From: an uncultured Candidatus Binatia bacterium | GTDB lineage: Bacteria; Desulfobacterota; Binatia; Bin18 | Direction of reading: 5' to 3' | DNA length: 64,000 nucleotides | Assembly (NCBI GenBank): GCA_965200965.1 | Contig: OZ241744.1 | Location: forward strand, 1,600,001-1,664,000 | Part shown: positions 1 through 64,000 of the stretch, in pieces | How positions within the stretch are numbered: position 1 is the first letter of the stretch | How the letters are laid out: each line of letters opens with the position of its first letter | Notes under the pieces: model-generated | Told to the model about the DNA's origin: nothing | The model's input: only the letters and a program-made list of their open reading frames with translations | The model's database searches: none | Position numbers and translations under genes: made by a program

Positions 1-1009
1 GAGCCTCCGCAACCCGATCCGCGCTCAACTCGGCATCCAGGATCATCAACGCCGCTCCGGCTCGGACCAGCTGCTCTGCATTGGCCCGTTGGTGATCGTC
101 CGCGGCATACGGATAGGGCACAAAGATAGCCGGTTTGCCCAGGGCCGTCAGCTCGGCCAGCGTCATGGCTCCGGCCCGGCAGATAACTAAATCGGCGGCG
201 GCATAGGCCGCGTCCATAGCCTCGATAAAAGGCACAACCTCGGCCTCGACACCGAGCCGCCTGTACGCGCTACGGACCTCGGCATGCTCGGCTTGGCCGG
301 TCTGATGCACAATCCGGAGGCGGTTGGACGGCACCCCGAGAGCGGCAAACGCGGCCGGCAGAATGTGGTTGAGCCGACGCGCGCCAGCACTCCCGCCAAC
401 GACTAAGACGCTGAATGGTCTGGTCCGCTCGTCGGCATTGGGTGCTGCCGGTCCAGGCGACAGACCCGTCACCTCGGCCGCCCGCCAGCGGACTGGGGTA
501 CCGGTATAGACCGCTTTTCCGACCGGAAAGCAGGTTACAGTCGCGGGAAAACCGACGCACACGCGTCTTGCAAAGCGTCCCAACAACCGATTGGTGAGTC
601 CGGGAATTGCGTTCGGTTCAAGCAGCACACACGGGATGCGCCGCAGCCAAGCCGCCACCACGGTCGGGCCAGACGCATAGCCACCAAGGCTGAAAATGAG
701 ATCAGGCCCAAACTCCCCCAGGATGCGCCACGCCGAACCAATCCCGCATAGGGCCGCCCAGCCGGCCCGTAGCCCACCCCACCAGCTTCTGCCCCGCACC
801 TGCTCGGCAGCAATGAGTCGCAGCGGAAAACCCAGGCGCGGAACCACCCTCCCCTCTATGCCGTGGAGCGTGCCGACAAACAGCACCTCGGCCGCTACTT
901 CTCGCTGGGCACCCTGGGCGATCGCCACCCCAGGAAACAGATGGCCACCCGTCCCCCCGGCGGCCAACAGCAGCCGGAGCCGTTTGGTGTCTTTGGGCAT
1001 CCTAGGCAT
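1..1009 (-). CDS. murG: UDP-GlcNAc:lipid I GlcNAc transferase MurG (3' end outside window; not in ORF track)
   Basis: Manual translation gives LLLAAGGTGGHLFPG, GGYASGP, EPNAIPGLTNR, GGSAGA, RAGAMTLAEL, DDHQRANA; directly follows ftsW. Alternative ATG at 1000. Confidence 0.95.
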   Translation of the reverse strand, partial: MPRMPKDTKRLRLLLAAGGTGGHLFPGVAIAQGAQREVAAEVLFVGTLHGIEGRVVPRLGFPLRLIAAEQVRGRSWWGGLRAGWAALCGIGSAWRILGEFGPDLIFSLGGYASGPTVVAAWLRRIPCVLLEPNAIPGLTNRLLGRFARRVCVGFPATVTCFPVGKAVYTGTPVRWRAAEVTGLSPGPAAPNADERTRPFSVLVVGGSAGARRLNHILPAAFAALGVPSNRLRIVHQTGQAEHAEVRSAYRRLGVEAEVVPFIEAMDAAYAAADLVICRAGAMTLAELTALGKPAIFVPYPYAADDHQRANAEQLVRAGAALMILDAELSADRVAEA

Positions 1010-2174
1010 GAGTCTGGTTCTCCTGCCGAATCTCGCGTGATAAGCCCAGCAGCACGCCCACATATACCAGGGCCATACACAGCGACGAGCCGCCATAGCT
1101 GATAAACGGCAGGGGCAGGCCTTTTGTCGGGATCAGGCCCAGCACGACGGCCATATTCAGGCCGGCCTGACCAACCAATAGAAAGCTACAGCCAAAAGCC
1201 AGCAATTGCCCAAACCGATAGGGATGGCGGAGCGCGATCTGCACCCCACGGGCTCCGACAACGGCGAACAGACCAATGATGAGGCCCGTCCCCCACAGCC
1301 CGGTTTCTTCACCTACCACCGCGAACACAAAGTCGGTGTGTGCCTCGGGCAGATAAAACATCTTCTGACTACTCTGGCCCAAGCCGACGCCATGCACCCC
1401 ACCCGCCCCAAAGGCCAGCAGCGACTGGTGGAGTTGATACCCGCCGGTCTGGCGGTGGGCGGCCGGGTCAAGAAAAGACAGCAGCCGGGCACTCCGATAC
1501 TCGGCCGTCATAATCCCAGCCAGCACCACAACCAGCCCCGCTCCGGCCAGCAGGGCTAGGTGGCGGTAGCGCGCCCCGGCGACAAACAGCAGAACGAGCA
1601 GCGTCAGCCCCACAAAGGCCGCCCCGCCCAGGTCAGGCTCTATGACAATCAGGAAAGCGACCAGCCCGACGACCAGCACATGGGGCAACACCCCAAACGC
1701 AAAACTGTGCAGCCGGCCGGCCTTCTTGACCAAGGAACAGGCCAGATACAGCACAACCGCGCCTTTCGCAAACTCGGACGGCTGAAAATTGATTATCCCG
1801 AGATGGATCCAGCGCCGGACCTGACCGTCGGACAGCAGGACGACGATCAGGCCGACAACTGCCAGCAGTAGGGCGGGATAGGCAGAGCGCCAATAGACCG
1901 CCGACGACAGCCGGGCGATCAGCCCCATCCCGAGCACGCCCAGCCCTAGCGCCATCGTCTGCTTCCAGACAAAGCGGTAGGGCTGATCGGTGTGCTCGGC
2001 GGCATAAAAATAGGTGGTGTTCAACACCATAATTTGGCCGATCAGCACCAGCAGCAGCACGCTCGTCAGCAGCCAGCCATCCACTGCTCCACGGCTCGTC
2101 CAGGCCAACGGCTGGTCTTCGAGCCGGGTCGCATCTTCCCGCTTGCGGCTCTCCATTTTTGCTCCGCTTGCCAT
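1002..2174 (-). CDS. ftsW: SEDS peptidoglycan polymerase FtsW
   Basis: RRWI..FQPSEFAK, EPDLG, LPEAHTDFVFAVVGEE, PTKGLPLPFISYGGSS; dcw position. Confidence 0.95.
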   Translation of the reverse strand: MASGAKMESRKREDATRLEDQPLAWTSRGAVDGWLLTSVLLLVLIGQIMVLNTTYFYAAEHTDQPYRFVWKQTMALGLGVLGMGLIARLSSAVYWRSAYPALLLAVVGLIVVLLSDGQVRRWIHLGIINFQPSEFAKGAVVLYLACSLVKKAGRLHSFAFGVLPHVLVVGLVAFLIVIEPDLGGAAFVGLTLLVLLFVAGARYRHLALLAGAGLVVVLAGIMTAEYRSARLLSFLDPAAHRQTGGYQLHQSLLAFGAGGVHGVGLGQSSQKMFYLPEAHTDFVFAVVGEETGLWGTGLIIGLFAVVGARGVQIALRHPYRFGQLLAFGCSFLLVGQAGLNMAVVLGLIPTKGLPLPFISYGGSSLCMALVYVGVLLGLSREIRQENQTHA

Positions 2175-2188
2175 TGCTCAACCGACCG

Positions 2189-3265
2189 TCATCTCAGCTT
2201 CAGCGTACACAGTGCTAACAGGGCACAAAGAATCGACACAATCCAAAACCGGACAATAATCAGGGGTTCCGGCCAGCCCAGCAACTCAAAGTGGTGGTGG
2301 AGCGGTGCCATGCGAAAAATCCGCTTGTGGCGCAGCTTATAGGAGGCGACCTGAAAAATGACCGAAACGGCCTCGGCCACAAACACTCCACCGGCCAAGA
2401 TAAGGACGATTTCCTGCTTACAGATAAGCGCCACAATCCCCAGCGCAGCCCCCAGCGATAAAGCCCCAGTATCACCCATGAACATCTGGGCCGGATAGGC
2501 GTTAAACCACAAAAATCCGAGTCCGGCGGCGGCCAGCGCACCGCAAAAGACCGTCACCTCACCCGCGCCAAGCACATTGGGCACCTGAAGATACTCGGCT
2601 ATCTGGGCATGGCCACTGATATAGGCGAACAAGGCGTAGGTCACCCCGGTAATCATCACCGGCCCAATCGCTAGGCCGTCCAGCCCATCGGTCAAATTGA
2701 CCGCGTTTGAAGCACCCACAATCACCCCCATCGCAAGCGGAATATACCACCAGCCCAGATCGGGCCGGAGGTCTTTGAAAAACGGAATCGTCAGGCTGGT
2801 GTCAAACCCCGGCAGACAGACCAGATAGACGGCCGCCCCAAGGGCCAGGATCATCTGGCATAGCAGTTTATACCTGCCTTGGAGACCGATAGAATTCTCG
2901 TGCGACAGCTTACGGTAGTCATCCCCAAAACCGATCGCCCCAAAGCCTACCGTCACCCCCAGCACAAGCCACACATAGAGATTGCTCAGATCGGCTAACA
3001 GCAGGGTGGCTACCGCCAAGGAGAAGAGAATCAGTATTCCGCCCATGGTCGGCGTTCCAGCCTTGCTGAGGTGCGCCTGTGGACCGTCGGGCCGAATCGG
3101 CTGTCCGAGATGCAAGGCGGTCAGCCGGGCGATCAGCCGTGGTCCGAGAAAAAAGGACACGGTTAGCGCTATGATGGCGGCTAATAACGTCCGAAAGGTG
3201 ATGTACCGGAAGACGTTGAACACCGAGGAGCTGGTATGCAGCGGATACAGTAGCAGGTAGAGCAT
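2189..3265 (-). CDS. mraY: Phospho-N-acetylmuramoyl-pentapeptide transferase MraY
   Basis: [42 protein letters not shown]; ATG overlaps murE stop (TGATG). Confidence 0.97.
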
Positions 3266-4815
3266 CACCCGGCCTCCTGAGCGGAGAAATAACGGCGGAC
3301 CTCTTCTCGATCGTCGAAGTGATGCTTGCGGGTACCGATGATCTGGTAGTCCTCGTGGCCCTTGCCGGCAATCACCACCATGTCTCCGGACCGAGCCCCG
3401 GCCAAAGCGGCCTGAATCGCGGCCCGACGGTCAGCCAGGACCACATAGCCGTGCTGCGCAGTAGCGAGGGCCAACGGCCCGCCCAGCGGCCGCAGACCGG
3501 TCTGGACCAGACCGCGTTCCGTCTCAGCCAGGATACGCTGCGGATCTTCGCTGCGTGGATTGTCCGAGGTTAGAACAACAAGGTCGCTCAGCCGACCGGC
3601 GGCCTGTCCCATAAGCGGCCGCTTGCCCCGATCCCGGTCGCCACCGCAGCCAAAGACCGTCACCAAACGTTTTTGGGTCAGCGAACGCACCGAACTCAGG
3701 GTCTTGTCGAGCGCGTCGGGTTTATGGGCATAGTCCACAATGACTTCAAACGGCTGGTCGAGTTCCAGGCGTTCCAAGCGTCCGGGTACATTGCGACAGG
3801 CGGCGATACCAGCCACAATCATCTCGGCCGGCACGCCTAGCGCGTGGGCCGTGGCCGCCGCGGCCACGATATTGTACAGGTGTGGCTCGCCGATCAGGGC
3901 GGAGGAAAACGTGACCGACCTGCCCTCTATACGCAACACTCCGCGCAGGCCGCCGGCACTGTGTTCAAGCGCAGAGATCGAGACTGTCGCATCAGGGCTG
4001 CGGCCGTAGGTGATGAGCCGGCCGGGCAGTCGGTAGCCGGCCAATTTCTGGCCCCACGGATCATCCACATTGACCACGGCAAAACGGTTGGCCTTGGGGG
4101 AGTTGGCCAGACCGGAGCAAAACAGGCTGACCTTAGCGGCAAAATAATCGTCCAGGTCGGTATGAAAATCGAGATGATCTCGGCCCAAATTCGTAAACAC
4201 TGCCCCGTCCCACTGACAGCCACAGACCCGCTCCTGAACCAGAGCGTGGGACGAGACCTCCATGACCGCGTGGCGCACTCCAGCCTTGACCATCGTACCC
4301 AGCAGCGCCTGGAGTTCAACCGCTTCAGGGGTGGTAAACGACGCCGGCTCTTGTCGTCCCGGATAGCGGTAATTGACCGTGCCAATCACGCCGGTTGGCC
4401 AACTCATAGCCAGGCAGATGGCCTCCAGCAGATAGGTCGTTGTGGTTTTCCCACTCGTTCCGGTTACGCCGACCAGCGACAGCTTGGCACTCGGCCGGCC
4501 GTAAAACCGGTCGGCCATCAGTCCCAGCAGATGCCGCGGCCTCGCGCAGCCGATCAGACCCAGCGGCCGCCCGTAGCCCGCCAGCCGTGCTTGCACGATG
4601 CTGTAATCTTCCTGGGCGACAACAACCGCCGCGGCCCCGGCCTGCAAGGCTTGCTCTGCAAATGCTAAGCCGTCGGTCTTTGTCCCCGCCAAGGCGAAAA
4701 ACACCGCCCCAGGTCTCACCCGACGCGAATCGTAGGCCAGCTGCGTGACCGGAATGTCCAACTGGCCCGAGGTCTGAAGTACAAGGCTTGGCGGTAAGAG
4801 CTCGGCCAGCCTCAC
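3265..4815 (-). CDS. murE: UDP-MurNAc-tripeptide synthetase MurE (meso-DAP type)
   Basis: [49 protein letters not shown]-specificity motif, AGKGHE. Confidence 0.95.
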
Positions 4816-6743
4816 AGCGTCTCCTCCTCGGCAACGATCGCTGGCCGGGGCGGGGCTAAGCTCAGGCGGTAGAGAGGCTGGGCGGTGCGGGGGTCATACT
4901 GCACAGCCTGGCCGACAACATAGCCGCTGCCGGTTGTGGTCACCTGCCAGCCGTATCGCTCGGCGGTGCGTAGAGCTTCGCGCAGGCTGAGACCCAGGAA
5001 ATTGGGCCGACCGGCGTGATCCGGGCTGGACGGGCGGGCGGGCTGAGACCCGCCCGCGACCTGAACCGGAAGCGTTGCAGCCTCAACGCCCAGCGCAGCC
5101 AGGGCCTGGCCGGCAATGGCCCGAAAAACCGGCGCGGCGACCTGACCGCCATAATATCCATCCCGGCTCGGTTCATCAACGACAACCGCGATCACCAGCC
5201 GCGGCGCGTCGACCGGCACAATGCCGACAAAAGAGGCGATATACGCCCGGGCCGAGTACTTGCCCTCAGCATCAAGTTTCTGGCTCGTTCCGGTCTTGCC
5301 GGCGACCCGAAAGCCTTCAAGCTGTGCCCGCCAGCCGGTCCCGTCGTGTTGAACCACGTTCTCGAGCAGTCCGATAACCTGTTTTGCCGTCTCAGGCCGG
5401 ACCGCCTGCCAGACGGGGTGCGAACGGTTGACCCGCAGCACCGTCCCATTGCTATCCCGGATGTCCTGAACAACATACGGCCGCATCAACACCCCATCGT
5501 TAGCCAGGGTAGCAAACGCGGCGGCCAGTTGCAGAGGAGTGACCGCCACGCCATAGCCGAAACTCGTCGTGGCCAGGGTAATGGACGACCATTTCCGAGC
5601 CGTGGGCAGCAAGCCGGGGCTCTCGGCCGGCAGATCAATGCCGCTGGTCTGACCCAGGCCAAAAGCACGAAGATAGCGGGAGTAGGTCTGTTGACCAAGC
5701 CGTTGGACGACCTTGGCCACACCGATATTGCTCGAGTGTTTGATGACCTCGGCAAAGCTCAGCCAGCCGTGCGGCCGATGGTCATGGATCGTCCGCCGTC
5801 CGATCCGATACTGTCCCTGTTCACAAAAAATCTGCTCCTCAGGGTCCACCAGCCGGCTGTCCAGAACGGCCGCGGCCAGCAGCGCCTTCAGGGTCGAGCC
5901 GGGCTCGTAGACCTCGCTGACCGCCCGATTGCGACGGACCGCAGGCACCACGGCCGCCGGGGTATGGGGATCAAAGCTCGGCACTTGGGCCATGGCCAAG
6001 ACGGCAAAGCTTCGGGGATCAAGAATAACGACCGTGCCGGCCTTGGCCGCGTGCGCCTCAACCGCCCGGGCGAGTTCTTGCTCGGCGATGTACTGGAGTC
6101 CAGCGTCGAGGCTAAGACGGACCTGAGATGTCTGGCTCTGCCCGTCTCCCATCCCGTGGGCAAAAATCATCCGGCCAAAGGCGTCGCGCAGCCCGCTCAA
6201 CTCGGCCGGCCGGCCGCGCAGATGGTGGGCATAGGCCCGTTCTACGCCGGCGAGACCCTTGGCATCAATATCGGTGAAACCGAGCAACGGCGCGGCCAAA
6301 CTACCCTGCGGATAGACCCGCCGTTCACTCTGGTGGCTGCCAATCCCGGCAATAGCCAAGCTGCGGACCTGGGCCGCCAGCTGGAGCGAGGCCCGACGTC
6401 GTAACCAGACAAACGGGGCTGGTGTTCTCAGCAGTTGAGCCACCCGCGGAGCCGGCAGATGCAGGGCTGCGGCCAGAGTTGGCAGCCATTCATCAATCCC
6501 GTCCGGCAACTGGCCAGGGTGGACAAAAAGGGACTCGGCCGACACGCTCAGGGCCAGGAGCTTCCCGTTCCGATCAACAATCGTTCCCCGCTGCGAGGTC
6601 CAGCGAATCCGCTTGTGGTGTTGACTGGCCGCCCGGTCGGCCAACTCCCGGTGTTGGATAACTGTCAGTTGAACCAGCCGGCCGGCCACCAGCACGAGTC
6701 CGAGCCCAATACACAGCGCGGCAGCCCACAACCGTTTTTCCAT
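4812..6743 (-). CDS. ftsI: Class B PBP FtsI/PBP3 with C-terminal PASTA-like domain
   Basis: N-terminal TM, RGTIVDRNG, SxxK (GSTLK), SSN, KTGT. Confidence 0.93.
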   Translation of the reverse strand: MEKRLWAAALCIGLGLVLVAGRLVQLTVIQHRELADRAASQHHKRIRWTSQRGTIVDRNGKLLALSVSAESLFVHPGQLPDGIDEWLPTLAAALHLPAPRVAQLLRTPAPFVWLRRRASLQLAAQVRSLAIAGIGSHQSERRVYPQGSLAAPLLGFTDIDAKGLAGVERAYAHHLRGRPAELSGLRDAFGRMIFAHGMGDGQSQTSQVRLSLDAGLQYIAEQELARAVEAHAAKAGTVVILDPRSFAVLAMAQVPSFDPHTPAAVVPAVRRNRAVSEVYEPGSTLKALLAAAVLDSRLVDPEEQIFCEQGQYRIGRRTIHDHRPHGWLSFAEVIKHSSNIGVAKVVQRLGQQTYSRYLRAFGLGQTSGIDLPAESPGLLPTARKWSSITLATTSFGYGVAVTPLQLAAAFATLANDGVLMRPYVVQDIRDSNGTVLRVNRSHPVWQAVRPETAKQVIGLLENVVQHDGTGWRAQLEGFRVAGKTGTSQKLDAEGKYSARAYIASFVGIVPVDAPRLVIAVVVDEPSRDGYYGGQVAAPVFRAIAGQALAALGVEAATLPVQVAGGSQPARPSSPDHAGRPNFLGLSLREALRTAERYGWQVTTTGSGYVVGQAVQYDPRTAQPLYRLSLAPPRPAIVAEEETL

Positions 6744-6752
6744 CCCCCCTCC

Positions 6753-7052
6753 TCATTGTCCCCGCCGGACAGTCGTGATCTGCCTGACCTGGCCGGCTTG
6801 GGGCACGCTGAGTCCCAAACGTTGGTGAGCCAGCCGGGCAAGACGACCCGATGCCGTCAGCCTGCTCCACTCGGCTTCAAGGCTGCGCTGCTCAGCCTCA
6901 AGCGTTTGCAACAGGTGTAGCGTGTTAGACAACGCATAACCGGTCGCCACGACTTGCAGACGGGTCCAAATCTGGGCGCAGACTAAGCCTACGCCGAGCA
7001 GGGCGACAAGACCATAGCCCAGCCACTGAGGCGCAGGACTCGAATGCGGCAT
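6753..7052 (-). CDS. ftsL: Cell division protein FtsL
   Basis: Small single-TM coiled-coil protein between rsmH and ftsI. Confidence 0.75.
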   Translation of the reverse strand: MPHSSPAPQWLGYGLVALLGVGLVCAQIWTRLQVVATGYALSNTLHLLQTLEAEQRSLEAEWSRLTASGRLARLAHQRLGLSVPQAGQVRQITTVRRGQ

Positions 7053-7079
7053 ACTGCCCTTCCTCTTTCCACCATTCCT

Positions 7080-8057
7080 CTAGCCATATCGTTCTACCGC
7101 ACGCAGCCGCGCACTCCGAGCACGCGGGTTGTCAGCCACTTCCTGTCGGGATGGGGTCAACGGTTTTGGCGTCAGGACCTTCACCTTCGGAGACCAGCCA
7201 CAGGCGCACAGCGTGAGCTGGGGCGGGCACACACACGAGGCGGCCCAACGCCGAAAGGCGGTCTTGACCAGACGGTCTTCCAAAGAATGGTAGGCCAGGA
7301 TGACCAGCCTGCCACCCGGCTTCAGCAGGCGATAGCCGTCGGCCAAAAATGTGGACAGGTGGCTGAGTTCCTGGTTCACCGCAATCCGCAGGGCCTGAAA
7401 GACCCGGGTGGCCGGATGGACAGGAGAGCGGGCCGAGCGGGACGGCCGTTTGATGATCTGCTCAATCGTCCGAGCCAGGGCGGTGGTGGTGGTCAACGGG
7501 GCCTTTTTGCGCGCCTCAACTACGGCCCGGGCCAGCGCGCCAGCGGCCGGCTCCTCGCCCCACTGGCGAAAGATCTGACGCAGTTCGGCCCGGTTGGCAT
7601 GATTGACCACATCGGCCGCGCAGCGCTGTTCAGCCTGATCCATACGCATATCAAGCGGACCGGTGCGCAGAAAGCTAAAGCCCCGCCCGGCATTGTCAAG
7701 TTGTAACGAGGAAAAGCCCAGGTCAAGCACCGCGGCGTCAACGCCCGACCAGCCCAGGCGGGCCAGGGTCGCCTGGGCTTGGCTAAAATTTGCCTGGACG
7801 AGGGTAATACGCGCGCTCCAGTCGGCGAGCCGCCGCCGGGCCACCACCAGGGCTTCGCCATCCCGGTCAAGCCCCAGCAGCCTGCCGTTCGGTCCGGCTG
7901 TGGCTAACACCGCCACGGCGTGCCCACCGCCACCCAGGGTACCGTCCAGCACCTCGGCACCAGGCCGCAGCCGCAACTGGGCGAGCGTCTCCTCAAGCAT
8001 CACCGGCAGGTGGCCTGAAACAGGGGCACAGGACTGGCTGGCAAATACCGTTTCCAT
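7080..8057 (-). CDS. rsmH: 16S rRNA m4C1402 methyltransferase RsmH (MraW)
   Basis: HLPVMLEE, DGTLGGGGH, DLGFSS, PLDMRM, HPATRVFQALRIAVNQEL, YHSLEDR, NPRARSA. Confidence 0.97.
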   Translation of the reverse strand: METVFASQSCAPVSGHLPVMLEETLAQLRLRPGAEVLDGTLGGGGHAVAVLATAGPNGRLLGLDRDGEALVVARRRLADWSARITLVQANFSQAQATLARLGWSGVDAAVLDLGFSSLQLDNAGRGFSFLRTGPLDMRMDQAEQRCAADVVNHANRAELRQIFRQWGEEPAAGALARAVVEARKKAPLTTTTALARTIEQIIKRPSRSARSPVHPATRVFQALRIAVNQELSHLSTFLADGYRLLKPGGRLVILAYHSLEDRLVKTAFRRWAASCVCPPQLTLCACGWSPKVKVLTPKPLTPSRQEVADNPRARSARLRAVERYG

Positions 8058-8213
8058 GACGCCTGTACACTGACACGGGTGAATGTAGGTCTGTCAGGGG
8101 CGCGAGGGGAAGAAGGGCTGAACCGAAACGCGGTTCCGTATCCGTAGATAACCCGTGGCACCCGTCAGACACTGCCGCTCCGCAACCTCCCAGTACCGCC
8201 AACAGTCCCTACC

Positions 8214-8242
8214 ACTATAACCGCCAGGGTTTTGCCTGTCAA
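8214..8242 (-). promoter_or_regulatory. Sigma70-type promoter of the dcw operon
   Basis: Minus strand TTGACA-17 bp-TATAGT upstream of rsmH. Confidence 0.75.
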
Positions 8243-8289
8243 GCAAAACTCCTAGGAAACTCAGGCAGTTTGCCGCTATGTGGCCAGCA

Positions 8290-8318
8290 TTGACTCAGCC
8301 CCGCGGCTCCGATACATT
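8290..8318 (+). promoter_or_regulatory. Sigma70-type promoter of the aminotransferase-serA operon
   Basis: TTGACT-17 bp-TACATT, divergent from the dcw promoter. Confidence 0.6.
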
Positions 8319-8359
8319 TTCACCTTGAGCAGCGAAGGATTCGTCACGAGAAAAGCTGT

Positions 8360-8397
8360 TGCTTGGACCGTGCCCACCGCCGTCCGGGCGTTTTTTT
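8360..8397 (+). terminator. Terminator-like hairpin plus T7 tract inside the 5' leader (possible attenuator)
   Basis: GCTTGGAC (8361-8368) pairs with GTCCGGGC (8382-8389), followed by G and TTTTTTT, just before the RBS and ATG at 8414. Confidence 0.45.
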
Positions 8398-8413
8398 GGT
8401 TTCGGAGCGTCGT

Positions 8414-9574
8414 ATGCAAAAACGGTATTTGCTAACCCCCGGGCCGACCCAGGTTCCGCCCGAGGTCCTGCTGCGCATGTCGCAGCCGATCATCCATCAC
8501 CGCAGCCCGGAATTCAGTCAGCTTTTTGCCGAGGTCCAAACCGGGTTACGCTGGCTGTTTCAAACCGGCCAAGATGTGCTCATCCTGGCCGCCTCAGGCA
8601 CCGGGGCAATGGAGGCGGCGGTCTTCAATATCTGTTCAGCCGGGGACAGCGTGCTGGTCATTAACGGCGGCAAATTCGGCCAGCGATGGCTGAAAATCTG
8701 TCAGGCGGCCGGCCTCGCAGTCATTGAAATCCAGGTTGAGTGGGGCCGGGCGGTGGCCGTTGAGGCAGTGGCCCAGGCGCTTGCTCAACATCCTGAGGTG
8801 CGGGCCGTCCTCGTCCAGGCCAGCGAGACCTCAACCACCGTGCTGCATCCCGTCCAGGACCTCGCGCGTCTGACCCGCCACACCGACCGCCTGCTGATCG
8901 TTGACGCTATTACCGCACTTGGCGCGACCGCAGTGCCGATGGACGACTGGGGGATTGATATTCTGGTCGCCGGCTCGCAAAAAGCCCTCATGCTACCGCC
9001 GGGCCTCGCCTTGGTGGCTCTCAGCGTCAAAGCTTGGCAGCGGACCGCCGCGGCCAGCCTGCCACGTTTCTATTTTGATTTGCAACGTGAGCGCCAAGCC
9101 CAATACCGCCATACGACCGCTTACACTCCGGCCGTCTCGCTGATTGTCGGCCTGCACGAGGTCTTACGCCTATTACAGCACGAAGGCTTAGCCCAACTGT
9201 ACGCCCGGCACGCGCGTCTGGCTCAGGCGGCCCGGACCGCAGCCCAGGCGCTGGGTCTGCGTTTACTCGCGCCCGAGCACCCTAGTCCGGCGGCTACCGG
9301 GGTATGGTTGCCTCCTAAGGTGAACAGCAACCGGCTGCTGAACGCTATGCGCACTCACATGGGGGTTGATATTGCGGGCGGCCAGGACCAACTGAGCGGA
9401 AAAATTGTTCGGATCTCTCATATCGGCTATACTGGCCCCTTTGACGTGATTACCGCCATCAGCGCTCTGGAGATGGCATTAAGCTCGTTTGGCTGTGATA
9501 TCGAACTCGGACGCGGCGTTCGGGCCGCCCAGGAAATCCTGATGACGGGCTGGCCCGCTCTGAACCAGGCCTAA
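8414..9574 (+). CDS. Class V PLP aminotransferase (serine-glyoxylate / phosphoserine aminotransferase-like)
   Basis: LLTPGPT, HHRSPEF, SGTGAMEAA, ETST, VDAI, GSQKALMLPPGL; GGAG RBS before ATG 8414; upstream of serA. Confidence 0.9.
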   Translation: MQKRYLLTPGPTQVPPEVLLRMSQPIIHHRSPEFSQLFAEVQTGLRWLFQTGQDVLILAASGTGAMEAAVFNICSAGDSVLVINGGKFGQRWLKICQAAGLAVIEIQVEWGRAVAVEAVAQALAQHPEVRAVLVQASETSTTVLHPVQDLARLTRHTDRLLIVDAITALGATAVPMDDWGIDILVAGSQKALMLPPGLALVALSVKAWQRTAAASLPRFYFDLQRERQAQYRHTTAYTPAVSLIVGLHEVLRLLQHEGLAQLYARHARLAQAARTAAQALGLRLLAPEHPSPAATGVWLPPKVNSNRLLNAMRTHMGVDIAGGQDQLSGKIVRISHIGYTGPFDVITAISALEMALSSFGCDIELGRGVRAAQEILMTGWPALNQA

Positions 9575-9623
9575 GGCAGGGGGACGAGCCACATCCAGCA
9601 CGCAGTCCAAACAGAGCAAACCC

Positions 9624-11213
9624 ATGAGTTCCAAGGTCCTCATCACCGATTCCCTCGCTCCGCAAGGTCTGGAGCGTTTGCAGTCCTATCCCGGTCTCGA
9701 AGTCGAGGTACGGTCCGAGCTGTCCGCGGCTGATCTCATCCAACACATCCCGGCCTACCAAGCCTTAATTATTCGCAGCGGCACAAAAGTCACCCCCCAG
9801 GTTATTGCCGCGGCCAGCCAACTCCAGGTTATCGGGCGGGCCGGGATCGGGGTCGATAATATCGCGGTCGAAGCGGCGACCAAACAGGGGATTGTGGTCA
9901 TGAATACACCGGGCGGGAATAATGTGACTACCGCCGAGCACGCGATCTCCATGATGCTGGCTCTGGCCCGGAATATCCCCCAGGCCAACGCCTCAATTCG
10001 AGCCGGCCGCTGGGAGCGGACCAAATTCACCGGCAGCGAGGTGTGCAATAAGACGCTCGGCATCATCGGCCTCGGTAATATCGGAGCGATTGTGGCCGAA
10101 CGGGCGCTGGGGCTGCGAATGCGGGTGATCGGCTACGACCCGTTTATCACCCCCGAGACTGCGGCCAAGCTGCGGATTGAGCTCGTCAGTCTGGACGAAC
10201 TGTACGTTCAGGCAGACTTTATCACCATCCATACCCCGCTGACCGAAGAAACCCTGGGGCTGCTTGGCCGGACCGCCTTTAGCCGGATGAAGACCGGGGT
10301 GCGAATTATCAACTGTGCGCGGGGCGGGATTCTTGACGAACAGGCTCTGCTGGCCGCCCTCCGGAACGGCAGCGTTGCCGGGGCTGCCCTTGACGTCTTC
10401 GTCACAGAGCCGCCGCCGACCTCCCACCCCTTGCTCCAGCTCGACAATGTCATCTGCACCCCGCATCTGGGCGCGGCCACCGACGAAGCCCAGATCAATG
10501 TTGCGGTGGCGATTGCCGACCAGGTCGCCAACTATCTGATCCGGGGCGTGATTCAGCACGCGGTCAACTTTCCCTCGCTGACTCCAAAACTGATCACCTT
10601 TCTCCAGCCCTACCTGCTGCTAGGCGAAAAACTAGGCAGCTTTTCAGCCCAGTTGACTGGCGAAGCGCCGCTGGAAGTCCACATCGAATACACCGGTGAT
10701 CTGACCGACTACGATGTCGCCCCGGCCACCGCCGCGGTCCTGCGCGGGCTGCTCAGCCCGATTCTGGAATCGAGCATCAACTATGTGAACGCCCCGCATA
10801 TCGCCCGTGAGCGGGGCGTGCGGGTGGTGGAATCGCGCAGCAACCGGCCCAGCGATTTCTTCAACTCGATCACCGTCAGCGTTGTGAGCACGGGCGGTGT
10901 CAACACGATCGAAGGGGCGGTCTTCACCAACAACGTGGTCCGGCTGGTGCGGGTCAATACGTCCTATCTCGAAGCCGTCCCTGAAGGGCATATCATTGTC
11001 CTGCACAACCACGATGTGCCGGGCGTGGTCGGCAGTGTGGGGACGGTCCTCGGACAGCACCGGATCAACATCGCCGGGCTTGAACTGGGACGCGAACGAG
11101 CCGGCGGCCAAGCCCTGGCCCTCGTCCATGTTGACGCCCATGTTTCGGCCGGGGTCTTAGACGAACTGCGCAGCCTGGAGTCGGTCATTTCGGCCCAGCA
11201 GATCCACTTATAG
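9624..11213 (+). CDS. serA: D-3-phosphoglycerate dehydrogenase (long form, ASB+ACT)
   Basis: GRAGIGVDN, GLGNIG, INCARGG, TPHLGA, C-terminal ACT (DVPGVVG..INIA). Confidence 0.95.
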   Translation: MSSKVLITDSLAPQGLERLQSYPGLEVEVRSELSAADLIQHIPAYQALIIRSGTKVTPQVIAAASQLQVIGRAGIGVDNIAVEAATKQGIVVMNTPGGNNVTTAEHAISMMLALARNIPQANASIRAGRWERTKFTGSEVCNKTLGIIGLGNIGAIVAERALGLRMRVIGYDPFITPETAAKLRIELVSLDELYVQADFITIHTPLTEETLGLLGRTAFSRMKTGVRIINCARGGILDEQALLAALRNGSVAGAALDVFVTEPPPTSHPLLQLDNVICTPHLGAATDEAQINVAVAIADQVANYLIRGVIQHAVNFPSLTPKLITFLQPYLLLGEKLGSFSAQLTGEAPLEVHIEYTGDLTDYDVAPATAAVLRGLLSPILESSINYVNAPHIARERGVRVVESRSNRPSDFFNSITVSVVSTGGVNTIEGAVFTNNVVRLVRVNTSYLEAVPEGHIIVLHNHDVPGVVGSVGTVLGQHRINIAGLELGRERAGGQALALVHVDAHVSAGVLDELRSLESVISAQQIHL

Positions 11214-11253
11214 CGCAATTTCCGAACAAGAACTTCTGTGAGGAGAACGAGGA

Positions 11254-11718
11254 TTGAACATGGAAGCGATGCCCCCTGAACTCATCTGGTTGCTTCTGGG
11301 TATCTTGCTTATTCTGGCAGAATTTGTCCTGCCGGGACTCATTGCCATTTTCTTCGGCCTCGGTGCACTAGTGGTGGGTCTCTTGCTCTGGGCGGGGATG
11401 CCGGGAGATGGCCCGGTGCCCTTTGTTGTGTTCTCCGGTGTTTCGGTTGGTTCATTGCTGCTGTTGCGCGGGCTGTTCAAGCCGTGGTTTACAGGCCGGT
11501 CCCTAGGCGTGCAGGTCACGGGCGAAGACGAGGATTTTGTCGGTCGCAAGGCCGAGGTGGTGTCCGGATTCGACGCCTCGCGAAGTTCCAGTGGGAGAAT
11601 TATCTATCGCGGCACTCAGTGGGAGGCCCGTGCTGCGGATGCTTGTGCTTTGGAAATCGGCTCTCAGGTGCGGATCGTCGGTCGTGAAGGTTCAGTTCTG
11701 ATAATAGACGAGGACTAG
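11254..11718 (+). CDS. NfeD-like (YbbJ) membrane protein
   Basis: WLLLGILLILAEF, hydrophobic N-half, C-terminal OB-type GTQWEA..G..VRIVGREGSVL; precedes an SPFH gene. Confidence 0.85.
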   Translation: MNMEAMPPELIWLLLGILLILAEFVLPGLIAIFFGLGALVVGLLLWAGMPGDGPVPFVVFSGVSVGSLLLLRGLFKPWFTGRSLGVQVTGEDEDFVGRKAEVVSGFDASRSSSGRIIYRGTQWEARAADACALEIGSQVRIVGREGSVLIIDED

Positions 11719-11723
11719 GGAAC

Positions 11724-12662
11724 ATGGACATATCTCTCATTCTCTCCCTGGGTTTGGCAATAGTGGTCATTGTCACCATCATCAAGACAGCACGCGTAGT
11801 GCCCCAGAGAGAACAATTTGTGATTGAGCGACTGGGCAAGTATTCCCGCACCCTAGACGCCGGCTTCCACATACTCATTCCGTTCCTGGACAAGGTGGCG
11901 TATCGTCACTCCCTGAAAGAACAGGCGATGGACGTAGCGTCCCAGACTTGCATAACCCGGGACAACATCTCGGTATCTATCGACGGCATCCTGTATATGC
12001 AGGTGGTGGACGCCCGTGCCGCCAGCTATGGCATTGAAAATTACGCTTTCGCCGCATCCCAGTTGGCTCAGACAACACTCCGTTCGGAAATCGGCAAAAT
12101 TGAGTTGGACAGGACTTTCGAGGAGCGCGAATCCATCAACGCCCAGGTAGTGGATGTGGTTGACCGGGCCTCAGAGCCTTGGGGAGTGAAAGTTCTCCGG
12201 TACGAGATCAAAGACATAGTGCCCCCGGCCTCCGTCAAAGATGCCTTGGAAAAGCAGATGCGGGCCGAACGGGAGCGACGGGCTGTGGTGGCTCGGTCTG
12301 AGGGCGAACGTCAGGCCAAGATCAATGTGTCCGAAGGCGATATGCGGCAGGTAATCAACCTGTCGGAAGCGGAGAAGCAGAAGCAAATCAACGAAGCGGA
12401 AGGTAAGGCCCGAGAGATCACCCTGATCGCGCAAGCCACGGCTGACGGTTTACAAAGTATCGCCGAAGCCATCAGTCAGCCGAGCGGCATCGACGCGGTG
12501 AACCTGCGTGTTGCCGAGCACTATGTCAGGGAATTCGGGAAACTGGCCCGGACCAACAACACCCTGATCCTACCGTCCAACCTCGGAGACATAGGTTCTC
12601 TGGTAGGCGCGATCATGAAAACCGTTGAAGGCATCAAGACGAACGCTGATGACTCGGGCTGA
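11724..12662 (+). CDS. SPFH/band 7 (stomatin-like, QmcA/paraslipin) protein
   Basis: VIERLGKY, CITRDN, AQTTLRSEIG, WGVKVLRYEIKDI, KQMRAERERRA. Confidence 0.92.
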   Translation: MDISLILSLGLAIVVIVTIIKTARVVPQREQFVIERLGKYSRTLDAGFHILIPFLDKVAYRHSLKEQAMDVASQTCITRDNISVSIDGILYMQVVDARAASYGIENYAFAASQLAQTTLRSEIGKIELDRTFEERESINAQVVDVVDRASEPWGVKVLRYEIKDIVPPASVKDALEKQMRAERERRAVVARSEGERQAKINVSEGDMRQVINLSEAEKQKQINEAEGKAREITLIAQATADGLQSIAEAISQPSGIDAVNLRVAEHYVREFGKLARTNNTLILPSNLGDIGSLVGAIMKTVEGIKTNADDSG

Positions 12663-12684
12663 CCTGCGACAGCGGACCCAGTAG

Positions 12685-15004
<2,320 letters not shown>

Positions 15005-15049
15005 GGGGGTTGACCTTGGCAGGGAGAGGAGCGTCTGTGTGTGATGCTC

Positions 15050-15268
15050 CCTACATCAGCGCGTTCCGTCCTGCGACAGCGAGACACTTTCGAGCCGCGC
15101 TTGCGGGTGGCAGACTCGCCGGGCAAGTCTTCCTTGATCGCTGCAAGCTCGCCGAGGTTGACATCATCGGCCCGATAGGTGGCACCGAAGCCGGCCACGC
15201 CGAGCACTCCTCGGAGCGTGTCTTCCTGTAGCCGGGTGCCTGCCGGCAGGGCGTTTGGGGTGGCCCAT
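15050..15268 (-). pseudogene. N-terminal remnant of a Ser/Thr protein kinase
   Basis: NALPAGTRLQEDTLRGVLGVAGFGATYRADDVNLGELAAIKEDLP = Gly-rich loop plus AIK lysine; nearest ATG out of frame and no catalytic loop follows. Confidence 0.75.
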
Positions 15269-15280
15269 GTAGAGTCCCGA

Positions 15281-15699
15281 TCATGTGAGTTTCAGCAGGG
15301 AATAATCCGGTGACTCGGGTCGTGGACTCAGGGTGCGGTTGGTGCAGTCGGCGACTAAATCCAGGGCTTCAAGGACGATCTGGCCGATCAGCGGCTCGCT
15401 CAGGGGCGGGCCGACAACACAGTCGGTGCTCATAAAACGGTTGCCAATGTGAATAGTCAGGGGGCCGGCCACCGGGCGTTCCTCCTTGCGCTCATCCGCG
15501 CAGGAGACAACAACGATCCGGCGTATTTCCAGTCCCAGTCGCTCAACTACGTTCTGCGGCACGACCAGCATGCCGGCTCGGTGTCAACAATTACCTCAAG
15601 GCTGGAACGACGAATGGCCGACTCCTCGCCATAGCCCTGCTCAAAAACGCCCCGGTCTGCGCCGTTTTCAAGCGTAACGGTGACCGTGATCTCTCCCAA
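15281..15699 (-). pseudogene. Frameshifted clan AA (retropepsin-like) aspartic protease
   Basis: AGGAG RBS, TTG start MGEITVTVTLEN...VIVDT, then a one-base loss near 15579; restoring one G gives DTGAGMLVVPQNVVERLGL...PLIGQIVLEALDL. Confidence 0.75.
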
Positions 15700-15753
15700 C
15701 TCGTTCTCCTGCCGGCGTATCGGTCAAGGCGCGCCGGGTGCATCGCTGCGGGC

Positions 15754-16407
15754 TCAGGCGTCAACCGTCTCGCCCGACAGCGCTACCCCGTCCAGATGAT
15801 CGGTATCGTTCACATAGTGGATCAGCGCACCGCCCGCCGCGGTCAGCGTCACCTTGCTCAGGCCGGTGTTGCCGATTTTGCCGATTTTGCGGAACTGGCT
15901 CATATCCAAACCGCGACAGTGCAATAGAAATGCCCGGACCGCGCCGCCGTGGGTCACGACCGCCACCTGCTGCCCGGCGTGCTTCTTGACCAGCACCCGG
16001 GCGGCATTGAGCAGCCGGCCTTGAAAATGGGCGAAGGTCTCGCCTCCGCCACGGGGCAGGTCTTCGCCCGCCCGCAGCCGCTCCCACTCTTCAGGATGGC
16101 GGGCAATGACCTCTCCGGTCCGCAGCCCACTCCAGGTACCGATATTCATCTCCCGCCAGCCGCTCTCAACGGTCGGCTCAACCCCCAAGGTCTGGCCAAG
16201 AATCGCCGCCGTATCCCCCGCTCGGATCAGATCGCTGGTGTAAATTGCCTGGACCGGCTGCTTTTCCTGCCACAACCGCCGGGCCAGCCGCCAGGCCTGC
16301 GTCCGGCCGCTTTCACTCAGCGGCACATCGGCTTGGCCCTGCCAGCGGTTTTCCTGATTCCATACCGTCTCTCCGTGACGGACTAAGAGTATGCGTACCC
16401 CCTCCAT
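15754..16407 (-). CDS. Histidine phosphatase (phosphoglycerate mutase family)
   Basis: LVRHGETVWN, QGQADVPLS, SDLIRA, GGET, VVTHGG. Confidence 0.92.
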   Translation of the reverse strand: MEGVRILLVRHGETVWNQENRWQGQADVPLSESGRTQAWRLARRLWQEKQPVQAIYTSDLIRAGDTAAILGQTLGVEPTVESGWREMNIGTWSGLRTGEVIARHPEEWERLRAGEDLPRGGGETFAHFQGRLLNAARVLVKKHAGQQVAVVTHGGAVRAFLLHCRGLDMSQFRKIGKIGNTGLSKVTLTAAGGALIHYVNDTDHLDGVALSGETVDA

Positions 16408-16624
16408 TGCTCTCCTCACGGCACAGATTCGTCAGACTCCCGGTTGACGGTCCGCCCTGGTTCAAGTGGTGGTAGCATGTCCGGCCTCGGATTGCCAGAT
16501 TGGCGGCTGAAACTGGCCCGGACGGACGGTCCCAGCCACCTTCTCTTGACCGAAAAGGTGAACGATGCTCTCTTCTTGTGGTTATCAGCTTGTGCCAGGC
16601 AAGGCTTCGGAGGAGGGACGGAGT

Positions 16625-17512
16625 ATGCAATACGGTGCTTTTTTACCCCATATTGGTCCACTGGCCCGGGGCGATGTGCTCAACAATATTCGGACCACCG
16701 CCCAAACGGCCGAAGCGCTTGGCTACGATTCCGTGTGGGTGGGCGATCATATCGTCACCCCGCTGGATATTGCCTCAAAATATCCGTATACCGCCAGCGG
16801 CGCGTTTCCGATTGACCCGCACGCGCCTATCCTTGAACCGCTGACGGTTCTGAGCTTTGCCGCGGCCTGTACCACTACAATCCGGCTCGGCACAGCAGTC
16901 CTGGTCCTGCCCCATCGGAATGCTGTGGTGACTGCCAAGACCGTCGCAACCCTTGACGTGCTGTCCGCCGGACGGGTCATCCTGGGAGTCGGTGTGGGCT
17001 GGATGGAGGAAGAGTTCGGTGCCCTGAACGCCCCGTTTGCCGACCGCGGCCCGCTGAGTGATGAGAGTGTGGCGGTCATGAAAGCGCTGTGGACCCAAAA
17101 CAGCGCAAGCTTCTCGGGGCGCTTTCACCAGTTCCCGGAGCTGTGCTGTGAGCCCCGGCCGGTCCAACAGCCCCACCCGCCGATCTGGCTGGGCGGGCAT
17201 ACCAAGCCGGCCCTGCGCCGGATTGTTGAATACGGCGACGGCTGGGCCGCGGTGGTGTTCAACCCTGAGGAGTTTGGCCAACGGATGGACAAACTCAGAG
17301 ACAGGGCGGCCCGGGCCGGACGGGATATGTCGACGATTACCCTGTGCGTGTCGCCCCGCGGCAAACGGCCCGAGGAAATTGTTGACGACATTCCTCGCTA
17401 CCAGGAGTTGGGAGCGACCTATCTGTACCTAGCCTTCTTCAATTTTGCCCGCAGCTATGAAGAAATGGCCGGGATGATGGAGCGCTTCGCGCGGGAGGTC
17501 AAGCTGAGCTAG
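16625..17512 (+). CDS. LLM-class (probably F420-dependent) oxidoreductase
   Basis: AEALGYDSVWVGDH, IRLGTAVLVLP, TLDVLSAGRVILGVGVGW..EEF, PPIWLGG, YGDGW; GGAG RBS. Confidence 0.88.
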   Translation: MQYGAFLPHIGPLARGDVLNNIRTTAQTAEALGYDSVWVGDHIVTPLDIASKYPYTASGAFPIDPHAPILEPLTVLSFAAACTTTIRLGTAVLVLPHRNAVVTAKTVATLDVLSAGRVILGVGVGWMEEEFGALNAPFADRGPLSDESVAVMKALWTQNSASFSGRFHQFPELCCEPRPVQQPHPPIWLGGHTKPALRRIVEYGDGWAAVVFNPEEFGQRMDKLRDRAARAGRDMSTITLCVSPRGKRPEEIVDDIPRYQELGATYLYLAFFNFARSYEEMAGMMERFAREVKLS

Positions 17513-17576
17513 CCTATTCAGTTGCAGTCACGCTCAGCAGACAACGCACGGTCCTCGATCACCCGCAAGGATTCTC

Positions 17577-18047
17577 ATGGGCGGACAACAGGCACGCAGC
17601 TCTCACCCATATGCCCTCCGGTATCTGCTCGGCGTTTTTCTTCCCCTGACCGGACTTCTGCTGTCAGGCTGCTCAGGTCCAGAGCCCAGCAAACTCCTGA
17701 TTCACATCTCACAGGTTGAACTGAAACGCTTCAATGCCGAAACGCTGACCGTCCAGCTCGACTATGACTTGGCAGAGGAGGCCGAACTCCCCCTGCCCTA
17801 CCTCGAAGTGCTGGTCTTTCCGCTTGAACCCGAGGTCAAGCTGGCCGGTGCGCTCAGACCGTTTAGGCTCTACGCCGGCTCGGTCTCGGTCAGCTTTCCC
17901 ATTCCCGCCGATGCTGGAATTGACTGGGACGATCTGCGCGAGCCGAGCGCGTGTTGTACGGTTTCCCTCAAGGGCGTACGGGCAGACGGAGAAGTGGAAC
18001 GGATCAGCAATCAGGTTAGCGTCGCCCTCCCCGAACTGTCCGCTTGA
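17577..18047 (+). CDS. Hypothetical lipoprotein
   Basis: Hydrophobic stretch ending LLLSGC lipobox; fills gap between known genes. Confidence 0.6.
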   Translation: MGGQQARSSHPYALRYLLGVFLPLTGLLLSGCSGPEPSKLLIHISQVELKRFNAETLTVQLDYDLAEEAELPLPYLEVLVFPLEPEVKLAGALRPFRLYAGSVSVSFPIPADAGIDWDDLREPSACCTVSLKGVRADGEVERISNQVSVALPELSA

Positions 18048-18119
18048 CAAGACGCGTCGCCGGCGCGTAGTGGAGGGGGTGGCCGTGCAAGCTGTAGGAC
18101 AAGCCGGAGAGGAGAGGGC

Positions 18120-19310
18120 ATGGATCTCAGCTATTCCGAACAGGACCAAGCCTTTCGCAAACAGGTCCGGGCGTGGATGAAAAAAAACGTCCCCAAAAAG
18201 AACTCAGCGTTCGGCAAGCTGGCAGCCGATGACCCCCGACGTATTGAACGCGCAAAGGAATGGCAGCGCAGCCTGTATCAGGCCGGTTATGTGGCCATGG
18301 GCTGGCCCAAGGAGTACGGCGGCCAGGGCGACAGCAATGTCATGCGCCAGACGATTGTCAACGAAGAACTCGTCCTGGCCAAAGCGCCGGGTCTGATCGG
18401 TGCCTCGGGCCTGACCATGCTCGGCCCGACCCTCTTGCAGTGCGGCACCGACCAACAGAAACACCGCTATCTGCCCAAGGTCCTGACCGCCGAAGAGATC
18501 TGGTGCCAGGGCTATTCCGAGCCCGGCTCAGGCTCAGACTTGGCCTCCCTGCGGACGCGGGCCGAGTTGGTCGGCGACGAATTCATCATTAACGGCCAGA
18601 AGGTCTGGACCTCGGGCGCACAGTTCTCGGACTGGATGTTCTGCCTAGTCCGCACCGACCCAGACGCGCCCAAGCATCGCGGCATCTCCTATGTCCTGAT
18701 CGACATGAAAGCGCCCGGCATTACGGTCCGGCCCCTAGTCCAGATGACCGGCGACGCCGGGTTTAATGAGGTCTTTTTCGAGGATGTGCGAGTGCCCCGA
18801 GAAAACCTGGTCGGGGAGTTGAACCAGGGCTGGATGGTAGCCAACGCCACCCTGTTTCACGAGCGGAATATGCTGGGCTCCACCACCCGCACCCAGATCA
18901 TGATGCAGAACCTGATCCGTCTGGCCCGCAGCCATGAGCGCTACGGCAAACCCGCGGCCGAAGACCCGGTTATCCGTCAAAAGCTGGCCGAGTTGCTGGG
19001 CCGGGTTGAGGCCATGAAATACCATTCGCTGCGTCAGCTCACCGATGTCATCAAAGGCCGCCAGCCCGGCCTCGGGGCAATGGTCAATAAACTGGTCGGC
19101 ACCGAGTTGAACCACAACATCTGCGCCCTGGCGCTCGAGCTTATGAACTCCTACGCGCCGCTCAAACGCGGGGCCGACCAAGTGATAGACAACGGGGTGT
19201 GGCAGTACGAGTTCATGTTTACCCTGGGTCTGATTATTGGTGGTGGAACATCGCAGATTCAGAAGAATATCATCAGCGAGCGGGGTTTGGGCATGCCGAA
19301 GTCGGACTGA
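18120..19310 (+). CDS. Acyl-CoA dehydrogenase, catalytic subunit (FadE17/26-like)
   Basis: WPKEYGG, WCQGYSEPGSGSDLASLRT, NGQKVWTS, FNEVFFEDVRVP, LFHER, GGTSQIQKNII. Confidence 0.93.
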   Translation: MDLSYSEQDQAFRKQVRAWMKKNVPKKNSAFGKLAADDPRRIERAKEWQRSLYQAGYVAMGWPKEYGGQGDSNVMRQTIVNEELVLAKAPGLIGASGLTMLGPTLLQCGTDQQKHRYLPKVLTAEEIWCQGYSEPGSGSDLASLRTRAELVGDEFIINGQKVWTSGAQFSDWMFCLVRTDPDAPKHRGISYVLIDMKAPGITVRPLVQMTGDAGFNEVFFEDVRVPRENLVGELNQGWMVANATLFHERNMLGSTTRTQIMMQNLIRLARSHERYGKPAAEDPVIRQKLAELLGRVEAMKYHSLRQLTDVIKGRQPGLGAMVNKLVGTELNHNICALALELMNSYAPLKRGADQVIDNGVWQYEFMFTLGLIIGGGTSQIQKNIISERGLGMPKSD

Positions 19311-19330
19311 ACGCCGGCGGAGAGGGCGCT

Positions 19331-20464
19331 ATGGATTTTGGCCTGTCACCAGAACAAGAGTTGCTGCAAAACACGGCCCGGGAGTTTTTGACCCAAGAGT
19401 GCCCGCCCGCCCTGGTACGAGAGTTGTACAGCGACCCCGGCGGGTTTTCGCCCGAACTCCACCGCAAGACGGCCGCCCTGGGCTGGACCGGTCTGCTGAT
19501 CCCCGAAGCCTACGGCGGGCTGGGGCTCGGTATGCTGGATATGGCCGTGCTGCTCGAAGAGATCGGACGGGCGGTCATGCCTGGCCCGTTCCTGTTCTCG
19601 TCCGTGCTGACCACGCTTGGCCTAGTCCGGGCTGGAAGCCCCGCCCAGAAAGACGCCTGGCTGCCGCGCCTGGCTTCGGGACAGGCAGTTGGGACGTTGG
19701 CCTTTCTTGAGCGGGACGACCGTCTCGACGCCCGGGGCGTAGCCCTGAAGGCCAAAAAAACCAAACACGGCTACCTGCTATCTGGCACCAAAATGTTCGT
19801 CCCGTTTGCCGCGGTTGCCGATGTCCTGCTAGTAGCAGCGCGGACCGCTGGCAAAGCCAAGCGGGGGGTGAGTCTGTTCCTGGTCGAACGCCAAGCCCCG
19901 GGCCTCAGCATCACCCCGATCGATATCATTGACCAGACCCGGCGCGTGTATCGAGTCGAATTCCACCAGGTCGCCGTCCCCAAAACCGCCCTGGTCGGCA
20001 AAAAGGACAAGGGCTGGAAAACCACGGCCCGGCTGCTTGATGTGGCCTGTGTCGCTCTGGCCGCCGATAGCCTGGGCGGGTCTCAGAAAGCCCTGGAGAT
20101 GGCCGTTGAATACGCCAAAACCCGCACCCAGTTCAACCGACCGATCGCCTCATTCCAGGCCCTCAAACATATGGCGGCGGAAATGGCCAGCGACATCGAA
20201 CCGGCCCGGTCGCTGGTGTGGTATGCGGCCTATGCCTTTGACACCCTGCCGGCCGAAGCCTCGCGGGCCGCAGCCCTGGCCAAGGCGCGGCTGTCGGACA
20301 TCTACGCGCGCACCACCAACCGAGCGGTCCAGATGCACGGTGGCATCGGCTTTACCTGGGAGCACGATATGCACTTCTGGTTCAAACGCGCCAAGTGGAA
20401 CGAGTTTGCCTTTGGGGATGCAAGCTACCACCGTGAAAGGCTCGCTCAACTTGACGGGTTTTAG
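19331..20464 (+). CDS. Acyl-CoA dehydrogenase, partner subunit (FadE18/27-like)
   Basis: MDFGLSPEQ, LEEIGR, RTQFNRPIASFQALKH, QMHGGIGFTWEHDMH. Confidence 0.9.
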   Translation: MDFGLSPEQELLQNTAREFLTQECPPALVRELYSDPGGFSPELHRKTAALGWTGLLIPEAYGGLGLGMLDMAVLLEEIGRAVMPGPFLFSSVLTTLGLVRAGSPAQKDAWLPRLASGQAVGTLAFLERDDRLDARGVALKAKKTKHGYLLSGTKMFVPFAAVADVLLVAARTAGKAKRGVSLFLVERQAPGLSITPIDIIDQTRRVYRVEFHQVAVPKTALVGKKDKGWKTTARLLDVACVALAADSLGGSQKALEMAVEYAKTRTQFNRPIASFQALKHMAAEMASDIEPARSLVWYAAYAFDTLPAEASRAAALAKARLSDIYARTTNRAVQMHGGIGFTWEHDMHFWFKRAKWNEFAFGDASYHRERLAQLDGF

Positions 20465-20593
20465 GCCTAGCAGCACAATCTCAGACTGGACGCCAGGGAC
20501 GGAAATCGCTACCTTGCGGGGAAGGTGAACGAGGCTCTGACCGCCTCATGAGAATTCACCCCCAGACCATATCACTCTCAGGGGAGGAGAACA

Positions 20594-21250
20594 ATGTCAC
20601 TTCATATTGGTGAAGAAGCTCCGAATTTTACGGCAGAAACAACGCAGGGCACGATCAACTTTCATGAATGGATTGGGGAGAGCTGGGCGATTCTGTTCTC
20701 CCACCCCAAGGATTTCACCCCGGTATGCACGACCGAGCTGGGCTATATGGCCGGTCTCAAACCCGAGTTTGACAAGCGCAACTGCAAGATCATCGGCCTG
20801 AGCACCGACCCGGTCAGCGATCATACCAACTGGGCCAAAGATATTGAGGAAACCCAGGGCCACGCGGTCAACTATCCGCTGATCGGCGACGCCGACCTCG
20901 CCGTCTCCAAGCTGTACGACATGATCCACCCCGAGGCCAGCGGCGGTGCGCCGCGCACCGCGGCCGACAACGCCACCATCCGCTCGGTCTTTGTGATTGG
21001 ACCAGATAAGAAAATCAAGCTGATGCTGACCTACCCGATGACCACCGGGCGCAACTTTGACGAGGTCCTGCGTGTGCTCGACTCCATGCAACTGACCGCC
21101 CAGCACAAGGTCGCCACCCCGGTCAACTGGCACCAAGGCGAAGAAGTGATTATCGTCCCCGCGGTGTCCGATGCCGAGGCCAAGGAACAATATCCCGAGG
21201 GCTGGAAAACCCTCAAACCCTATCTGCGGCTCGTCTCCCAGCCGAAATAG
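20594..21250 (+). CDS. 1-Cys peroxiredoxin (Prx6)
   Basis: FSHPKDFTPVCTTELG, GRNFDEVLR, ATPVNW. Confidence 0.95.
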   Translation: MSLHIGEEAPNFTAETTQGTINFHEWIGESWAILFSHPKDFTPVCTTELGYMAGLKPEFDKRNCKIIGLSTDPVSDHTNWAKDIEETQGHAVNYPLIGDADLAVSKLYDMIHPEASGGAPRTAADNATIRSVFVIGPDKKIKLMLTYPMTTGRNFDEVLRVLDSMQLTAQHKVATPVNWHQGEEVIIVPAVSDAEAKEQYPEGWKTLKPYLRLVSQPK

Positions 21251-21335
21251 GCGGTCTATTCCGGCGGTGTCACCAATCCCAGATGATCGACCGCATAGCC
21301 CGGGGGCAGAGAGGCACGCACCTCACACAGACGGC

Positions 21336-21722
21336 TTAATCAAACTCGCGGTAATTCATCACACGCCAGCCGTCTTGCTCTTTGCGCAGACTGAGCAACA
21401 GTTCCTTCTGAAACTCCCCGGCTCCTGCCACAGCGATCTTGGCCTGATACTGTAAGGCTACGCGGGTGTCGCCGCGGGGCGTTTCCTTTACCAAGGTGTA
21501 GTATACCCGAGGCAGCCGGGTGTTGGCATCGATCGCCTGCCCCTCAGTCAGGCGAATCTCCTCCTCAACACGCTCGAGCGCCAAGCCGCTACAGTAGCCC
21601 TTGGCCGCCTCAAGGTCCATTTGCACATAGTGAGCGTCCAGAAAGCCTTCGGCTACGCCGCGCGGGCTGTTTGGGTCGGGCTGACAGGCGCTCAGTCCAG
21701 CGACGAGCACGAGCACGACCAT
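21336..21722 (-). CDS. Hypothetical lipoprotein (NTF2/DUF4878-like)
   Basis: VLVAGLSAC lipobox, SPRGVAEGF, C-terminal LRKEQDGWRV. Confidence 0.6.
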   Translation of the reverse strand: MVVLVLVAGLSACQPDPNSPRGVAEGFLDAHYVQMDLEAAKGYCSGLALERVEEEIRLTEGQAIDANTRLPRVYYTLVKETPRGDTRVALQYQAKIAVAGAGEFQKELLLSLRKEQDGWRVMNYREFD

Positions 21723-21756
21723 GTCAATCCACCCGTCCCTCCCTCCTGCCCCCCGA

Positions 21757-22065
21757 CTACATTTTTTTCCTGGCAAACAGGGCCTCCAAGCGCGCCCGAG
21801 CCTCAGTCGCCTGGGTCCACTCGACCGTGGGTCGCCCGGCAGGGTTCCCCGGCGAAAAATAGTCGCAGAAATTGCCCAGGTCCATATCACGGACCGGCTC
21901 GGCATTTGGTTCGCGGCAGGCGTGGGAGGCCTGCGGGTCGTAGAATAGGCAATTCAAACAGCAATGCACATCGGCCGCACAGCCCGGACAGCTGTCCCGG
22001 CGTCCGACCCGCTCAAGCACGACAATTTCGGCTCCACACCGATGACACCTCAGCACCTGTGGCAT
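21757..22065 (-). CDS. Small Cys-rich (Zn/Fe-binding) conserved hypothetical protein
   Basis: CHRC, CPGC, CCLNCLFYD, CREP, NFCDYF, ARARLEALF. Confidence 0.75.
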   Translation of the reverse strand: MPQVLRCHRCGAEIVVLERVGRRDSCPGCAADVHCCLNCLFYDPQASHACREPNAEPVRDMDLGNFCDYFSPGNPAGRPTVEWTQATEARARLEALFARKKM

Positions 22066-22144
22066 GGCATGTCCCCTGTTTCTCAGCACCGCCCTTTCTT
22101 CGCTCCAGACTTATTGATACCATCTGCCTACTCTTGTCCAGCCT

Positions 22145-23098
22145 ATGAACACATCCACTCTTCCAAGCTTGTTCGCCCGTTACGAGGTTTTTCTCCGGGT
22201 GGAGAAGAACCTCGCCGCCCATACCCAGCGTAATTACCTGAGTGATGTGGCCCAATTTTTTGCCTTTGTTGAAAGACCCGGGGCCCAGGCCGGGCCGCGT
22301 CCGCTCGCCGTCCAGCGGATTGACCACCACCTGATTCAGGCTTTTCTGTCAAGCCTGTACCGCGACCACGCCAAAAGCTCGATCGGCCGCAAACTCTCCG
22401 CCCTCAAGAGCTTCTTCGGTTTTCTGGTCCGTGAGGGCGAGCTGCAACGCGACCCCAGCCGCCGGCTCGCGTCTCCAAAAAAAGACCAGCCGCTACCAGG
22501 CTATCTGCCGGTCGATGATATGTTTCGCCTGCTCGACACCCCGCCGCCCGACTCAGCCCCGGGTCTGCGAGCGCGGGCCATTCTCGAAGTGCTGTACTCG
22601 TGCGGTCTGCGGGTCGGCGAACTCGTCAGCCTCGACTGGGACGATGTTGATGACAACCTGGAAGTCCTCCGGGTTCAGGGCAAGGGCGACAAAGAGCGGG
22701 TGGTGCCGATCGGTCGCCGTGCGCTTGACATCCTGACCCGCTACCGAGCCCAGATTCCGGTCCTGCTGACGCCCAAAAAACGCGGCTCGCTCCGCCAGGA
22801 GACCCCGCGTACGCCGAGCTGTCCGGCCGTCTTTCTCAACCGTCGTGGCGGACGCCTGAGCACCCGCAGCGTGGCGCGTATCGTAGCCGAGTCCGCCCAG
22901 GCCGCCGGCATTAGTCTGAAAACCAGCCCCCACTCGCTCCGCCACAGCTTTGCCACCCATCTGCTTGAGGCCGGAGCCGACCTGCGGGCCATCCAGGAAC
23001 TGCTCGGCCACTCCAGTCTGTCCACAACCCAGAAATACACCCATGTGAACCTCGACCGGCTCATGGAAGTGTATGATAAGGCACACCCGCGCGCCTAG
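22145..23098 (+). CDS. xerC: Tyrosine recombinase XerC
   Basis: GLRVGEL, GKGDKER, HSLRHSFATH, LGH, KYTH; xerC-hslV-hslU order. Confidence 0.9.
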   Translation: MNTSTLPSLFARYEVFLRVEKNLAAHTQRNYLSDVAQFFAFVERPGAQAGPRPLAVQRIDHHLIQAFLSSLYRDHAKSSIGRKLSALKSFFGFLVREGELQRDPSRRLASPKKDQPLPGYLPVDDMFRLLDTPPPDSAPGLRARAILEVLYSCGLRVGELVSLDWDDVDDNLEVLRVQGKGDKERVVPIGRRALDILTRYRAQIPVLLTPKKRGSLRQETPRTPSCPAVFLNRRGGRLSTRSVARIVAESAQAAGISLKTSPHSLRHSFATHLLEAGADLRAIQELLGHSSLSTTQKYTHVNLDRLMEVYDKAHPRA

Positions 23099-23129
23099 CG
23101 TACTGAGGTACACAAGAGGGGTCTGAGTA

Positions 23130-23687
23130 ATGGAGGGGCAAATCATGCGCGCCACGACCATCGTATCGGTCCGTCATCAGGGCCGGGTCGTGATGGCCGG
23201 GGATGGCCAAGTCAGCATAGGCGAGGCGGTGATGAAACACACGGCGCGGAAAATCCGCCGGTTGTCACACGGCACAATCCTGGCCGGCTTTGCCGGCAGT
23301 GCGGCCGACGGCCTGACCCTGTGTGAGCTGTTTGAAAAAAAGCTCGAAGAGTACAATAACACCCTGCGGCGGGCCGCGGTCGAACTGGCCCGCGACTGGC
23401 GCTCAGACCGGATGCTGCGGCGGCTCCAAGCCCTGATGGCGGTCGCCGACCAGGACTCGTCCCTGCTGATCTCGGGCTCGGGCGAGGTGATCGAACCCGA
23501 CGACGGCATTCTGGCTATTGGCTCGGGCGGCAACTATGCCCGGGCCGCAGCCCGGGCCCTGCTGAAGCATACCACGCTGGATGCCCGAACGATTGCCGAA
23601 GAAGCCATGCGCACGGCCGCAGACATCTGCGTCTATACCAACGCCGAGATTACGCTTGAGGAGTTGTCCTATGGCGAACGCCGCTGA
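23130..23687 (+). CDS. hslV: ATP-dependent protease subunit HslV
   Basis: [30 protein letters not shown]; alternative ATG at 23145. Confidence 0.97.
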
Positions 23688-25089
23688 TTCGATCACCACC
23701 GCCGCGCCTGAGCCCCAAGAAGCGGCGCTGCCAGTCATGACCCCGCGCGAGATTGTGTCTGAACTCGACCGGTATATTATCGGCCAGGCCAAAGCCAAAC
23801 GGGCGATGGCCATTGCGCTCCGCAACCGCTGGCGGCGCCAGCAGGTACCCCCAGAGTTGCGGGATGAGATCGCCCCTAAGAATATCTTGATGATCGGCCC
23901 GACCGGAGTCGGCAAGACCGAGATCGCCCGCCGCCTAGCCCGCTTGGCCCAGGCACCATTTGTCAAGGTCGAGGCCTCAAAATTCACCGAGGTCGGCTAT
24001 GTTGGCCGCGATGTTGAATCTATGGTCCGCGACGTGACCGAGTTGGCCGTCACTCTGGTCAAACACGAAGAAAAAGAACGGGTTCAGATCAAAGCCCAGG
24101 CCCAGGCCGAAGAGCGGGTTCTTGATCTGCTGCTGCCTCCCACGCCCTCGCGGGCCGACCTGAGCCAGCGTGACGGCCAAGACACGGACGACACCACCCG
24201 GCAGCCCGGCCAAGCTACCCGCGAAAAGATGCGCCACCTGCTCCGCCAGGGAAAACTTGACGAGCGCGAGCTCGAAATTGAGGTGACTCGGCCGGCCACC
24301 CCCTTCATCGAGGTCATGGCCCCCCAGGGCATGGAAGACATGGAAAACCAGATCAAAGAAATGTTCTCCAACCTCATGCCCCATAAGACCAAAAAACGGC
24401 GGCTCAAAGTGCCCGAAGCGGCCGAACTGCTGACCCAGGAAGAGGCCGACAAGCTCGTCGATATGGATGCGGTGGTCCGGGAAGCCGTCCGCCGGGTTGA
24501 GCAGACCGGCATTATTTTTATTGACGAAATTGACAAAATCGCCGGCCGCGACCACGCCCACGGCCCGGATGTCTCCCGCCAGGGCGTGCAGCGCGACCTC
24601 CTGCCCCTGGTTGAGGGCTGCGCGGTCAACACCAAATACGGCTTGGTCCGCACCGACCATGTGTTGTTTGTCGCCTCGGGTGCCTTCCACACCGCCAAAC
24701 CGTCCGAGCTGATTCCCGAGTTCCAGGGCCGCTTTCCGATCCGGGTTGAACTGGACGCCCTCAATCAGCGCGACTTTATCCGTATCCTGACCGAGCCCAA
24801 AAACGCCCTGCTGACCCAGTATAGCGCCCTGCTGGCTACCGAGAACGTGAAACTCGCCTTTGTGGCTGACGCGGTTGAGGAGATTGCGCATATCGCCGCC
24901 CTGGTCAATGAACGGACCGAGAACATCGGTGCCCGCCGGCTGCATACCGTGGTCGAGCGCCTCGTTGAGGATCTGTCCTTCAACGCCCCGGAGCTTGACG
25001 GACAAGAGGTTACAATCAACGCCCGGGTCGTCAGAGACAAACTCGAGGAGATTGTCAAAGACGAAGACCTGTCGCGCTATATTCTATGA
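23671..25089 (+). CDS. hslU: ATP-dependent protease ATPase HslU
   Basis: [55 protein letters not shown]. Confidence 0.97.
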
Positions 25090-25090
25090 A

Positions 25091-25444
25091 CTACTTGCGA
25101 ACCGTTGTCCCCGACTTCTCGCGCATCAACTCGGACACCTGACGGGCCTCGCTGTTGTGCCCGCCGAGCAGGGCACGGCGAAACTGCTCGGTCAGCATCC
25201 GCATCAGCGCCGCTTCCTGCGGGCCAAGCCCGTCGGCCAGCTGAGACAGGCGGTCCATAGCCGCGGCAATACGCGACACCGCGCGCGGCACATCGCCGTC
25301 GGCCCGGAGGGCAAGCGCCTGTTGCAGTGAGCGCTTGACCGCCTCAAGGCCGCCTGTGGCCTGCGGGCCAAGCACCAACCCGAGTTCCGGCAGACGGCTC
25401 AGCAGGGTCCCCAGGGCTTCCGGATAGCTGTGCTTGTCTTCCAT
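25091..25444 (-). CDS. Hypothetical helical protein
   Basis: MEDKHSYPEALG...; 3' part of ORF 25091..25876 not overlapping the + strand gene. Confidence 0.55.
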   Translation of the reverse strand: MEDKHSYPEALGTLLSRLPELGLVLGPQATGGLEAVKRSLQQALALRADGDVPRAVSRIAAAMDRLSQLADGLGPQEAALMRMLTEQFRRALLGGHNSEARQVSELMREKSGTTVRK

Positions 25445-25519
25445 ATGTGCTAGACAGTCTACTGTTTGCGTGCCCAAGTCAAGGTCGTCGGGTCCTATCC
25501 AGTTCAAGGGAGCGCCACC

Positions 25520-25951
25520 ATGCGATACATATTCCTGTGGCTCAGTAGCCTGTTTCTCCTGACCAGTTGCACGGTTCAGCAACAGCGAGACGTACTCGGA
25601 GTGATTGGCACGGTTATTCCGGGCAGTTCGACCTCGCGCCTGCCGTCGTTCTCCTCCCCCGCTTCCCCAAGCGGCCCGAGTCCAGTCGCCGCCCGTCCAC
25701 CGCGCTCGGTCGTGGCAGCCCCGCCACCACGTCAGCCGACGCCGGCGAGCGTAAAAACGGAGGCCGGGTGGGTCTTGCAAACCCTCCAGCGGGCCATGAC
25801 CGATGCGCCCACCCCGTTCCGGGACTGCCTGGCCAACAGTGCGTGCCAAAAGGCCCTGAGCGCCCATCTCCTGCAATTACAAGGCCAGGCCGACGCTACC
25901 CTGGAACTTCCGGCGCAGTACGATCAGTACGACTTGCGGCGCGCCAAGTAG
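25520..25951 (+). CDS. Hypothetical lipoprotein with Pro/Ser-rich linker
   Basis: MRYIFLWLSSLFLLTSC lipobox; GGAG RBS. Confidence 0.6.
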   Translation: MRYIFLWLSSLFLLTSCTVQQQRDVLGVIGTVIPGSSTSRLPSFSSPASPSGPSPVAARPPRSVVAAPPPRQPTPASVKTEAGWVLQTLQRAMTDAPTPFRDCLANSACQKALSAHLLQLQGQADATLELPAQYDQYDLRRAK

Positions 25952-25985
25952 GGCATAGGACGCCCCGGCCAGCCCGGTGGTGCCT

Positions 25986-26258
25986 CTAACCGTCGCTATG
26001 TTTATGGAGATAGGCGCGCACGGCCTCCCGTTCCTGTCCCTGGAGTGGCGGGCGGCCGAGCCGCCGAAGCTCATCATCCATGCGGGTCAGCATGAAGTCC
26101 CACATCTGGGCCGTCAGCAACCCCGGATGGTAGACGCGGTGACAGCCCGAACAGCGTCGGACATAGAGATGAGCAGCGGCTGATTCGGCCTCGGGCAGCT
26201 CGGGACTACAGCCGAGTCCGGCCGATACCGCCAGCAGGCTCCACCAAGCCCGCCTCAT
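25986..26258 (-). CDS. Monoheme cytochrome c lipoprotein
   Basis: AGLGC lipobox, CSGCH heme motif, W..M..RM. Confidence 0.8.
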   Translation of the reverse strand: MRRAWWSLLAVSAGLGCSPELPEAESAAAHLYVRRCSGCHRVYHPGLLTAQMWDFMLTRMDDELRRLGRPPLQGQEREAVRAYLHKHSDG

Positions 26259-26773
26259 CTGGCCGCCTTCTCAGCACCAAAGGCTTCCCGACACACCGCA
26301 AGCTGGCCGGGGATGTCTTCAATGCCGACCTCAATGATTTGGATGCTGTGGCGCTCCGTCGCCAGCCGCTGACGCAGGCGCGCCACCAGATACTGGGCGA
26401 GCTCTTCCGAAGACGAATGCGCGAGAGGCAACAGGCAAACATCCTGGCGCGGCAGCACAAAACGGCTGCCGTCCTCACATCTCACCTCGACCCGCCCGTC
26501 ACGCTCTACAATAGCGAGGCAGTCGCTGCGGTCGGGCAGCAGGGTCCGAAAATTGAGCTGGGCGCACTCTTCTTCGGCAATTTTCCTGAGCACCAGAAAG
26601 TCCACCACATAGCCATCCGGCCCGACCGGGCCGCTGACCATGACCTGGACCTGATAGGTATGGCCATGCAGCGGCTCTCGAAACCCGGGAAAGGCAATAA
26701 AGTGGGCGGCTGTAAACCGCAACTGGTCTTTTCCAACGGCGACTGAAAAGAAACGCATGATGTCGGTCTCCAC
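26255..26773 (-). CDS. 6-pyruvoyltetrahydropterin synthase family protein, PTPS-III-type motif
   Basis: FTAAHF, E-P-L-HGH with no Cys, VDF, SSEELA. Confidence 0.8.
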   Translation of the reverse strand: METDIMRFFSVAVGKDQLRFTAAHFIAFPGFREPLHGHTYQVQVMVSGPVGPDGYVVDFLVLRKIAEEECAQLNFRTLLPDRSDCLAIVERDGRVEVRCEDGSRFVLPRQDVCLLPLAHSSSEELAQYLVARLRQRLATERHSIQIIEVGIEDIPGQLAVCREAFGAEKAAR

Positions 26774-26776
26774 AGG

Positions 26777-27658
26777 CTAGACACGAGGCCTGAGATTGCC
26801 CCTCAGAAAGTCGTGCAGGCCGCTCCGTCTGAGCAGCCGCTCAGGTTCACCAAAGGCCGAGCGGTACTGCTCGGCCGACAGGCCAAGGGTTTCCAGAAAG
26901 CGGGGCACTTCTGTTTCAATTTCCGGCCGCAAGCGCTCGGTCAGGGCCGCTATCAGCCGGGGGTCATCGCCAAGCCGGGGCAGCAAGTCGCCGATGTTGA
27001 GCCCGTGGACGCCGCCTAGCAGGCATGACACCATGTAGCTTAGTTGTTCCTTGTTTGGTTTGTGTTGCCAGGTCTGTCCGGCGGACATGACCGTGCGCAC
27101 CCCGGTTTGCTGGCGGACCGAGATAACCGTCTCAGAGCCCGTCGCCTCAAAACCGGGTGCCAGAAAGATCAGGGCTGCCCTGTCCCCATCAACCCGCACC
27201 GGATGCGGGATGTAGTGGGGCGAGGTATAACCCGTCAGCGCAAAGAGCCGACGCCGATAGCCGACCACATCGTGGCCGGCCTCGGTCTGCATCTGCCATA
27301 AAAAATCGGTCAGTCCCCGGCCCCGCTCCTGACCAAGCCGGGTCAACTTGTGGACCGCCCCGGGCTGATAGCCCTCACGCTGAATCAGCCGGTAGGCGTC
27401 GTCAAGGGAGACGCTCAGGGCCAAGGTTTCAATACCTCCAGGCCCGCCGGTCCGGGGCGACACTCGCTTGCCCTGGAGCGGGAGCCGCACCGGCTCTACA
27501 TCGGTGGCAAACCGATCGCCGTACATCGACAGTTTGGCAAAACCCCGCCGACAGTTGCCAAGCATAACAATGCCCACCCGACGAACGGCAAAGGTCCCGG
27601 AGAAGGATAGGCCCCGCCCGCTCATCAGCGAGCCGTGACCAAGAATCGTAACCTCCAT
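26777..27658 (-). CDS. Hypothetical protein, possible gamma-glutamylcyclotransferase-like N-terminus
   Basis: ILGHGSLMS resembles the GGCT/ChaC FGYGSL motif; REGY. Confidence 0.55.
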   Translation of the reverse strand: MEVTILGHGSLMSGRGLSFSGTFAVRRVGIVMLGNCRRGFAKLSMYGDRFATDVEPVRLPLQGKRVSPRTGGPGGIETLALSVSLDDAYRLIQREGYQPGAVHKLTRLGQERGRGLTDFLWQMQTEAGHDVVGYRRRLFALTGYTSPHYIPHPVRVDGDRAALIFLAPGFEATGSETVISVRQQTGVRTVMSAGQTWQHKPNKEQLSYMVSCLLGGVHGLNIGDLLPRLGDDPRLIAALTERLRPEIETEVPRFLETLGLSAEQYRSAFGEPERLLRRSGLHDFLRGNLRPRV

Positions 27659-27770
27659 AAGTCTGTAACGGGTATCGATTTTTCGACGGAAAAAAATCCA
27701 GCCTGCCACATCTTCTCTCCCATAGGCAAGTCGAATGTGGTCAGGGATCAGGAAAAAAGAGAAGCCCCAG

Positions 27771-27799
27771 TTGTCATATCATATGAATCATGTTATGTT
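27771..27799 (+). promoter_or_regulatory. Sigma70 promoter giving a probably leaderless transcript; repeat-rich operator candidate
   Basis: TTGTCA-17 bp-TATGTT; ATG at 27807 lies 7 nt after the -10 with no RBS. Confidence 0.55.
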
Positions 27800-27806
27800 G
27801 TACTGT

Positions 27807-28061
27807 ATGGCTCGCAGTGAATCCGGCAGAATAGTGCTTGAAATTGATCCCGCCCGAAAAGATGAGCTCTATACGGCACTGACCGCGGATGGACTCACTT
27901 TGAAAGAATGGTTCCTCCGGCAGACTGCCGATTATCTTCAGAATCGCTCCCAACCATCCCTTTTCGGATCGTCACTTCTTGCCGAACGGTGGGACGAATA
28001 CCGCGCCAAGCCAGCCCGGAAACAGATGGAATACAGGCCCCCTACGAGGAATAAGAGATGA
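27807..28061 (+). CDS. Small R-M-associated regulator (ribbon-helix-helix-like)
   Basis: MARSESGRIVLEIDPARKDELYTALTADGLTLKEWF; ATGA overlap with the methyltransferase. Confidence 0.65.
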   Translation: MARSESGRIVLEIDPARKDELYTALTADGLTLKEWFLRQTADYLQNRSQPSLFGSSLLAERWDEYRAKPARKQMEYRPPTRNKR

Positions 28062-29180
28062 ATTTCATGCGGTGCGAATCTGCCCAGAAGTTACGGGGGG
28101 GGGTTCTACACCCATCCGGCAATTGCCGCCTTTTTGGTCGAGTGGGTGAAAGGGTGTCAGCCCATGCGCATTTTGGAGCCAGGTTGTGGCAACGGGGGTT
28201 TTCTCGAAGAGATTGAGAAGGCTGAGCTTCGTGGCCTGCGTCGGCTTGTCGCGTGTGAAATAGACGGCGAAGAGGCTGCAAAGGCAGCTTCTCGGACCAG
28301 CTTGTCAGCCAACATTCTGAATACAGACTTCCTGTGCTGGTATCTTGTCCACGGACGAAACGAAGAGGCGTTCGACGCTGTTGTCGGAAATCCGCCTTTC
28401 ATTCGCTACCAGTACTTACCCCAGGAACAGCAGCGCGTATCGGAGAAGATATTTCATGCGCTCCGCCTTCCTTTCACGAAGCACTGCAACACATGGGCTC
28501 CATTTATCCTAGGCTCTCTTCACCTGCTCCGCCCTGGGGGGCGCTTGGCGATGGTCGTCCCTGCTGAAATTTTCCCCATTGCTTACGCCCAGGCGATTCG
28601 TTCGTACTTGGTGGAGCAATGTTCTCGGATTCTCTTCCTAGACCCGGAAGAAATCTGGTTTTCGGATACACTGCAAGGAACGGTCTTGTTATTGGCGGAG
28701 AAAAAGATTCGGGGTGGCGAATCGTCACAGGGCGTCTCGGTAACCCCCATCCGGAATCGCGCGTGCCTCATGTTGCCAGCCGATAACTATTTTCGGAATG
28801 CCAGTTACACAAACGGAGCAAGGATTGCGGGCAAATGGATGTCGGTCTTTCTCTCGTAAGGACGAACACGCCCTCATGGAGCAATTGCAACATCAACAGT
28901 CTCACCTGCCTGAGCTCTGAACTGGAAGGGAGACATTATGGCGGGTGAGTTCTGGAGCTAGTACCCTCAGAGATTGAACGCTTGATCGTTCCCAGCGTAG
29001 ATATCTCGTCAGCAGAACTGCACGAAGCCGATAAGCGCTTCCGCACCTCGGGCGACGAGATGGCATTCTTACGCGAAAACGACAGGCGAGTTCTCAGGAG
29101 GCTCGGATTTAGCATATCTGAACAGGAATCCCTCAGACATGCGTAGCAGAAACTACGCGACCGGCGACATCGTGGGAGAA
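28058..29180 (+). pseudogene. Decayed gamma-class N6-adenine DNA methyltransferase
   Basis: QKLRGG(FYT), LEPGCGNG, VGNPPF and C-terminal ELEGRHYGG*VLELVPSEIE; G9 frameshift 28095-28103, TAA 28857, apparent internal deletion near 28910, TGA 28946, TAG 29144; 3' end approximate. Confidence 0.85.
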
Positions 29181-29405
29181 GATCGCTCAGCCACGCCGAA
29201 TCCCTGAGCGTTTCGGATCAGAACGAATCAGCTACTCACCCTAAGTCAAGGAGAAAGGGAGCCTCCGCCTGGGGCGTTTCGTAGAGGGATAGCATCACAC
29301 CTGTGAGGTCCTGTTTCTGGACAGTAGCCTGAAATTCCCCCATCGCTAAGATTCGATCAATTTCATGCCCAAGTTGGACCGCGGGCTGTGTAATAATGCT
29401 TGAAG

Positions 29406-30458
29406 TCACCGGTTGCAGTATAGAGAATTTCGTGACTGGGGAAAACTCATCCGTGGGAACGAAAGCCCCGAGGCAGAAGGAGGGACCGCCTCAAATATGT
29501 GGAGCCGCATATCGGCCGTTATGCCCGCCTCAACCGCCTGCCAGTCATGATCGGGCAAAACCGTCAGCTCGGGTGCGAGCTGGGTCCATTTCTTCAGACG
29601 CCAGATTTTGTCCCACCAGGCGTCCCGATCAAACGCCAGCCCGGGGAGGCGGGTATACCTGTACTGATCCCTGGTCCAGGCCAAGTTTCCGCACAGCAAC
29701 ACCGGGCCCGTGGGCAGCCGGACGAGCACTGCCAGCCCACCCGCGGTCATGCCGCTGGCGTCGAGCAGGATAACACTGCCGTCGCCGAACAGGTCCTGGG
29801 CGGCGGGCAGCAGGCCAAGCGGCTCGGCCTGTCCAAAATCTATGAACTGCCACTGCGCGACTTGGTCATACTCTTTGGGCAGATACGCTCCCAACCCGGT
29901 CTGTCCGATTGCTGCGGCGTGCTCAGCGCTGGTCACCACCGCCGTCGCCCCAGAAAAATGCTCCAATTCACCGGCGTGGTCGGGCCGCAGATCGGGCAGG
30001 ATAATGTGCGTCGTCTCATCCGCCGGCAGCCGGGCGGCCTGGAGTTGGGCGACGATGTCCTGGCCAGCGCTCAGCCGGGCCCGTCCGAGCACCGACAAGG
30101 GCGTTTCCAGATAGGTCTGCGGACCATCGGCTACGGAATCGGCCAGCGCCCGGTTAAGCCCGGTGCCAACCAGGATGAGCCCCTGATGGGGATGCTGGAT
30201 GGCAAACACCAGCACATCCAGCTGTGTCTGGCCGAAGACACTGCCACCCTCATACACCAGTCGGCTCGACAGGGTCATTGAGCCGGTCTGAAAAACATGC
30301 AGCCGCAGCCCTGGCGTGCCGTGGTAGGTCTCAGGCCAGTTGTGCAACTCGGGGACGATATGCGGCGGCTGCAAGGGATCGTGACAGCCGCCCACCAGCA
30401 AGGCCAGCAGACCGACCAGGCTGAGGACTGCGTGACGGACAGCGACATACGCAGTCAT
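29406..30458 (-). CDS. Metallo-beta-lactamase-fold (AHL-lactonase-like) lipoprotein with degenerate metal site
   Basis: LLVGGC lipobox; FAIQHP..LILVGTG, THIILPDLRPDHAG, DLFGDGSVIL, LPDHD. Confidence 0.75.
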   Translation of the reverse strand: MTAYVAVRHAVLSLVGLLALLVGGCHDPLQPPHIVPELHNWPETYHGTPGLRLHVFQTGSMTLSSRLVYEGGSVFGQTQLDVLVFAIQHPHQGLILVGTGLNRALADSVADGPQTYLETPLSVLGRARLSAGQDIVAQLQAARLPADETTHIILPDLRPDHAGELEHFSGATAVVTSAEHAAAIGQTGLGAYLPKEYDQVAQWQFIDFGQAEPLGLLPAAQDLFGDGSVILLDASGMTAGGLAVLVRLPTGPVLLCGNLAWTRDQYRYTRLPGLAFDRDAWWDKIWRLKKWTQLAPELTVLPDHDWQAVEAGITADMRLHIFEAVPPSASGLSFPRMSFPQSRNSLYCNR

Positions 30459-30603
30459 GGATGGGTGTATAGACGATAGGCTGGTCCTCCGCCAAGAGCA
30501 TCGGTCCGTGTGGAGATTATGAACAGGGCTGGGGCAGCTTTTTTCTGAGTTGACCTGTGTCATGCTGTCAACTATTTTGTGGGCCTGGGGGAGGGAGTCA
30601 GCA

Positions 30604-32043
30604 ATGGCAGGCGTCCCAGGAACACAGGAGCGGCTGGCCCTGGCAGACATAGAAGACCGACTGCGACGACTGCGGGGACGGTTTAACCGGTACACCTTTC
30701 AACACCGTGTGTACATGTTTGGGACGGCGCTGGCCCTGGTTGCCAGCGTCCTGATCGTATGCGCCTATAAGATAGATTTGGCCTCGTCCGTTTTTGCCTG
30801 GATCAGTTGGCCGCTCGGCCTCGGCCTGCTCGGCCTGCTCGTCTTGAGCCTGCGTCTCGGTATCCGGGAGTGGGCGAATACCGTCCTCGCCGCCCGCAGA
30901 GCCGATCAGCACGCTGGCCTGCAGGAACGCGTGTCAACCCTGGCCGCCCAACTCCAAGACGGCGCGGTCGGCAGAGAACCACCCTCCCGGCTGTGGCCGC
31001 ATCTGCTCGCCGATACCACCGCCCGGCTGTCCGAGTGGGAAATACCAAAGGTCGCCCCGGGCCGGATTCCGTGGACCATTCTGCCCCTGTTGGCCGCGCT
31101 TGGCGTGTTGAGCCTGACCGCCCTGATTCCGTCTTTATCTTCCAGTCAGCAGGACGATCCGTTCAGCTTAGTCAGCATGCAGTATCTGGCCCGGAATTTG
31201 CCTGAACGGATGACAAAGCTGCTTGACGAAAAAATGTCGCTTCTGCCGCCGGCGTCCGAAAACTGGGGCAAGAGCGGCATGTTCCCGCCCCAGGACACGC
31301 CGGCGACGACCAACGATCAAGAAGTCATCCCCAGTACGGCCAGTGACGACACGACCAACCCGGCCCTGCAAACCCTGGCCTCGCTGTCGGAGGAACTCCA
31401 GCAGTCGATCCGGGACACCCTGCACGGCTTGTCGATTCCGCCCAGTCCAGAGCGGTCCGACGCGCCCCCCACGCCTCCCCTCCCGGAGCGAGAGATCGAC
31501 GGCCTGCGGCTGGCCAACACGCCCAAAGACGAGGCCGACTTTCCGGTTCAGGGCACGGACAGGCCCCGGGGCGGCCGCACGCGTGAAGCAACCCGGACGG
31601 ACGGTCCGGCCATGGCCGGCCAAGCCGGTCCCGGAGCCCAGGCACCGGCCCGGGGCAGCGGCTTGCGGCAACTCAGCCAAGCTCGCCTGGACCGGAAAAA
31701 CGCGCCCGGCAGCTTTCAACCCCAGACCCCGCCAATGCCGGGCAGTGGCGGCAGCACGGGCGGGGCGGGTGCCGGCAGCGGAACAGACTCAAACCTGTTT
31801 GGCAAGAGGACCACTCCGGGCAACGATGGGCAGACCTTTCAGTTATCGCTGGACAGCACCTATGAACTCACCCGGGGTGGCGACGGCGAGCCGGTCAAGT
31901 ACGAGGGTGAACTCCCGCCCAGCAAATCGCGCCGCAAGCTGAGCCAACAGCAGTCCTTGGACGACGCCATCCGCAAGGCCAAGATCCCGCCTGAGTACGA
32001 AGCCATTGTCAAACATCTATTTTCCCGAGGGGAGTCGAGATGA
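30604..32043 (+). CDS. Membrane protein with low-complexity C-terminus (MoxR-operon associated)
   Basis: Three TM segments, AARRAD..GLQERVST, Gly/Pro-rich tail, IPPEYEAIVKHLF. Confidence 0.75.
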   Translation: MAGVPGTQERLALADIEDRLRRLRGRFNRYTFQHRVYMFGTALALVASVLIVCAYKIDLASSVFAWISWPLGLGLLGLLVLSLRLGIREWANTVLAARRADQHAGLQERVSTLAAQLQDGAVGREPPSRLWPHLLADTTARLSEWEIPKVAPGRIPWTILPLLAALGVLSLTALIPSLSSSQQDDPFSLVSMQYLARNLPERMTKLLDEKMSLLPPASENWGKSGMFPPQDTPATTNDQEVIPSTASDDTTNPALQTLASLSEELQQSIRDTLHGLSIPPSPERSDAPPTPPLPEREIDGLRLANTPKDEADFPVQGTDRPRGGRTREATRTDGPAMAGQAGPGAQAPARGSGLRQLSQARLDRKNAPGSFQPQTPPMPGSGGSTGGAGAGSGTDSNLFGKRTTPGNDGQTFQLSLDSTYELTRGGDGEPVKYEGELPPSKSRRKLSQQQSLDDAIRKAKIPPEYEAIVKHLFSRGESR

Positions 32044-33110
32044 GCGAAACGCTGAGCCAACCCGCGAGTGAAGTTCCCGCGGCCGGCCTCGTGGTCGAGT
32101 TCCAGGAAACGTTTCGCCGCATCCAGTCGGAAGTGGCTCGGATCGTTGTTGGCCATGACGAACTGATTGAAAACATCTTGATCACCTTTTTTGCCGGCGG
32201 CCATGTCCTGATCGAAGGGGTGCCGGGAACGGGCAAGACGCTGATCGTCCGCTCGCTGGCCGAAGCACTGAACCTCAGTTTCAGCCGGATTCAGTTTACG
32301 GTTGACCTGATGCCGGCCGATGTCACTGGCACGCGTATGGTGATGGACAGCGAGGACGGCCGGCGCGAGTTTACGTTTGTCCCCGGACCGATCTTCTCCC
32401 ACGTCCTGCTGGCCGACGAGATCAACCGCTCCACCCCAAAAACCCAAGCCGCGCTGCTTGAGGCGATGGCCGAACTCCAGGTAACGGTGGCCGGCACTAC
32501 CCACCGCTTGGCACCGCCCTTTTTTGTCCTGGCGACGCTCAACCCAATTGAGATGGAGGGCACCTATCCGCTGCCCGAAGCCCAACTCGACCGTTTTTTC
32601 TTCAAGGTTCGCCTGCGCTACCCGACCCACCAGGAAGTCCAGCGTATTATCAGCGCGACCACAGCGACCGAACTGCCCGAAATTCAGCCGGTCTTTGCGC
32701 AGGACGCGGCCGCGGAAAAAATCATGGCGCTGCGCCACCTCGTGCGTGAAGTCATTGTCGCCCCGCACATAGAAGAATATATCGCTGCCCTGATTCATGC
32801 CACCATTCCGGCCGAAGCGAACTATATGAGTCCCGAGGATAAGGCCACAGTCACGCTGCCTAAAGACGACAAGATCAACCGCTACGTCTCGTTTGGTTCA
32901 AGCCCGCGCGGTGGCCAAACCCTGATGCTGGGGGCAAAAGTCGTGGCTCTGCTGAACGGCAGGGCCAATGTCAGCTACGACGATGTAAACCGGGTTGCCG
33001 GCCCGACGCTCAACCATCGCCTAGTGCTCAATTTTGCGGCTGAGGCGGATAACGTTGATCCTAATAGCCTGATTGAGCGCATCCTCAAAAGCGCGCGTAA
33101 ACTTCAATAG
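32040..33110 (+). CDS. MoxR family AAA+ ATPase
   Basis: GHVLIEGVPGTGKT, RIQFTVDLMPAD, LLADEINR, NPIEMEGTYPLPEAQLDRF, SPRG. Confidence 0.96.
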   Translation: MSETLSQPASEVPAAGLVVEFQETFRRIQSEVARIVVGHDELIENILITFFAGGHVLIEGVPGTGKTLIVRSLAEALNLSFSRIQFTVDLMPADVTGTRMVMDSEDGRREFTFVPGPIFSHVLLADEINRSTPKTQAALLEAMAELQVTVAGTTHRLAPPFFVLATLNPIEMEGTYPLPEAQLDRFFFKVRLRYPTHQEVQRIISATTATELPEIQPVFAQDAAAEKIMALRHLVREVIVAPHIEEYIAALIHATIPAEANYMSPEDKATVTLPKDDKINRYVSFGSSPRGGQTLMLGAKVVALLNGRANVSYDDVNRVAGPTLNHRLVLNFAAEADNVDPNSLIERILKSARKLQ

Positions 33111-33123
33111 GTCGGATTCGCCC

Positions 33124-34032
33124 GTGGCCAGCCTCGATTCCGCTTTTTTTAAGACCCTGAATCGGTTTCACATTCGCGTCCGAACGGCGCGCGGCAACCG
33201 TCCTGGTGAAACCCCGATTCCCCGCACCGGCCAAGCCTCGGGCATCGAGTTTGAATCCTTCAAGGAATACTCGCCCGGGGACGATTTTCGACATCTGGAC
33301 TGGAACGCCCTGGGCCGGCTCAATCAACTCATGGTTCGAACCTTTACCGCCGAACGCGAGATTCCGTTCCACCTCTTCCTCGATACCAGCGCCTCGATGG
33401 GTGTGCCGGCCGCGGACGAGAAATTCAGGTTTGCGCTGGAGGTGATGTCAGCCCTGAGCTATGTCGTACTGGCCAGCAATAACACCGTGCGGCTGATTGC
33501 TCTGACCGTCGCCGACACAAACACGCCTCCTTTTCGGGCTACCCCGTTTCTGCGCCACCGCAATCGGTTTTTCCGTGTCGCTCCGTTTCTGGACAGCCTG
33601 TCTGCGGTCGGCAAGACCTATCTGCGAGAATCCCTCCGAGCCTATATCGGTCAAACCCTGGAACCCGGGGTGGCGATCATCATCTCGGATTTCATGACGC
33701 CGGCCGGCCACTACGAAGAGTCCCTGGCTTTTCTCAAAGCGCGCGGCTATGAGGTCAAAGTGATCCATGTCTTGGGTGCCGGCGAGTTGGAACCCAGGCA
33801 GCTCTTTCGACGCGGCAAACTGTACGATGTTGAAGACGGGGCCGAGCGCTGGATTACCCTCAGCGAGGCCAATCTGCGCCGCTACCAGGAACTCCTCCAG
33901 GCCCACCTCAGCGCCGTGCGCGACTTTTGTCACCAACACCAGATGCTGTACAGCCAGGTATCGACACACCAAACAGTGACGAGCGTGGTCAGCCAGGAAC
34001 TCACCCGGACCGGGCTGCTGACCCTACGCTAA
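33124..34032 (+). CDS. DUF58 vWA-like protein
   Basis: GIEFESFKEYSPGDDFRHLDWN, LDTSASM, IISDF; GTG start assumed. Confidence 0.9.
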   Translation: MASLDSAFFKTLNRFHIRVRTARGNRPGETPIPRTGQASGIEFESFKEYSPGDDFRHLDWNALGRLNQLMVRTFTAEREIPFHLFLDTSASMGVPAADEKFRFALEVMSALSYVVLASNNTVRLIALTVADTNTPPFRATPFLRHRNRFFRVAPFLDSLSAVGKTYLRESLRAYIGQTLEPGVAIIISDFMTPAGHYEESLAFLKARGYEVKVIHVLGAGELEPRQLFRRGKLYDVEDGAERWITLSEANLRRYQELLQAHLSAVRDFCHQHQMLYSQVSTHQTVTSVVSQELTRTGLLTLR

Positions 34033-34056
34033 GACAGTGGGCCGAGGACGCATGTC

Positions 34057-35943
34057 ATGGGTATTTTAAATCCCGCCGCCCTGCCGCTTTTTGCCCTGTT
34101 GGGTATTCTGGTCCTGGTCTACCTGCGGGAACGCTGGCGGAAACAGGTCGAGGTGTCCAGCCTGATGTTCTGGCGCGAAATCAGGGAGGATACCGTCCGT
34201 GTTCGGCGATTTTTTCCGAGCCTGCTGTTTCTGATTCAAGCCCTGCTGCTCCTCCTGTTGCTGAGCGGCCTGCTACACCCCTACCGCCCCCAGACGGTCA
34301 CTGAGGTCCGGGGCCACCGACACATTCTGGTCTTTGATGTATCGGCCAGTATGCAGGTCCGCGAGGGCAATACCCAGCGCTTTAGCTTGGCCCGCGAGCA
34401 GGCCACCCAGGTCGTGCGCTCCCTCGGACCGCTGGACGAGGTGATGCTGATCCGCGTGGCAGCCCGCCCCCGGGTGGTCAGCGGCTTCACCACCGACCAC
34501 CGGGTCTTTCTGCACCTGCTCGAATCGTTGCAGCCCGAAGACAGCACAACCAATCTCGACCTGGGGGTCGGGCTGGCCCTGGCTCAGCGCGACCGAACTG
34601 GACACCGGGCCAGCGTCCATGTCTTCACCGACGTGCCGCAGACCCAACTCAGCCTGTCCCAAGATCAACTGACGAATCTGGTGTATCATCAGGTCGGTCG
34701 CAACGATGATAATATCGCGCTGGCCGCGCTCAACCTGCACCAAAATCCGTTCCAGCACTACTCGCAGGCCCGCGCCTATATTTTGGTCCGCAATTATGCC
34801 TCGCGCACCAAGCGCGGCACCCTGACGGTCCACCTGAACGAGCGCCAGATCTTTCACCGGGCGTTCAGCCTGCCGTCCCGAGAAACCGCGTCCTTTTCGG
34901 TCAGCGACTTTCCCGAGGCCGGCCAGCTGGTCGCCCGCCTCAGCCCCGGCGACGGCCTGGCGGTTGACAACCAAGCTCTGGCCTGGGTAGCCCAGGGGCG
35001 TGAGCGTCGCCTCGTCCTGGTCTCGGCCACCGCCAGCCTGCGCCGCGAACTGCAGCAGGTCAGCCGCTCAATTCCGAACCTCAGCCTTACCGCGATCACG
35101 CCGGAGGAGTTTTCCACCCTCAGTCTGGACGCCCAGGATATCATCCTGTTTCACCAGTTTGTCCCCAGCCCGGCGGTTGTCGCCAGCAGTTTGTACGTCT
35201 TCCCCCCCCTGAACAATCCGCTCTTTCCGGTCGTTGCCGAAGCAGAAGACCTGAGCATCCTGGACTGGCGCGAAAGCCACCAGATCCTGCACAACCTCCA
35301 GTATGTTGACGCCCTGCCGCTCAAGAAAGCCCGTGTGCTGGCCCTGCCGTCGTGGGCCCAGGTCTTGATCTCGTCTCGGACCGATACCGGCGAAGTGCCG
35401 CTGGCGTTGACCGGTGAAAAAGATGGCTACCGGGTGGTGTGCCTGGCCTTTGACCTGGGCCGGGGGAATCTGACCGACTCCGATAATCTGAGCCTGCTGC
35501 TCCTTTTTCTGAACGCGGTGCGTTGGTTGCTGCCACCAGACCCCAGCGTACCGGCCCTGACCACGCCCGGTGAGACCTTCTTTGTGCCGGCCTCTGTTGC
35601 CGTTGAAACGCTTGAGCTGACCCTGCCCAACGGCGAAACGCGACCGGCCAAAGCCGCCGCAATTGAGATTCCACATGTGGGTGCCTACCGGCTGCAAAAC
35701 GGCGACTACCAAGCCATATGGTACGCCAACCTGTTTGACGAAATCGAGTCGGACATCGGACGCTACGCTCAACCCGATCGGAGTTCAGAGACGGTTTCAA
35801 CGCTCCTGGAGACCTCCGAGGCTCCCCAAGAGGTCAGTCGCACGATGCCGATTGAGTTTGGCCAATTGCTGTATTACGCCGCGGCAGCGCTGCTGTTTGT
35901 AGAATGGCTATACGCGCTGTGGTGCTATGCGAGGGCACAATGA
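34057..35943 (+). CDS. BatA-N / vWA domain membrane protein
   Basis: N-terminal double TM with VSSLMFW, MIDAS FDVSASM, VFTD, DGLAVDN, C-terminal LFVEW TM. Confidence 0.88.
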   Translation: MGILNPAALPLFALLGILVLVYLRERWRKQVEVSSLMFWREIREDTVRVRRFFPSLLFLIQALLLLLLLSGLLHPYRPQTVTEVRGHRHILVFDVSASMQVREGNTQRFSLAREQATQVVRSLGPLDEVMLIRVAARPRVVSGFTTDHRVFLHLLESLQPEDSTTNLDLGVGLALAQRDRTGHRASVHVFTDVPQTQLSLSQDQLTNLVYHQVGRNDDNIALAALNLHQNPFQHYSQARAYILVRNYASRTKRGTLTVHLNERQIFHRAFSLPSRETASFSVSDFPEAGQLVARLSPGDGLAVDNQALAWVAQGRERRLVLVSATASLRRELQQVSRSIPNLSLTAITPEEFSTLSLDAQDIILFHQFVPSPAVVASSLYVFPPLNNPLFPVVAEAEDLSILDWRESHQILHNLQYVDALPLKKARVLALPSWAQVLISSRTDTGEVPLALTGEKDGYRVVCLAFDLGRGNLTDSDNLSLLLLFLNAVRWLLPPDPSVPALTTPGETFFVPASVAVETLELTLPNGETRPAKAAAIEIPHVGAYRLQNGDYQAIWYANLFDEIESDIGRYAQPDRSSETVSTLLETSEAPQEVSRTMPIEFGQLLYYAAAALLFVEWLYALWCYARAQ

Positions 35944-38603
35944 GCTACGATATCTTTGGACGCAGCTATGTCTTCTTTGACCCAGGCTGGTTCTGGCTGT
36001 TGGCCCTGCTCCCGTTGCTGTGGCTCCCGCTCTTCTGGCAGCGCGGCCGGGGCGTGTTATTCAGCGCCGTTGTCCTCCGAACCCTGGCCGCGGTCGCCCT
36101 GGTTGCCGCCCTGGCCGGCCTCAACCTCCAGACCACCCTGTCCGAGCATACCCTCGCCCTTGTAGCGGCCCTTGATACGTCCGACAGCATCTCGCGGGAG
36201 GGCCGCCGGTGGATGAACGACTACCTGGCCCAGCTGCGCGGCTATCTGACCGCCGACGACGAGTTTGCCGCGCTGGCATTTGCCACCGACACCACCCTGC
36301 TCGTCCCGCCCGGGCCACCGACCTCGGTCAGCCTAAGCCTTGACCCGGACGAGACCCACACCGGCGGCGGGACCAATATCGCCGAAGCCCTGGAGCGGGT
36401 GTTTGCTCTCTACCCCGAGCAGGCCCAAAAGCGCCTGCTGCTGCTGACCGACGGCAATGAGACAAGCGGTTCGGCCCGCCAGCATGTAGCCCTGGCGCGC
36501 CAAATGGGCGTGACTATTTTCCCGGTCATCCCGCCCTCGGGGCAACAGCCCGAAATCTCCCTGGAGAAATTCGTCACCCCCCCCCTGGTGCGCGAGGGTA
36601 GCGTGTTTACCCTGCGTTTGGTGGTCCGCAACGGGAATACACAGACGGCTGGGGGCCGGGTGATCATCCACGCCAACAGGGACCGGCTGACCAGCCAGGC
36701 GGTACAGCTCGGGCCCGGCCTGTCGGTTTTTGAAGTCCCAGCCCAGATCATGCAGCCCGGCAACTATCTGCTGCGGGTCGAGATCAAGGCCAAGCCGGAT
36801 ACCGTAGCCGGCAATAACCGCCAACACGCCACCCTAGCCGTCTCGGGCAAGGTGCGCTCCCTGATCATTACCGACAACCCGCGTACCCACTTGGCCCGCG
36901 CCCTCCAGCTCAAGGAAGTCGATATTGAGTTTCGCCGTCCCGAGGGCTTACCGACCAGGTTGTCAGATCTGCTCAATTACCACTGCCTGGTGTTTGACGA
37001 TATCGGTCGGGGCGGTATCACCGACCGACAGATGCGCGTTATCGAGCGCTATGTGCGCGATTTTGGTGGCGGCTTTCTGATGGCCGGCGGCACCCGCTCT
37101 TTTGGCGATCTGGCCTTTCGAGATACGCCGGTTGAGCGAATCCTACCCATCACCTTCCAGGAGCAACCGCCGCCCAAACCCCAAAAGCTCAAAAAGAAAC
37201 GCATCCCGATTGCGCTCTTCCTCATCATCGATCGCTCCAACAGCATGGGCTACAACAGCAAGGTCCGGGGGCTGCATGACGGCCAGAAAATGCACTACGC
37301 GCAACAGGCGGCCCTGGCCGTACTGCGTCAACTCAAGGATAACGATCTGGCCGGGGCAGTCGCATTTGATTCAGAAGCCTACGTCCTGTCCACCCTGAAA
37401 CCCCTGTCCCAGAATCGAGGCGAGTTGAACGACAAGATCGAACGCCTCCAGTACGGGGGCGGCACCGACTTTTTCAGAGCCCTGGAAATGGCGGCTGACC
37501 AGTTGGGACGGACCCGTCGGACGATCCGCCACATTATCCTCCTGACCGACGGGGACACCAACCGCAGCCCCGCCGACCATTACCCCTTGATCAATCTGAT
37601 TACCCAGCGGCAGATTTCGATTACCACGATCCGCATCGGGGCGGACACCGTCAATCTTCGGCTGTTGTCCTATATGTCCGAAAAAACCAAGGGGCGTTTC
37701 TATCATGTCTCCGATGTGACAAAGCTCCCCCAGCTGCTGGTCAAAGACACCAGGCAGACCATCGGCGAGGACGACGAGGAAGATGAAGAGGAGCAGGGAC
37801 CCAAAGAGATCCAGCCCCTGGTCGGGGTCCGCGGCCAGATTCTGCGCGGCTTGAAGGACTTTCCCGACCTTGACGAATACATGCTCACCAACCCCAAGCA
37901 AGGGGCAAAGGTTCAGCTCTATACCGATGCCAAAGAAGAACGCGACCCGATTCTGGCCACCTGGCAGTACGGGCTTGGTAAGGTCGTGGCCGTCACCTTT
38001 GACCCCAGCGGCAGCGGGGCGGGCGAGTGGATTCGCTGGCCGGGTTTCGGCAAGTTCTGGTCGCAGGCCGTGCGCTGGTCAATGCGAGACGAGGCCGCCT
38101 GGGAGTATCGGATCAGTACGCCCCAGCGGCACAACCGGACCGTGCTGCGGGTTGAGTCGTATGACAGCGACCAGAGCGGCCTGTTACAGGCCCGCCTGCC
38201 CCGAGGCTCAACCAGTGATCTCATCACCCTGATGCCGGTCGCCCCGCGGGTGTATGAGGCGGTCATGGCACGGCGGCACCAGGGGAGTTTTCCGGTCACG
38301 CTCATCAAGCGCAAAGGCGGCAAAGTCGTCAACCAGAAGACCCAAACCGTAATGGTGAGCCGCACGGCCGATGCCTCACTCGACGAGTACCGCCAGCAGC
38401 ACCCCAACCGCGCCCTGCTCCGCGCCCTGGCCGAGGGCAGCGGTGGCAAGCTCAACCCCAACCCCCAAGAACTGGTTGCCCAAAAGCGGGAGGGCAAACG
38501 CAAGCATCTGCATCCGATGGACAACATCATGATTATTGCCGCGGTCTTCCTGCTCCTCGGAGACATCAGCCTGCGCACCCTGTTCGGGCCACCGGCCGAA
38601 TAG
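35940..38603 (+). CDS. Double-vWA / glutamine-amidotransferase-like membrane protein
   Basis: MIDAS LDTSDSI and IDRSNSM, LLTDGNE, GGGFLMAGG, PILATWQYGLGK, C-terminal TM. Confidence 0.88.
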   Translation: MSYDIFGRSYVFFDPGWFWLLALLPLLWLPLFWQRGRGVLFSAVVLRTLAAVALVAALAGLNLQTTLSEHTLALVAALDTSDSISREGRRWMNDYLAQLRGYLTADDEFAALAFATDTTLLVPPGPPTSVSLSLDPDETHTGGGTNIAEALERVFALYPEQAQKRLLLLTDGNETSGSARQHVALARQMGVTIFPVIPPSGQQPEISLEKFVTPPLVREGSVFTLRLVVRNGNTQTAGGRVIIHANRDRLTSQAVQLGPGLSVFEVPAQIMQPGNYLLRVEIKAKPDTVAGNNRQHATLAVSGKVRSLIITDNPRTHLARALQLKEVDIEFRRPEGLPTRLSDLLNYHCLVFDDIGRGGITDRQMRVIERYVRDFGGGFLMAGGTRSFGDLAFRDTPVERILPITFQEQPPPKPQKLKKKRIPIALFLIIDRSNSMGYNSKVRGLHDGQKMHYAQQAALAVLRQLKDNDLAGAVAFDSEAYVLSTLKPLSQNRGELNDKIERLQYGGGTDFFRALEMAADQLGRTRRTIRHIILLTDGDTNRSPADHYPLINLITQRQISITTIRIGADTVNLRLLSYMSEKTKGRFYHVSDVTKLPQLLVKDTRQTIGEDDEEDEEEQGPKEIQPLVGVRGQILRGLKDFPDLDEYMLTNPKQGAKVQLYTDAKEERDPILATWQYGLGKVVAVTFDPSGSGAGEWIRWPGFGKFWSQAVRWSMRDEAAWEYRISTPQRHNRTVLRVESYDSDQSGLLQARLPRGSTSDLITLMPVAPRVYEAVMARRHQGSFPVTLIKRKGGKVVNQKTQTVMVSRTADASLDEYRQQHPNRALLRALAEGSGGKLNPNPQELVAQKREGKRKHLHPMDNIMIIAAVFLLLGDISLRTLFGPPAE

Positions 38604-38637
38604 CCGGCCCGCATCAACAAGAGGATCAAGCAAGGCA

Positions 38638-38949
38638 ATGAAACGTAGGTTCCTGGGCTTGGCGTGGTGTCTGACGCTTGGCGCGTGTTCGCTGTGGCCT
38701 TTTGGCCCAGAAAACGCAGACCACCTCATCGGCCGGCGGTACATCGAAGAGAATGTCCGCTCAGAGATGCCGGTCTACGCCAGCCCACAAGACGTGGAGC
38801 CCAGAGAGGGAGACGTGGTCGTCAAGCCGGGCCTGTTCGCCCGCCTGAACCCCTTCGCCGATTCGGACGACGAAGACGAGGAAGCACCCGGCCCACCCCC
38901 TGGGGCCGAAGACGACGACAGCCTGTTCCGTCGCTTCCTGCCGTTTTAG
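38638..38949 (+). CDS. Small acidic lipoprotein
   Basis: MKRRFLGLAWCLTLGAC lipobox; repeated LFARLNPF / LFRRFLPF around an acidic stretch. Confidence 0.65.
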   Translation: MKRRFLGLAWCLTLGACSLWPFGPENADHLIGRRYIEENVRSEMPVYASPQDVEPREGDVVVKPGLFARLNPFADSDDEDEEAPGPPPGAEDDDSLFRRFLPF

Positions 38950-38955
38950 GGGAAC

Positions 38956-41181
38956 ATGGTGATGGTCAGGCTCAGCGACCAGGAGAAGCAGGAGGTCGTC
39001 CGCTACTTGGAGGCGGACCGCCCTTTGCCGGACAAGTACCGCTTCCTGCTGTTTGAGGACAAGCGCGAAGTCGAGTTAGTCTGGAATGGCAAGACTCACG
39101 AAGTCTGCACTATCGTGCTGCCATTTCAGACCATTGAGCACGTCGATGAGCCACGGGCGGAAAAACCAGAGGACACCAAAGCCCAGATGGCCCTGTTTGA
39201 TGCGCGGGGAAGACAGCGAAAAGGCTGGACCAACAAGCTCATCTGGGGCGATAACAAGCTGATTCTGTCGTCCCTGAAGGACGGGCCGCTCCGCGGGGAG
39301 ATTGAGCAGCAGGGCGGCCTCAAGCTGATCTACATCGATCCGCCCTTCGACGTAGGCGCGGATTTTTCAATGGACATTGAGGTGGGCGGCGATACGCTCA
39401 CCAAAAGGCCCAACATCCTGGAAGAAATAGCTTACCGCGATACCTGGGGCAAAGGCGCAGATTCCTTCATCGCCATGATCTATGAGCGGCTGGTGCTGAT
39501 GCGGGATCTGCTGGCCGAGGACGGCAGCATCTATGTGCATTGTGACTGGCGCCTTGACCACCACATTCGTGAAGTTCTGGATGAAGCGTTCGGCGAGAGC
39601 GGGTATAGAAACACGCTTGGGTGGCGGAGAGACGCAGCAGGAAAAGGAGCAAAGGGGAAATCACGCCAATTACCGCGCAACACCGACACGATTCTGTTCT
39701 ATTCTAAATCCAAGGGATGGATATTCAATCAGCCGTTCAAAGCTCTCAATAAAGATCAAGAGGCTGCCTACCGCTATACCGAAAAGGATACCGGACGACT
39801 CTATAAAGCCGTACAACTGGGGGACTATTCCGAAAAATCTATCGCTAAAATGGAGTCCGAAGGACTCATTCATGTATCTAGCACTGGTCAGAAGTACAAA
39901 AAATACTATCTGGACGAAGCCCAGGCTGCCGTTGATTCCCTTTGGACAGACATTCTTGGATTTGGGACACGCACAGCATCAGGTGAAATTACTGGCTACG
40001 CGACTCAAAAACCCGAAGCCCTGCTTGAACGCATCATCAAAGCCTCGTCCAACGAAGGCGACCTTGTTGCCGACTTCTTCTGCGGCTCGGGTACTATGGC
40101 CGCAGTGGCGGAAAAGCTGGGCCGCAAGTGGATGTGCGCTGACCTCGGCAAATTCGCCATTCACACCACACGCAAACGCATGATCGGCGTACAGCGGCAG
40201 TTGAAAGCCGAGGGCAGGGACTACCGCGCCTTTGAAATCCTCAACCTCGGCAAGTACGAACGGCAGCACTTTGTCGGCCTCAACCCCAACCTGCGCGAGG
40301 AAGAACAGCGGCATCAGGCAGAGGCAAAGGAAACCGCCTTCCTTGACCTGATTCTCAAAGCCTACCGGGCGGAGCGGGTGGAAAACTTTGCCGCCTTCCA
40401 CGGCACAAAGGCCGGCCGGCTTGTCACTGTGGGGCCGGTGAATCTGCCCGTCACCCGGCTGTTTGTGGAAGAGATCATGCTTGAGTGTCGGAAAAAGCGC
40501 ATCACCAAGGTGGACATTCTCGGCTTCGAGTTCGAGATGGGCCTGTTCCCCAATGTCCTCGACGAGGCGCGGGCCAAGGGTATTGACATCGCGCCCAAGT
40601 ACATCCCTGCCGAGGTTTTCGACAAGCGGGCGGTAGAGAAGAACCAGGTCGTCTTTCACGATGTATCGTTCATTGAGGTCAGGCCGCGTGTCAAAACCGG
40701 CAAGAAAACCCAGCCGGCCACGGTGGCAATTGAACTGACAGACTTCTCGGTGTTCTACTCGCAGGACTCGATTGCCAACGCTGAGGCCGCACTCACGGCA
40801 AGCACCAAGGCCGGCAGCAAGATCGTGGTTGAACACGGCCAGATTGTCAGGCTGTCCAAAGACGGGAGCGGCAGTGTCACCCGCGAGCCGCTGACCCGCC
40901 ATTGGACGGACTGGATTGACTACTGGTCTGTAGACTTTGATTTTGAGAGCAAACGTGAGATCATCAGCGTACAGAATCCTGAAACAGGGGCAATTGAAGA
41001 ACAGTGGACCGGAGATTTCATCTTCGAGAACGAGTGGCAGAGCTTCCGCACCAGAAAAGACCGCCGTCTGGAGTTGACAAGCGTCGCCCACGAATGCCGC
41101 CCGGGTCGGCGCAAAATTGCGGTGAAGGTCGTGGACATCTTCGGCAATGACACCATGACCATCGTAGAGGTAACGGTGTGA
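38956..41181 (+). CDS. mod: Type III R-M methyltransferase subunit Mod (beta class)
   Basis: NKLIWGDN, IYIDPPF, YATQKPE, DFFCGSGT; res gene downstream. Confidence 0.92.
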   Translation: MVMVRLSDQEKQEVVRYLEADRPLPDKYRFLLFEDKREVELVWNGKTHEVCTIVLPFQTIEHVDEPRAEKPEDTKAQMALFDARGRQRKGWTNKLIWGDNKLILSSLKDGPLRGEIEQQGGLKLIYIDPPFDVGADFSMDIEVGGDTLTKRPNILEEIAYRDTWGKGADSFIAMIYERLVLMRDLLAEDGSIYVHCDWRLDHHIREVLDEAFGESGYRNTLGWRRDAAGKGAKGKSRQLPRNTDTILFYSKSKGWIFNQPFKALNKDQEAAYRYTEKDTGRLYKAVQLGDYSEKSIAKMESEGLIHVSSTGQKYKKYYLDEAQAAVDSLWTDILGFGTRTASGEITGYATQKPEALLERIIKASSNEGDLVADFFCGSGTMAAVAEKLGRKWMCADLGKFAIHTTRKRMIGVQRQLKAEGRDYRAFEILNLGKYERQHFVGLNPNLREEEQRHQAEAKETAFLDLILKAYRAERVENFAAFHGTKAGRLVTVGPVNLPVTRLFVEEIMLECRKKRITKVDILGFEFEMGLFPNVLDEARAKGIDIAPKYIPAEVFDKRAVEKNQVVFHDVSFIEVRPRVKTGKKTQPATVAIELTDFSVFYSQDSIANAEAALTASTKAGSKIVVEHGQIVRLSKDGSGSVTREPLTRHWTDWIDYWSVDFDFESKREIISVQNPETGAIEEQWTGDFIFENEWQSFRTRKDRRLELTSVAHECRPGRRKIAVKVVDIFGNDTMTIVEVTV

Positions 41182-42500
41182 ATATCCGAAAGCTGACAAT
41201 CGAAGATGTCCGCTGCTTCGCCGGCAGACAAGAGTTCAACATCCGCCCCTTGACCTTTCTGGTCGGCGAGAACAGCACTGGAAAATCTACCGTGCTCGGC
41301 TGTTTTCAAACACTGCACAGCTTTATCGGGTCGAGAACATATCGAACAGATTTGGACTTCAACGCCGATCCGTACCAGATGGGCGCGTTTGCGGACATTG
41401 TAAGGAAATCCAGCCCTCGGAAGAAAAGTTTTCTATTGGGCTTTGAATTCCAATCTGAAAATAGGAGGATCGAGTATTTTGCGAAGCTGACAGAAAAAGG
41501 CTCCGAACCCGTTATCCAGGAACAGAAGATTATTTTCCCTGGCAATGAGATCGTCCTTGTCAAGGAAGAACAAGACGCTGAACAGTTGGACGAAAACGAC
41601 AGTGCCCGTCGCGAGTTCAAAGTTGTCGATTTTTCCGAAGAGGACGGAAACAAAAAATTTCGCGTCAGAGTACTTTTGCCCTTTTTTGGTGTGAGTGCCT
41701 TTACAATGCTGGGGTACTCGCGCTACATATTTCGAGAAGACCCAAAGAAGCTACCGCCCAAAGAAGAAAAGTTTCGTCTTTGTATAGAAGAATTCTCTAA
41801 ATTGGGAGATATTGAGGACGCATGGGGCAGCTATAGTTTTGCGCCAATACGTTCCAAGCCGCAGCGGACCTACGATCCCTTGAAAGAAAATATCAACCCT
41901 GAGGGGAGCGATATCCCAATGGTCCTCAGGGATATATCTCAGTCAGCAGATAAGGAGAGGTGGGAAAAACTCAAGGAGGGGTTGATCGAATTCGGCAAAT
42001 CGTCGGGGTTGTTTGCAAATATTCATGTCAGAAGGTTCGGAAAGTCTATGGGCGACCCCTTTCAACTGCAAATCAAGGTCAGGGGACCAAAAGCCAATAT
42101 GATAGATGTCGGGTATGGCGTAAACCAGGTGTTGCCTATTTTGGTGCGTTTGCTCGCCGATCCTCGAACGACGATATTTCTGATGCAGCAACCGGAGGTC
42201 CACTTGCACCCCAAAGGTCAAGCAGAACTGTCATCCCTGTTAGTCAATCTTCTCAAACGTCAGAGACGCAATTTTGTTATTGAAACCCACAGCGACTATA
42301 TGGTTGACCGCGCCCGCATCGAAATCATGAAAAAGAGAATTGCGCCGGAAGACGTTTCACTCATTTATCTGGAGCCGGCCGGCAATCAGGTCAAGGTTCA
42401 TAACATCACGTTTGACGAACAGGCGAACCTGCTCAAGGTACCAGCCAGCTACCGGGACTTCTTTCTCAAAGAATCGGACAAGCTGCTCGGTCTTGATTGA
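41178..42500 (+). CDS. ABC-type (AAA_15/AAA_21, DUF3696-like) ATPase
   Basis: Walker A GENSTGKST, DVGYGVNQVLPIL, LMQQPEVHLHP, IETHSDY; GTGA overlap with mod. Confidence 0.88.
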   Translation: MNIRKLTIEDVRCFAGRQEFNIRPLTFLVGENSTGKSTVLGCFQTLHSFIGSRTYRTDLDFNADPYQMGAFADIVRKSSPRKKSFLLGFEFQSENRRIEYFAKLTEKGSEPVIQEQKIIFPGNEIVLVKEEQDAEQLDENDSARREFKVVDFSEEDGNKKFRVRVLLPFFGVSAFTMLGYSRYIFREDPKKLPPKEEKFRLCIEEFSKLGDIEDAWGSYSFAPIRSKPQRTYDPLKENINPEGSDIPMVLRDISQSADKERWEKLKEGLIEFGKSSGLFANIHVRRFGKSMGDPFQLQIKVRGPKANMIDVGYGVNQVLPILVRLLADPRTTIFLMQQPEVHLHPKGQAELSSLLVNLLKRQRRNFVIETHSDYMVDRARIEIMKKRIAPEDVSLIYLEPAGNQVKVHNITFDEQANLLKVPASYRDFFLKESDKLLGLD

Positions 42501-42507
42501 GGGCGAA

Positions 42508-42927
42508 ATGATGTGCCTGATTCTGGACACGAATATGTACGGCCTGTTTCTCGTTCCAGACAATAAAGATATGGAACCCGTGAGGAATTGGGTAGACAGC
42601 AAGAACGGGAAAATTGCCTATTCACCAGCCGGTAAAATAAAGGATGAATTAGAGAAGTACCCGAAAATGAGAAAGCGTTTTGAGGTATACAGCCGGGACG
42701 GAAAACTCAAAAACTGCCGCCCGGAATATGTTGAGCAGAAGAAAGCAAAACTGTCACAATTGTGCTCGGATGACCCATATATCCTTGCTCTGGCTCAGGT
42801 CAGCAGGGCTGGCTTGTTGGTCTCTGCCGATAAGAAGCTCCACACCGATTTCAAGCAAATCGTTGGAGGCAAAGTTTACCAAACCAGGAAGCATACACAC
42901 CTGCTCAAGAAAGATCTCTGCCCATAA
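42508..42927 (+). CDS. PIN-domain putative ribonuclease
   Basis: ILDTN, DEL, SDDPYILALA, LVSADKKL give the acidic PIN tetrad pattern. Confidence 0.75.
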   Translation: MMCLILDTNMYGLFLVPDNKDMEPVRNWVDSKNGKIAYSPAGKIKDELEKYPKMRKRFEVYSRDGKLKNCRPEYVEQKKAKLSQLCSDDPYILALAQVSRAGLLVSADKKLHTDFKQIVGGKVYQTRKHTHLLKKDLCP

Positions 42928-42952
42928 ACCCGGCTGACCGTGGAGTTTGACT

Positions 42953-45637
42953 ATGGCCCTCCACCCCGACTTTCCCGATTCCCCCCACGCGATTCTCGAC
43001 CCGGAGCTTCGCTGGTTTCCTGCGGACGAAACCCTGCGGGAGAGCAGTGCCGAAAAGCTGATGCCGCCGCTGGTGGCCGAGCTTCGGCGTCAGGTGCAGG
43101 CGTTCCGCACCGGCGCTTATGCCGGCGCACGCCCGACAAGCAGGAGCCTGCTCAACTGGTGGTTTGAGGAACCCCATCTGCTGGAGCATGCCGATGGCAG
43201 CACCGCGGAGTTCCGGTACTTTTTTGCCCAGCGGGAAGCGGTCGAGACGATTATCTACCTGTGCGACGTGGTCGGCCTCAGAGACACATACGACCTGATG
43301 CGCTTCGACAGCAGCGGCGCGGTTTCTACCGGCATGTTTGACGAGACCTGGCGACGCTTTGTGGTCAAAATGGCGACCGGCACCGGCAAGACCAAGGTGC
43401 TGAGTCTCGTGCTGGCCTGGAGCTATTTTCACAAGCTCTACGAGCCGGATTCCAAGCTGGCCCGCAATTTTCTGGTCATTGCGCCGAACATCATTGTCCT
43501 GGACCGCATTTACAAGGACTTCCAGGGCTTGCGCATCTTCTTCGCCGACCCGGTCATCCCCGACAACAGCTTTGGCGGTCGCAACTGGCGAGACGATTTT
43601 CAGCTGACCCTGCACCGGCAAGACGAGGTGCGGGTGACGCGGCCCACCGGCAACATCTTTCTGACCAATATCCACCGCGTCTATGCCGGCGACGACGCGC
43701 CAGCCTCCCCGGACGACGAGAACAGCACGGACTATTTTCTAGGCACACGGCCGACCGGCGCAACAACCGACTCGAAGGTGGACCTGGGCATGATCGTCCG
43801 GGACATTGACGAACTGGCCGTCCTGAATGACGAAGCGCACCACATCCACGACAGGACGCTGGCCTGGTTCAAGTCCATTGAAGATATCCACAACCGTCTC
43901 AGGCACAAGGGGACAGCCCTGTCTTTGCAGGTGGATGTGACCGCCACACCCAAACACCACAACGGGGCGCTCTTCGTGCAGACCGTAGCCGATTATGCGC
44001 TGGTTGAAGCCATTGCCCAGAACATCGTCAAGCATCCGGTCCTGCCCGACGCCCCAAGCCGGGCCAAGCTGCTTGAACAGCAGAGCACCAAGTACACCGA
44101 AAAATACGCCGACTACATTGATCTCGGCGTAATCGAGTGGCGGAAGGCGTATGCCGAGCACGAGAAGCTGGGCAAAAAGGCCATTCTCTTCGTGATGACA
44201 GACGACACCAGGAACTGCGATGAGGTCGCCACCTATCTGGAAGGCCGCTACCCCGACCTGAAAAACGCCGTTCTGGTCATTCACACCAAGAAAAACGGCG
44301 AGATTTCCGAGGCCCAGACCGGTAGAGCCAAAGAAGAGATGCAAAAACTGCGTGAACTGTCGAACACCATTGACGCGCCGGACAGCCCCTACAAGGCGAT
44401 TGTCTCGGTGCTTGTGCTCAAGGAGGGCTGGGATGTGCGCAACGTGACGACCATTGTCGGCCTGCGCGCCTATTCGGCCACGAGCAACATCCTGCCCGAA
44501 CAGACGCTCGGCCGCGGCTTGCGAAAAATGTACGGCGGCAATGTACAGGAAAACGTCAGCGTTGTCGGCACAGACGCCTTCATGGATTTTGTGGAATCAA
44601 TCCAGGCCGAGGGCGTGGAGTTGGAACGGATGGCGATGGGCGAAGGCGCACAGTCCAGGCTACCCCTCGTCGTGGAGGTTGACACCGAAAACAACGCCAA
44701 GAACATCGAAGCCCTCGATATCGAGCTGCCCATCCTCACGCCCCGTCTCTATCGGGAATACAGGAACCTGGCCGCTCTTGACCCCAGCGCCATGCGGCCC
44801 CAGCCCGTGCCCTACCGGCAATTCAGCCAGGTCGGGCAACGCCCTATCGTCTTCAAGGATATCGTCACCGGCCAGGACGCCCATACGACACACCTCAACC
44901 CGGCCGGCGCAGCCGACTATCGCAGTGTCATCGGATATTTCACCCACACCCTTATGCAGGAATTGCGTCTGGTCAGCGGCTACGATGTTCTCTACGGCAA
45001 GCTGAAAAACTTTGTGCAGCATGACCTGTTTGGGCAGACGGTCGAACTGGCCTCGTCCACCACCCTGAGAAACCTGTCAGAACCGGCAGCCACAAAGACC
45101 CTGGTCGAAACCTTCAAGCGGGCGATCAATGCCCTGACTGTGCAAGACAAGGGCAAGGCGGAAATCCGCGATACCATCAAGCTCCGCAATACCCGGCCCT
45201 TTGTGGTCAAGGACCAAGGCTGTCTGCTGCCCAAGAAGAGTGTCTTCAACCGGATCGTCGGGGAGAGTCGCTTTGAGCTGACCTTTGCCGCTTTTCTTGA
45301 GCAATGCGACGATGTGGTGTCCTACGCCAAGAATTATCTGGCCGTCCATTTCAAGCTGGATTACGCGGCGGCTACAGACGGCGGCCTCTCTCACTACTAC
45401 CCCGATTTTCTGGTGAAGCTGAGCAACGGACAGGTCATTATCGTCGAGACCAAGGGGCGGGAAGACCTGGACGTGCCGAAAAAAATGGAGCGACTGCGGC
45501 AATGGTGTGAGGATATCAACGCGGTGCAGGCGACTGCTCCCTTTGACTTTGTCTATGTGGATGAAGACGGCTTCACCCGCTACAAACCGCAGTCGTTTGC
45601 GGAGTTGTTGGCAGGTTTTCAGGGATATAAGGGATAA
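42953..45637 (+). CDS. res: Type III R-M restriction subunit Res (SF2 helicase + PD-(D/E)xK nuclease)
   Basis: MATGTGKT, DEAHH, TATP, LKEGWD, EQTLGRGLR, YYPDFLV...IVETKG. Confidence 0.93.
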   Translation: MALHPDFPDSPHAILDPELRWFPADETLRESSAEKLMPPLVAELRRQVQAFRTGAYAGARPTSRSLLNWWFEEPHLLEHADGSTAEFRYFFAQREAVETIIYLCDVVGLRDTYDLMRFDSSGAVSTGMFDETWRRFVVKMATGTGKTKVLSLVLAWSYFHKLYEPDSKLARNFLVIAPNIIVLDRIYKDFQGLRIFFADPVIPDNSFGGRNWRDDFQLTLHRQDEVRVTRPTGNIFLTNIHRVYAGDDAPASPDDENSTDYFLGTRPTGATTDSKVDLGMIVRDIDELAVLNDEAHHIHDRTLAWFKSIEDIHNRLRHKGTALSLQVDVTATPKHHNGALFVQTVADYALVEAIAQNIVKHPVLPDAPSRAKLLEQQSTKYTEKYADYIDLGVIEWRKAYAEHEKLGKKAILFVMTDDTRNCDEVATYLEGRYPDLKNAVLVIHTKKNGEISEAQTGRAKEEMQKLRELSNTIDAPDSPYKAIVSVLVLKEGWDVRNVTTIVGLRAYSATSNILPEQTLGRGLRKMYGGNVQENVSVVGTDAFMDFVESIQAEGVELERMAMGEGAQSRLPLVVEVDTENNAKNIEALDIELPILTPRLYREYRNLAALDPSAMRPQPVPYRQFSQVGQRPIVFKDIVTGQDAHTTHLNPAGAADYRSVIGYFTHTLMQELRLVSGYDVLYGKLKNFVQHDLFGQTVELASSTTLRNLSEPAATKTLVETFKRAINALTVQDKGKAEIRDTIKLRNTRPFVVKDQGCLLPKKSVFNRIVGESRFELTFAAFLEQCDDVVSYAKNYLAVHFKLDYAAATDGGLSHYYPDFLVKLSNGQVIIVETKGREDLDVPKKMERLRQWCEDINAVQATAPFDFVYVDEDGFTRYKPQSFAELLAGFQGYKG

Positions 45638-45685
45638 ACAGAGTCCGTCTGACTGCTCTTGGGTCAGGCGAAGCCCCGTCCCGGC

Positions 45686-47458
45686 TCACAACGGCCAGAC
45701 CCACGGAATACACAGCATAGCCACGGCGAAGATCAACAGGTCAAGCGGAATGCCGATCCTCAGAAAATCGGTAAACCGATAACCCCCCGGTCCATAGACC
45801 ATCAGATGCGTCTGATAGCTGAGTGGCGAGGCAAACGCGGCCGAGGCGGCAATCGCAATCGCGATCGCAAACGGCCGGACATCCACCCCAAACTGCTGGG
45901 CGGTCTCGGTCGCAACGGGGAACATCAGTACCGCGGCCGGGGCGTGGGAGATACATTCGGTGAAGACCAGGGTGACTAGATAGACCAGCGCCAGCACCCC
46001 CAGCGGTCCCAGCCCCTCACCAACATTGACCAGGAAAGAGGCCAGAAAACCGGCCGCCCCGGTCTTGTCCAGCGCTCTGCCAACCCCGAACGCGGCAGCG
46101 ATCAGAATCAACACCGAGACATCAACGGCCCTGCGGGTCTCGCCCACCGACAGACAGCCGCACACAATAACGGCAAACGCGGCCAGCAGCGCCGCGGTCA
46201 TCATCGGCAACACCCCAAGGGTCACGGTGGTGATGAGGACGAGCAGGGCGAGCAGGGCCGGAATGGCCTTATCGTAGCGCGGCGGCGCGCTGTTAGCGAT
46301 CTCAGACACCAGATAAAAGTCGGCCGAGTTGCGATAGGTCCGGGCAAAACCGGCCGAGGCTTCGAGCAACAGGGTATCACCGGCGCGGAGCAGAATATCG
46401 CCGATTTTTCCGCTCAGCCGGCGTCCCCCGCGATGCACGGCAACCACCGCCGCGCCGTAGCGGGTGCGGAAGTTCGCGTCTCGAATCGTCACCCCATTCA
46501 GCGGTGAGTCCTCAGACACGACCGCCTCACTCAGATTATTGCCCTCGCCGACCCGCCCGACTCCTTCGCGGTGCTCCCCGGCCGGTACCAGCCCCCGGAC
46601 CTTCTGCAAATCAACAATCGTTGACACCACCCCGGTAAAGATCAGGCGGTCGGCAACCCGAATCCGCTCTTGCGGTCCGACCGGGGAGACGACTCCCTCG
46701 GGCCGTTCGATACGCACCAGAAACAGGCCGGGCAGGTGGCGCAGCCCGGCCTGTTCAATCTGGCGGCCGACCAGAGGACACTCAGCCGTTACCTCGAGTT
46801 CAACCAGATACTCGCGGCTCGTTTCCCCCAGACTCTCCAGCAACTCCTTGCGATCGGGCAGCAGGGCGCGACCGGCAAGCACCAGAAAGCCCAGGCCGAC
46901 CAGGGCACACGGCAGCCCGACCGCGCTCAACTCAAAGAAGGCCAAGCCGGGCTGTCCGGCGCTGACCAGCAAGCCATTCACCACCAAGTTGGTAGATGTC
47001 CCGATCAGGGTACACGCCCCGCCCAGAATCGTGGCGTAGGACAGCGGAATGAGAAAGCGCGACGGTGACACATTGTGCTGCCGCGCCCAGTCAAACACGA
47101 CCGGCGTGAACATAGCCACAATCGGGGTGTTGTTCAGAAAGGCCGAGATCCCGGCGGTGGGCAGCATCAGGCGCAGCAGGGCCCGCCGGTCGCTAGTAAT
47201 CTGCCCAAACAGGCGCGTTGCCACAAAGCCCAGCGCGCCGGTCTGCCGCAGCGCACCGGCAACCACAAACAAGGCACCGATGGCGAGAATCTCCGGGTTT
47301 GAAAAACCGGCCAGCGCCTCCTGCGGCGAGAGAATACCGCTCGCCAGCAGGACGGCCAACATACCCACAAAGATCAGGTCCGGGGCCAACAGGTCCCGAA
47401 TCAGGGCACAGATACCAAAGCTCACGACCGCCAGGGTCAGCCACGCATCCCACGCCAT
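45686..47458 (-). CDS. SLC13/CitMHS-family anion permease with two TrkA-C domains
   Basis: SAFLNNTPIV, GGACTLIGTSTN, SYQTHLMVYGPGGYRFTDF. Confidence 0.9.
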   Translation of the reverse strand: MAWDAWLTLAVVSFGICALIRDLLAPDLIFVGMLAVLLASGILSPQEALAGFSNPEILAIGALFVVAGALRQTGALGFVATRLFGQITSDRRALLRLMLPTAGISAFLNNTPIVAMFTPVVFDWARQHNVSPSRFLIPLSYATILGGACTLIGTSTNLVVNGLLVSAGQPGLAFFELSAVGLPCALVGLGFLVLAGRALLPDRKELLESLGETSREYLVELEVTAECPLVGRQIEQAGLRHLPGLFLVRIERPEGVVSPVGPQERIRVADRLIFTGVVSTIVDLQKVRGLVPAGEHREGVGRVGEGNNLSEAVVSEDSPLNGVTIRDANFRTRYGAAVVAVHRGGRRLSGKIGDILLRAGDTLLLEASAGFARTYRNSADFYLVSEIANSAPPRYDKAIPALLALLVLITTVTLGVLPMMTAALLAAFAVIVCGCLSVGETRRAVDVSVLILIAAAFGVGRALDKTGAAGFLASFLVNVGEGLGPLGVLALVYLVTLVFTECISHAPAAVLMFPVATETAQQFGVDVRPFAIAIAIAASAAFASPLSYQTHLMVYGPGGYRFTDFLRIGIPLDLLIFAVAMLCIPWVWPL

Positions 47459-47502
47459 AGTTCTCCGAGCGTGCAGATTTTTTTTGAGCTTGGCAAGGCC
47501 GA

Positions 47503-47985
47503 CTAGCGGCCCGGGGCATCCGGTGCCTGGTCAGAGAAACGCTTGAGCAGAATATATGGCCGGCCGCCGATGCTGAAGACTTCGGTAATCCCGCTGGTGC
47601 CGTGTTGATAGCCGAGCAGCGTTCCGGTGAACCAGATCTGTTCCCCGGTCTGCGGCAGGTCTCGGACGAGGTCCTCATCAGGGAACAGCAACAGCAGGGA
47701 GTCGATCGGCCGCGCCTCCTGCGACATGGTCCCATTGCCGATAATCGTGGTCGGCACAACCGATACGCCAAAAAAGGTAAAATAGTCAATGCGGCCGGTC
47801 TTCTCGTTACGCCGAAAAAATCGACGCGCTCGGGGAAAACGGTAGAACTCCCCGGTCAGTGTCATTTCCTGACCGACTTTTTGCTGTTGAAAGAAATCGG
47901 CAAAACACGCGGCGACTCGTCCATGCGTGGCGGCTACAAGCGTGACCAGAGCCGCACAGCCCCAGCATCTGACGAGGGATCGCAT
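47503..47985 (-). CDS. Hypothetical exported protein
   Basis: Signal-like N-terminus; co-oriented gap filler. Confidence 0.55.
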   Translation of the reverse strand: MRSLVRCWGCAALVTLVAATHGRVAACFADFFQQQKVGQEMTLTGEFYRFPRARRFFRRNEKTGRIDYFTFFGVSVVPTTIIGNGTMSQEARPIDSLLLLFPDEDLVRDLPQTGEQIWFTGTLLGYQHGTSGITEVFSIGGRPYILLKRFSDQAPDAPGR

Positions 47986-48203
47986 GGCACTTCCTGGGTG
48001 CGGGTTGCAGAACAGCTACCCAGCATACGCTATTTCGGCCAGGAAGAAAAGAAATTGCGGCTGCCTTGCCAGCCGGCCTTCGTTCGGGCCACAATCTGTC
48101 AGAGGGAGGGGTGAGGATGCAGAATTGGCGGACTAGGCTGAGTCCAGTGTAGAAACAGAGGTACGATCGGAGTGCCGCCATCAGCCGAGCGTGGGGTGCG
48201 CCG

Positions 48204-49190
48204 TCAGCGCTGCCGCAGGCTGCGTAGGCGCTGCCGGGCACCGGGATAGGCCGGGTCGTAGCGCAACACCGCCCGCAGCTCAGCGGCTGCGCGTTCAAAC
48301 TGCCCCAGACGGGTATAGACCTCGGCCAACTCAAAATGCGCACGGGGGCTCTGCGGGCAGAGGCCTAAGCCCCGGTGGTAGAGCCGCGCTTTTTGGTCCA
48401 GGGAGCGGGTGGCGAAGGCGCGGTAGAAGTACGAGCGCGCCCGGCGACAGGCTGCTTCGTCGCGTCCAAACCGAGACGCCAGCGGCCGCTTGGGCGGCTC
48501 TGACAAGGCCGTGCCCAACGGGGCGGGGGCTTGGGCGTTCAGTTGGGCGGCGAGCCGCTGGAGCGTTTTGGCCCGCTCCGGGGAGGACGGATGGGACGAA
48601 AAAAAGTTGGCCGTGGCTGTTTCTGGCACTTCGTGGGCCATGCGCAGCATGACCTCGGCCCCGGCCTGGGGGTCGTAGCCGGCGGCAAACGCATAACGCA
48701 GGCCGACCGCATCAGCCTCCCGCTCCTGGTCCTGGTTATAGTGGTTCAGAAACAGGCCGCCGAGCTCGGCGGTCAACAGGCCGACGCCCGGATAGACGCT
48801 GTTGACCAGCTGGCTGGTCAGGCTGAGCAGGATGGACCTGAAAACCCCCCGGGACACATGGCCCTGGCTGAGATGGGCGATTTCATGGCCGACGATCGCG
48901 GCCAGCTCGTCGTCCGAGCGCACGAAGTTGAGCATACCGGTCGAAACAATGACGCGGCCGAACGTTGCCCCGGCGTTGATGGCCGGGTCGTCAGACACCA
49001 GGAGTTGGAACTGGGGAGGGTTGGGGATCACCGAGACCAAGCGGTCACGCACCTGTTTGAGCCGGGCGAGCTGGGCCTGGTGGACGACCTGGCCAATGGA
49101 CGGGCGGCTCTGGCCAAGGACATCCGCCACCAGCCCAACAGCGGAGGCACAGCAGAAAACGAGGCCCAGGCAGAGCCGGCCTGTCATCAT
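48204..49190 (-). CDS. M48 (BepA/YfgC-like) zinc metalloprotease with C-terminal TPR
   Basis: Signal peptide, INAGA, ELAAIVGHEIAH, QEREAD, FFSSHP, TPR AHFELAEVY..G....A. Confidence 0.9.
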   Translation of the reverse strand: MMTGRLCLGLVFCCASAVGLVADVLGQSRPSIGQVVHQAQLARLKQVRDRLVSVIPNPPQFQLLVSDDPAINAGATFGRVIVSTGMLNFVRSDDELAAIVGHEIAHLSQGHVSRGVFRSILLSLTSQLVNSVYPGVGLLTAELGGLFLNHYNQDQEREADAVGLRYAFAAGYDPQAGAEVMLRMAHEVPETATANFFSSHPSSPERAKTLQRLAAQLNAQAPAPLGTALSEPPKRPLASRFGRDEAACRRARSYFYRAFATRSLDQKARLYHRGLGLCPQSPRAHFELAEVYTRLGQFERAAAELRAVLRYDPAYPGARQRLRSLRQR

Positions 49191-49197
49191 TTTTCCA

Positions 49198-50532
49198 TCA
49201 TAGCCCTTTTTCCATACGCCTTCCAAACGGACGCTCCCCTTCCTCGCTGTAGTGCAGGGTGGCGTGCAAGCCCAGCCCCTCACGCAGATCACGGACCAGG
49301 GCGATATTATCGCTGTGGCCGGTCTGCTCGGCCGTCACTTTCCCGCGTAGTGGTCGTCCCAGCAGGTAGAGATCACCGAGCAGGTCCAGGACTTTGTGGC
49401 GGGCGAGTTCGTTGTCAAAACGCAGCGGGGGGTTAATTACGCCCTGGTCGCCGATCACAATACAGTTGTCGAGTCGCCCGCCGGTGGCTAGGCCCATCTG
49501 CTCCAGGGCCTGGACCTCTTTCAAAAAGCCAAAGGTCCGGGCCGGGGCAATCTCGGCCCCAAAGCTCCCGGCCCCGTGATGCACATAGCAGTGTTCCTGA
49601 CGGCCGACCGGAGGAGGATAGTCCAGGATATACCGGACCGAAAAATGATCGGCCGGCTCAATACGCAGCCCCTTGCCAGCTCCCCTGTCGCCCACCTGAT
49701 ACGGCCGGTTGACCGTAATGACTTCAACCGTCTCGTCCTGCTCAACGACTCCGGCTTCGTCAAGCAAGCGACAAAACTCGCGGGCCGAGCCGTCCAGAAT
49801 CGGGATTTCATCCTGCATCTTGATCATGAGATTGCTGATACCGTAGCCGTGCAGGGCGGCCATGAGATGCTCAACCGTGCGAGCCATAGCACCGTCCCGG
49901 TACAAACTTGTCGCATAGCCGGTTGATTTGACATAATCAACCGAGGCCGGAATCATCACATCGGTCAATAACGAGCCGAACACAAGCCCGCTGCCGGGTG
50001 GCAGCGGTTGCATGATCACTCCGGTCCGCACACCAGAGTGCAAGCCCTGACCGCGCAGCACAACGCTGCGCCCAATGGTCCGTGCCCGGACACACTCGCG
50101 CGGCTGCGCCCCAGCCTGACGGTTGGACGGCGGAGCGTGGTGGTAGCCTTGGACGGTGTGGTCGGCCGCTTCACGCCCAATCGCCCGATAGACCGAGCGG
50201 AGCAGGGCTTCGAGCGAAAACGGCTTTTCAATAAAATCGGTCGCCCCCAGCTGGGTCGCCCGGACCGCGGTCTCAATGGTACCGTGGCCGGAAATGACAA
50301 TGACCGGCAACTCCGGTTGCTGGGCGTTCAGTTGTTCAAGCAGGCTGATCCCGTCGAGCTGCGGCATCCAGATATCGAGAATGACCAGTCGGGGCTGGCG
50401 GCTGCGGACCAGATCAAGGGTGTGGGTGCTGTCGCCGGTGTCCAGGACCTGGAATCCCTCATCGCTCAGAATCCCGCGTAAGGTCGTCCGAATTTTTTCC
50501 TCATCATCAATCACCAGAATGGTGTCACCCAT
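49198..50532 (-). CDS. lpxC: Fusion of an NtrX-type receiver domain and UDP-3-O-acyl-GlcNAc deacetylase LpxC
   Basis: REC: VIDDE, LDIWMP, ISGHG, EKPF. LpxC: GQGLHSG, TVEHLMAAL, EIPILDGSA, ARTFGF, RHKVLDLLGDL, GH. One continuous ORF. Confidence 0.92.
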   Translation of the reverse strand: MGDTILVIDDEEKIRTTLRGILSDEGFQVLDTGDSTHTLDLVRSRQPRLVILDIWMPQLDGISLLEQLNAQQPELPVIVISGHGTIETAVRATQLGATDFIEKPFSLEALLRSVYRAIGREAADHTVQGYHHAPPSNRQAGAQPRECVRARTIGRSVVLRGQGLHSGVRTGVIMQPLPPGSGLVFGSLLTDVMIPASVDYVKSTGYATSLYRDGAMARTVEHLMAALHGYGISNLMIKMQDEIPILDGSAREFCRLLDEAGVVEQDETVEVITVNRPYQVGDRGAGKGLRIEPADHFSVRYILDYPPPVGRQEHCYVHHGAGSFGAEIAPARTFGFLKEVQALEQMGLATGGRLDNCIVIGDQGVINPPLRFDNELARHKVLDLLGDLYLLGRPLRGKVTAEQTGHSDNIALVRDLREGLGLHATLHYSEEGERPFGRRMEKGL

Positions 50533-52840
50533 ACCGTCCTCCTCGCTGTATCGCCGCGGCCAAGTCCGGGCTCAGCCGCTCTGGCCGTCGGACCGGCAGC
50601 TCAATAAGAAAGCGACTCCCGTGGGGGGTATTGTCCTGCACGCGCAGAAAAGCCTGATGATCGGCTACCACCGTGGCCACAATCGCCAGGCCAAGGCCCG
50701 TGCCGTCTTTTTTGGTCGAAAAATAGGGCTCAAACAAGCGATCTTTGATCTCCGCCGGAATACCGCAGCCGGTGTCGGTCACCTCAAGCCGAACGATGCC
50801 GACCGAGCGGAAAAAGCGGGTCAAGACCTCAATGTGCCCCGGCGAGCCGTTGCCACTGCCGTTGACCTGGGCCTGGCAGGCGGCCACGGCGTTGTCCAGC
50901 AGGTTGCGTACCGTCCGTTTGATACCCTCGCGGTCAAGGTCTAACAGCGGCAGATTGGGGTCGCAGGACAGGCTGAAATCCAGCTCCCGGTGGGCCTCGG
51001 AAAAGATGATGGTCACCTCCCGGATCAGGGCGTTCAGGTCCTCCGGCTGGTACTCGGCGGTCGGTAGACGGGCAAAGGTCGAAAACTCGTTGACCAGTCG
51101 TTTAAGTGTATTGACCTCATGTGCGATGCTCTGGACACATTCGTTGAACACGCTCTGGGAGTCGGACCCCTGCGGCGCAAAGCGACGGTGCAAGCGCTGG
51201 GCGGCAAGCTGAATCGGGGTCAGCGGGTTTTTGATTTCGTGGGCAATCCGGCACGCCACCTCACGCCAGGCTTCCATCCGTTCGACCCGGATGATCTGGG
51301 TCACGTCCTCAAAAAAGCACACCCCGCCCAACACGTCTCCGCCCTCGTCGGTCAGGGGTGCGGTCGTCACCAGCAGGGTCAGGGTCTGGCCGTTGCGCAG
51401 CAGGCGCAGCTGGCCCTGGCTGTCAGGTCCGCTCTCGCCGCCAGCGCACGGCGAGCCGAGCGGCTCGGTCAGCAGGTCCCCGACCATCCGCCGCAGTTCG
51501 GCGAACTCGGCCGTCCCAAACACGTCGCGGTAGTCGCGCCCAACGGCCTCCTCTGCGGCCACCCCCAGCAGCCGTTCGGCGGCCCGATTCAGCGTCGAGA
51601 CCAGACCGGCCCGATCCAGAGACACGACCCCGGCGTTCATATTGGCCAGCAGGATTTCCATATAGCACCGTCGGGCTTCCAGTTCTTGATGGCTGCGCTG
51701 TAGGTCGGTCGTCATCCGGTTAAAGGCGACCACCAAGGTCCCGACCTCGTCCTCGCCCTCGCCCTCAAGCCGATGGCCCCAGTGGCCCTGGGCTACCTCA
51801 CGGGTTGCCACGGCCAGTTGTTGGAGCGGGATGGCGATCTTTTTGGACAAAAAGAAACCCAGCCACACCGCGGAAAAGACCGCCACCAGCGTCGCCAGAG
51901 ACATGGTGATCACATAGCTGTTTTTCATCGGCTGCTTGAGAATTCTGAGCTGTCGATACTCGTTGAAGGCGTCCGTCAGCTGGGTTACCTGCCAGGCAAT
52001 GTGAGACGGCACCACATACTCGACAACGACCGCTCCAAGTACCTCATCGCGGCCCACATCGCGGCCCAGGATGGGCACGCCGCTGCGCACGACTTGGGTC
52101 TGGCCCGGGATGTGAGCCTGACGGACGGCAGTATTCTGGAACACCTGATCGAGCAACTCGGCGTCCACGCTGCCGTCCCCGCCAACGGCGCGGTCCGGTA
52201 CCGAAGTGGCCGCCAAGAGTTGCCGGTCGGGGCCAAAGATCAGAATGCGGCCCAGCTCAGAACGGTGACGGGTGGGCTCAACCAAGCCCCGCAGAGCCTG
52301 GTCTGGCCCAGCGGTCAAGCCCCGGGCCGCCACCTCGTTGGCCAGCCCGCGGGCGTGGAACAGGGCCTCGTCAGCCAAACGCTCGTAGAAGGCATCAACG
52401 CCGCTGAGCGCTTCGACCAGCGAGTTTTCGGGCTTGTTGGAAAACCAGTTGTCAATAGACCGATTGACAAAACCAACCCCGATCAAAAACAGCAGGAGAG
52501 CCGGCAATAGGGAAATCGCTACAAAGGCCAGGACTAGCCGGAAGCGCAGGTGCGCGCCCGGGAGCTTCTGCCGCCGTTCGTAAAAAAGCTTGACCAGGTT
52601 GCGACCGACCAGAAAAACGATCAGGACGAGCAGAACGATATTGAGGTTGATCAGCAGGACAAAGACGATATTACTGGCCAAGCTGTGGATGTTGTTGAAC
52701 TGTGGCAGCGGGCTTTGCGAGACGATAAACAGCAGGACGCCGAGGGCGGTGATCAGAATCAGCCCGCCTTCCCGCAGCCGCCGGCGTCTGGCGTGGGCTG
52801 ATTCTTGGGATGGGGAAGCGGACGGCGGTCGGGTGTCCAT
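50525..52840 (-). CDS. ntrY: NtrY-like membrane sensor histidine kinase (HAMP-PAS-HisKA-HATPase)
   Basis: SIDNWF, HAMP DEVGTLVVAFNRMT, AWREVACRIAHEIKNPLTPIQL, NLLDNA, DTGCG, GTGLGL. Confidence 0.9.
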   Translation of the reverse strand: MDTRPPSASPSQESAHARRRRLREGGLILITALGVLLFIVSQSPLPQFNNIHSLASNIVFVLLINLNIVLLVLIVFLVGRNLVKLFYERRQKLPGAHLRFRLVLAFVAISLLPALLLFLIGVGFVNRSIDNWFSNKPENSLVEALSGVDAFYERLADEALFHARGLANEVAARGLTAGPDQALRGLVEPTRHRSELGRILIFGPDRQLLAATSVPDRAVGGDGSVDAELLDQVFQNTAVRQAHIPGQTQVVRSGVPILGRDVGRDEVLGAVVVEYVVPSHIAWQVTQLTDAFNEYRQLRILKQPMKNSYVITMSLATLVAVFSAVWLGFFLSKKIAIPLQQLAVATREVAQGHWGHRLEGEGEDEVGTLVVAFNRMTTDLQRSHQELEARRCYMEILLANMNAGVVSLDRAGLVSTLNRAAERLLGVAAEEAVGRDYRDVFGTAEFAELRRMVGDLLTEPLGSPCAGGESGPDSQGQLRLLRNGQTLTLLVTTAPLTDEGGDVLGGVCFFEDVTQIIRVERMEAWREVACRIAHEIKNPLTPIQLAAQRLHRRFAPQGSDSQSVFNECVQSIAHEVNTLKRLVNEFSTFARLPTAEYQPEDLNALIREVTIIFSEAHRELDFSLSCDPNLPLLDLDREGIKRTVRNLLDNAVAACQAQVNGSGNGSPGHIEVLTRFFRSVGIVRLEVTDTGCGIPAEIKDRLFEPYFSTKKDGTGLGLAIVATVVADHQAFLRVQDNTPHGSRFLIELPVRRPERLSPDLAAAIQRGGRYG

Positions 52841-52865
52841 AGCGTCTCACCTGCTCCGCGGCCGC

Positions 52866-53927
52866 TCAGAACAACTCGTCCTGGCCTGCCCCGCCGGCCT
52901 TGGTGCGATCAAAATGGACGTAGGCTTTGAGGGTGGCCAGCCGTCCGCGGGGCGTGCGCTGGAGATAGCCCTCCTGAATCAGGTAGGGCTCATATACGTC
53001 TTCGATGGTATGTTTCTCTTCGCCAATGGCTGCGGCTATGGTTTCGACCCCGACCGGGCCCCCCTGGAACTTGTTAATAATTGTCAGCAGGACGGCCCGG
53101 TCCATTTTGTCAAAGCCGACCTCGTCCACTTCCAGCAGCCGCAGCGCGGCCCGGGCCACCTCCAGACTGACCACAGAGTTGGCCTTGACCTGGGCAAAGT
53201 CGCGCACCCGCCGGAGCAGGCGATTGGCAATGCGCGGCGTGCCACGCGAGCGACGGGCAATCTCGGTCACCCCGTCGGCGTCAATCGTCATGTGCAGGAT
53301 GGAGGCCGAGCGGCGAATGATCTGCTCCAGTTCGGCCGCCTGGTAAAAGTCAAGACGAAAGGTCGAGCCAAAGCGGTCGCGCAGGGGCGAGGTCAGCAGG
53401 CCCGAGCGAGTGGTCGCCCCCACCAGGGTGAAGTGTTTGAGCGACAACTTGACCGTGCGGGCCGAGGGGCCCTGGCCGACCACCAAGTCCAGTTGAAAAT
53501 CTTCCATCGCCGGATACAGGAACTCTTCTACCACCCGGTTGAGGCGGTGAATCTCATCAATGAACAGCACATCGCCGTCTTCCAGATTGGTCAGGATAGC
53601 CGCCAGGTCGCCGGGCCGTTCAATGACCGGCCCGGTCGTGGCCCGGATATCTACACCCATTTCCCGGGCGATAATATGGGCCATTGAGGTCTTGCCCAGC
53701 CCCGGCGGACCGTAGAACAGCAGGTGGTCAAGCACATCACCCCGCTGTGTAGCGGCCTGAATGGCGATATGCAGATTCTGTTTGGTGCTCTCCTGACCGA
53801 TATAGTCGTCCAGGCTGCGTGGGCGCAGCGAACCCTCAAGACGCGCCCCGCCGGCGTCCATCTGCTCGTCCAGCGACGCGTTCAGGTCAAGGACAGGGGT
53901 TCTGGGCGATTCTTCTGGCTTGCTCAC
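52866..53927 (-). CDS. ruvB: Holliday junction helicase RuvB
   Basis: [47 protein letters not shown]. Confidence 0.98.
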
Positions 53928-54514
53928 GCGCTCAGACTCCGTAGTGACTCCTGAATAATGTCGGTCAGCGTTGCCCGTCCATCGCGCAGAGCGCGCTGAA
54001 CTGCTTTTTCGGCCTGCACTTGGCGATAACCCAGATTGATGAGGGCCGATACCGCGTCCGCAGAAACCGCCGGTTCAGTGCCCGGGACCGCCGCGCCATC
54101 GCCGCCGGGAAACGTCCCGACCTTTTCGCGCAGTTCAACCACTAGACGCTCGGCCATTCTGCGCCCAACCCCCGGGACCGCCAGCAGCCGGGTCACATCA
54201 CCGGCCCGCAGAGCGTCTTCCAACTCCTCAACCGGGATACCGGACAGGATGTTGACGGCCAGCCGGGGGCCAATCCCGCTCACTCCCTTGAGCAGCACAA
54301 AGCCGGCCTTTTCCTGCTCGGCAAGAAAGCCGAAGAGTTGGAAGGCGTCTTCACGCACATGGGTGTGGATATGCAGACTGACCCGCTGGCCCGGCTCGGG
54401 CAGGCGATAAAAGGTCTGGAGCGAGACAAACACCAGATAGCCTACCCCACCGACATCAATGATTAGCTGATCCGTGGCCTTGTCTTTGAGCATCCCGCTC
54501 AGACGCGCAATCAT
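53924..54514 (-). CDS. ruvA: Holliday junction binding protein RuvA
   Basis: MIARLSG, GGVGY, HVRED, VSGIGP, VPGVG, ALINLGY. Confidence 0.96.
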
Positions 54515-54516
54515 CC

Positions 54517-55155
54517 TCAGCCCCGGCCTCGTGCCGAGCCACCGACCAGCAGGTCTGGGGCCAGACTGTCTACTGAAACCTGCCGCCACGAGCGCGGGCG
54601 TCTTTTGCTCCGACGGCCCATCACCTCGGCCAGTTGCGTCTGAATCTGAACCGCCAACGGAGAGCTATGACAGTGACACACCGCCGCGGCCAGGGCATCC
54701 GTCGCGTCCTGGCTGGTCGGCAAGGCCGCGGTCAGTCCATTGCCCAGCAGCGCAAACACGGCTTTCTGCACCTGGGCCTTATCGGCGCGGCCATACCCGA
54801 CCACCGCGGTTTTAACTTCGGTCGGGTTATACTCGGCAATCGTCAGCCCGGCCTGAGCCGCGGCCAGGAGGATGACGCCTCGGGCTTCTCCGAGCCGCAG
54901 GGCGCTTTGTACATTGTGGGCCACAAACGCTTTTTCGAGGCTCAGGGTATGGGGGGTCCAACGCTCAATCACCTCGACGATTCCCGCGTACACGACCCGC
55001 AGCCGTTCGGGCAGGGACGAGAAGCCGGCTGTTGAGACAAGGCCCCCGGCACAAAAAGCGAGGGCTCGGCCCTGACGGTCCACAATCCCCCAGCCAGTTC
55101 GCAAGGTCCCGGGGTCTACCCCGAGCACCCGTTCTCCTTTTCCCGTGTGCCGCAC
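54517..55155 (-). CDS. ruvC: Holliday junction resolvase RuvC (with basic C-terminal tail)
   Basis: LGVDPG, LEKAF, LGEARG, VKTAVVGYGRADKAQV, DATDALA. Confidence 0.95.
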   Translation of the reverse strand: MRHTGKGERVLGVDPGTLRTGWGIVDRQGRALAFCAGGLVSTAGFSSLPERLRVVYAGIVEVIERWTPHTLSLEKAFVAHNVQSALRLGEARGVILLAAAQAGLTIAEYNPTEVKTAVVGYGRADKAQVQKAVFALLGNGLTAALPTSQDATDALAAAVCHCHSSPLAVQIQTQLAEVMGRRSKRRPRSWRQVSVDSLAPDLLVGGSARGRG

Positions 55156-55184
55156 CGGTCCTCCTCTCCCACCTCATCAACGTG

Positions 55185-55937
55185 TCAGGCCGCGCTCAAG
55201 CGATCGAAGTCCTCTTCAGAGAACTCACAGTTGGCGGCTACGCTCTGGATATCGTCGTGTTCCTGCAACACGTCGAGCAGCTTATACACCTGCTCGGCCT
55301 CTTTGCCGGACAGGCTGACCGTATTCTGGGGAACGAGCGTCACCTCTGCCGACTGCATGTTCAGACCGGCCTGCTCAAGGGTGGCATGGACCGCATTAAA
55401 ATCCTCTGGACTGGTTACTACCTCAAAGCCGCCCTCGCCGCCGCTCACGTCTTCAGCCCCGGCCTCCAGCACAATTTCCATCAGCCGGTCTTCGTCAACC
55501 TGCCCAGCCCCGACCGCAATAATGCCTTTTTTATCAAACATCCAGGCGACCGAGTTTGAGGTCCCCAGGCTGCCGCCATACTTGGTCAGGAAATGGCGGA
55601 TCTCGGCCACCGTCCGGTTCCTGTTATCAGTCAGGACTTGCAGCATGAGGGCCACCCCGCCCGGGCCGTGGCCCTCATAGACGACCTCCTCATAGCTGAC
55701 GCCTTCGAGTTCGCCGGCACCTTTTTTGACCGCCCGCTCAATCGTGTCGTTCGGCATACTGGCGGCTCGGGCTGCGGCCAGAGCGGTGCGCAAGCGCGGG
55801 TTGGCCGACGCATCACTGCCGCCGATGCGAGCCGAAATGGTCAAATCTTTGATCAGCTTGTTGAACAGCTTGCCCCGGCGTGCGTCCTTGACCGCCTTTT
55901 TATGTTTGATCGTGCTCCATTTAGAGTGGCCCGACAT
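55185..55937 (-). CDS. yebC: YebC/PmpR family protein
   Basis: MSGHSKWSTIKHKK, NPRLR, YEGHGPGG, TDNRNRT. Confidence 0.96.
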   Translation of the reverse strand: MSGHSKWSTIKHKKAVKDARRGKLFNKLIKDLTISARIGGSDASANPRLRTALAAARAASMPNDTIERAVKKGAGELEGVSYEEVVYEGHGPGGVALMLQVLTDNRNRTVAEIRHFLTKYGGSLGTSNSVAWMFDKKGIIAVGAGQVDEDRLMEIVLEAGAEDVSGGEGGFEVVTSPEDFNAVHATLEQAGLNMQSAEVTLVPQNTVSLSGKEAEQVYKLLDVLQEHDDIQSVAANCEFSEEDFDRLSAA

Positions 55938-56124
55938 GGAAATGCCCCTCCCGCGCGGTGAGTGTCTGGCCCTGTGCTTAGCACATTGAGGCTGGGGAGT
56001 AAACGGAGAGCTCGCCCCCCGGGACTGCCAGCAAAGATGCTAAACATTTGAAAAATATGGGATTTCAGAATACCCGGCAGAAGGCCGATCGAAAAAACAG
56101 CAGACAGGCTCTCCGGGCGGTGGC

Positions 56125-57876
56125 CTATCTCGCCCCAACGGCCACGACCCGGACCGTTATGATGTCGGTGTCATGGTACTGCTGGTGGCGCACCGATGAG
56201 GCGACATGCCGCAACAGACGCAGTGACAACTCGTTCTCGGCCGGCGTCCCAGCGGTCCGCTCGCCGAGGAGGGCGAGGCGGTCCTCAAGGTTTTCGTCGC
56301 CGCTCGTGGCCACAAACTCCAATTCCGCGGCGTTCCGGTCGCCGCACGCAACGAGCAGCAGACGCTGGCCGGCCCTTGTCGGTCTGTCCGCCTCGGGCTG
56401 AAGGAGGGTCAGCATGGTCTCTTCGCCGGCTGAGCACAGCCGCTCGGTGGACTCGGCATTCCAGCCCAGGCGCGATGCCAACTGGCGCAGAAAATCCTCA
56501 ATCTTTGGCAGGACGGCGAGATCGAGTTCCATTTCGATACGCCGACGGCGCGGGCCGGTCAATTCCAGGAACAGGGTCAGGACAATCGCCGCAAAGCCGC
56601 CCATTGTCATGCCGTTGCCGAGCAACGCACTCCAGGCCTCGCCGAGATGGTCAACGAAAATGGCCTGATTCTGAAATCCTACCCCCAGCCAGAAGGCGAC
56701 CCCGGCTACTGTGGCCTTGCGATAATCAATGTCGTCCTGGACGATGATCTTCATGCCCTGCATGAACAGCAGCCCCAGCAACACAAAAGCATAGGCGGCG
56801 ACGACCGGGCTTGGAATAGCCAGCAGAAGGGCGGTGGCCTTGGGCAGAAACGCCAGCGTGACGAAGACAATGCCGACGCCAACGCCAACACTGCGAGCGC
56901 CAACTCCGGTCAGTTCGGCGAGCGGTACGCTTGACGAGTAGGTCGTATTCGGCACGGTGGCGGCAAGGCCGGACAGCAGGTTGCCCACACCGTCGGCGGC
57001 GACTGCACCCTGGACCGTCCGAAAACTGATCGCCCGCGGCGCACGCCACGAGACCCGCTGAATGGCCACCGCATCGCCAACCGTCTCAATAGCGCCAACC
57101 AGGGTCACGAACACGAAGGCCGGCAACAGAGCCCAGAACTCGGCCCCAAACCGCAGGTCAAACCCCGGCCAAGCGAGCGTCGGCAGGCCAACCCAGGCCG
57201 CGGCGCTCACCCGTTCGAGGTCGTACAGCCCAAACGGCGAGGCAACAAGACAGCCCAAGGCAATGCCGATGACCGGTGCCCACAGCCGCCAGACGCCCGA
57301 GGCCCGCAGCGCCAGGGCCACGACGACGGTCAGGGTGGCCGCGGCGCTTATCGGAGCCGCGGCCGGTGATGTTCCCTCGGGCACATCGGTCAACAACTCG
57401 AACATGACCGGCATGATGGTGACGGAGATCATGCCGATGACCGTACCGGCGACGACCGGAGTGATGATCCGCCGCAGCAGCGACAGCCAAGCCGACAGCG
57501 CGAACTGGAACAGTGACGAGACAACAATCAGGCTGGCCAGCAGGGCCGGTCCCCCCTCCACCAGGGCCGTGATGGAGACAGAAATAAAGGTGGCCGAGGT
57601 GCCCATGATGAGGACATGGCCGGAGCCGATACGCCCCAGCCGGGCGGCCTGGAGGACGGTCGTCAGCCCGCTGATGAGCAGCGCCGCAAAGACCGCCCAG
57701 GACAAATAGCTCTCGCTCTGGTTGGCCGCCCGGATCACGATGGCCGGGGTCAGCACAATGGCTACCAGGACAATCATGGCATACTGAAAGCCGAGGCCCA
57801 GGGACAGGAGGTACGGAGGCTGTTCGTCGGGTTCGTAGCGGACATTCGGGTTATGACCGGTGGAATCGGCAGGCAT
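56125..57876 (-). CDS. NCS2 (xanthine/uracil-type) permease fused to a C-terminal RsbW/HATPase_c-like domain
   Basis: LGFQY, TPVVAGTV, IETVGD, ADGVG, NTTYSS; soluble tail LPKIEDFL..LGW....ERL..AGEE..., LSLRLLRHVASSV. Confidence 0.8.
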   Translation of the reverse strand: MPADSTGHNPNVRYEPDEQPPYLLSLGLGFQYAMIVLVAIVLTPAIVIRAANQSESYLSWAVFAALLISGLTTVLQAARLGRIGSGHVLIMGTSATFISVSITALVEGGPALLASLIVVSSLFQFALSAWLSLLRRIITPVVAGTVIGMISVTIMPVMFELLTDVPEGTSPAAAPISAAATLTVVVALALRASGVWRLWAPVIGIALGCLVASPFGLYDLERVSAAAWVGLPTLAWPGFDLRFGAEFWALLPAFVFVTLVGAIETVGDAVAIQRVSWRAPRAISFRTVQGAVAADGVGNLLSGLAATVPNTTYSSSVPLAELTGVGARSVGVGVGIVFVTLAFLPKATALLLAIPSPVVAAYAFVLLGLLFMQGMKIIVQDDIDYRKATVAGVAFWLGVGFQNQAIFVDHLGEAWSALLGNGMTMGGFAAIVLTLFLELTGPRRRRIEMELDLAVLPKIEDFLRQLASRLGWNAESTERLCSAGEETMLTLLQPEADRPTRAGQRLLLVACGDRNAAELEFVATSGDENLEDRLALLGERTAGTPAENELSLRLLRHVASSVRHQQYHDTDIITVRVVAVGAR

Positions 57877-58042
57877 CGTGTCAACCTCAGCGGACGAGAC
57901 AATAAGGGCGGAGGGTAGCAGAGACGATCTCTCCCGACAACACCTTTCGACTGCCGGCGCAATGCCCTGCAACGCTGGCCACCTTTTGCAAGCCCTGAAC
58001 GCTTGAGGCATCATACCCCGGCACGGGAAGAAGGGAGAGGGT

Positions 58043-60622
58043 ATGAAAAAATTGGGGCGATGGGGTGGCTTGGCCGGCCTTGTAGTGGTGATTGGCTCAG
58101 GGCTGGCAGGGGCGCAAGAGACGGTCGTTGAACTCGGAGCACTTCAGGTTGTCGGCTCCCGGCTGCCGGGCCGCTCGGCCCAGGACGCTCCGGTGCCGGT
58201 GGACGTGATCCAGGGGGAAGACCTGCGGACCTACGGCATCCGGGACATGAACAACCTGCTGGCCGCCACCATCCCATCCTACAACATCTCGCAGCACTCT
58301 GTCGGCAGCCAGGATGTGCTAGTCCGGCCGGCCAAGCTGCGCGGCCTGCCGCCCGACTCTACCCTGGTGCTCGTCAACGGCAAACGCCGCCACCGCTCGT
58401 CAGCGATTACGGTCTGGAGCCGGGGCCGGGCGCGCGGCTCGCACGGGCCCGATATTGCCGCCATCCCGGCCATTGCCCTCAAACGGGTTGAAGTCCTGCG
58501 CGACGGGGCCGCGGCCCAGTACGGCTCGGACGCGGTGGCCGGCGTGCTCAACTTTGTCCTGCGTGACACCGCCGAGGGCCTCACCCTGGAGACCCGCCTG
58601 GGCCAGCACTACCACGGCGACGGCGACCTGGCGAACATGGCGGCCAATGTTGGCCTGCCGCTGACCGAGGCCGGCTTTGCCAACCTGAGCTTTGAGTTCA
58701 CCAACGCCGACTCCACCAATCGCAGTGTGCAACGCGCCGACGCCCTGCCGCTCATCGCCGCTGGCAACGAGCATGTCCGTCGCTCGCCGACCCAGGTGTG
58801 GGGCGCGCCCGACCTGCACTATGACTATAAGTTCTTCGGCAACTTCGGCCTTGAGCTCGGCGACCATCACCACGCCTATGCGTTCGGCAACTATGCCGAA
58901 CGCGAACTCGAAGATTCGTGGTTTTATCGCCACCCGGCAAACTTCGCCCAGGTGTTTACCGACCCCTTCGGCCCCAATAACGGCGGGGGACCGAACGCCG
59001 ATCTGTTGATTGCCGACCTGAGCCCCGAGCTGTCCGCCGGCTGTCCTCGGGTCCCGACCGAAAACTACCTGCCCGACCCGGCCTGGCTGGCCGAGGTCCG
59101 GGCTAACCCCGACTGCGATACCCTGTCCCTCCACTTTCCGGGCGGTTTCACGCCTCGCTGGAACGGCACGGTGACGGACTGGAGCATCGCCCTCGGGCTG
59201 CGCGGGACGCTGCGCAGCCCCTCCCTGTCGCTCAACGGCTGGCAGTACGACATGAGCGGGGTGTTCGGCCAGCACCGCATCGTCGGCCGGGTCAGGAACA
59301 GCGTCAACCCGAACCTGATCCGCCTCGGGTCGGCCATGCCAACCGAGTACAGGGTCTCGGGCTATGCAGAGCGGGACATGCTGTTCAACCTCGACCTGTC
59401 CCGGCCGTTCGACCCTGGCCTGTTCGCGTCCCCGCTGAATGTCGCCCTCGGCCTGGAGTACCGCGAGGAAGAGTTCGAAAATGAAACTGGCGAACCCGAC
59501 TCCTGGTTCCGCGACGAAACACTCGTCGCCCAGGGGTTTCTGAACGGCGTCACCGGCCAGCAGGGCACCCCGCCGAGGGACGCGGGGGTGGCCAGCCGAG
59601 GCATCTTTGGTGCCTATCTCGACCTGGAAGCCGATGTTACCGGGAATGTCCTGGTCACCGCGGCCGGCCGCTATGAGGACCACGGGGGGATAGGAGACTC
59701 GCTTGTCGGCAAGTTAGCCGCCCGCTGGGAAGTGCTCAAGGACGCTGTAGCCTTACGCGGCTCGGTCGGCACCGGCTTTCGGGCTCCGACCGTCGGCCAA
59801 GTCAACTACCGCCGGGCTACCACCGGCATCGATCGGCGCAGGGGAGTCCTGGCCGAGGTCGTCACCCTGCCCGTAGACCATCCGATCGCCCGACAGATGG
59901 GGGCCAAGCCGCTCAAGCCCGAACACTCAACCAGCTTCGGCGTCGGCGCGGTGCTGACCCTCGGTGCCCTGTCGGTAACCGCGGACTACTACAACATTGA
60001 GATCCGCAAGCGGATTTTCCAGAGCGGAGACCTGCGGCTGACCGACGCCGACCGGGCCGCGTTGAGGGCCGCCGGCATTGACTTCTCCAGCCTGAGCCTG
60101 GTGCGCTATTTCACCAATGACTTTGATTCTACCACCCAGGGGGTCAACGTAGTAGCGACCTGTCCCCTAGACTGGTTCGGTGGCAGGACCGCCTTCACCT
60201 TTGCCGGCAACTGGAACAACTCCAAGGTTGATACACACGGCCCAGCCCTGCGCGACTACCATGTGGCCCATATTGAGGAGATTGACCCGGAGTTCCGCTT
60301 CACCCTCAGCGCGGACCACCGCTGGGGCCCGTGGCGGCTCCTCAGCCGACTGCGCTATTATGACGACTTCCACAGCTTCCCGGGCTTGTCCACACTCCGC
60401 AATCGCACCCACGCCAAGGCCCGGGCCCTGCTTGACCTGGAGGCTTCCTACACCTTCCTGAACACCGGCCTGACGCTGGCCTTCGGGGCCCAAAACCTGT
60501 TTGACACCTATCCGACCAAAAACCGGGGCGCGGCTGTCTTTGGCGAAAAATACCCAGTCACCTCGCCCTATGGCTTCAACGGCGGGTTCTACTATGCGCG
60601 GGCCGGATTTGAGTGGGGCTAG
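58043..60622 (+). CDS. TonB-dependent receptor 1
   Basis: Signal peptide, VVGSR, LRGLPPDSTLVLVNGKRRH, RVEVLRDGAAAQYGSDAVAGVLN, NLFD, terminal aromatic strand. Confidence 0.95.
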   Translation: MKKLGRWGGLAGLVVVIGSGLAGAQETVVELGALQVVGSRLPGRSAQDAPVPVDVIQGEDLRTYGIRDMNNLLAATIPSYNISQHSVGSQDVLVRPAKLRGLPPDSTLVLVNGKRRHRSSAITVWSRGRARGSHGPDIAAIPAIALKRVEVLRDGAAAQYGSDAVAGVLNFVLRDTAEGLTLETRLGQHYHGDGDLANMAANVGLPLTEAGFANLSFEFTNADSTNRSVQRADALPLIAAGNEHVRRSPTQVWGAPDLHYDYKFFGNFGLELGDHHHAYAFGNYAERELEDSWFYRHPANFAQVFTDPFGPNNGGGPNADLLIADLSPELSAGCPRVPTENYLPDPAWLAEVRANPDCDTLSLHFPGGFTPRWNGTVTDWSIALGLRGTLRSPSLSLNGWQYDMSGVFGQHRIVGRVRNSVNPNLIRLGSAMPTEYRVSGYAERDMLFNLDLSRPFDPGLFASPLNVALGLEYREEEFENETGEPDSWFRDETLVAQGFLNGVTGQQGTPPRDAGVASRGIFGAYLDLEADVTGNVLVTAAGRYEDHGGIGDSLVGKLAARWEVLKDAVALRGSVGTGFRAPTVGQVNYRRATTGIDRRRGVLAEVVTLPVDHPIARQMGAKPLKPEHSTSFGVGAVLTLGALSVTADYYNIEIRKRIFQSGDLRLTDADRAALRAAGIDFSSLSLVRYFTNDFDSTTQGVNVVATCPLDWFGGRTAFTFAGNWNNSKVDTHGPALRDYHVAHIEEIDPEFRFTLSADHRWGPWRLLSRLRYYDDFHSFPGLSTLRNRTHAKARALLDLEASYTFLNTGLTLAFGAQNLFDTYPTKNRGAAVFGEKYPVTSPYGFNGGFYYARAGFEWG

Positions 60623-63600
60623 GCTGTGGTATCGACAACCGGCGGGGCTGGAGGTATTATCTGTAGACTTGGAGATTACCCAATCGGCAGGAAGCGAAAA
60701 CCCGAACTTGAGGAGGCACTATGAAGTCCACGCAGACACGCAGGCAATGGTGGCGGTGGGGTGGAGTGATGAGTCTGGCGGTCCTGATAGCCGCGGCCCC
60801 GGCCGAGGCCCAGGATGCCGAGCAGCCCGCGGGCCAAGACGAGCCGGTCGGGCTTGATACCTTCAGGGTAGTTGGCTCGCGTCTGCCGGGCCGCTCGGCC
60901 GAAGACGCTCCGGTGCCGGTTGACCTGATTGATGCAAACGATTTCAAGAGTTACGGCGTCCGCGACCTGAACAACCTGCTGGCTGCCACCATCCCGTCCT
61001 ACAATGTGACCCAACACGCCATCGGCGACCAGAACGCGCTGGTCCGGCCGGCCAAGCTGCGCGGCCTGCCGCCCGACTCCACCCTGGTGCTCGTCAACGG
61101 CAAACGCCGCCACCGCTCGTCGGCAATCACTACCTGGAGTTGGGGCTTGGCCGAAGGTGCCCACGGGCCTGATATTGCCTCCATCCCTGCCATTGCCCTC
61201 AAACGGGTTGAGGTCCTACGCGACGGGGCCGCGGCCCAGTACGGCTCGGACGCGGTGGCCGGCGTGCTCAACTTTGTCCTGGACGACTCCTCCGAAGGCG
61301 TCGTCCTGGAAACCCGGCTGGGCCAGCACTACCACGGCGACGGCGACTTGGCGAATGTAGCGGCCAATGTCGGCCTGCCGCTGACCGAGGCCGGCTTCGC
61401 CAACCTGAGCTTTGAGTTCACCAACTCCGACTCCACCAACCGCAGCGTCCAGCGCGACGACGCGCGCCGCATGATTGACAACGGCAACGACTACATCCGT
61501 AAATCTCCCGCTCAGGTCTGGGGCGCACCGGACATCCACTACGACTACAAGTTCTTCGGCAACCTTGGCCTTGACCTTGGCGCTGACCACGAACTGTACG
61601 CCTTCGGCAACTGGGCCGAGCGCGAGATTGAGGACTCGTGGTACTGGCGCAACCCTTCCAGTTTCGGCCAAGTATTCGCCGATCCCCTTGACCCCTCACG
61701 GCTGCTGGTCGGCGACCTGACACCCGACGGAATGTCAGGCAACTGTCCAACCATTCTCGCGGCAGACTTCGTAGCGCGGCCTGATACCGCGCTGGCCCCG
61801 CTGCAAGGCAACGACAACTGCTACGCACTGGCCCAGGCTTTTCCGGGCGGACTCGTCCCGCGCTACCGGGGCAAGGTGAACGACTGGAGCATCGCCTTTG
61901 GCCTGCGCGGCACGCTGCGCAGCGCCTCTCCACTGCTTGACGGCTGGCGGTACGACATGAGCGCCGTGTTCGGCCAACACAACACGGAATCCTTTGTCAG
62001 AAACAGCGTCAACCCCAACCTGCTCCGCATGAAAGAGGCGATTCCGATCGAGTACAAGGTCCGCGAGTACGAAGAACGGGACAAGACCTTCAATCTGGAC
62101 CTCTCCAGGCCCTTTGACATCGGTCTCTTGTCTTCCCCGCTGAACATTGCCTTTGGGCTGGAGTACCGTGAGGAAGAGTACGAAATCTTCACCGGTGAGC
62201 CGAACTCCTACTTCCGCGACGACCTGCTGGCCCAGCAGGGCTTCCTGATCGGCGTCACCGGTCAGCAGGGCGCGTCGCCCCGGGATGCGACCACGGCCAA
62301 CAGAGGCAGCTTCGGGGCCTATCTTGACCTGGAAGCCAATCTCATTGAACGCGTGCTGGCCACCGCCGCGGGGCGCTTTGAGCACCATGAAGGCGTTGGT
62401 GAATCCCTGGACGGCAAGCTGGCCGCTCGCTGGGACATGCTTGACTACCTGGCCCTGCGCGGCTCCATCGGCACCGGCTTTCGCGCCCCGACCGTAGGAC
62501 AGGCCAGCTTTCGCACGACGACCACCGGTTTCGACCCCGACACGAACTCACTCGCCGAAGAGTCCACGCTGCCGCCAGCCGACCCGATTGCCCAACAAAA
62601 AGGGGCCAAGACGCTGAGCCCGGAACACTCGACCAGTTTCAGCGTCGGTGCCGTGCTCACCCTCGGCGATCTGTCCGTCACCGCCGACTACTACAACATC
62701 GAGGTCAGAAGCCGGATCGCTCTCAGCCGGCGTTACCGGATTGACGCCACGGATAGAGCCGCCCTGGCGGCCCGGGGTATTGATGCGCTCGGCGTCGGCC
62801 TCGTGCGCTACTTCACCAACGATTTCGACACAACGACCCAAGGCATTGACATCGTAGCGACCTACCCCCTGGAACTCTTCGGCGGCACATTCGGCAGGAC
62901 CCAGTTCACAGGCGTTGCCAACTGGAACAACACCAAGGTTGACTCCCACGGCTCGGCCATCAATGCCCTGCGGATAGGACAACTCGAGGAGTCCGAGCCA
63001 GAGTTCCGCTTCTCGCTGACCGCGGACCACACTTGGCGCGCTTGGCGGCTCCTCAGCCGCTTCCACTACTATGACGACTTCAACGAGTTCCAGAACTTCA
63101 CTGTTGAGAAGCGCATCTACGCCCACGCCCGCGCCCTGCTCGACCTGGAGCTGTCCTACACCTTCTTTGACACCGGTCTGACAGTCGCCGTCGGCGCACA
63201 AAACCTGTTCGACACCTACCCGACCAGAAACCGCTATGCCGGCGTCTACGGCCAGAAGTACCCGGTCAACTCCCCCTATGGCTTCAACGGCGGTTTCTAC
63301 TACCTGCGGGCCGGCCTGGAGTGGTACTAAATCACCGCCCAGCCATTCAGAGAGAGAACGCTATGAACCTGATGAACCTGCCAGCGTGGTGGCAGCACTG
63401 GAAGGCCGGGCTGGTCATGGCGGCAGTGCTCGCCGCCGGCCCGGCCACGGCCCAGAACGGCGGCCCGCCAGCCCCCGTCGGGCTTGAAGCCTTCAAGGTG
63501 GTCGGCTCCCGCCTGCCGGGCCGCTCGGCTGCAGACGCACCCGTGCCGGTAGACGTGATCGACGCGGACGACTTCAAGCATTACGGCGTCCGCGACCTGA

Positions 63601-63895
63601 ACAGCCTGCTGGCCGCCACCATCCCGTCCTACAACGTCAGCCAGCACGCCATCGGCGATGTCAACGCGCTGGTCCGGCCGGCCAAGCTGCGCGGCCTGCC
63701 GCCCGACTCCACCCTGGTGCTCGTCAACGGCAAACGCCGCCACCGCTCATCGTCCATCAGCTTCTTCACCTTCGGGCTCACCAACGGATCGCACGGAGCC
63801 GATATCAGCGCCATCCCTGCTATTGCCCTCAAGCGGGTCGAAGTCTTGCGCGACGGGGCCGCGGCCCAGTACGGCTCGGACGCGGTGGCCGGCGT
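58322..63895 (+). repeat. Near-identical DNA blocks shared by the three TBDR plug regions
   Basis: 77 bp block at 58322-58398, 61042-61118, 63672-63748 (one mismatch in copy 1); 47 bp identical block at 58499-58545, 61219-61265, 63849-63895. Confidence 0.9.
60721..63330 (+). CDS. TonB-dependent receptor 2
   Basis: Same plug and barrel motifs; AGGAGG RBS. Confidence 0.95.
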   Translation: MKSTQTRRQWWRWGGVMSLAVLIAAAPAEAQDAEQPAGQDEPVGLDTFRVVGSRLPGRSAEDAPVPVDLIDANDFKSYGVRDLNNLLAATIPSYNVTQHAIGDQNALVRPAKLRGLPPDSTLVLVNGKRRHRSSAITTWSWGLAEGAHGPDIASIPAIALKRVEVLRDGAAAQYGSDAVAGVLNFVLDDSSEGVVLETRLGQHYHGDGDLANVAANVGLPLTEAGFANLSFEFTNSDSTNRSVQRDDARRMIDNGNDYIRKSPAQVWGAPDIHYDYKFFGNLGLDLGADHELYAFGNWAEREIEDSWYWRNPSSFGQVFADPLDPSRLLVGDLTPDGMSGNCPTILAADFVARPDTALAPLQGNDNCYALAQAFPGGLVPRYRGKVNDWSIAFGLRGTLRSASPLLDGWRYDMSAVFGQHNTESFVRNSVNPNLLRMKEAIPIEYKVREYEERDKTFNLDLSRPFDIGLLSSPLNIAFGLEYREEEYEIFTGEPNSYFRDDLLAQQGFLIGVTGQQGASPRDATTANRGSFGAYLDLEANLIERVLATAAGRFEHHEGVGESLDGKLAARWDMLDYLALRGSIGTGFRAPTVGQASFRTTTTGFDPDTNSLAEESTLPPADPIAQQKGAKTLSPEHSTSFSVGAVLTLGDLSVTADYYNIEVRSRIALSRRYRIDATDRAALAARGIDALGVGLVRYFTNDFDTTTQGIDIVATYPLELFGGTFGRTQFTGVANWNNTKVDSHGSAINALRIGQLEESEPEFRFSLTADHTWRAWRLLSRFHYYDDFNEFQNFTVEKRIYAHARALLDLELSYTFFDTGLTVAVGAQNLFDTYPTRNRYAGVYGQKYPVNSPYGFNGGFYYLRAGLEWY

Positions 63896-64000
63896 ACTCA
63901 ACTTTGTTCTGCGTGACGCCCCCGAGGGCGGTACCCTCGAAGCCCACTGGGGGCAGTATTACCAGGGTGACGGCGACCTCGTGAGCACCGCGACCAACAT
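63363..64000 (+). CDS. TonB-dependent receptor 3 (runs off window; not in ORF track)
   Basis: MNLMNLPAWW...VVGSRLPGRSAADAPVPVDVI...LRGLPPDSTLVLVNGKRRH. Confidence 0.92.
   Translation, partial: MNLMNLPAWWQHWKAGLVMAAVLAAGPATAQNGGPPAPVGLEAFKVVGSRLPGRSAADAPVPVDVIDADDFKHYGVRDLNSLLAATIPSYNVSQHAIGDVNALVRPAKLRGLPPDSTLVLVNGKRRHRSSSISFFTFGLTNGSHGADISAIPAIALKRVEVLRDGAAAQYGSDAVAGVLNFVLRDAPEGGTLEAHWGQYYQGDGDLVSTATN

Follow-up and report, generated by a model that had tools for sequence, protein, structure and literature searches.

The locus examined here raises the question of why two visibly AT-richer genes, one for an ABC ATPase and one for a small PIN-fold protein, lie between the two genes of a restriction-modification (R-M) operon of an uncultured Candidatus Binatia bacterium (contig OZ241744.1), and whether they depend on that operon. 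An earlier note on this DNA had read the pair as a guard of the R-M system that matched no named system. Positions given below are those of the window, that is, the whole stretch of 64,000 nucleotides that was analysed, and the features described lie on its forward (+) strand.

Gene layout and base composition

The first gene of the operon, mod (38956..41181), encodes a type III-like N6/N4 methyltransferase of 741 aa that is recognized by Pfam N6_N4_Mtase and by the PADLOC model MTase_III (363 bits), and the last gene, res (42953..45637, ATG start), encodes a type III-like helicase-nuclease of 894 aa that matches Pfam ResIII, PADLOC REase_III (68 bits) and the NCBIfam family BPTD_3080 (251 bits, under its cut-off of 800). 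The type III context described earlier is thereby upheld, and the operon is termed type III-like because the NCBIfam scores fall under the cut-offs. Within mod, a variable segment (39551..40141), marked by a local GC dip and by contig joints in three related strains (X2, X4, X7), is likely the target-recognition domain, an identity taken from its position.

The ATPase gene (41178..42500; 440 aa, GTG start) and the PIN gene (42508..42927; 139 aa from ATG) occupy the gap between mod and res. A Shine-Dalgarno-like AGAGGT lies in the last mod codons, and together with the 4-nt GTGA at 41178-41181, in which the mod stop overlaps the GTG start of the ATPase, it spans 41166..41181; the spacing is 7 nt from ATPase to PIN and 25 nt from PIN to res, as the earlier note had read it. 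The PIN open reading frame as called by the ORF finder reaches further 5', to a TTG at 42340. The GC content is 0.556 for mod, 0.478 for the ATPase, 0.462 for PIN and 0.586 for res in a genome of 0.615, and the 0.475 of the cassette is matched by 0.3% of the genome tiles (n = 2068, 1750 nt each), which agrees with the AT-richness first noticed. Promoter and terminator scans at the locus gave results at chance level, and no repeats that would point to a transposon flank the cassette. Mod and res are the host operon and stand outside the ATPase-PIN module.

The ATPase-PIN pair as a unit

The ATPase exceeds the cut-offs of both Pfam AAA_15 and AAA_21, the class proposed earlier, and its fold is of the SMC/OLD-type ABC kind, resembling Rad50, SMC and the retron PtuA. 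Its motifs are a Walker A GENSTGKS (residues 30-37), a Walker B LMQQPE (335-340) and an H-loop ETHS (369-372), and residues 312-314 read GYG where the ABC signature would stand. Both of the usually acidic positions of Walker B are glutamine (Q337 and Q338, codons at 42186..42191), and this QQ is kept in 76/78, 119/120 and 20/20 family ATPases of three samples, while Walker A, the H-loop and many surface residues are invariant across the family. Because Walker B reads QQ, the protein likely binds ATP with slow turnover or none. The C-terminal tail may be DUF3696-like; the DUF3696 model itself weakly matches 4 of 62 family members and not the window protein.

No Pfam PIN, PADLOC or NCBIfam model matched the PIN gene, and neither a search of solved structures by its sequence nor Foldseek with its model (E<=0.001) returned a match. 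The AlphaFold model (pLDDT 93) was aligned by VIA-align, the single source of the fold placement, to PIN domains of the VapC type (best Z 9.8, rmsd 2.6, 113 aligned), nearly all of the top 25 rows being PIN-family entries, and the PIN assignment of the earlier note is sustained in this way. The acidic tetrad D7, E47, D89 and D108, plus D114, is conserved in 248, 260, 269, 267 and 266 of 269 homologues, respectively. Fold model and residue conservation point to a likely RNase. Some family PINs weakly match PADLOC PDC-M11A (12/55, best E 7.5e-5; 9/82, best E 1.9e-5).

Comparison of 80 loci, the best 80 of 163 relatives and picked by PIN, placed the ATPase directly 5' of PIN in 80/80, a check on co-occurrence that had been set beforehand, and both genes are intact in 72 of them. 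The same order was observed in 20 of 24 further loci, the other four consisting of two at a contig edge, one broken PIN for which no ATPase was found and one PIN remnant. Against the window, dN/dS is 0.10-0.36 for the ATPase and 0.17-0.42 for PIN, and in five pairs outside mod-res it is 0.14-0.25 and 0.05-0.32, respectively. The pair is a fixed unit under purifying selection, in keeping with the co-inherited and likely anti-phage module that had been proposed. The ATPase and PIN distances correlate (rho 0.76), which reflects shared ancestry and is no proof of binding. At 50% identity the family comprises 1,710 PIN clusters, and the pair is patchy (20 of the 55 genomes of the family); PIN relatives were absent from viral contigs, 50,697 phages and 72,556 plasmids.

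Relation to R-M operons

Only 12 of the 80 copies lie between mod- and res-derived DNA, 26 touch some R-M sequence and about 54 show nothing of R-M origin. Of the 12 embedded copies, 11 keep both genes of the pair intact, while nine of the 12 operons have a broken mod or res, a count to be read with the possibility that the breaks in metagenome-assembled genomes are partly assembly errors, that mod plus res is a larger target for breakage than the pair, and that the loci were chosen by PIN. In one relative (L003), with the window flanks at about 85% identity, mod is reduced to its last 30 codons, res is missing and the pair is kept; in another (L006), at the same site as L007 and L010, mod and res are deleted and the pair is again kept. 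With the query used, Res was not found in the genomes of L003, L006, L009 and L043. Relatives without mod often retain the Shine-Dalgarno/GTGA stretch, that is, the mod tail, before the ATPase. The pair is likewise kept in the three related strains whose mod variable segment is swapped for about 495 other letters, and in one strain whose res has a 274-nt deletion, and none of the contig joints listed (15 of 22) skips the cassette.

An unselected sample was drawn from 80 metagenome Res loci, with one (L139) left out and 16 of the other 79 lacking the mod end or the res start on the contig. Among the 63 operons thus available, mod and res are directly adjacent in 34, other cargo fills the gap in 29 and none carries this pair; cargo of the mod-res gap includes IetAS, PD-T4-4/PDC-M47, HEC-01, PDC-M19, KilA-N, SoFic-like, NYN and MNT-HEPN. 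The pair is present in 4 of 8 mod-res operons sampled from the class of the window. The tree is a quick build with long-branch warnings for the three outgroups and therefore gives the family no position with respect to HEC-03 or NsnB. Copies inside R-M group mildly on it (8 changes of the in-R-M label, where shuffling gave 10.3 on average and 12/500 shuffles were as low). This clustering and the 26 copies touching R-M suggest a historical link to R-M stronger than chance. Many of the 80 copies stand among housekeeping genes and not in defence islands.

Likeness to described systems and candidate mechanism

The order of the two genes, an ABC ATPase followed by a VapC-like PIN of similar size, is that of HEC-03 (PADLOC PDLC04148/PDLC04147), which protects E. 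coli with both genes needed and is also embedded in DNA-modification systems, namely Hma, whereas the window pair sits in a type III-like R-M operon (bioRxiv 10.1101/2024.01.29.577857; Payne, Hughes, Fineran, Jackson). OLD-ABC plus PIN pairs are also listed within BREX loci (PMC12839542). The window ATPase is 23% identical to the HEC-03 ATPase of its own genome (463 columns), and in the PIN alignment the four acidic residues fall at matching positions. On the HEC-03 ATPase model it scores 89 bits versus 521 for the genome's own HEC-03, and 10 further family ATPases score 74-97 bits. The HEC-03A model, on which the genome's own HEC-03 PIN reaches 132 bits, matched neither the window PIN nor any of six distant PINs (0/6; E 1e-8), and 0/55 and 0/82 family PINs match HEC-03A, NsnC or PDC-M55B. 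Comparison of PIN with the HEC-03 PIN gave a profile-profile probability of 6%, and reciprocal HMM searches scored 10.9 bits at best.

The ATPase falls in an NsnB/PDC-M55A/HEC-03 neighbourhood, its best PADLOC match being NsnB of Menshen (151 bits versus 349 for the NsnB of the same genome, whose own Menshen scores 349/377/379 on the Menshen models). Menshen NsnABC shares the GxG at the site of the ABC signature, a PIN-fold partner 3' of the ATPase and, possibly, the DUF3696-like ATPase tail, but the window ATPase is preceded by mod and has no adjacent DUF262 NsnA, and the window PIN is stand-alone with its tetrad intact, whereas NsnC joins a PIN that lacks activity to a nuclease at its C-terminus (PMC12065111). 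NsnA homologues occur in 2/80 loci (L045, L054), in both cases as part of a deleted Menshen that is distinct from the pair and lies beyond one sulfatase gene, and in 0/24 further loci. Walker B reads QQ in the window family versus EQ in HEC-03 and EN in Menshen. The candidate system PDC-M55 of PADLOC has an ATPase model that matches over most of the length (134 bits), but its partner model PDC-M55B has 315 positions, of which the window PIN is less than half, and PDC-M55B found no match in the genome of the window or in the control genomes. VapBC differs in that the gene 5' of PIN is here the ATPase in 80/80 loci, with no small DNA-binding VapB antitoxin. PrrC is a single ATPase-HEPN polypeptide. 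PARIS AriAB and Septu PtuAB also join an ABC ATPase to a small nuclease, but with TOPRIM or HNH effectors where PIN stands here (PMC11464382; PMC12065111). In PARIS, AriA, an ATP-hydrolysing enzyme with a catalytic glutamate in Walker B, releases AriB, which cuts tRNA, and defence requires ATPase activity (PMC11464382); a QQ ATPase without hydrolysis can therefore not follow the AriA mechanism in every respect. The literature searched contained no description of the QQ family and nothing on PDC-M55. As judged from sequence profiles, the family is uncatalogued and its design known (HEC-03-like); of the claim that no named system matches, the part that stands is that the family lies outside the PADLOC models.

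We consider it probable, on the combined evidence, that the pair is an autonomous, HEC-03-like two-gene anti-phage module that travels in the mod-res cargo slot and has no need of the type III-like R-M operon around it. That it is merely a divergent HEC-03 member, or a Menshen minus NsnA and the NsnC effector domain, would suit the HEC-03 gene order and sizes, the ATPase identity, the register of the acidic residues and the NsnB score; the far higher scores of the true members in the same genome, the family PINs that match no partner model, the poor profile and HMM comparisons, the different Walker B and the retained PIN catalytic residues, unlike Menshen inPINs, render it quite unlikely. Lower still is the chance of the PrrC-like dedicated guard of the earlier note, in which Mod and Res would hold ATPase and PIN latent and R-M inhibition would unleash the RNase. 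PrrC in EcoprrI, an ABC ATPase with an RNase inside an R-M locus, is its precedent, being embedded almost only in type I R-M, which keeps it latent (PMC12707154), and the translational coupling to mod, the copies embedded in or adjoining R-M and the 4/8 operons of the class agree with it. The window pair, however, is mostly outside R-M loci and outlives R-M: it is intact and conserved in L003 and L006, where an R-M-latent toxin should not survive, stays through the mod segment swap and the res deletion, and is absent from the 63 unselected operons. Since it persists unbroken at sites that have lost mod and res, the pair is likely a passenger and not an R-M-dependent guard, and the guard claim is given up as very improbable.

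An addiction or stress module of toxin-antitoxin type, in which the ATPase would be a pseudo-enzyme antitoxin of a VapC-like toxin, loss would kill the cell and no anti-phage role would exist, is a less remote alternative, though still an unlikely one. The VapC fold, the QQ Walker B, the retention after R-M deletion, the mostly non-defence neighbours and the patchy distribution speak for it. Characterised relatives of the ATPase group, as far as covered in the literature, all act in defence, an ATPase of 440 aa in which Walker A, the H-loop and many surface residues are invariant exceeds the needs of an antitoxin, and plasmids, where addiction modules are common, yielded no match. The copies without an R-M trace, many of them near housekeeping genes, count against the autonomous anti-phage module and would fit a selfish toxin-antitoxin-like element too.

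Under the favoured anti-phage module, and by analogy with PARIS, Septu and Menshen NsnB-NsnC, the ATPase could dimerise in an ATP-driven manner and keep PIN inactive via its C-terminal tail, the QQ protein acting as a conformational sensor with ATP bound and little or no hydrolysis. A phage cue, such as an anti-restriction or DNA-mimic protein or falling nucleotide pools, would free or activate PIN, which would then bring the infected cell to arrest by cutting tRNA or rRNA; a PARIS-like role, with direct sensing of phage anti-restriction proteins, may apply. The mod-res gap would supply promoter, ribosome-binding site and vehicle, and as the R-M system decays the module would remain, often preceded by the mod tail alone. 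A bolder proposal, which we hold to be rather improbable, is that of a widespread unnamed anti-phage family with a QQ 'pseudo-ATPase' as its sensor, an ABC protein naturally incapable of hydrolysis that would control a PIN RNase solely by binding a nucleotide or trigger. Such a family would spread among sponge symbionts from many phyla by hitch-hiking in type III R-M operons and would then outlive them.

The pair would add to the ABC-ATPase/nuclease defences a family missed by PADLOC models, in which no system would be called since PIN finds no match. Whether ATP binding or hydrolysis drives the sensor is posed as an open question in the HEC preprint (bioRxiv 10.1101/2024.01.29.577857), and a QQ-fixed clade retaining Walker A offers a natural case in which to examine it. 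The same-site deletions display the fate of an embedded cassette, the R-M system lost and the passenger staying, and so favour, in this case, the genomic-sink or hitch-hiking view over the guard view.

A co-inherited ATPase-PIN unit

The cassette is placed between mod (38956-41181) and res (ATG at 42953), with the ATPase gene (41178-42500) starting inside a GTGA overlap with mod and the PIN gene (42508-42927) following after 7 nt and standing 25 nt ahead of res. GC content is 0.478 for the ATPase and 0.462 for the PIN against 0.556 for mod, 0.586 for res and 0.615 for the genome, and tiles as GC-poor as the cassette make up only 0.3% of the 2068 taken from the genome. The sequence and the GC counts bear out the anatomy described in the earlier note. 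The stretch is present in sponge-metagenome runs, and its nearest relatives are Candidatus Binatia.

Among the best 80 of 163 genome loci with the PIN, the ATPase was directly upstream in all 80 and both genes were intact in 72; the same order was observed in 20 of 24 further, mostly more distant loci. All 23 computable comparisons gave dN/dS of 0.05-0.42. The module proposed earlier proves real and well defined: the pair is co-inherited under purifying selection, retains the PIN acidic tetrad and a QQ Walker B, and is independent of mod-res. Hosts include Binatia, Poribacteria, Latescibacterota, Entotheonella, Gammaproteobacteria, Nitrospirales and others. Of 55 genomes from the window's family the PIN profile matched 20, against 3 of 401 in a phylum-wide sample centred on a gammaproteobacterial host. 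One locus (L079:4866-8423) holds two diverged pairs in tandem directly before res. In the window's own genome, a C-terminal remnant of a second family PIN lies in frame ahead of a HEC-01 pair (L191, G000:C1:656735-658719), an arrangement which suggests that one cassette took another's place.

Family-model searches returned no family match of note for the small protein; its predicted structure (pLDDT 93) aligns to VapC/PIN structures with Z 9.8. Across 269 homologues, D7 is conserved in 248, E47 in 260, D89 in 269, D108 in 267 and D114 in 266, and the family is a broad one, with 1,710 clusters at 50% identity matching at E<=0.001 and 1,004 at 1e-10. Wherever a family PIN covers the positions of Cys3 and Cys138 of this protein (42508-42927), both cysteines are kept: 243 and 252 of 269 homologues have them, gaps making up the remainder. 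They may form a disulfide or metal site.

The ATPase matches AAA_15 and AAA_21, and structure comparison likens its predicted fold to the heads of Rad50, SMC and retron PtuA. Walker A is intact, as is the H-loop, and GYG replaces the ABC signature. Of the family ATPases from the loci and the window, 76 of 78 have QQPE as their Walker B, as do 119 of 120 top homologues and 20 of 20 further ones; the corresponding residues are EQ in the genome's own HEC-03 ATPase and EN in its NsnB. In ABC ATPases, replacing the glutamate of this position by glutamine blocks hydrolysis. Judging by the motif, the ATPase probably binds ATP and hydrolyses little of it. The Walker B mutant E393A of AriA is described as ATPase-defective (PMC11464382).

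Relation to the mod-res operon

Only 12 of those best 80 copies have mod-derived DNA on one side and res-derived DNA on the other. Scored with a weight matrix of mod 3' ends, 24 of the 80 upstream regions exceeded the 99th percentile of 749 control genes; with two more copies followed by res, 26 touch mod-res R-M and about 54 carry no trace of it, their neighbours (130 of 176 representatives scanned) being largely metabolic with some defence genes. Within the 12 embedding operons, mod or res is broken in 9 and the pair intact in 11, counts to be read with assembly errors and selection of loci by PIN in mind. The direction, in which the pair stays and R-M is lost, is given by two comparisons, each made at one shared site: L003 has the window's flanks, lacks res and retains nothing of mod but its final 30 codons, where the ribosome-binding site of the ATPase lies. 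L006 occupies the site that L007 and L010 also use, and all that is left of its mod is 35 nt from the start. On a quick ATPase tree of 65 rows the embedded state requires 8 changes, and well-supported branches force at least 5 of these.

The pair is not tied to R-M and outlives mod-res, and the guard role suggested for it in the earlier note is probably wrong. PrrC is described as being kept latent by its R-M (PMC12707154), whereas the ATPase-PIN pair survives R-M loss. In three related strains about 495 other letters occupy the place of a mod segment (39551-40141) with the pair retained, likely reflecting specificity switching; one related strain has a 274-nt deletion in res.

The mod-res slot is a cargo hotspot. 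Of 79 metagenome loci picked by Res alone, 63 showed where mod ends as well as where res begins; the two genes were adjacent in 34 and separated by inserts in 29, and the ATPase-PIN pair occurred in none of the 63. Inserts include IetAS, PD-T4-4/PDC-M47, HEC-01, PDC-M19, PDC-S13 and PDC-S22, besides SoFic-like, NYN, MNT-HEPN and STAS+PIN genes. Res of the window's type was detected in 9 of 200 other genomes of its class, where 8 scorable operons gave 2 without insert, 2 with other cargo and 4 with the pair. Multi-cargo gaps combine the pair with Abi-alpha, a duplicated mod tail and MNT-HEPN (L017:2400-11961) or with an IrrE-like peptidase and DUF4411 (L046:1307-11113).

Kinship and putative mode of action

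The earlier note's claim of novelty holds in part. The ATPase plus PIN design is already known, because HEC-03, described as an ABC ATPase with a VapC-like PIN, protects E. coli with both genes required (bioRxiv 10.1101/2024.01.29.577857), and OLD-ABC + PIN pairs within BREX are mentioned (PMC12839542); the survey in the HEC-03 paper is described as covering Hma, BREX, DISARM and type I R-M (bioRxiv 10.1101/2024.01.29.577857). What stands is an uncatalogued PIN family for which membership in HEC-03 and in Menshen fails, true members of both in the same genome serving as positive controls. The top PADLOC models for the window ATPase were NsnB (151 bits), PDC-M55A (134) and HEC-03B (89), whereas the true HEC-03 of the genome, embedded in Hma, scored 521 and 132 bits on its models. 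Family PINs gave zero matches to the HEC-03A, NsnC and PDC-M55B models, and a profile-profile alignment of this PIN family with that of HEC-03 superposed the four acidic residues but reached only 6% probability; membership in HEC-03 was hence rejected. Menshen is reported to require an adjoining DUF262 gene as well as a nuclease to which an inactive PIN is fused (PMC12065111), whereas the pair has no DUF262 neighbour and its PIN stands alone and has an intact acidic tetrad; the true Menshen of the genome scored 379 (NsnA), 349 (NsnB) and 377 (NsnC).

The likeness to HEC-03, together with the defence genes that occupy the mod-res slot elsewhere, makes an anti-phage function likely. By analogy with NsnB-NsnC, Septu and PARIS models, the PIN would be sequestered by the ATPase tail, and VapC biology points to tRNA or rRNA as its candidate target. 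If a PARIS-like trigger holds true, the pair would still back up R-M in function while not depending on it physically. Three things set the module apart: its PIN family is uncatalogued, its Walker B is QQ, and its loci directly document a passenger surviving its host operon.

The genome's complete Hma (L198, G000:C1:2331682-2345968) carries three embedded cargoes, namely an orphan PD-T4-4-like ATPase, HEC-01 and the true HEC-03, and its complete Menshen NsnABC lies at G000:C1:248372-251605 (L197). At two other loci (L045:3450-5020; L054:3535-4987) an internally deleted Menshen system precedes the pair, with one sulfatase gene between them. A fourth ATPase of the group in the window's genome (L196, G000:C1:3322934-3325557; 558 aa, Walker B EQ) stands ahead of a 314-aa gene that matches no PADLOC model at E 1e-8, possibly a further unnamed pair.

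Follow-up and report, generated by a model that had tools for sequence, protein, structure and literature searches.

The window, a stretch of 64,000 nucleotides, carries on its minus strand a gene for an NtrY-type membrane histidine kinase of 771 amino acids (50525..52840), followed by a gene in which a receiver domain is joined to LpxC (49198-50532, minus strand). The kinase was recognized from Pfam matches, hydropathy segments and its H, N and G boxes: N-terminal hydrophobic segments and a predicted periplasmic region precede HAMP, PAS, HisKA (with His534) and HATPase_c domains. Its match to NtrY_N (PF19312) is weak, at 21.7 bits for a cut-off of 23.2, the orthologues L127 and L112 reaching 28 and 35.5, and an orthologue is present as a single copy in 211 of the 251 genomes of the phylum. 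The kinase and fusion genes overlap by 8 nt, and a GGAGG site lies 5 nt ahead of the ATG of the fusion (50525..50544, minus strand), from which we infer that the two may be translationally coupled. Upstream lie yebC, ruvC, ruvA and ruvB (52866..55937, minus strand; Pfam), a conserved part of the ntrY neighborhood: the same order is found in L001 to L004, L006 and L007, while ruvB precedes lpxC-ntrY-ntrX in L133, L140 and L142 and precedes ntrY in L171. Directly downstream of the fusion is a gene for an M48 peptidase with a TPR repeat (48204..49190, minus strand, start inferred), shared with the closest relatives only. Scanning the kinase-fusion operon for promoters and terminators gave nothing usable.

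The fusion gene encodes 444 amino acids in a single stop-free frame, with both halves matched by Pfam and NCBIfam models. The NtrX-type receiver occupies residues 1 to 118 (50179..50532, minus strand); Response_reg matches residues 5 to 114 with an E value of 5.9e-30, and D9/D10/E11, D53, S81 and K103 are all in place, the codon of the phospho-acceptor Asp53 lying at 50376-50374. Phosphotransfer residues are thus intact in the receiver, as they are in the kinase. The linker, residues 119 to 147 (50092..50178, minus strand), is poorly conserved and predicted to be disordered (pLDDT below 50 at residues 123 to 141), and stands where the long fusions described below have their AAA+ region. The LpxC domain follows as residues 148 to 420 (49273..50091, minus strand), the Pfam match covering residues 151 to 416 with an E value of 3.5e-82. 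Both family models are exceeded (PF03331, 276 versus a cut-off of 27; TIGR00325, 238 bits versus 187.25), and E221/H222, H379/K380/D383 and H406, which we take to be the zinc ligands and catalytic residues, align with those of solved LpxC structures. By family score and residues, the C-terminal part is predicted to be an LpxC deacetylase. Beyond the last catalytic motif, the tails of the fusions are short and unconserved (median of 15.5 residues), and in L001, L003 and L004 the protein ends at 427 amino acids, without the final 17 residues. The fusion is thus an intact receiver and an enzyme in one chain, as in response regulators with enzymatic output. A preliminary description of the locus had read it in the same way, as an NtrX-type receiver with its phosphorylation residues intact, continuing in frame after a linker of about 30 residues as a complete LpxC and overlapping the 3' end of an NtrY-like kinase gene, and all of these features were recovered.

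Among NCBIfam models, NtrX is the top receiver match of the fusion (E value of 3.1e-39), and the top receivers in the PDB, 4d6x and 5m7n, are also NtrX. The score against the NtrX family model is nevertheless 135 bits for a cut-off of 600, and a Pfam scan of the fusion found no AAA+ or DNA-binding domain. The protein is therefore not an NtrX, but it likely descends from one. In the genome of the window (G000), one LpxB and one LpxK score above cut-off in the lipid A pathway. No LapB zinc ribbon was matched there by a 28-position model, which also matched unrelated controls.

An error of assembly or gene calling, or separate production of LpxC from an internal start, could in principle simulate such a fusion, and the gene is indeed in pieces in two genomes of the class, G251 and G327. 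However, positions 49000-53000 lie within one contig, with no joint, in four of four runs from four studies (one of which, X1, is perhaps the source itself), so that the fusion is not a chimera of this assembly; the open frame is also matched in 114 of 121 genomes of the class. With respect to an internal start, the linker in the window contains no in-frame ATG, GTG or TTG, a methionine lies no more than 10 residues from the beginning of LpxC in only 15 of 124 scored fusions, and no conserved internal start was found among these 124. An artefact is already refuted at the DNA level, and the remaining chance that one underlies our observations is almost negligible. In G251, the genes neighboring the fusion are broken too, as expected from read errors. 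G000 is a one-contig genome of 3.62 Mb, 99.3% complete, and it holds no second, plain lpxC, the fusion being its sole LpxC. The points that the preliminary description had put forward for checking, namely continuity across the junction, the lack of another lpxC, the occurrence of the Response_reg-LpxC architecture elsewhere and its linkage to ntrY, all came out in favor of a real fusion: both Pfam domains are present in all 120 homologue clusters listed, and ntrY lies directly upstream of the fusion in 20 of 20 additional loci of the class.

Across the host class, 114 of 121 genomes carry the fusion at full length, as do 88 of 97 in a second phylum; the genome counts given here are not independent of one another. 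When the fusion protein alone was used as the query for related loci, only 10 of the 80 loci were fusions. An ntrY orthologue is present in 94 of the 97 genomes of the second phylum, and in 30 of 30 loci of that phylum it is absent from the DNA adjoining the fusion. D53, K103 and the six catalytic or metal residues of LpxC are kept in all 211 pooled short fusions; among 37 full-length representatives clustered at 50% identity, 35 have the phospho-Asp, the exceptions being P0264 and P0266. A further nine representatives have an LpxC of the fused type with most patch residues but no detectable receiver, several of them fragment-like. Compared with four relatives, dN/dS is 0.11 to 0.21 for the receiver, 0.09 to 0.13 for LpxC and 0.38 to 0.74 for the linker, indicating purifying selection on the receiver, as on the enzyme part. 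The retention of D53 and K103, this constraint and the lack of any free NtrX in the genome favor a working phospho-receiver, as far as comparison of sequences can tell.

A free NtrX was found in 0 of 61 genomes of the fusion type versus 163 of 190 others, at a score threshold chosen after inspection of the data; in G000 there is none, the best match being a 41% paralogue. Likewise, a regulator follows ntrY in 0 of 17 loci from genomes with the fusion elsewhere, but in 19 of the 20 loci taken from genomes with a plain lpxC. These plain-lpxC relatives often have the order lpxC-ntrY-ntrX, accompanied by an activator and a promoter of the sigma54 type: in 27 of 56 genomes, ntrY is preceded by lpxC at a distance of at most 5 kb, and a sigma54-type promoter precedes 16 of 23 plain lpxC genes versus 0 of 55 fused genes. 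There are also long NtrX-LpxC fusions, in which the AAA+ domain is still present in decayed form. The GAFTGA-type loop, present in 19 of 19 free NtrX proteins, is found in 0 of 9 long fusions, in which the Walker B and arginine-finger motifs are altered as well, and HTH_8 had no match in any of the seven long fusions scanned; judged by GAFTGA, Walker B and arginine finger, the long fusions do not appear to be sigma54 enhancer-binding proteins. The ancestor may accordingly be pictured as an lpxC-DUF4390-ntrY-ntrX cluster in which NtrX would have activated lpxC from a sigma54 promoter; a single ntrX-lpxC fusion would have arisen from it, and the activator parts would then have decayed and been deleted more than once, receiver and kinase being retained. 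In the ancestor of the group, NtrY/NtrX probably served lpxC alone even before the fusion. The receiver tree has low support, placing the receivers of the class with alphaproteobacterial NtrX at 0.95 and the others elsewhere, and there may therefore have been more than one fusion event, or an exchange of receivers.

Alignment of 78 fused LpxCs points to a hydrophobic patch that is specific to the fusions (S156/V158/G171/I173/M236/K238/V269 in the window). G171, K238 and a leucine or methionine at position 236 occur in 78 of 78, V158 in 72 and isoleucine, leucine or valine at position 173 in 75, positions that are mostly polar in 23 plain LpxCs. On this comparison the fused LpxCs have gained a conserved hydrophobic patch, but since all 78 belong to one clade, its residues may have been inherited and not selected for docking. 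AlphaFold gave a pTM of 0.84 for the fusion in two runs, LpxC alone making up 0.62 of the chain, which implies a fixed placement of the two domains in the models. Together with the patch, this suggests that the receiver may contact the LpxC domain. Covariation between receiver and LpxC was dropped as support for such a contact, the alignment of 211 sequences being too shallow (effective number of about 57 at 70% identity) and its top pairs looking phylogenetic; only 44 inter-domain pairs are among the top 200, when 37% of all pairs are inter-domain.

We propose that the NtrY-type kinase sets the phosphorylation state of Asp53, that the fused receiver docks on the beta-sheet of LpxC domain I, on its outer face, and that phosphorylation would tune deacetylase activity allosterically through the predicted contact. 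This face presumably points away from the active site, making simple blocking of the latter unlikely. That fused LpxC is under phospho-dependent control of some kind appears probable from the comparative data. The inference of the preliminary description, that a membrane sensor directly tunes lipid A flux by phosphorylating the enzyme, is supported in part; it had noted neither the probable earlier dedication of NtrY/NtrX to lpxC nor the existence of the long fusions. The specific reading that we prefer, in which a two-component system dedicated to lpxC has shifted from transcription to allosteric action on the enzyme, we hold with slightly more belief than doubt. As to polarity, we lean modestly towards phosphorylation switching the enzyme on, in which case NtrY would serve chiefly as a brake, by phosphatase activity, and this is the weakest step of the proposal.

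The receiver could instead control the amount or the location of LpxC, serving as a phospho-dependent degradation tag or as a tether to membrane-bound NtrY and leaving the catalytic rate unaffected. This would fit the same conservation of D53 and K103, the same dN/dS values and the same loss of free NtrX, and both proteolysis and recruitment to the membrane are documented means of controlling LpxC (review PMC12444477, section 10). By itself it does not explain the new hydrophobic patch and the high pTM, although a docked state could hide a degradation signal; no C-terminal tag is apparent, the tails being short and unconserved. We consider this account fairly unlikely. Somewhat less probable still is a passive fusion, in which loss of a stop codon joined ntrX to lpxC and the receiver merely helps folding or translation, or acts as a phosphate sink, LpxC output being independent of it. 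In its favor, ntrX and lpxC lay close together before they fused, a few representatives have a degenerate or undetected receiver, and G034 and G199 hold, in addition to a fusion, a plain lpxC next to ntrY. On the other hand, the phosphorylation site stayed while the AAA+ part decayed and vanished, purifying selection on the receiver is comparable to that on the enzyme, and the kinase was retained with no other regulator beside it. The signal might also run in reverse, with LpxC as the sensor whose substrate or product alters exposure of the receiver and so feeds back on NtrY or another receiver partner. Weak covariation pairs linking receiver loops near Asp53 (58, 84-87) to the LpxC sheet would allow the enzyme to shield the phosphorylation site, and the long forms could once have passed such a signal to transcription; but covariation is unreliable at a depth of 211 sequences, the short form has no remaining downstream output and G000 has no free NtrX, and we regard this direction as very unlikely.

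The closest known circuit is that of Desulfovibrio, where DVU2934, named ntrX, has lpxC as its single target (PMC3333781, PMC4045070) and where lpxC was the only strongly raised gene in a D. alaskensis kinase mutant (PMC3333781, PMC4045070 and PMC4641369, on Dde_3000/Dde_3003 and DVU2931/DVU2934). The likeness lies in an NtrX-named receiver protein with lpxC as sole known target; in addition, the layout reported for S. fumaroxidans, with lpxC upstream of the operon, matches the lpxC-ntrY-ntrX order of the 27 genomes above, and in G041 the free NtrX of the family sits in the gene order DVU2933-DVU2934. The Desulfovibrio regulator, however, is a free-standing sigma54 activator that has GAFTGA and works at the lpxC promoter, whereas the present fusion has lost the AAA+ and DNA-binding parts and its receiver shares a chain with the enzyme. 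The Desulfovibrio kinase is at most a putative orthologue of the present NtrY; in G041, NtrX lies behind a REC-PAS-HD-GYP gene and the ntrY orthologue is on another contig. The order of the Desulfovibrio kinase-containing operon was not recovered around ntrY in the 10 genomes examined, and the published DVU2934 operator pattern, which the original paper found in just two other genomes, had no convincing match at the expected place ahead of 24 plain lpxC regions. Alphaproteobacterial NtrY/NtrX resembles the present pair in kinase domain order and receiver motif, the latter represented by the solved NtrX structures 4d6x and 5m7n. There, loss of NtrYX raised the lpxC transcript 8.8-fold and LPS about twofold, the effect on lpxC being indirect, and NtrY is mainly a phosphatase (Rhodobacter sphaeroides, PMC7240162; Caulobacter, bioRxiv 10.1101/2021.04.17.440287). 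Alphaproteobacterial NtrX controls a wide regulon at the level of transcription, in contrast to the fused receiver, which has no AAA+ or DNA-binding output.

Response regulators with an enzymatic output include the methylesterase CheB, the cyclases PleD and WspR and the RpfG phosphodiesterases, which likewise combine a receiver and a catalytic domain in one chain through a linker. Their outputs are signaling enzymes, whereas the putatively phospho-dependent output here is the committed enzyme of an outer membrane biosynthetic pathway. Control of the LpxC protein itself is familiar from FtsH/LapB/YejM and from MurA, and LpxC tolerates a fusion partner in LpxC-FabZ, a known NCBIfam architecture (NF009667). 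Post-translational control, including that by Lon and Ght, is covered in section 10 of the review PMC12444477. None of these systems is known to place a two-component receiver on LpxC; the terms "response regulator" and "fusion" do not occur in the main text of that review (PMC12444477). Our literature searches found no publication on a receiver-LpxC fusion, in keeping with the view of the preliminary description that this mode of LPS control lacked a known characterization.

Taken together, the data make it marginally probable, in our estimate, that a receiver set by NtrY docks on LpxC, at a surface newly evolved there, as an allosteric switch, that a transcriptional circuit became an enzyme switch through intermediates that are still living, and that this switch has been fixed throughout one class and in the greater part of a second phylum. 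LpxC commits the cell to lipid A synthesis and is an antibiotic target, and the fusion may mark an allosteric surface on it. Outside enterobacteria, the lipid A balance is described as largely open in section 10 of PMC12444477, and what NtrY senses is poorly defined in the literature. If the proposal is true, it would represent a mode of LpxC control that we did not find in print, and two purified proteins would suffice to read NtrY signaling as the rate of an enzyme. With its plain, long and short forms, the family would constitute a rare series leading from a transcriptional regulator to a direct regulator of an enzyme, and it suggests that, in this region of the tree, lipid A homeostasis was the ancestral task of NtrY/NtrX.

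In the window, an NtrY-type sensor kinase gene (771 aa, positions 50525-52840, minus strand; HAMP, PAS, HisKA and HATPase_c domains by Pfam) overlaps by 8 nt a gene of 444 aa (49198-50532, minus strand), whose single frame joins a receiver (residues 5-114) to LpxC (residues 151-416) and whose product exceeds the TIGR00325 family-model cut-off. This bears out the preliminary description of a receiver and a complete LpxC in one frame. By score and residues the product belongs to the LpxC family; judged by its architecture it is not an NtrX, yet its receiver is of the NtrX type. The kinase has hydrophobic segments around residues 22-129 and 308-333, and His534 lies within an intact H-box. Both tblastn and the Pfam model detected a single LpxC in the genome carrying the window, so that the fusion is indeed its only lpxC; LpxB, LpxK and a sigma54 domain are also encoded. 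Positions 49000-53000 form one unbroken contig in each of four runs from four studies (one possibly the source), the most distant differing by 60 letters, and an assembly chimera at the junction can thus be dismissed. Several sponge metagenomes were among the runs containing the sequence, and the nearest named loci, at 85 to 91% identity, are from uncultured Candidatus Binatia.

Elsewhere in the window, a type III-like restriction-modification cluster (38956-45637, plus strand) comprises an N6/N4 methylase, an AAA_21/AAA_15 ATPase, a small protein with no Pfam match and a ResIII helicase-endonuclease. A 160-aa ORF without a family match (47503-47985, minus strand) is 76 to 85% conserved in five related loci (L001-L004 and L008), flanked there by an M48 peptidase and an SLC13-type transporter. 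A xanthine/uracil permease-family protein (56125-58014, minus strand) is extended at its C-terminus by some 180 aa without a Pfam match, and tandem TonB-dependent receptors (58043-64000, plus strand) include two complete copies of 859 and 869 aa and the apparent start of a third at the window end.

Both domains were present in all 120 homologue clusters listed (63 to 100% identity). Within the class Binatia, 119 of 121 genomes had a match, a single full-length one in 114 (including the unpublished genome G323), and none of the 121 had a second LpxC match at E 1e-30. Of the other five matches, three were partial, including two at the start of a contig, and two were fragmented genes, one of which (G251) lies among broken neighbours. 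In an even sample of 251 genomes of the phylum Desulfobacterota, with six candidates scored per genome, 61 had a fusion-type match, the fused frame being confirmed in 49 and inferred from score in 12. Five near-complete genomes of one genus (G079, G146, G177, G207 and G237) had neither an LpxC nor a free NtrX match at the thresholds and six candidates used, and G079 likewise had no NtrY match. In a second phylum, labelled Bdellovibrionota, 96 of 97 genomes had a match, a single full-length one in 88. The architecture of the preliminary description is widespread. In the class, ntrY is immediately upstream in 20/20 further loci; in the second phylum, ntrY was not in the DNA fetched beside 30/30 fusions yet occurs in 94 of 97 genomes.

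The fusion takes the place of free NtrX, the separate receiver-AAA+ regulator. By hand count, free NtrX was matched in 0/61 fusion-type genomes versus 163/190 others, at a threshold of E 1e-135 or better, chosen once a gap from 1e-130 to 1e-137 had become visible, and among kin that are not independent. Three families (f36, f39 and f55) hold both states, namely, fusion-type genomes without the free regulator and plain-lpxC genomes with it; one genome of f36 (G229) had a clear match for neither. Where the fusion sits apart from ntrY, no regulator followed the kinase in 17/17 loci. Two genomes, G034 (L126/L127) and G199 (L128/L162), have a plain lpxC beside ntrY plus a fusion elsewhere, without free NtrX, and are possible transition states.

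In 27 of the 56 genomes for which both genes were listed, an ntrY orthologue has plain lpxC on the same strand no more than 5 kb upstream, often with a DUF4390 gene in between, and a receiver-AAA+ regulator follows ntrY in 19/20 hand-picked plain-lpxC loci. Sigma54-type promoters preceded 16/23 plain lpxC genes versus 0/55 fused genes, in a scan with a sigma54 consensus and one mismatch tolerated, in which one plain gene is a frameshifted fusion and the upstream DNA of many fused genes is coding sequence. In published work, lpxC is the single target of D. vulgaris DVU2934 and in S. fumaroxidans lies directly upstream of an operon orthologous to that of DVU2934 (PMC3333781); DVU2934 is named ntrX and paired with kinase DVU2931 (PMC3333781 supplement) and has GAFTGA (PMC4641369), and a D. 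alaskensis kinase mutant strongly raised lpxC alone, from which the authors conclude that the kinase lowers the activity of the regulator (PMC4045070). In G041, free NtrX follows a REC-PAS-HD-GYP gene, as in the DVU2933-DVU2934 order, with the ntrY orthologue on another contig; the regulator-lpxC link between Desulfovibrio and the fusion family is thus well supported, and the Desulfovibrio kinase only a candidate NtrY counterpart. In many relatives a DUF4390 gene immediately precedes ntrY, even with the fusion unlinked (L113:184-768, L138:3015-3602, L141:6222-6779, L152:6253-6828, L153:3389-3964 and L163:3316-3912), and its product may be a periplasmic partner of the kinase; a search with a profile of 17 such proteins gave no match in the genome carrying the window.

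Fusions occur in a short form, with a linker of 26 to 65 residues in 124/150 scored, and a long form of about 685 to 745 aa in which a sigma54-type AAA+ domain separates receiver and LpxC. Long forms lack the GAFTGA loop and have altered Walker B and arginine-finger motifs in 9/9 cases, whereas a GAFTGA-type loop is kept in 19/19 free NtrX; HTH_8 was not matched in the seven long forms scanned. In an LpxC tree rooted with E. coli, a single long-stemmed clade (support, 90.6) holds 78/78 fused domains; it nests within the 23 plain LpxCs, the inner branches being weak, and the long forms fall among short ones at two places. The simplest reading would be a single fusion joining an entire ntrX to lpxC, after which the middle part was lost repeatedly; in the receiver tree, one fusion and several are not told apart.

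All 211 pooled short fusions keep D53, K103 and six LpxC residues, and 209 keep S81; the phospho-Asp is present in 35/37 full-length representatives (50% identity), the exceptions being P0264 and P0266. Compared with four close relatives, dN/dS was 0.11 to 0.21 for the receiver, 0.09 to 0.13 for LpxC and 0.38 to 0.74 for the linker, and the receiver looks functional. Glu-x-x-Asn, an H-box pattern typical of kinases with phosphatase activity, occurs in 56/56 kinase orthologues. P0264, a fusion in which Asn occupies the phospho-site, P0266, a long form whose receiver is degenerate, and P0301, a divergent LpxC of the fused type that may have no fusion partner, would be natural controls if their genomic context is readable. 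Around the catalytic His406, fused LpxCs are set apart from plain ones by Thr404, an acidic residue at 408, a hydrophobic one at 410 and the loss of Lys at 403; position 408 covaries with 287 and 353, and substrate binding may differ between fused and plain LpxCs.

AlphaFold2 gave a pTM of 0.84 with both 54 and 150 sequences, the linker (123-141) being disordered. As LpxC by itself accounts for 0.62 of the chain and the two domains together for 0.90, this value suggests a confident relative placement of the domains. On predicted strands of domain I, several positions at which the 23 plain LpxCs are polar and variable have become fixed in the 78 fused ones (S156 in 75, V158 in 72, G171 in 78, I/L/V173 in 75, L/M236 in 78 and K238 in 78), and position 269, Arg or Lys in 23/23 plain LpxCs, is mostly hydrophobic in fused ones. 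The pattern extends to long forms and every deep group, and strand alternation together with the known structure of LpxC suggests that these residues point outward. Most alternate positions on domain II strands are variable, E292 and Y305 being fusion specific too. Against a docking patch, fused LpxCs are one clade, and nine representatives without a detectable receiver retain most of it, although several begin mid-domain and look like fragments. Receiver-LpxC covariation, from too shallow an alignment, was given no weight.

The comparison establishes the anatomy, conservation and linkage of the fusion, the replacement of free NtrX and the decay of the activator parts. Beyond this, we infer that NtrY would phosphorylate or dephosphorylate D53, that the contact between receiver and LpxC would shift accordingly and that lipid A flux would change without transcription. 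Such allosteric control of LpxC by its receiver is, in our estimate, slightly better than an even bet. That phosphorylation instead governs the stability or location of LpxC is unlikely, though to be reckoned with; a passive fusion is improbable, and signalling in the reverse direction, with LpxC as the sensor, very improbable. The direction is uncertain, and the phosphorylated form is somewhat more likely than not to be the on state, because the ancestral-type regulator is an activator restrained by its kinase (D. alaskensis, PMC4045070), NtrY of Caulobacter is mainly a phosphatase (bioRxiv 10.1101/2021.04.17.440287) and NtrYX loss in R. sphaeroides raises lpxC transcript and LPS, indirectly (PMC7240162).

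In the passages covered, a review from 2025 on how lipid A is regulated describes two-component control of lpxC at the level of transcription only (PMC12444477). No paper on the fusion came up in full-text searches of the open literature, and none of 33 matches among solved structures spans both receiver and LpxC. The fusion is real and conserved, and it would work like the response regulators with an enzyme output and would join them.
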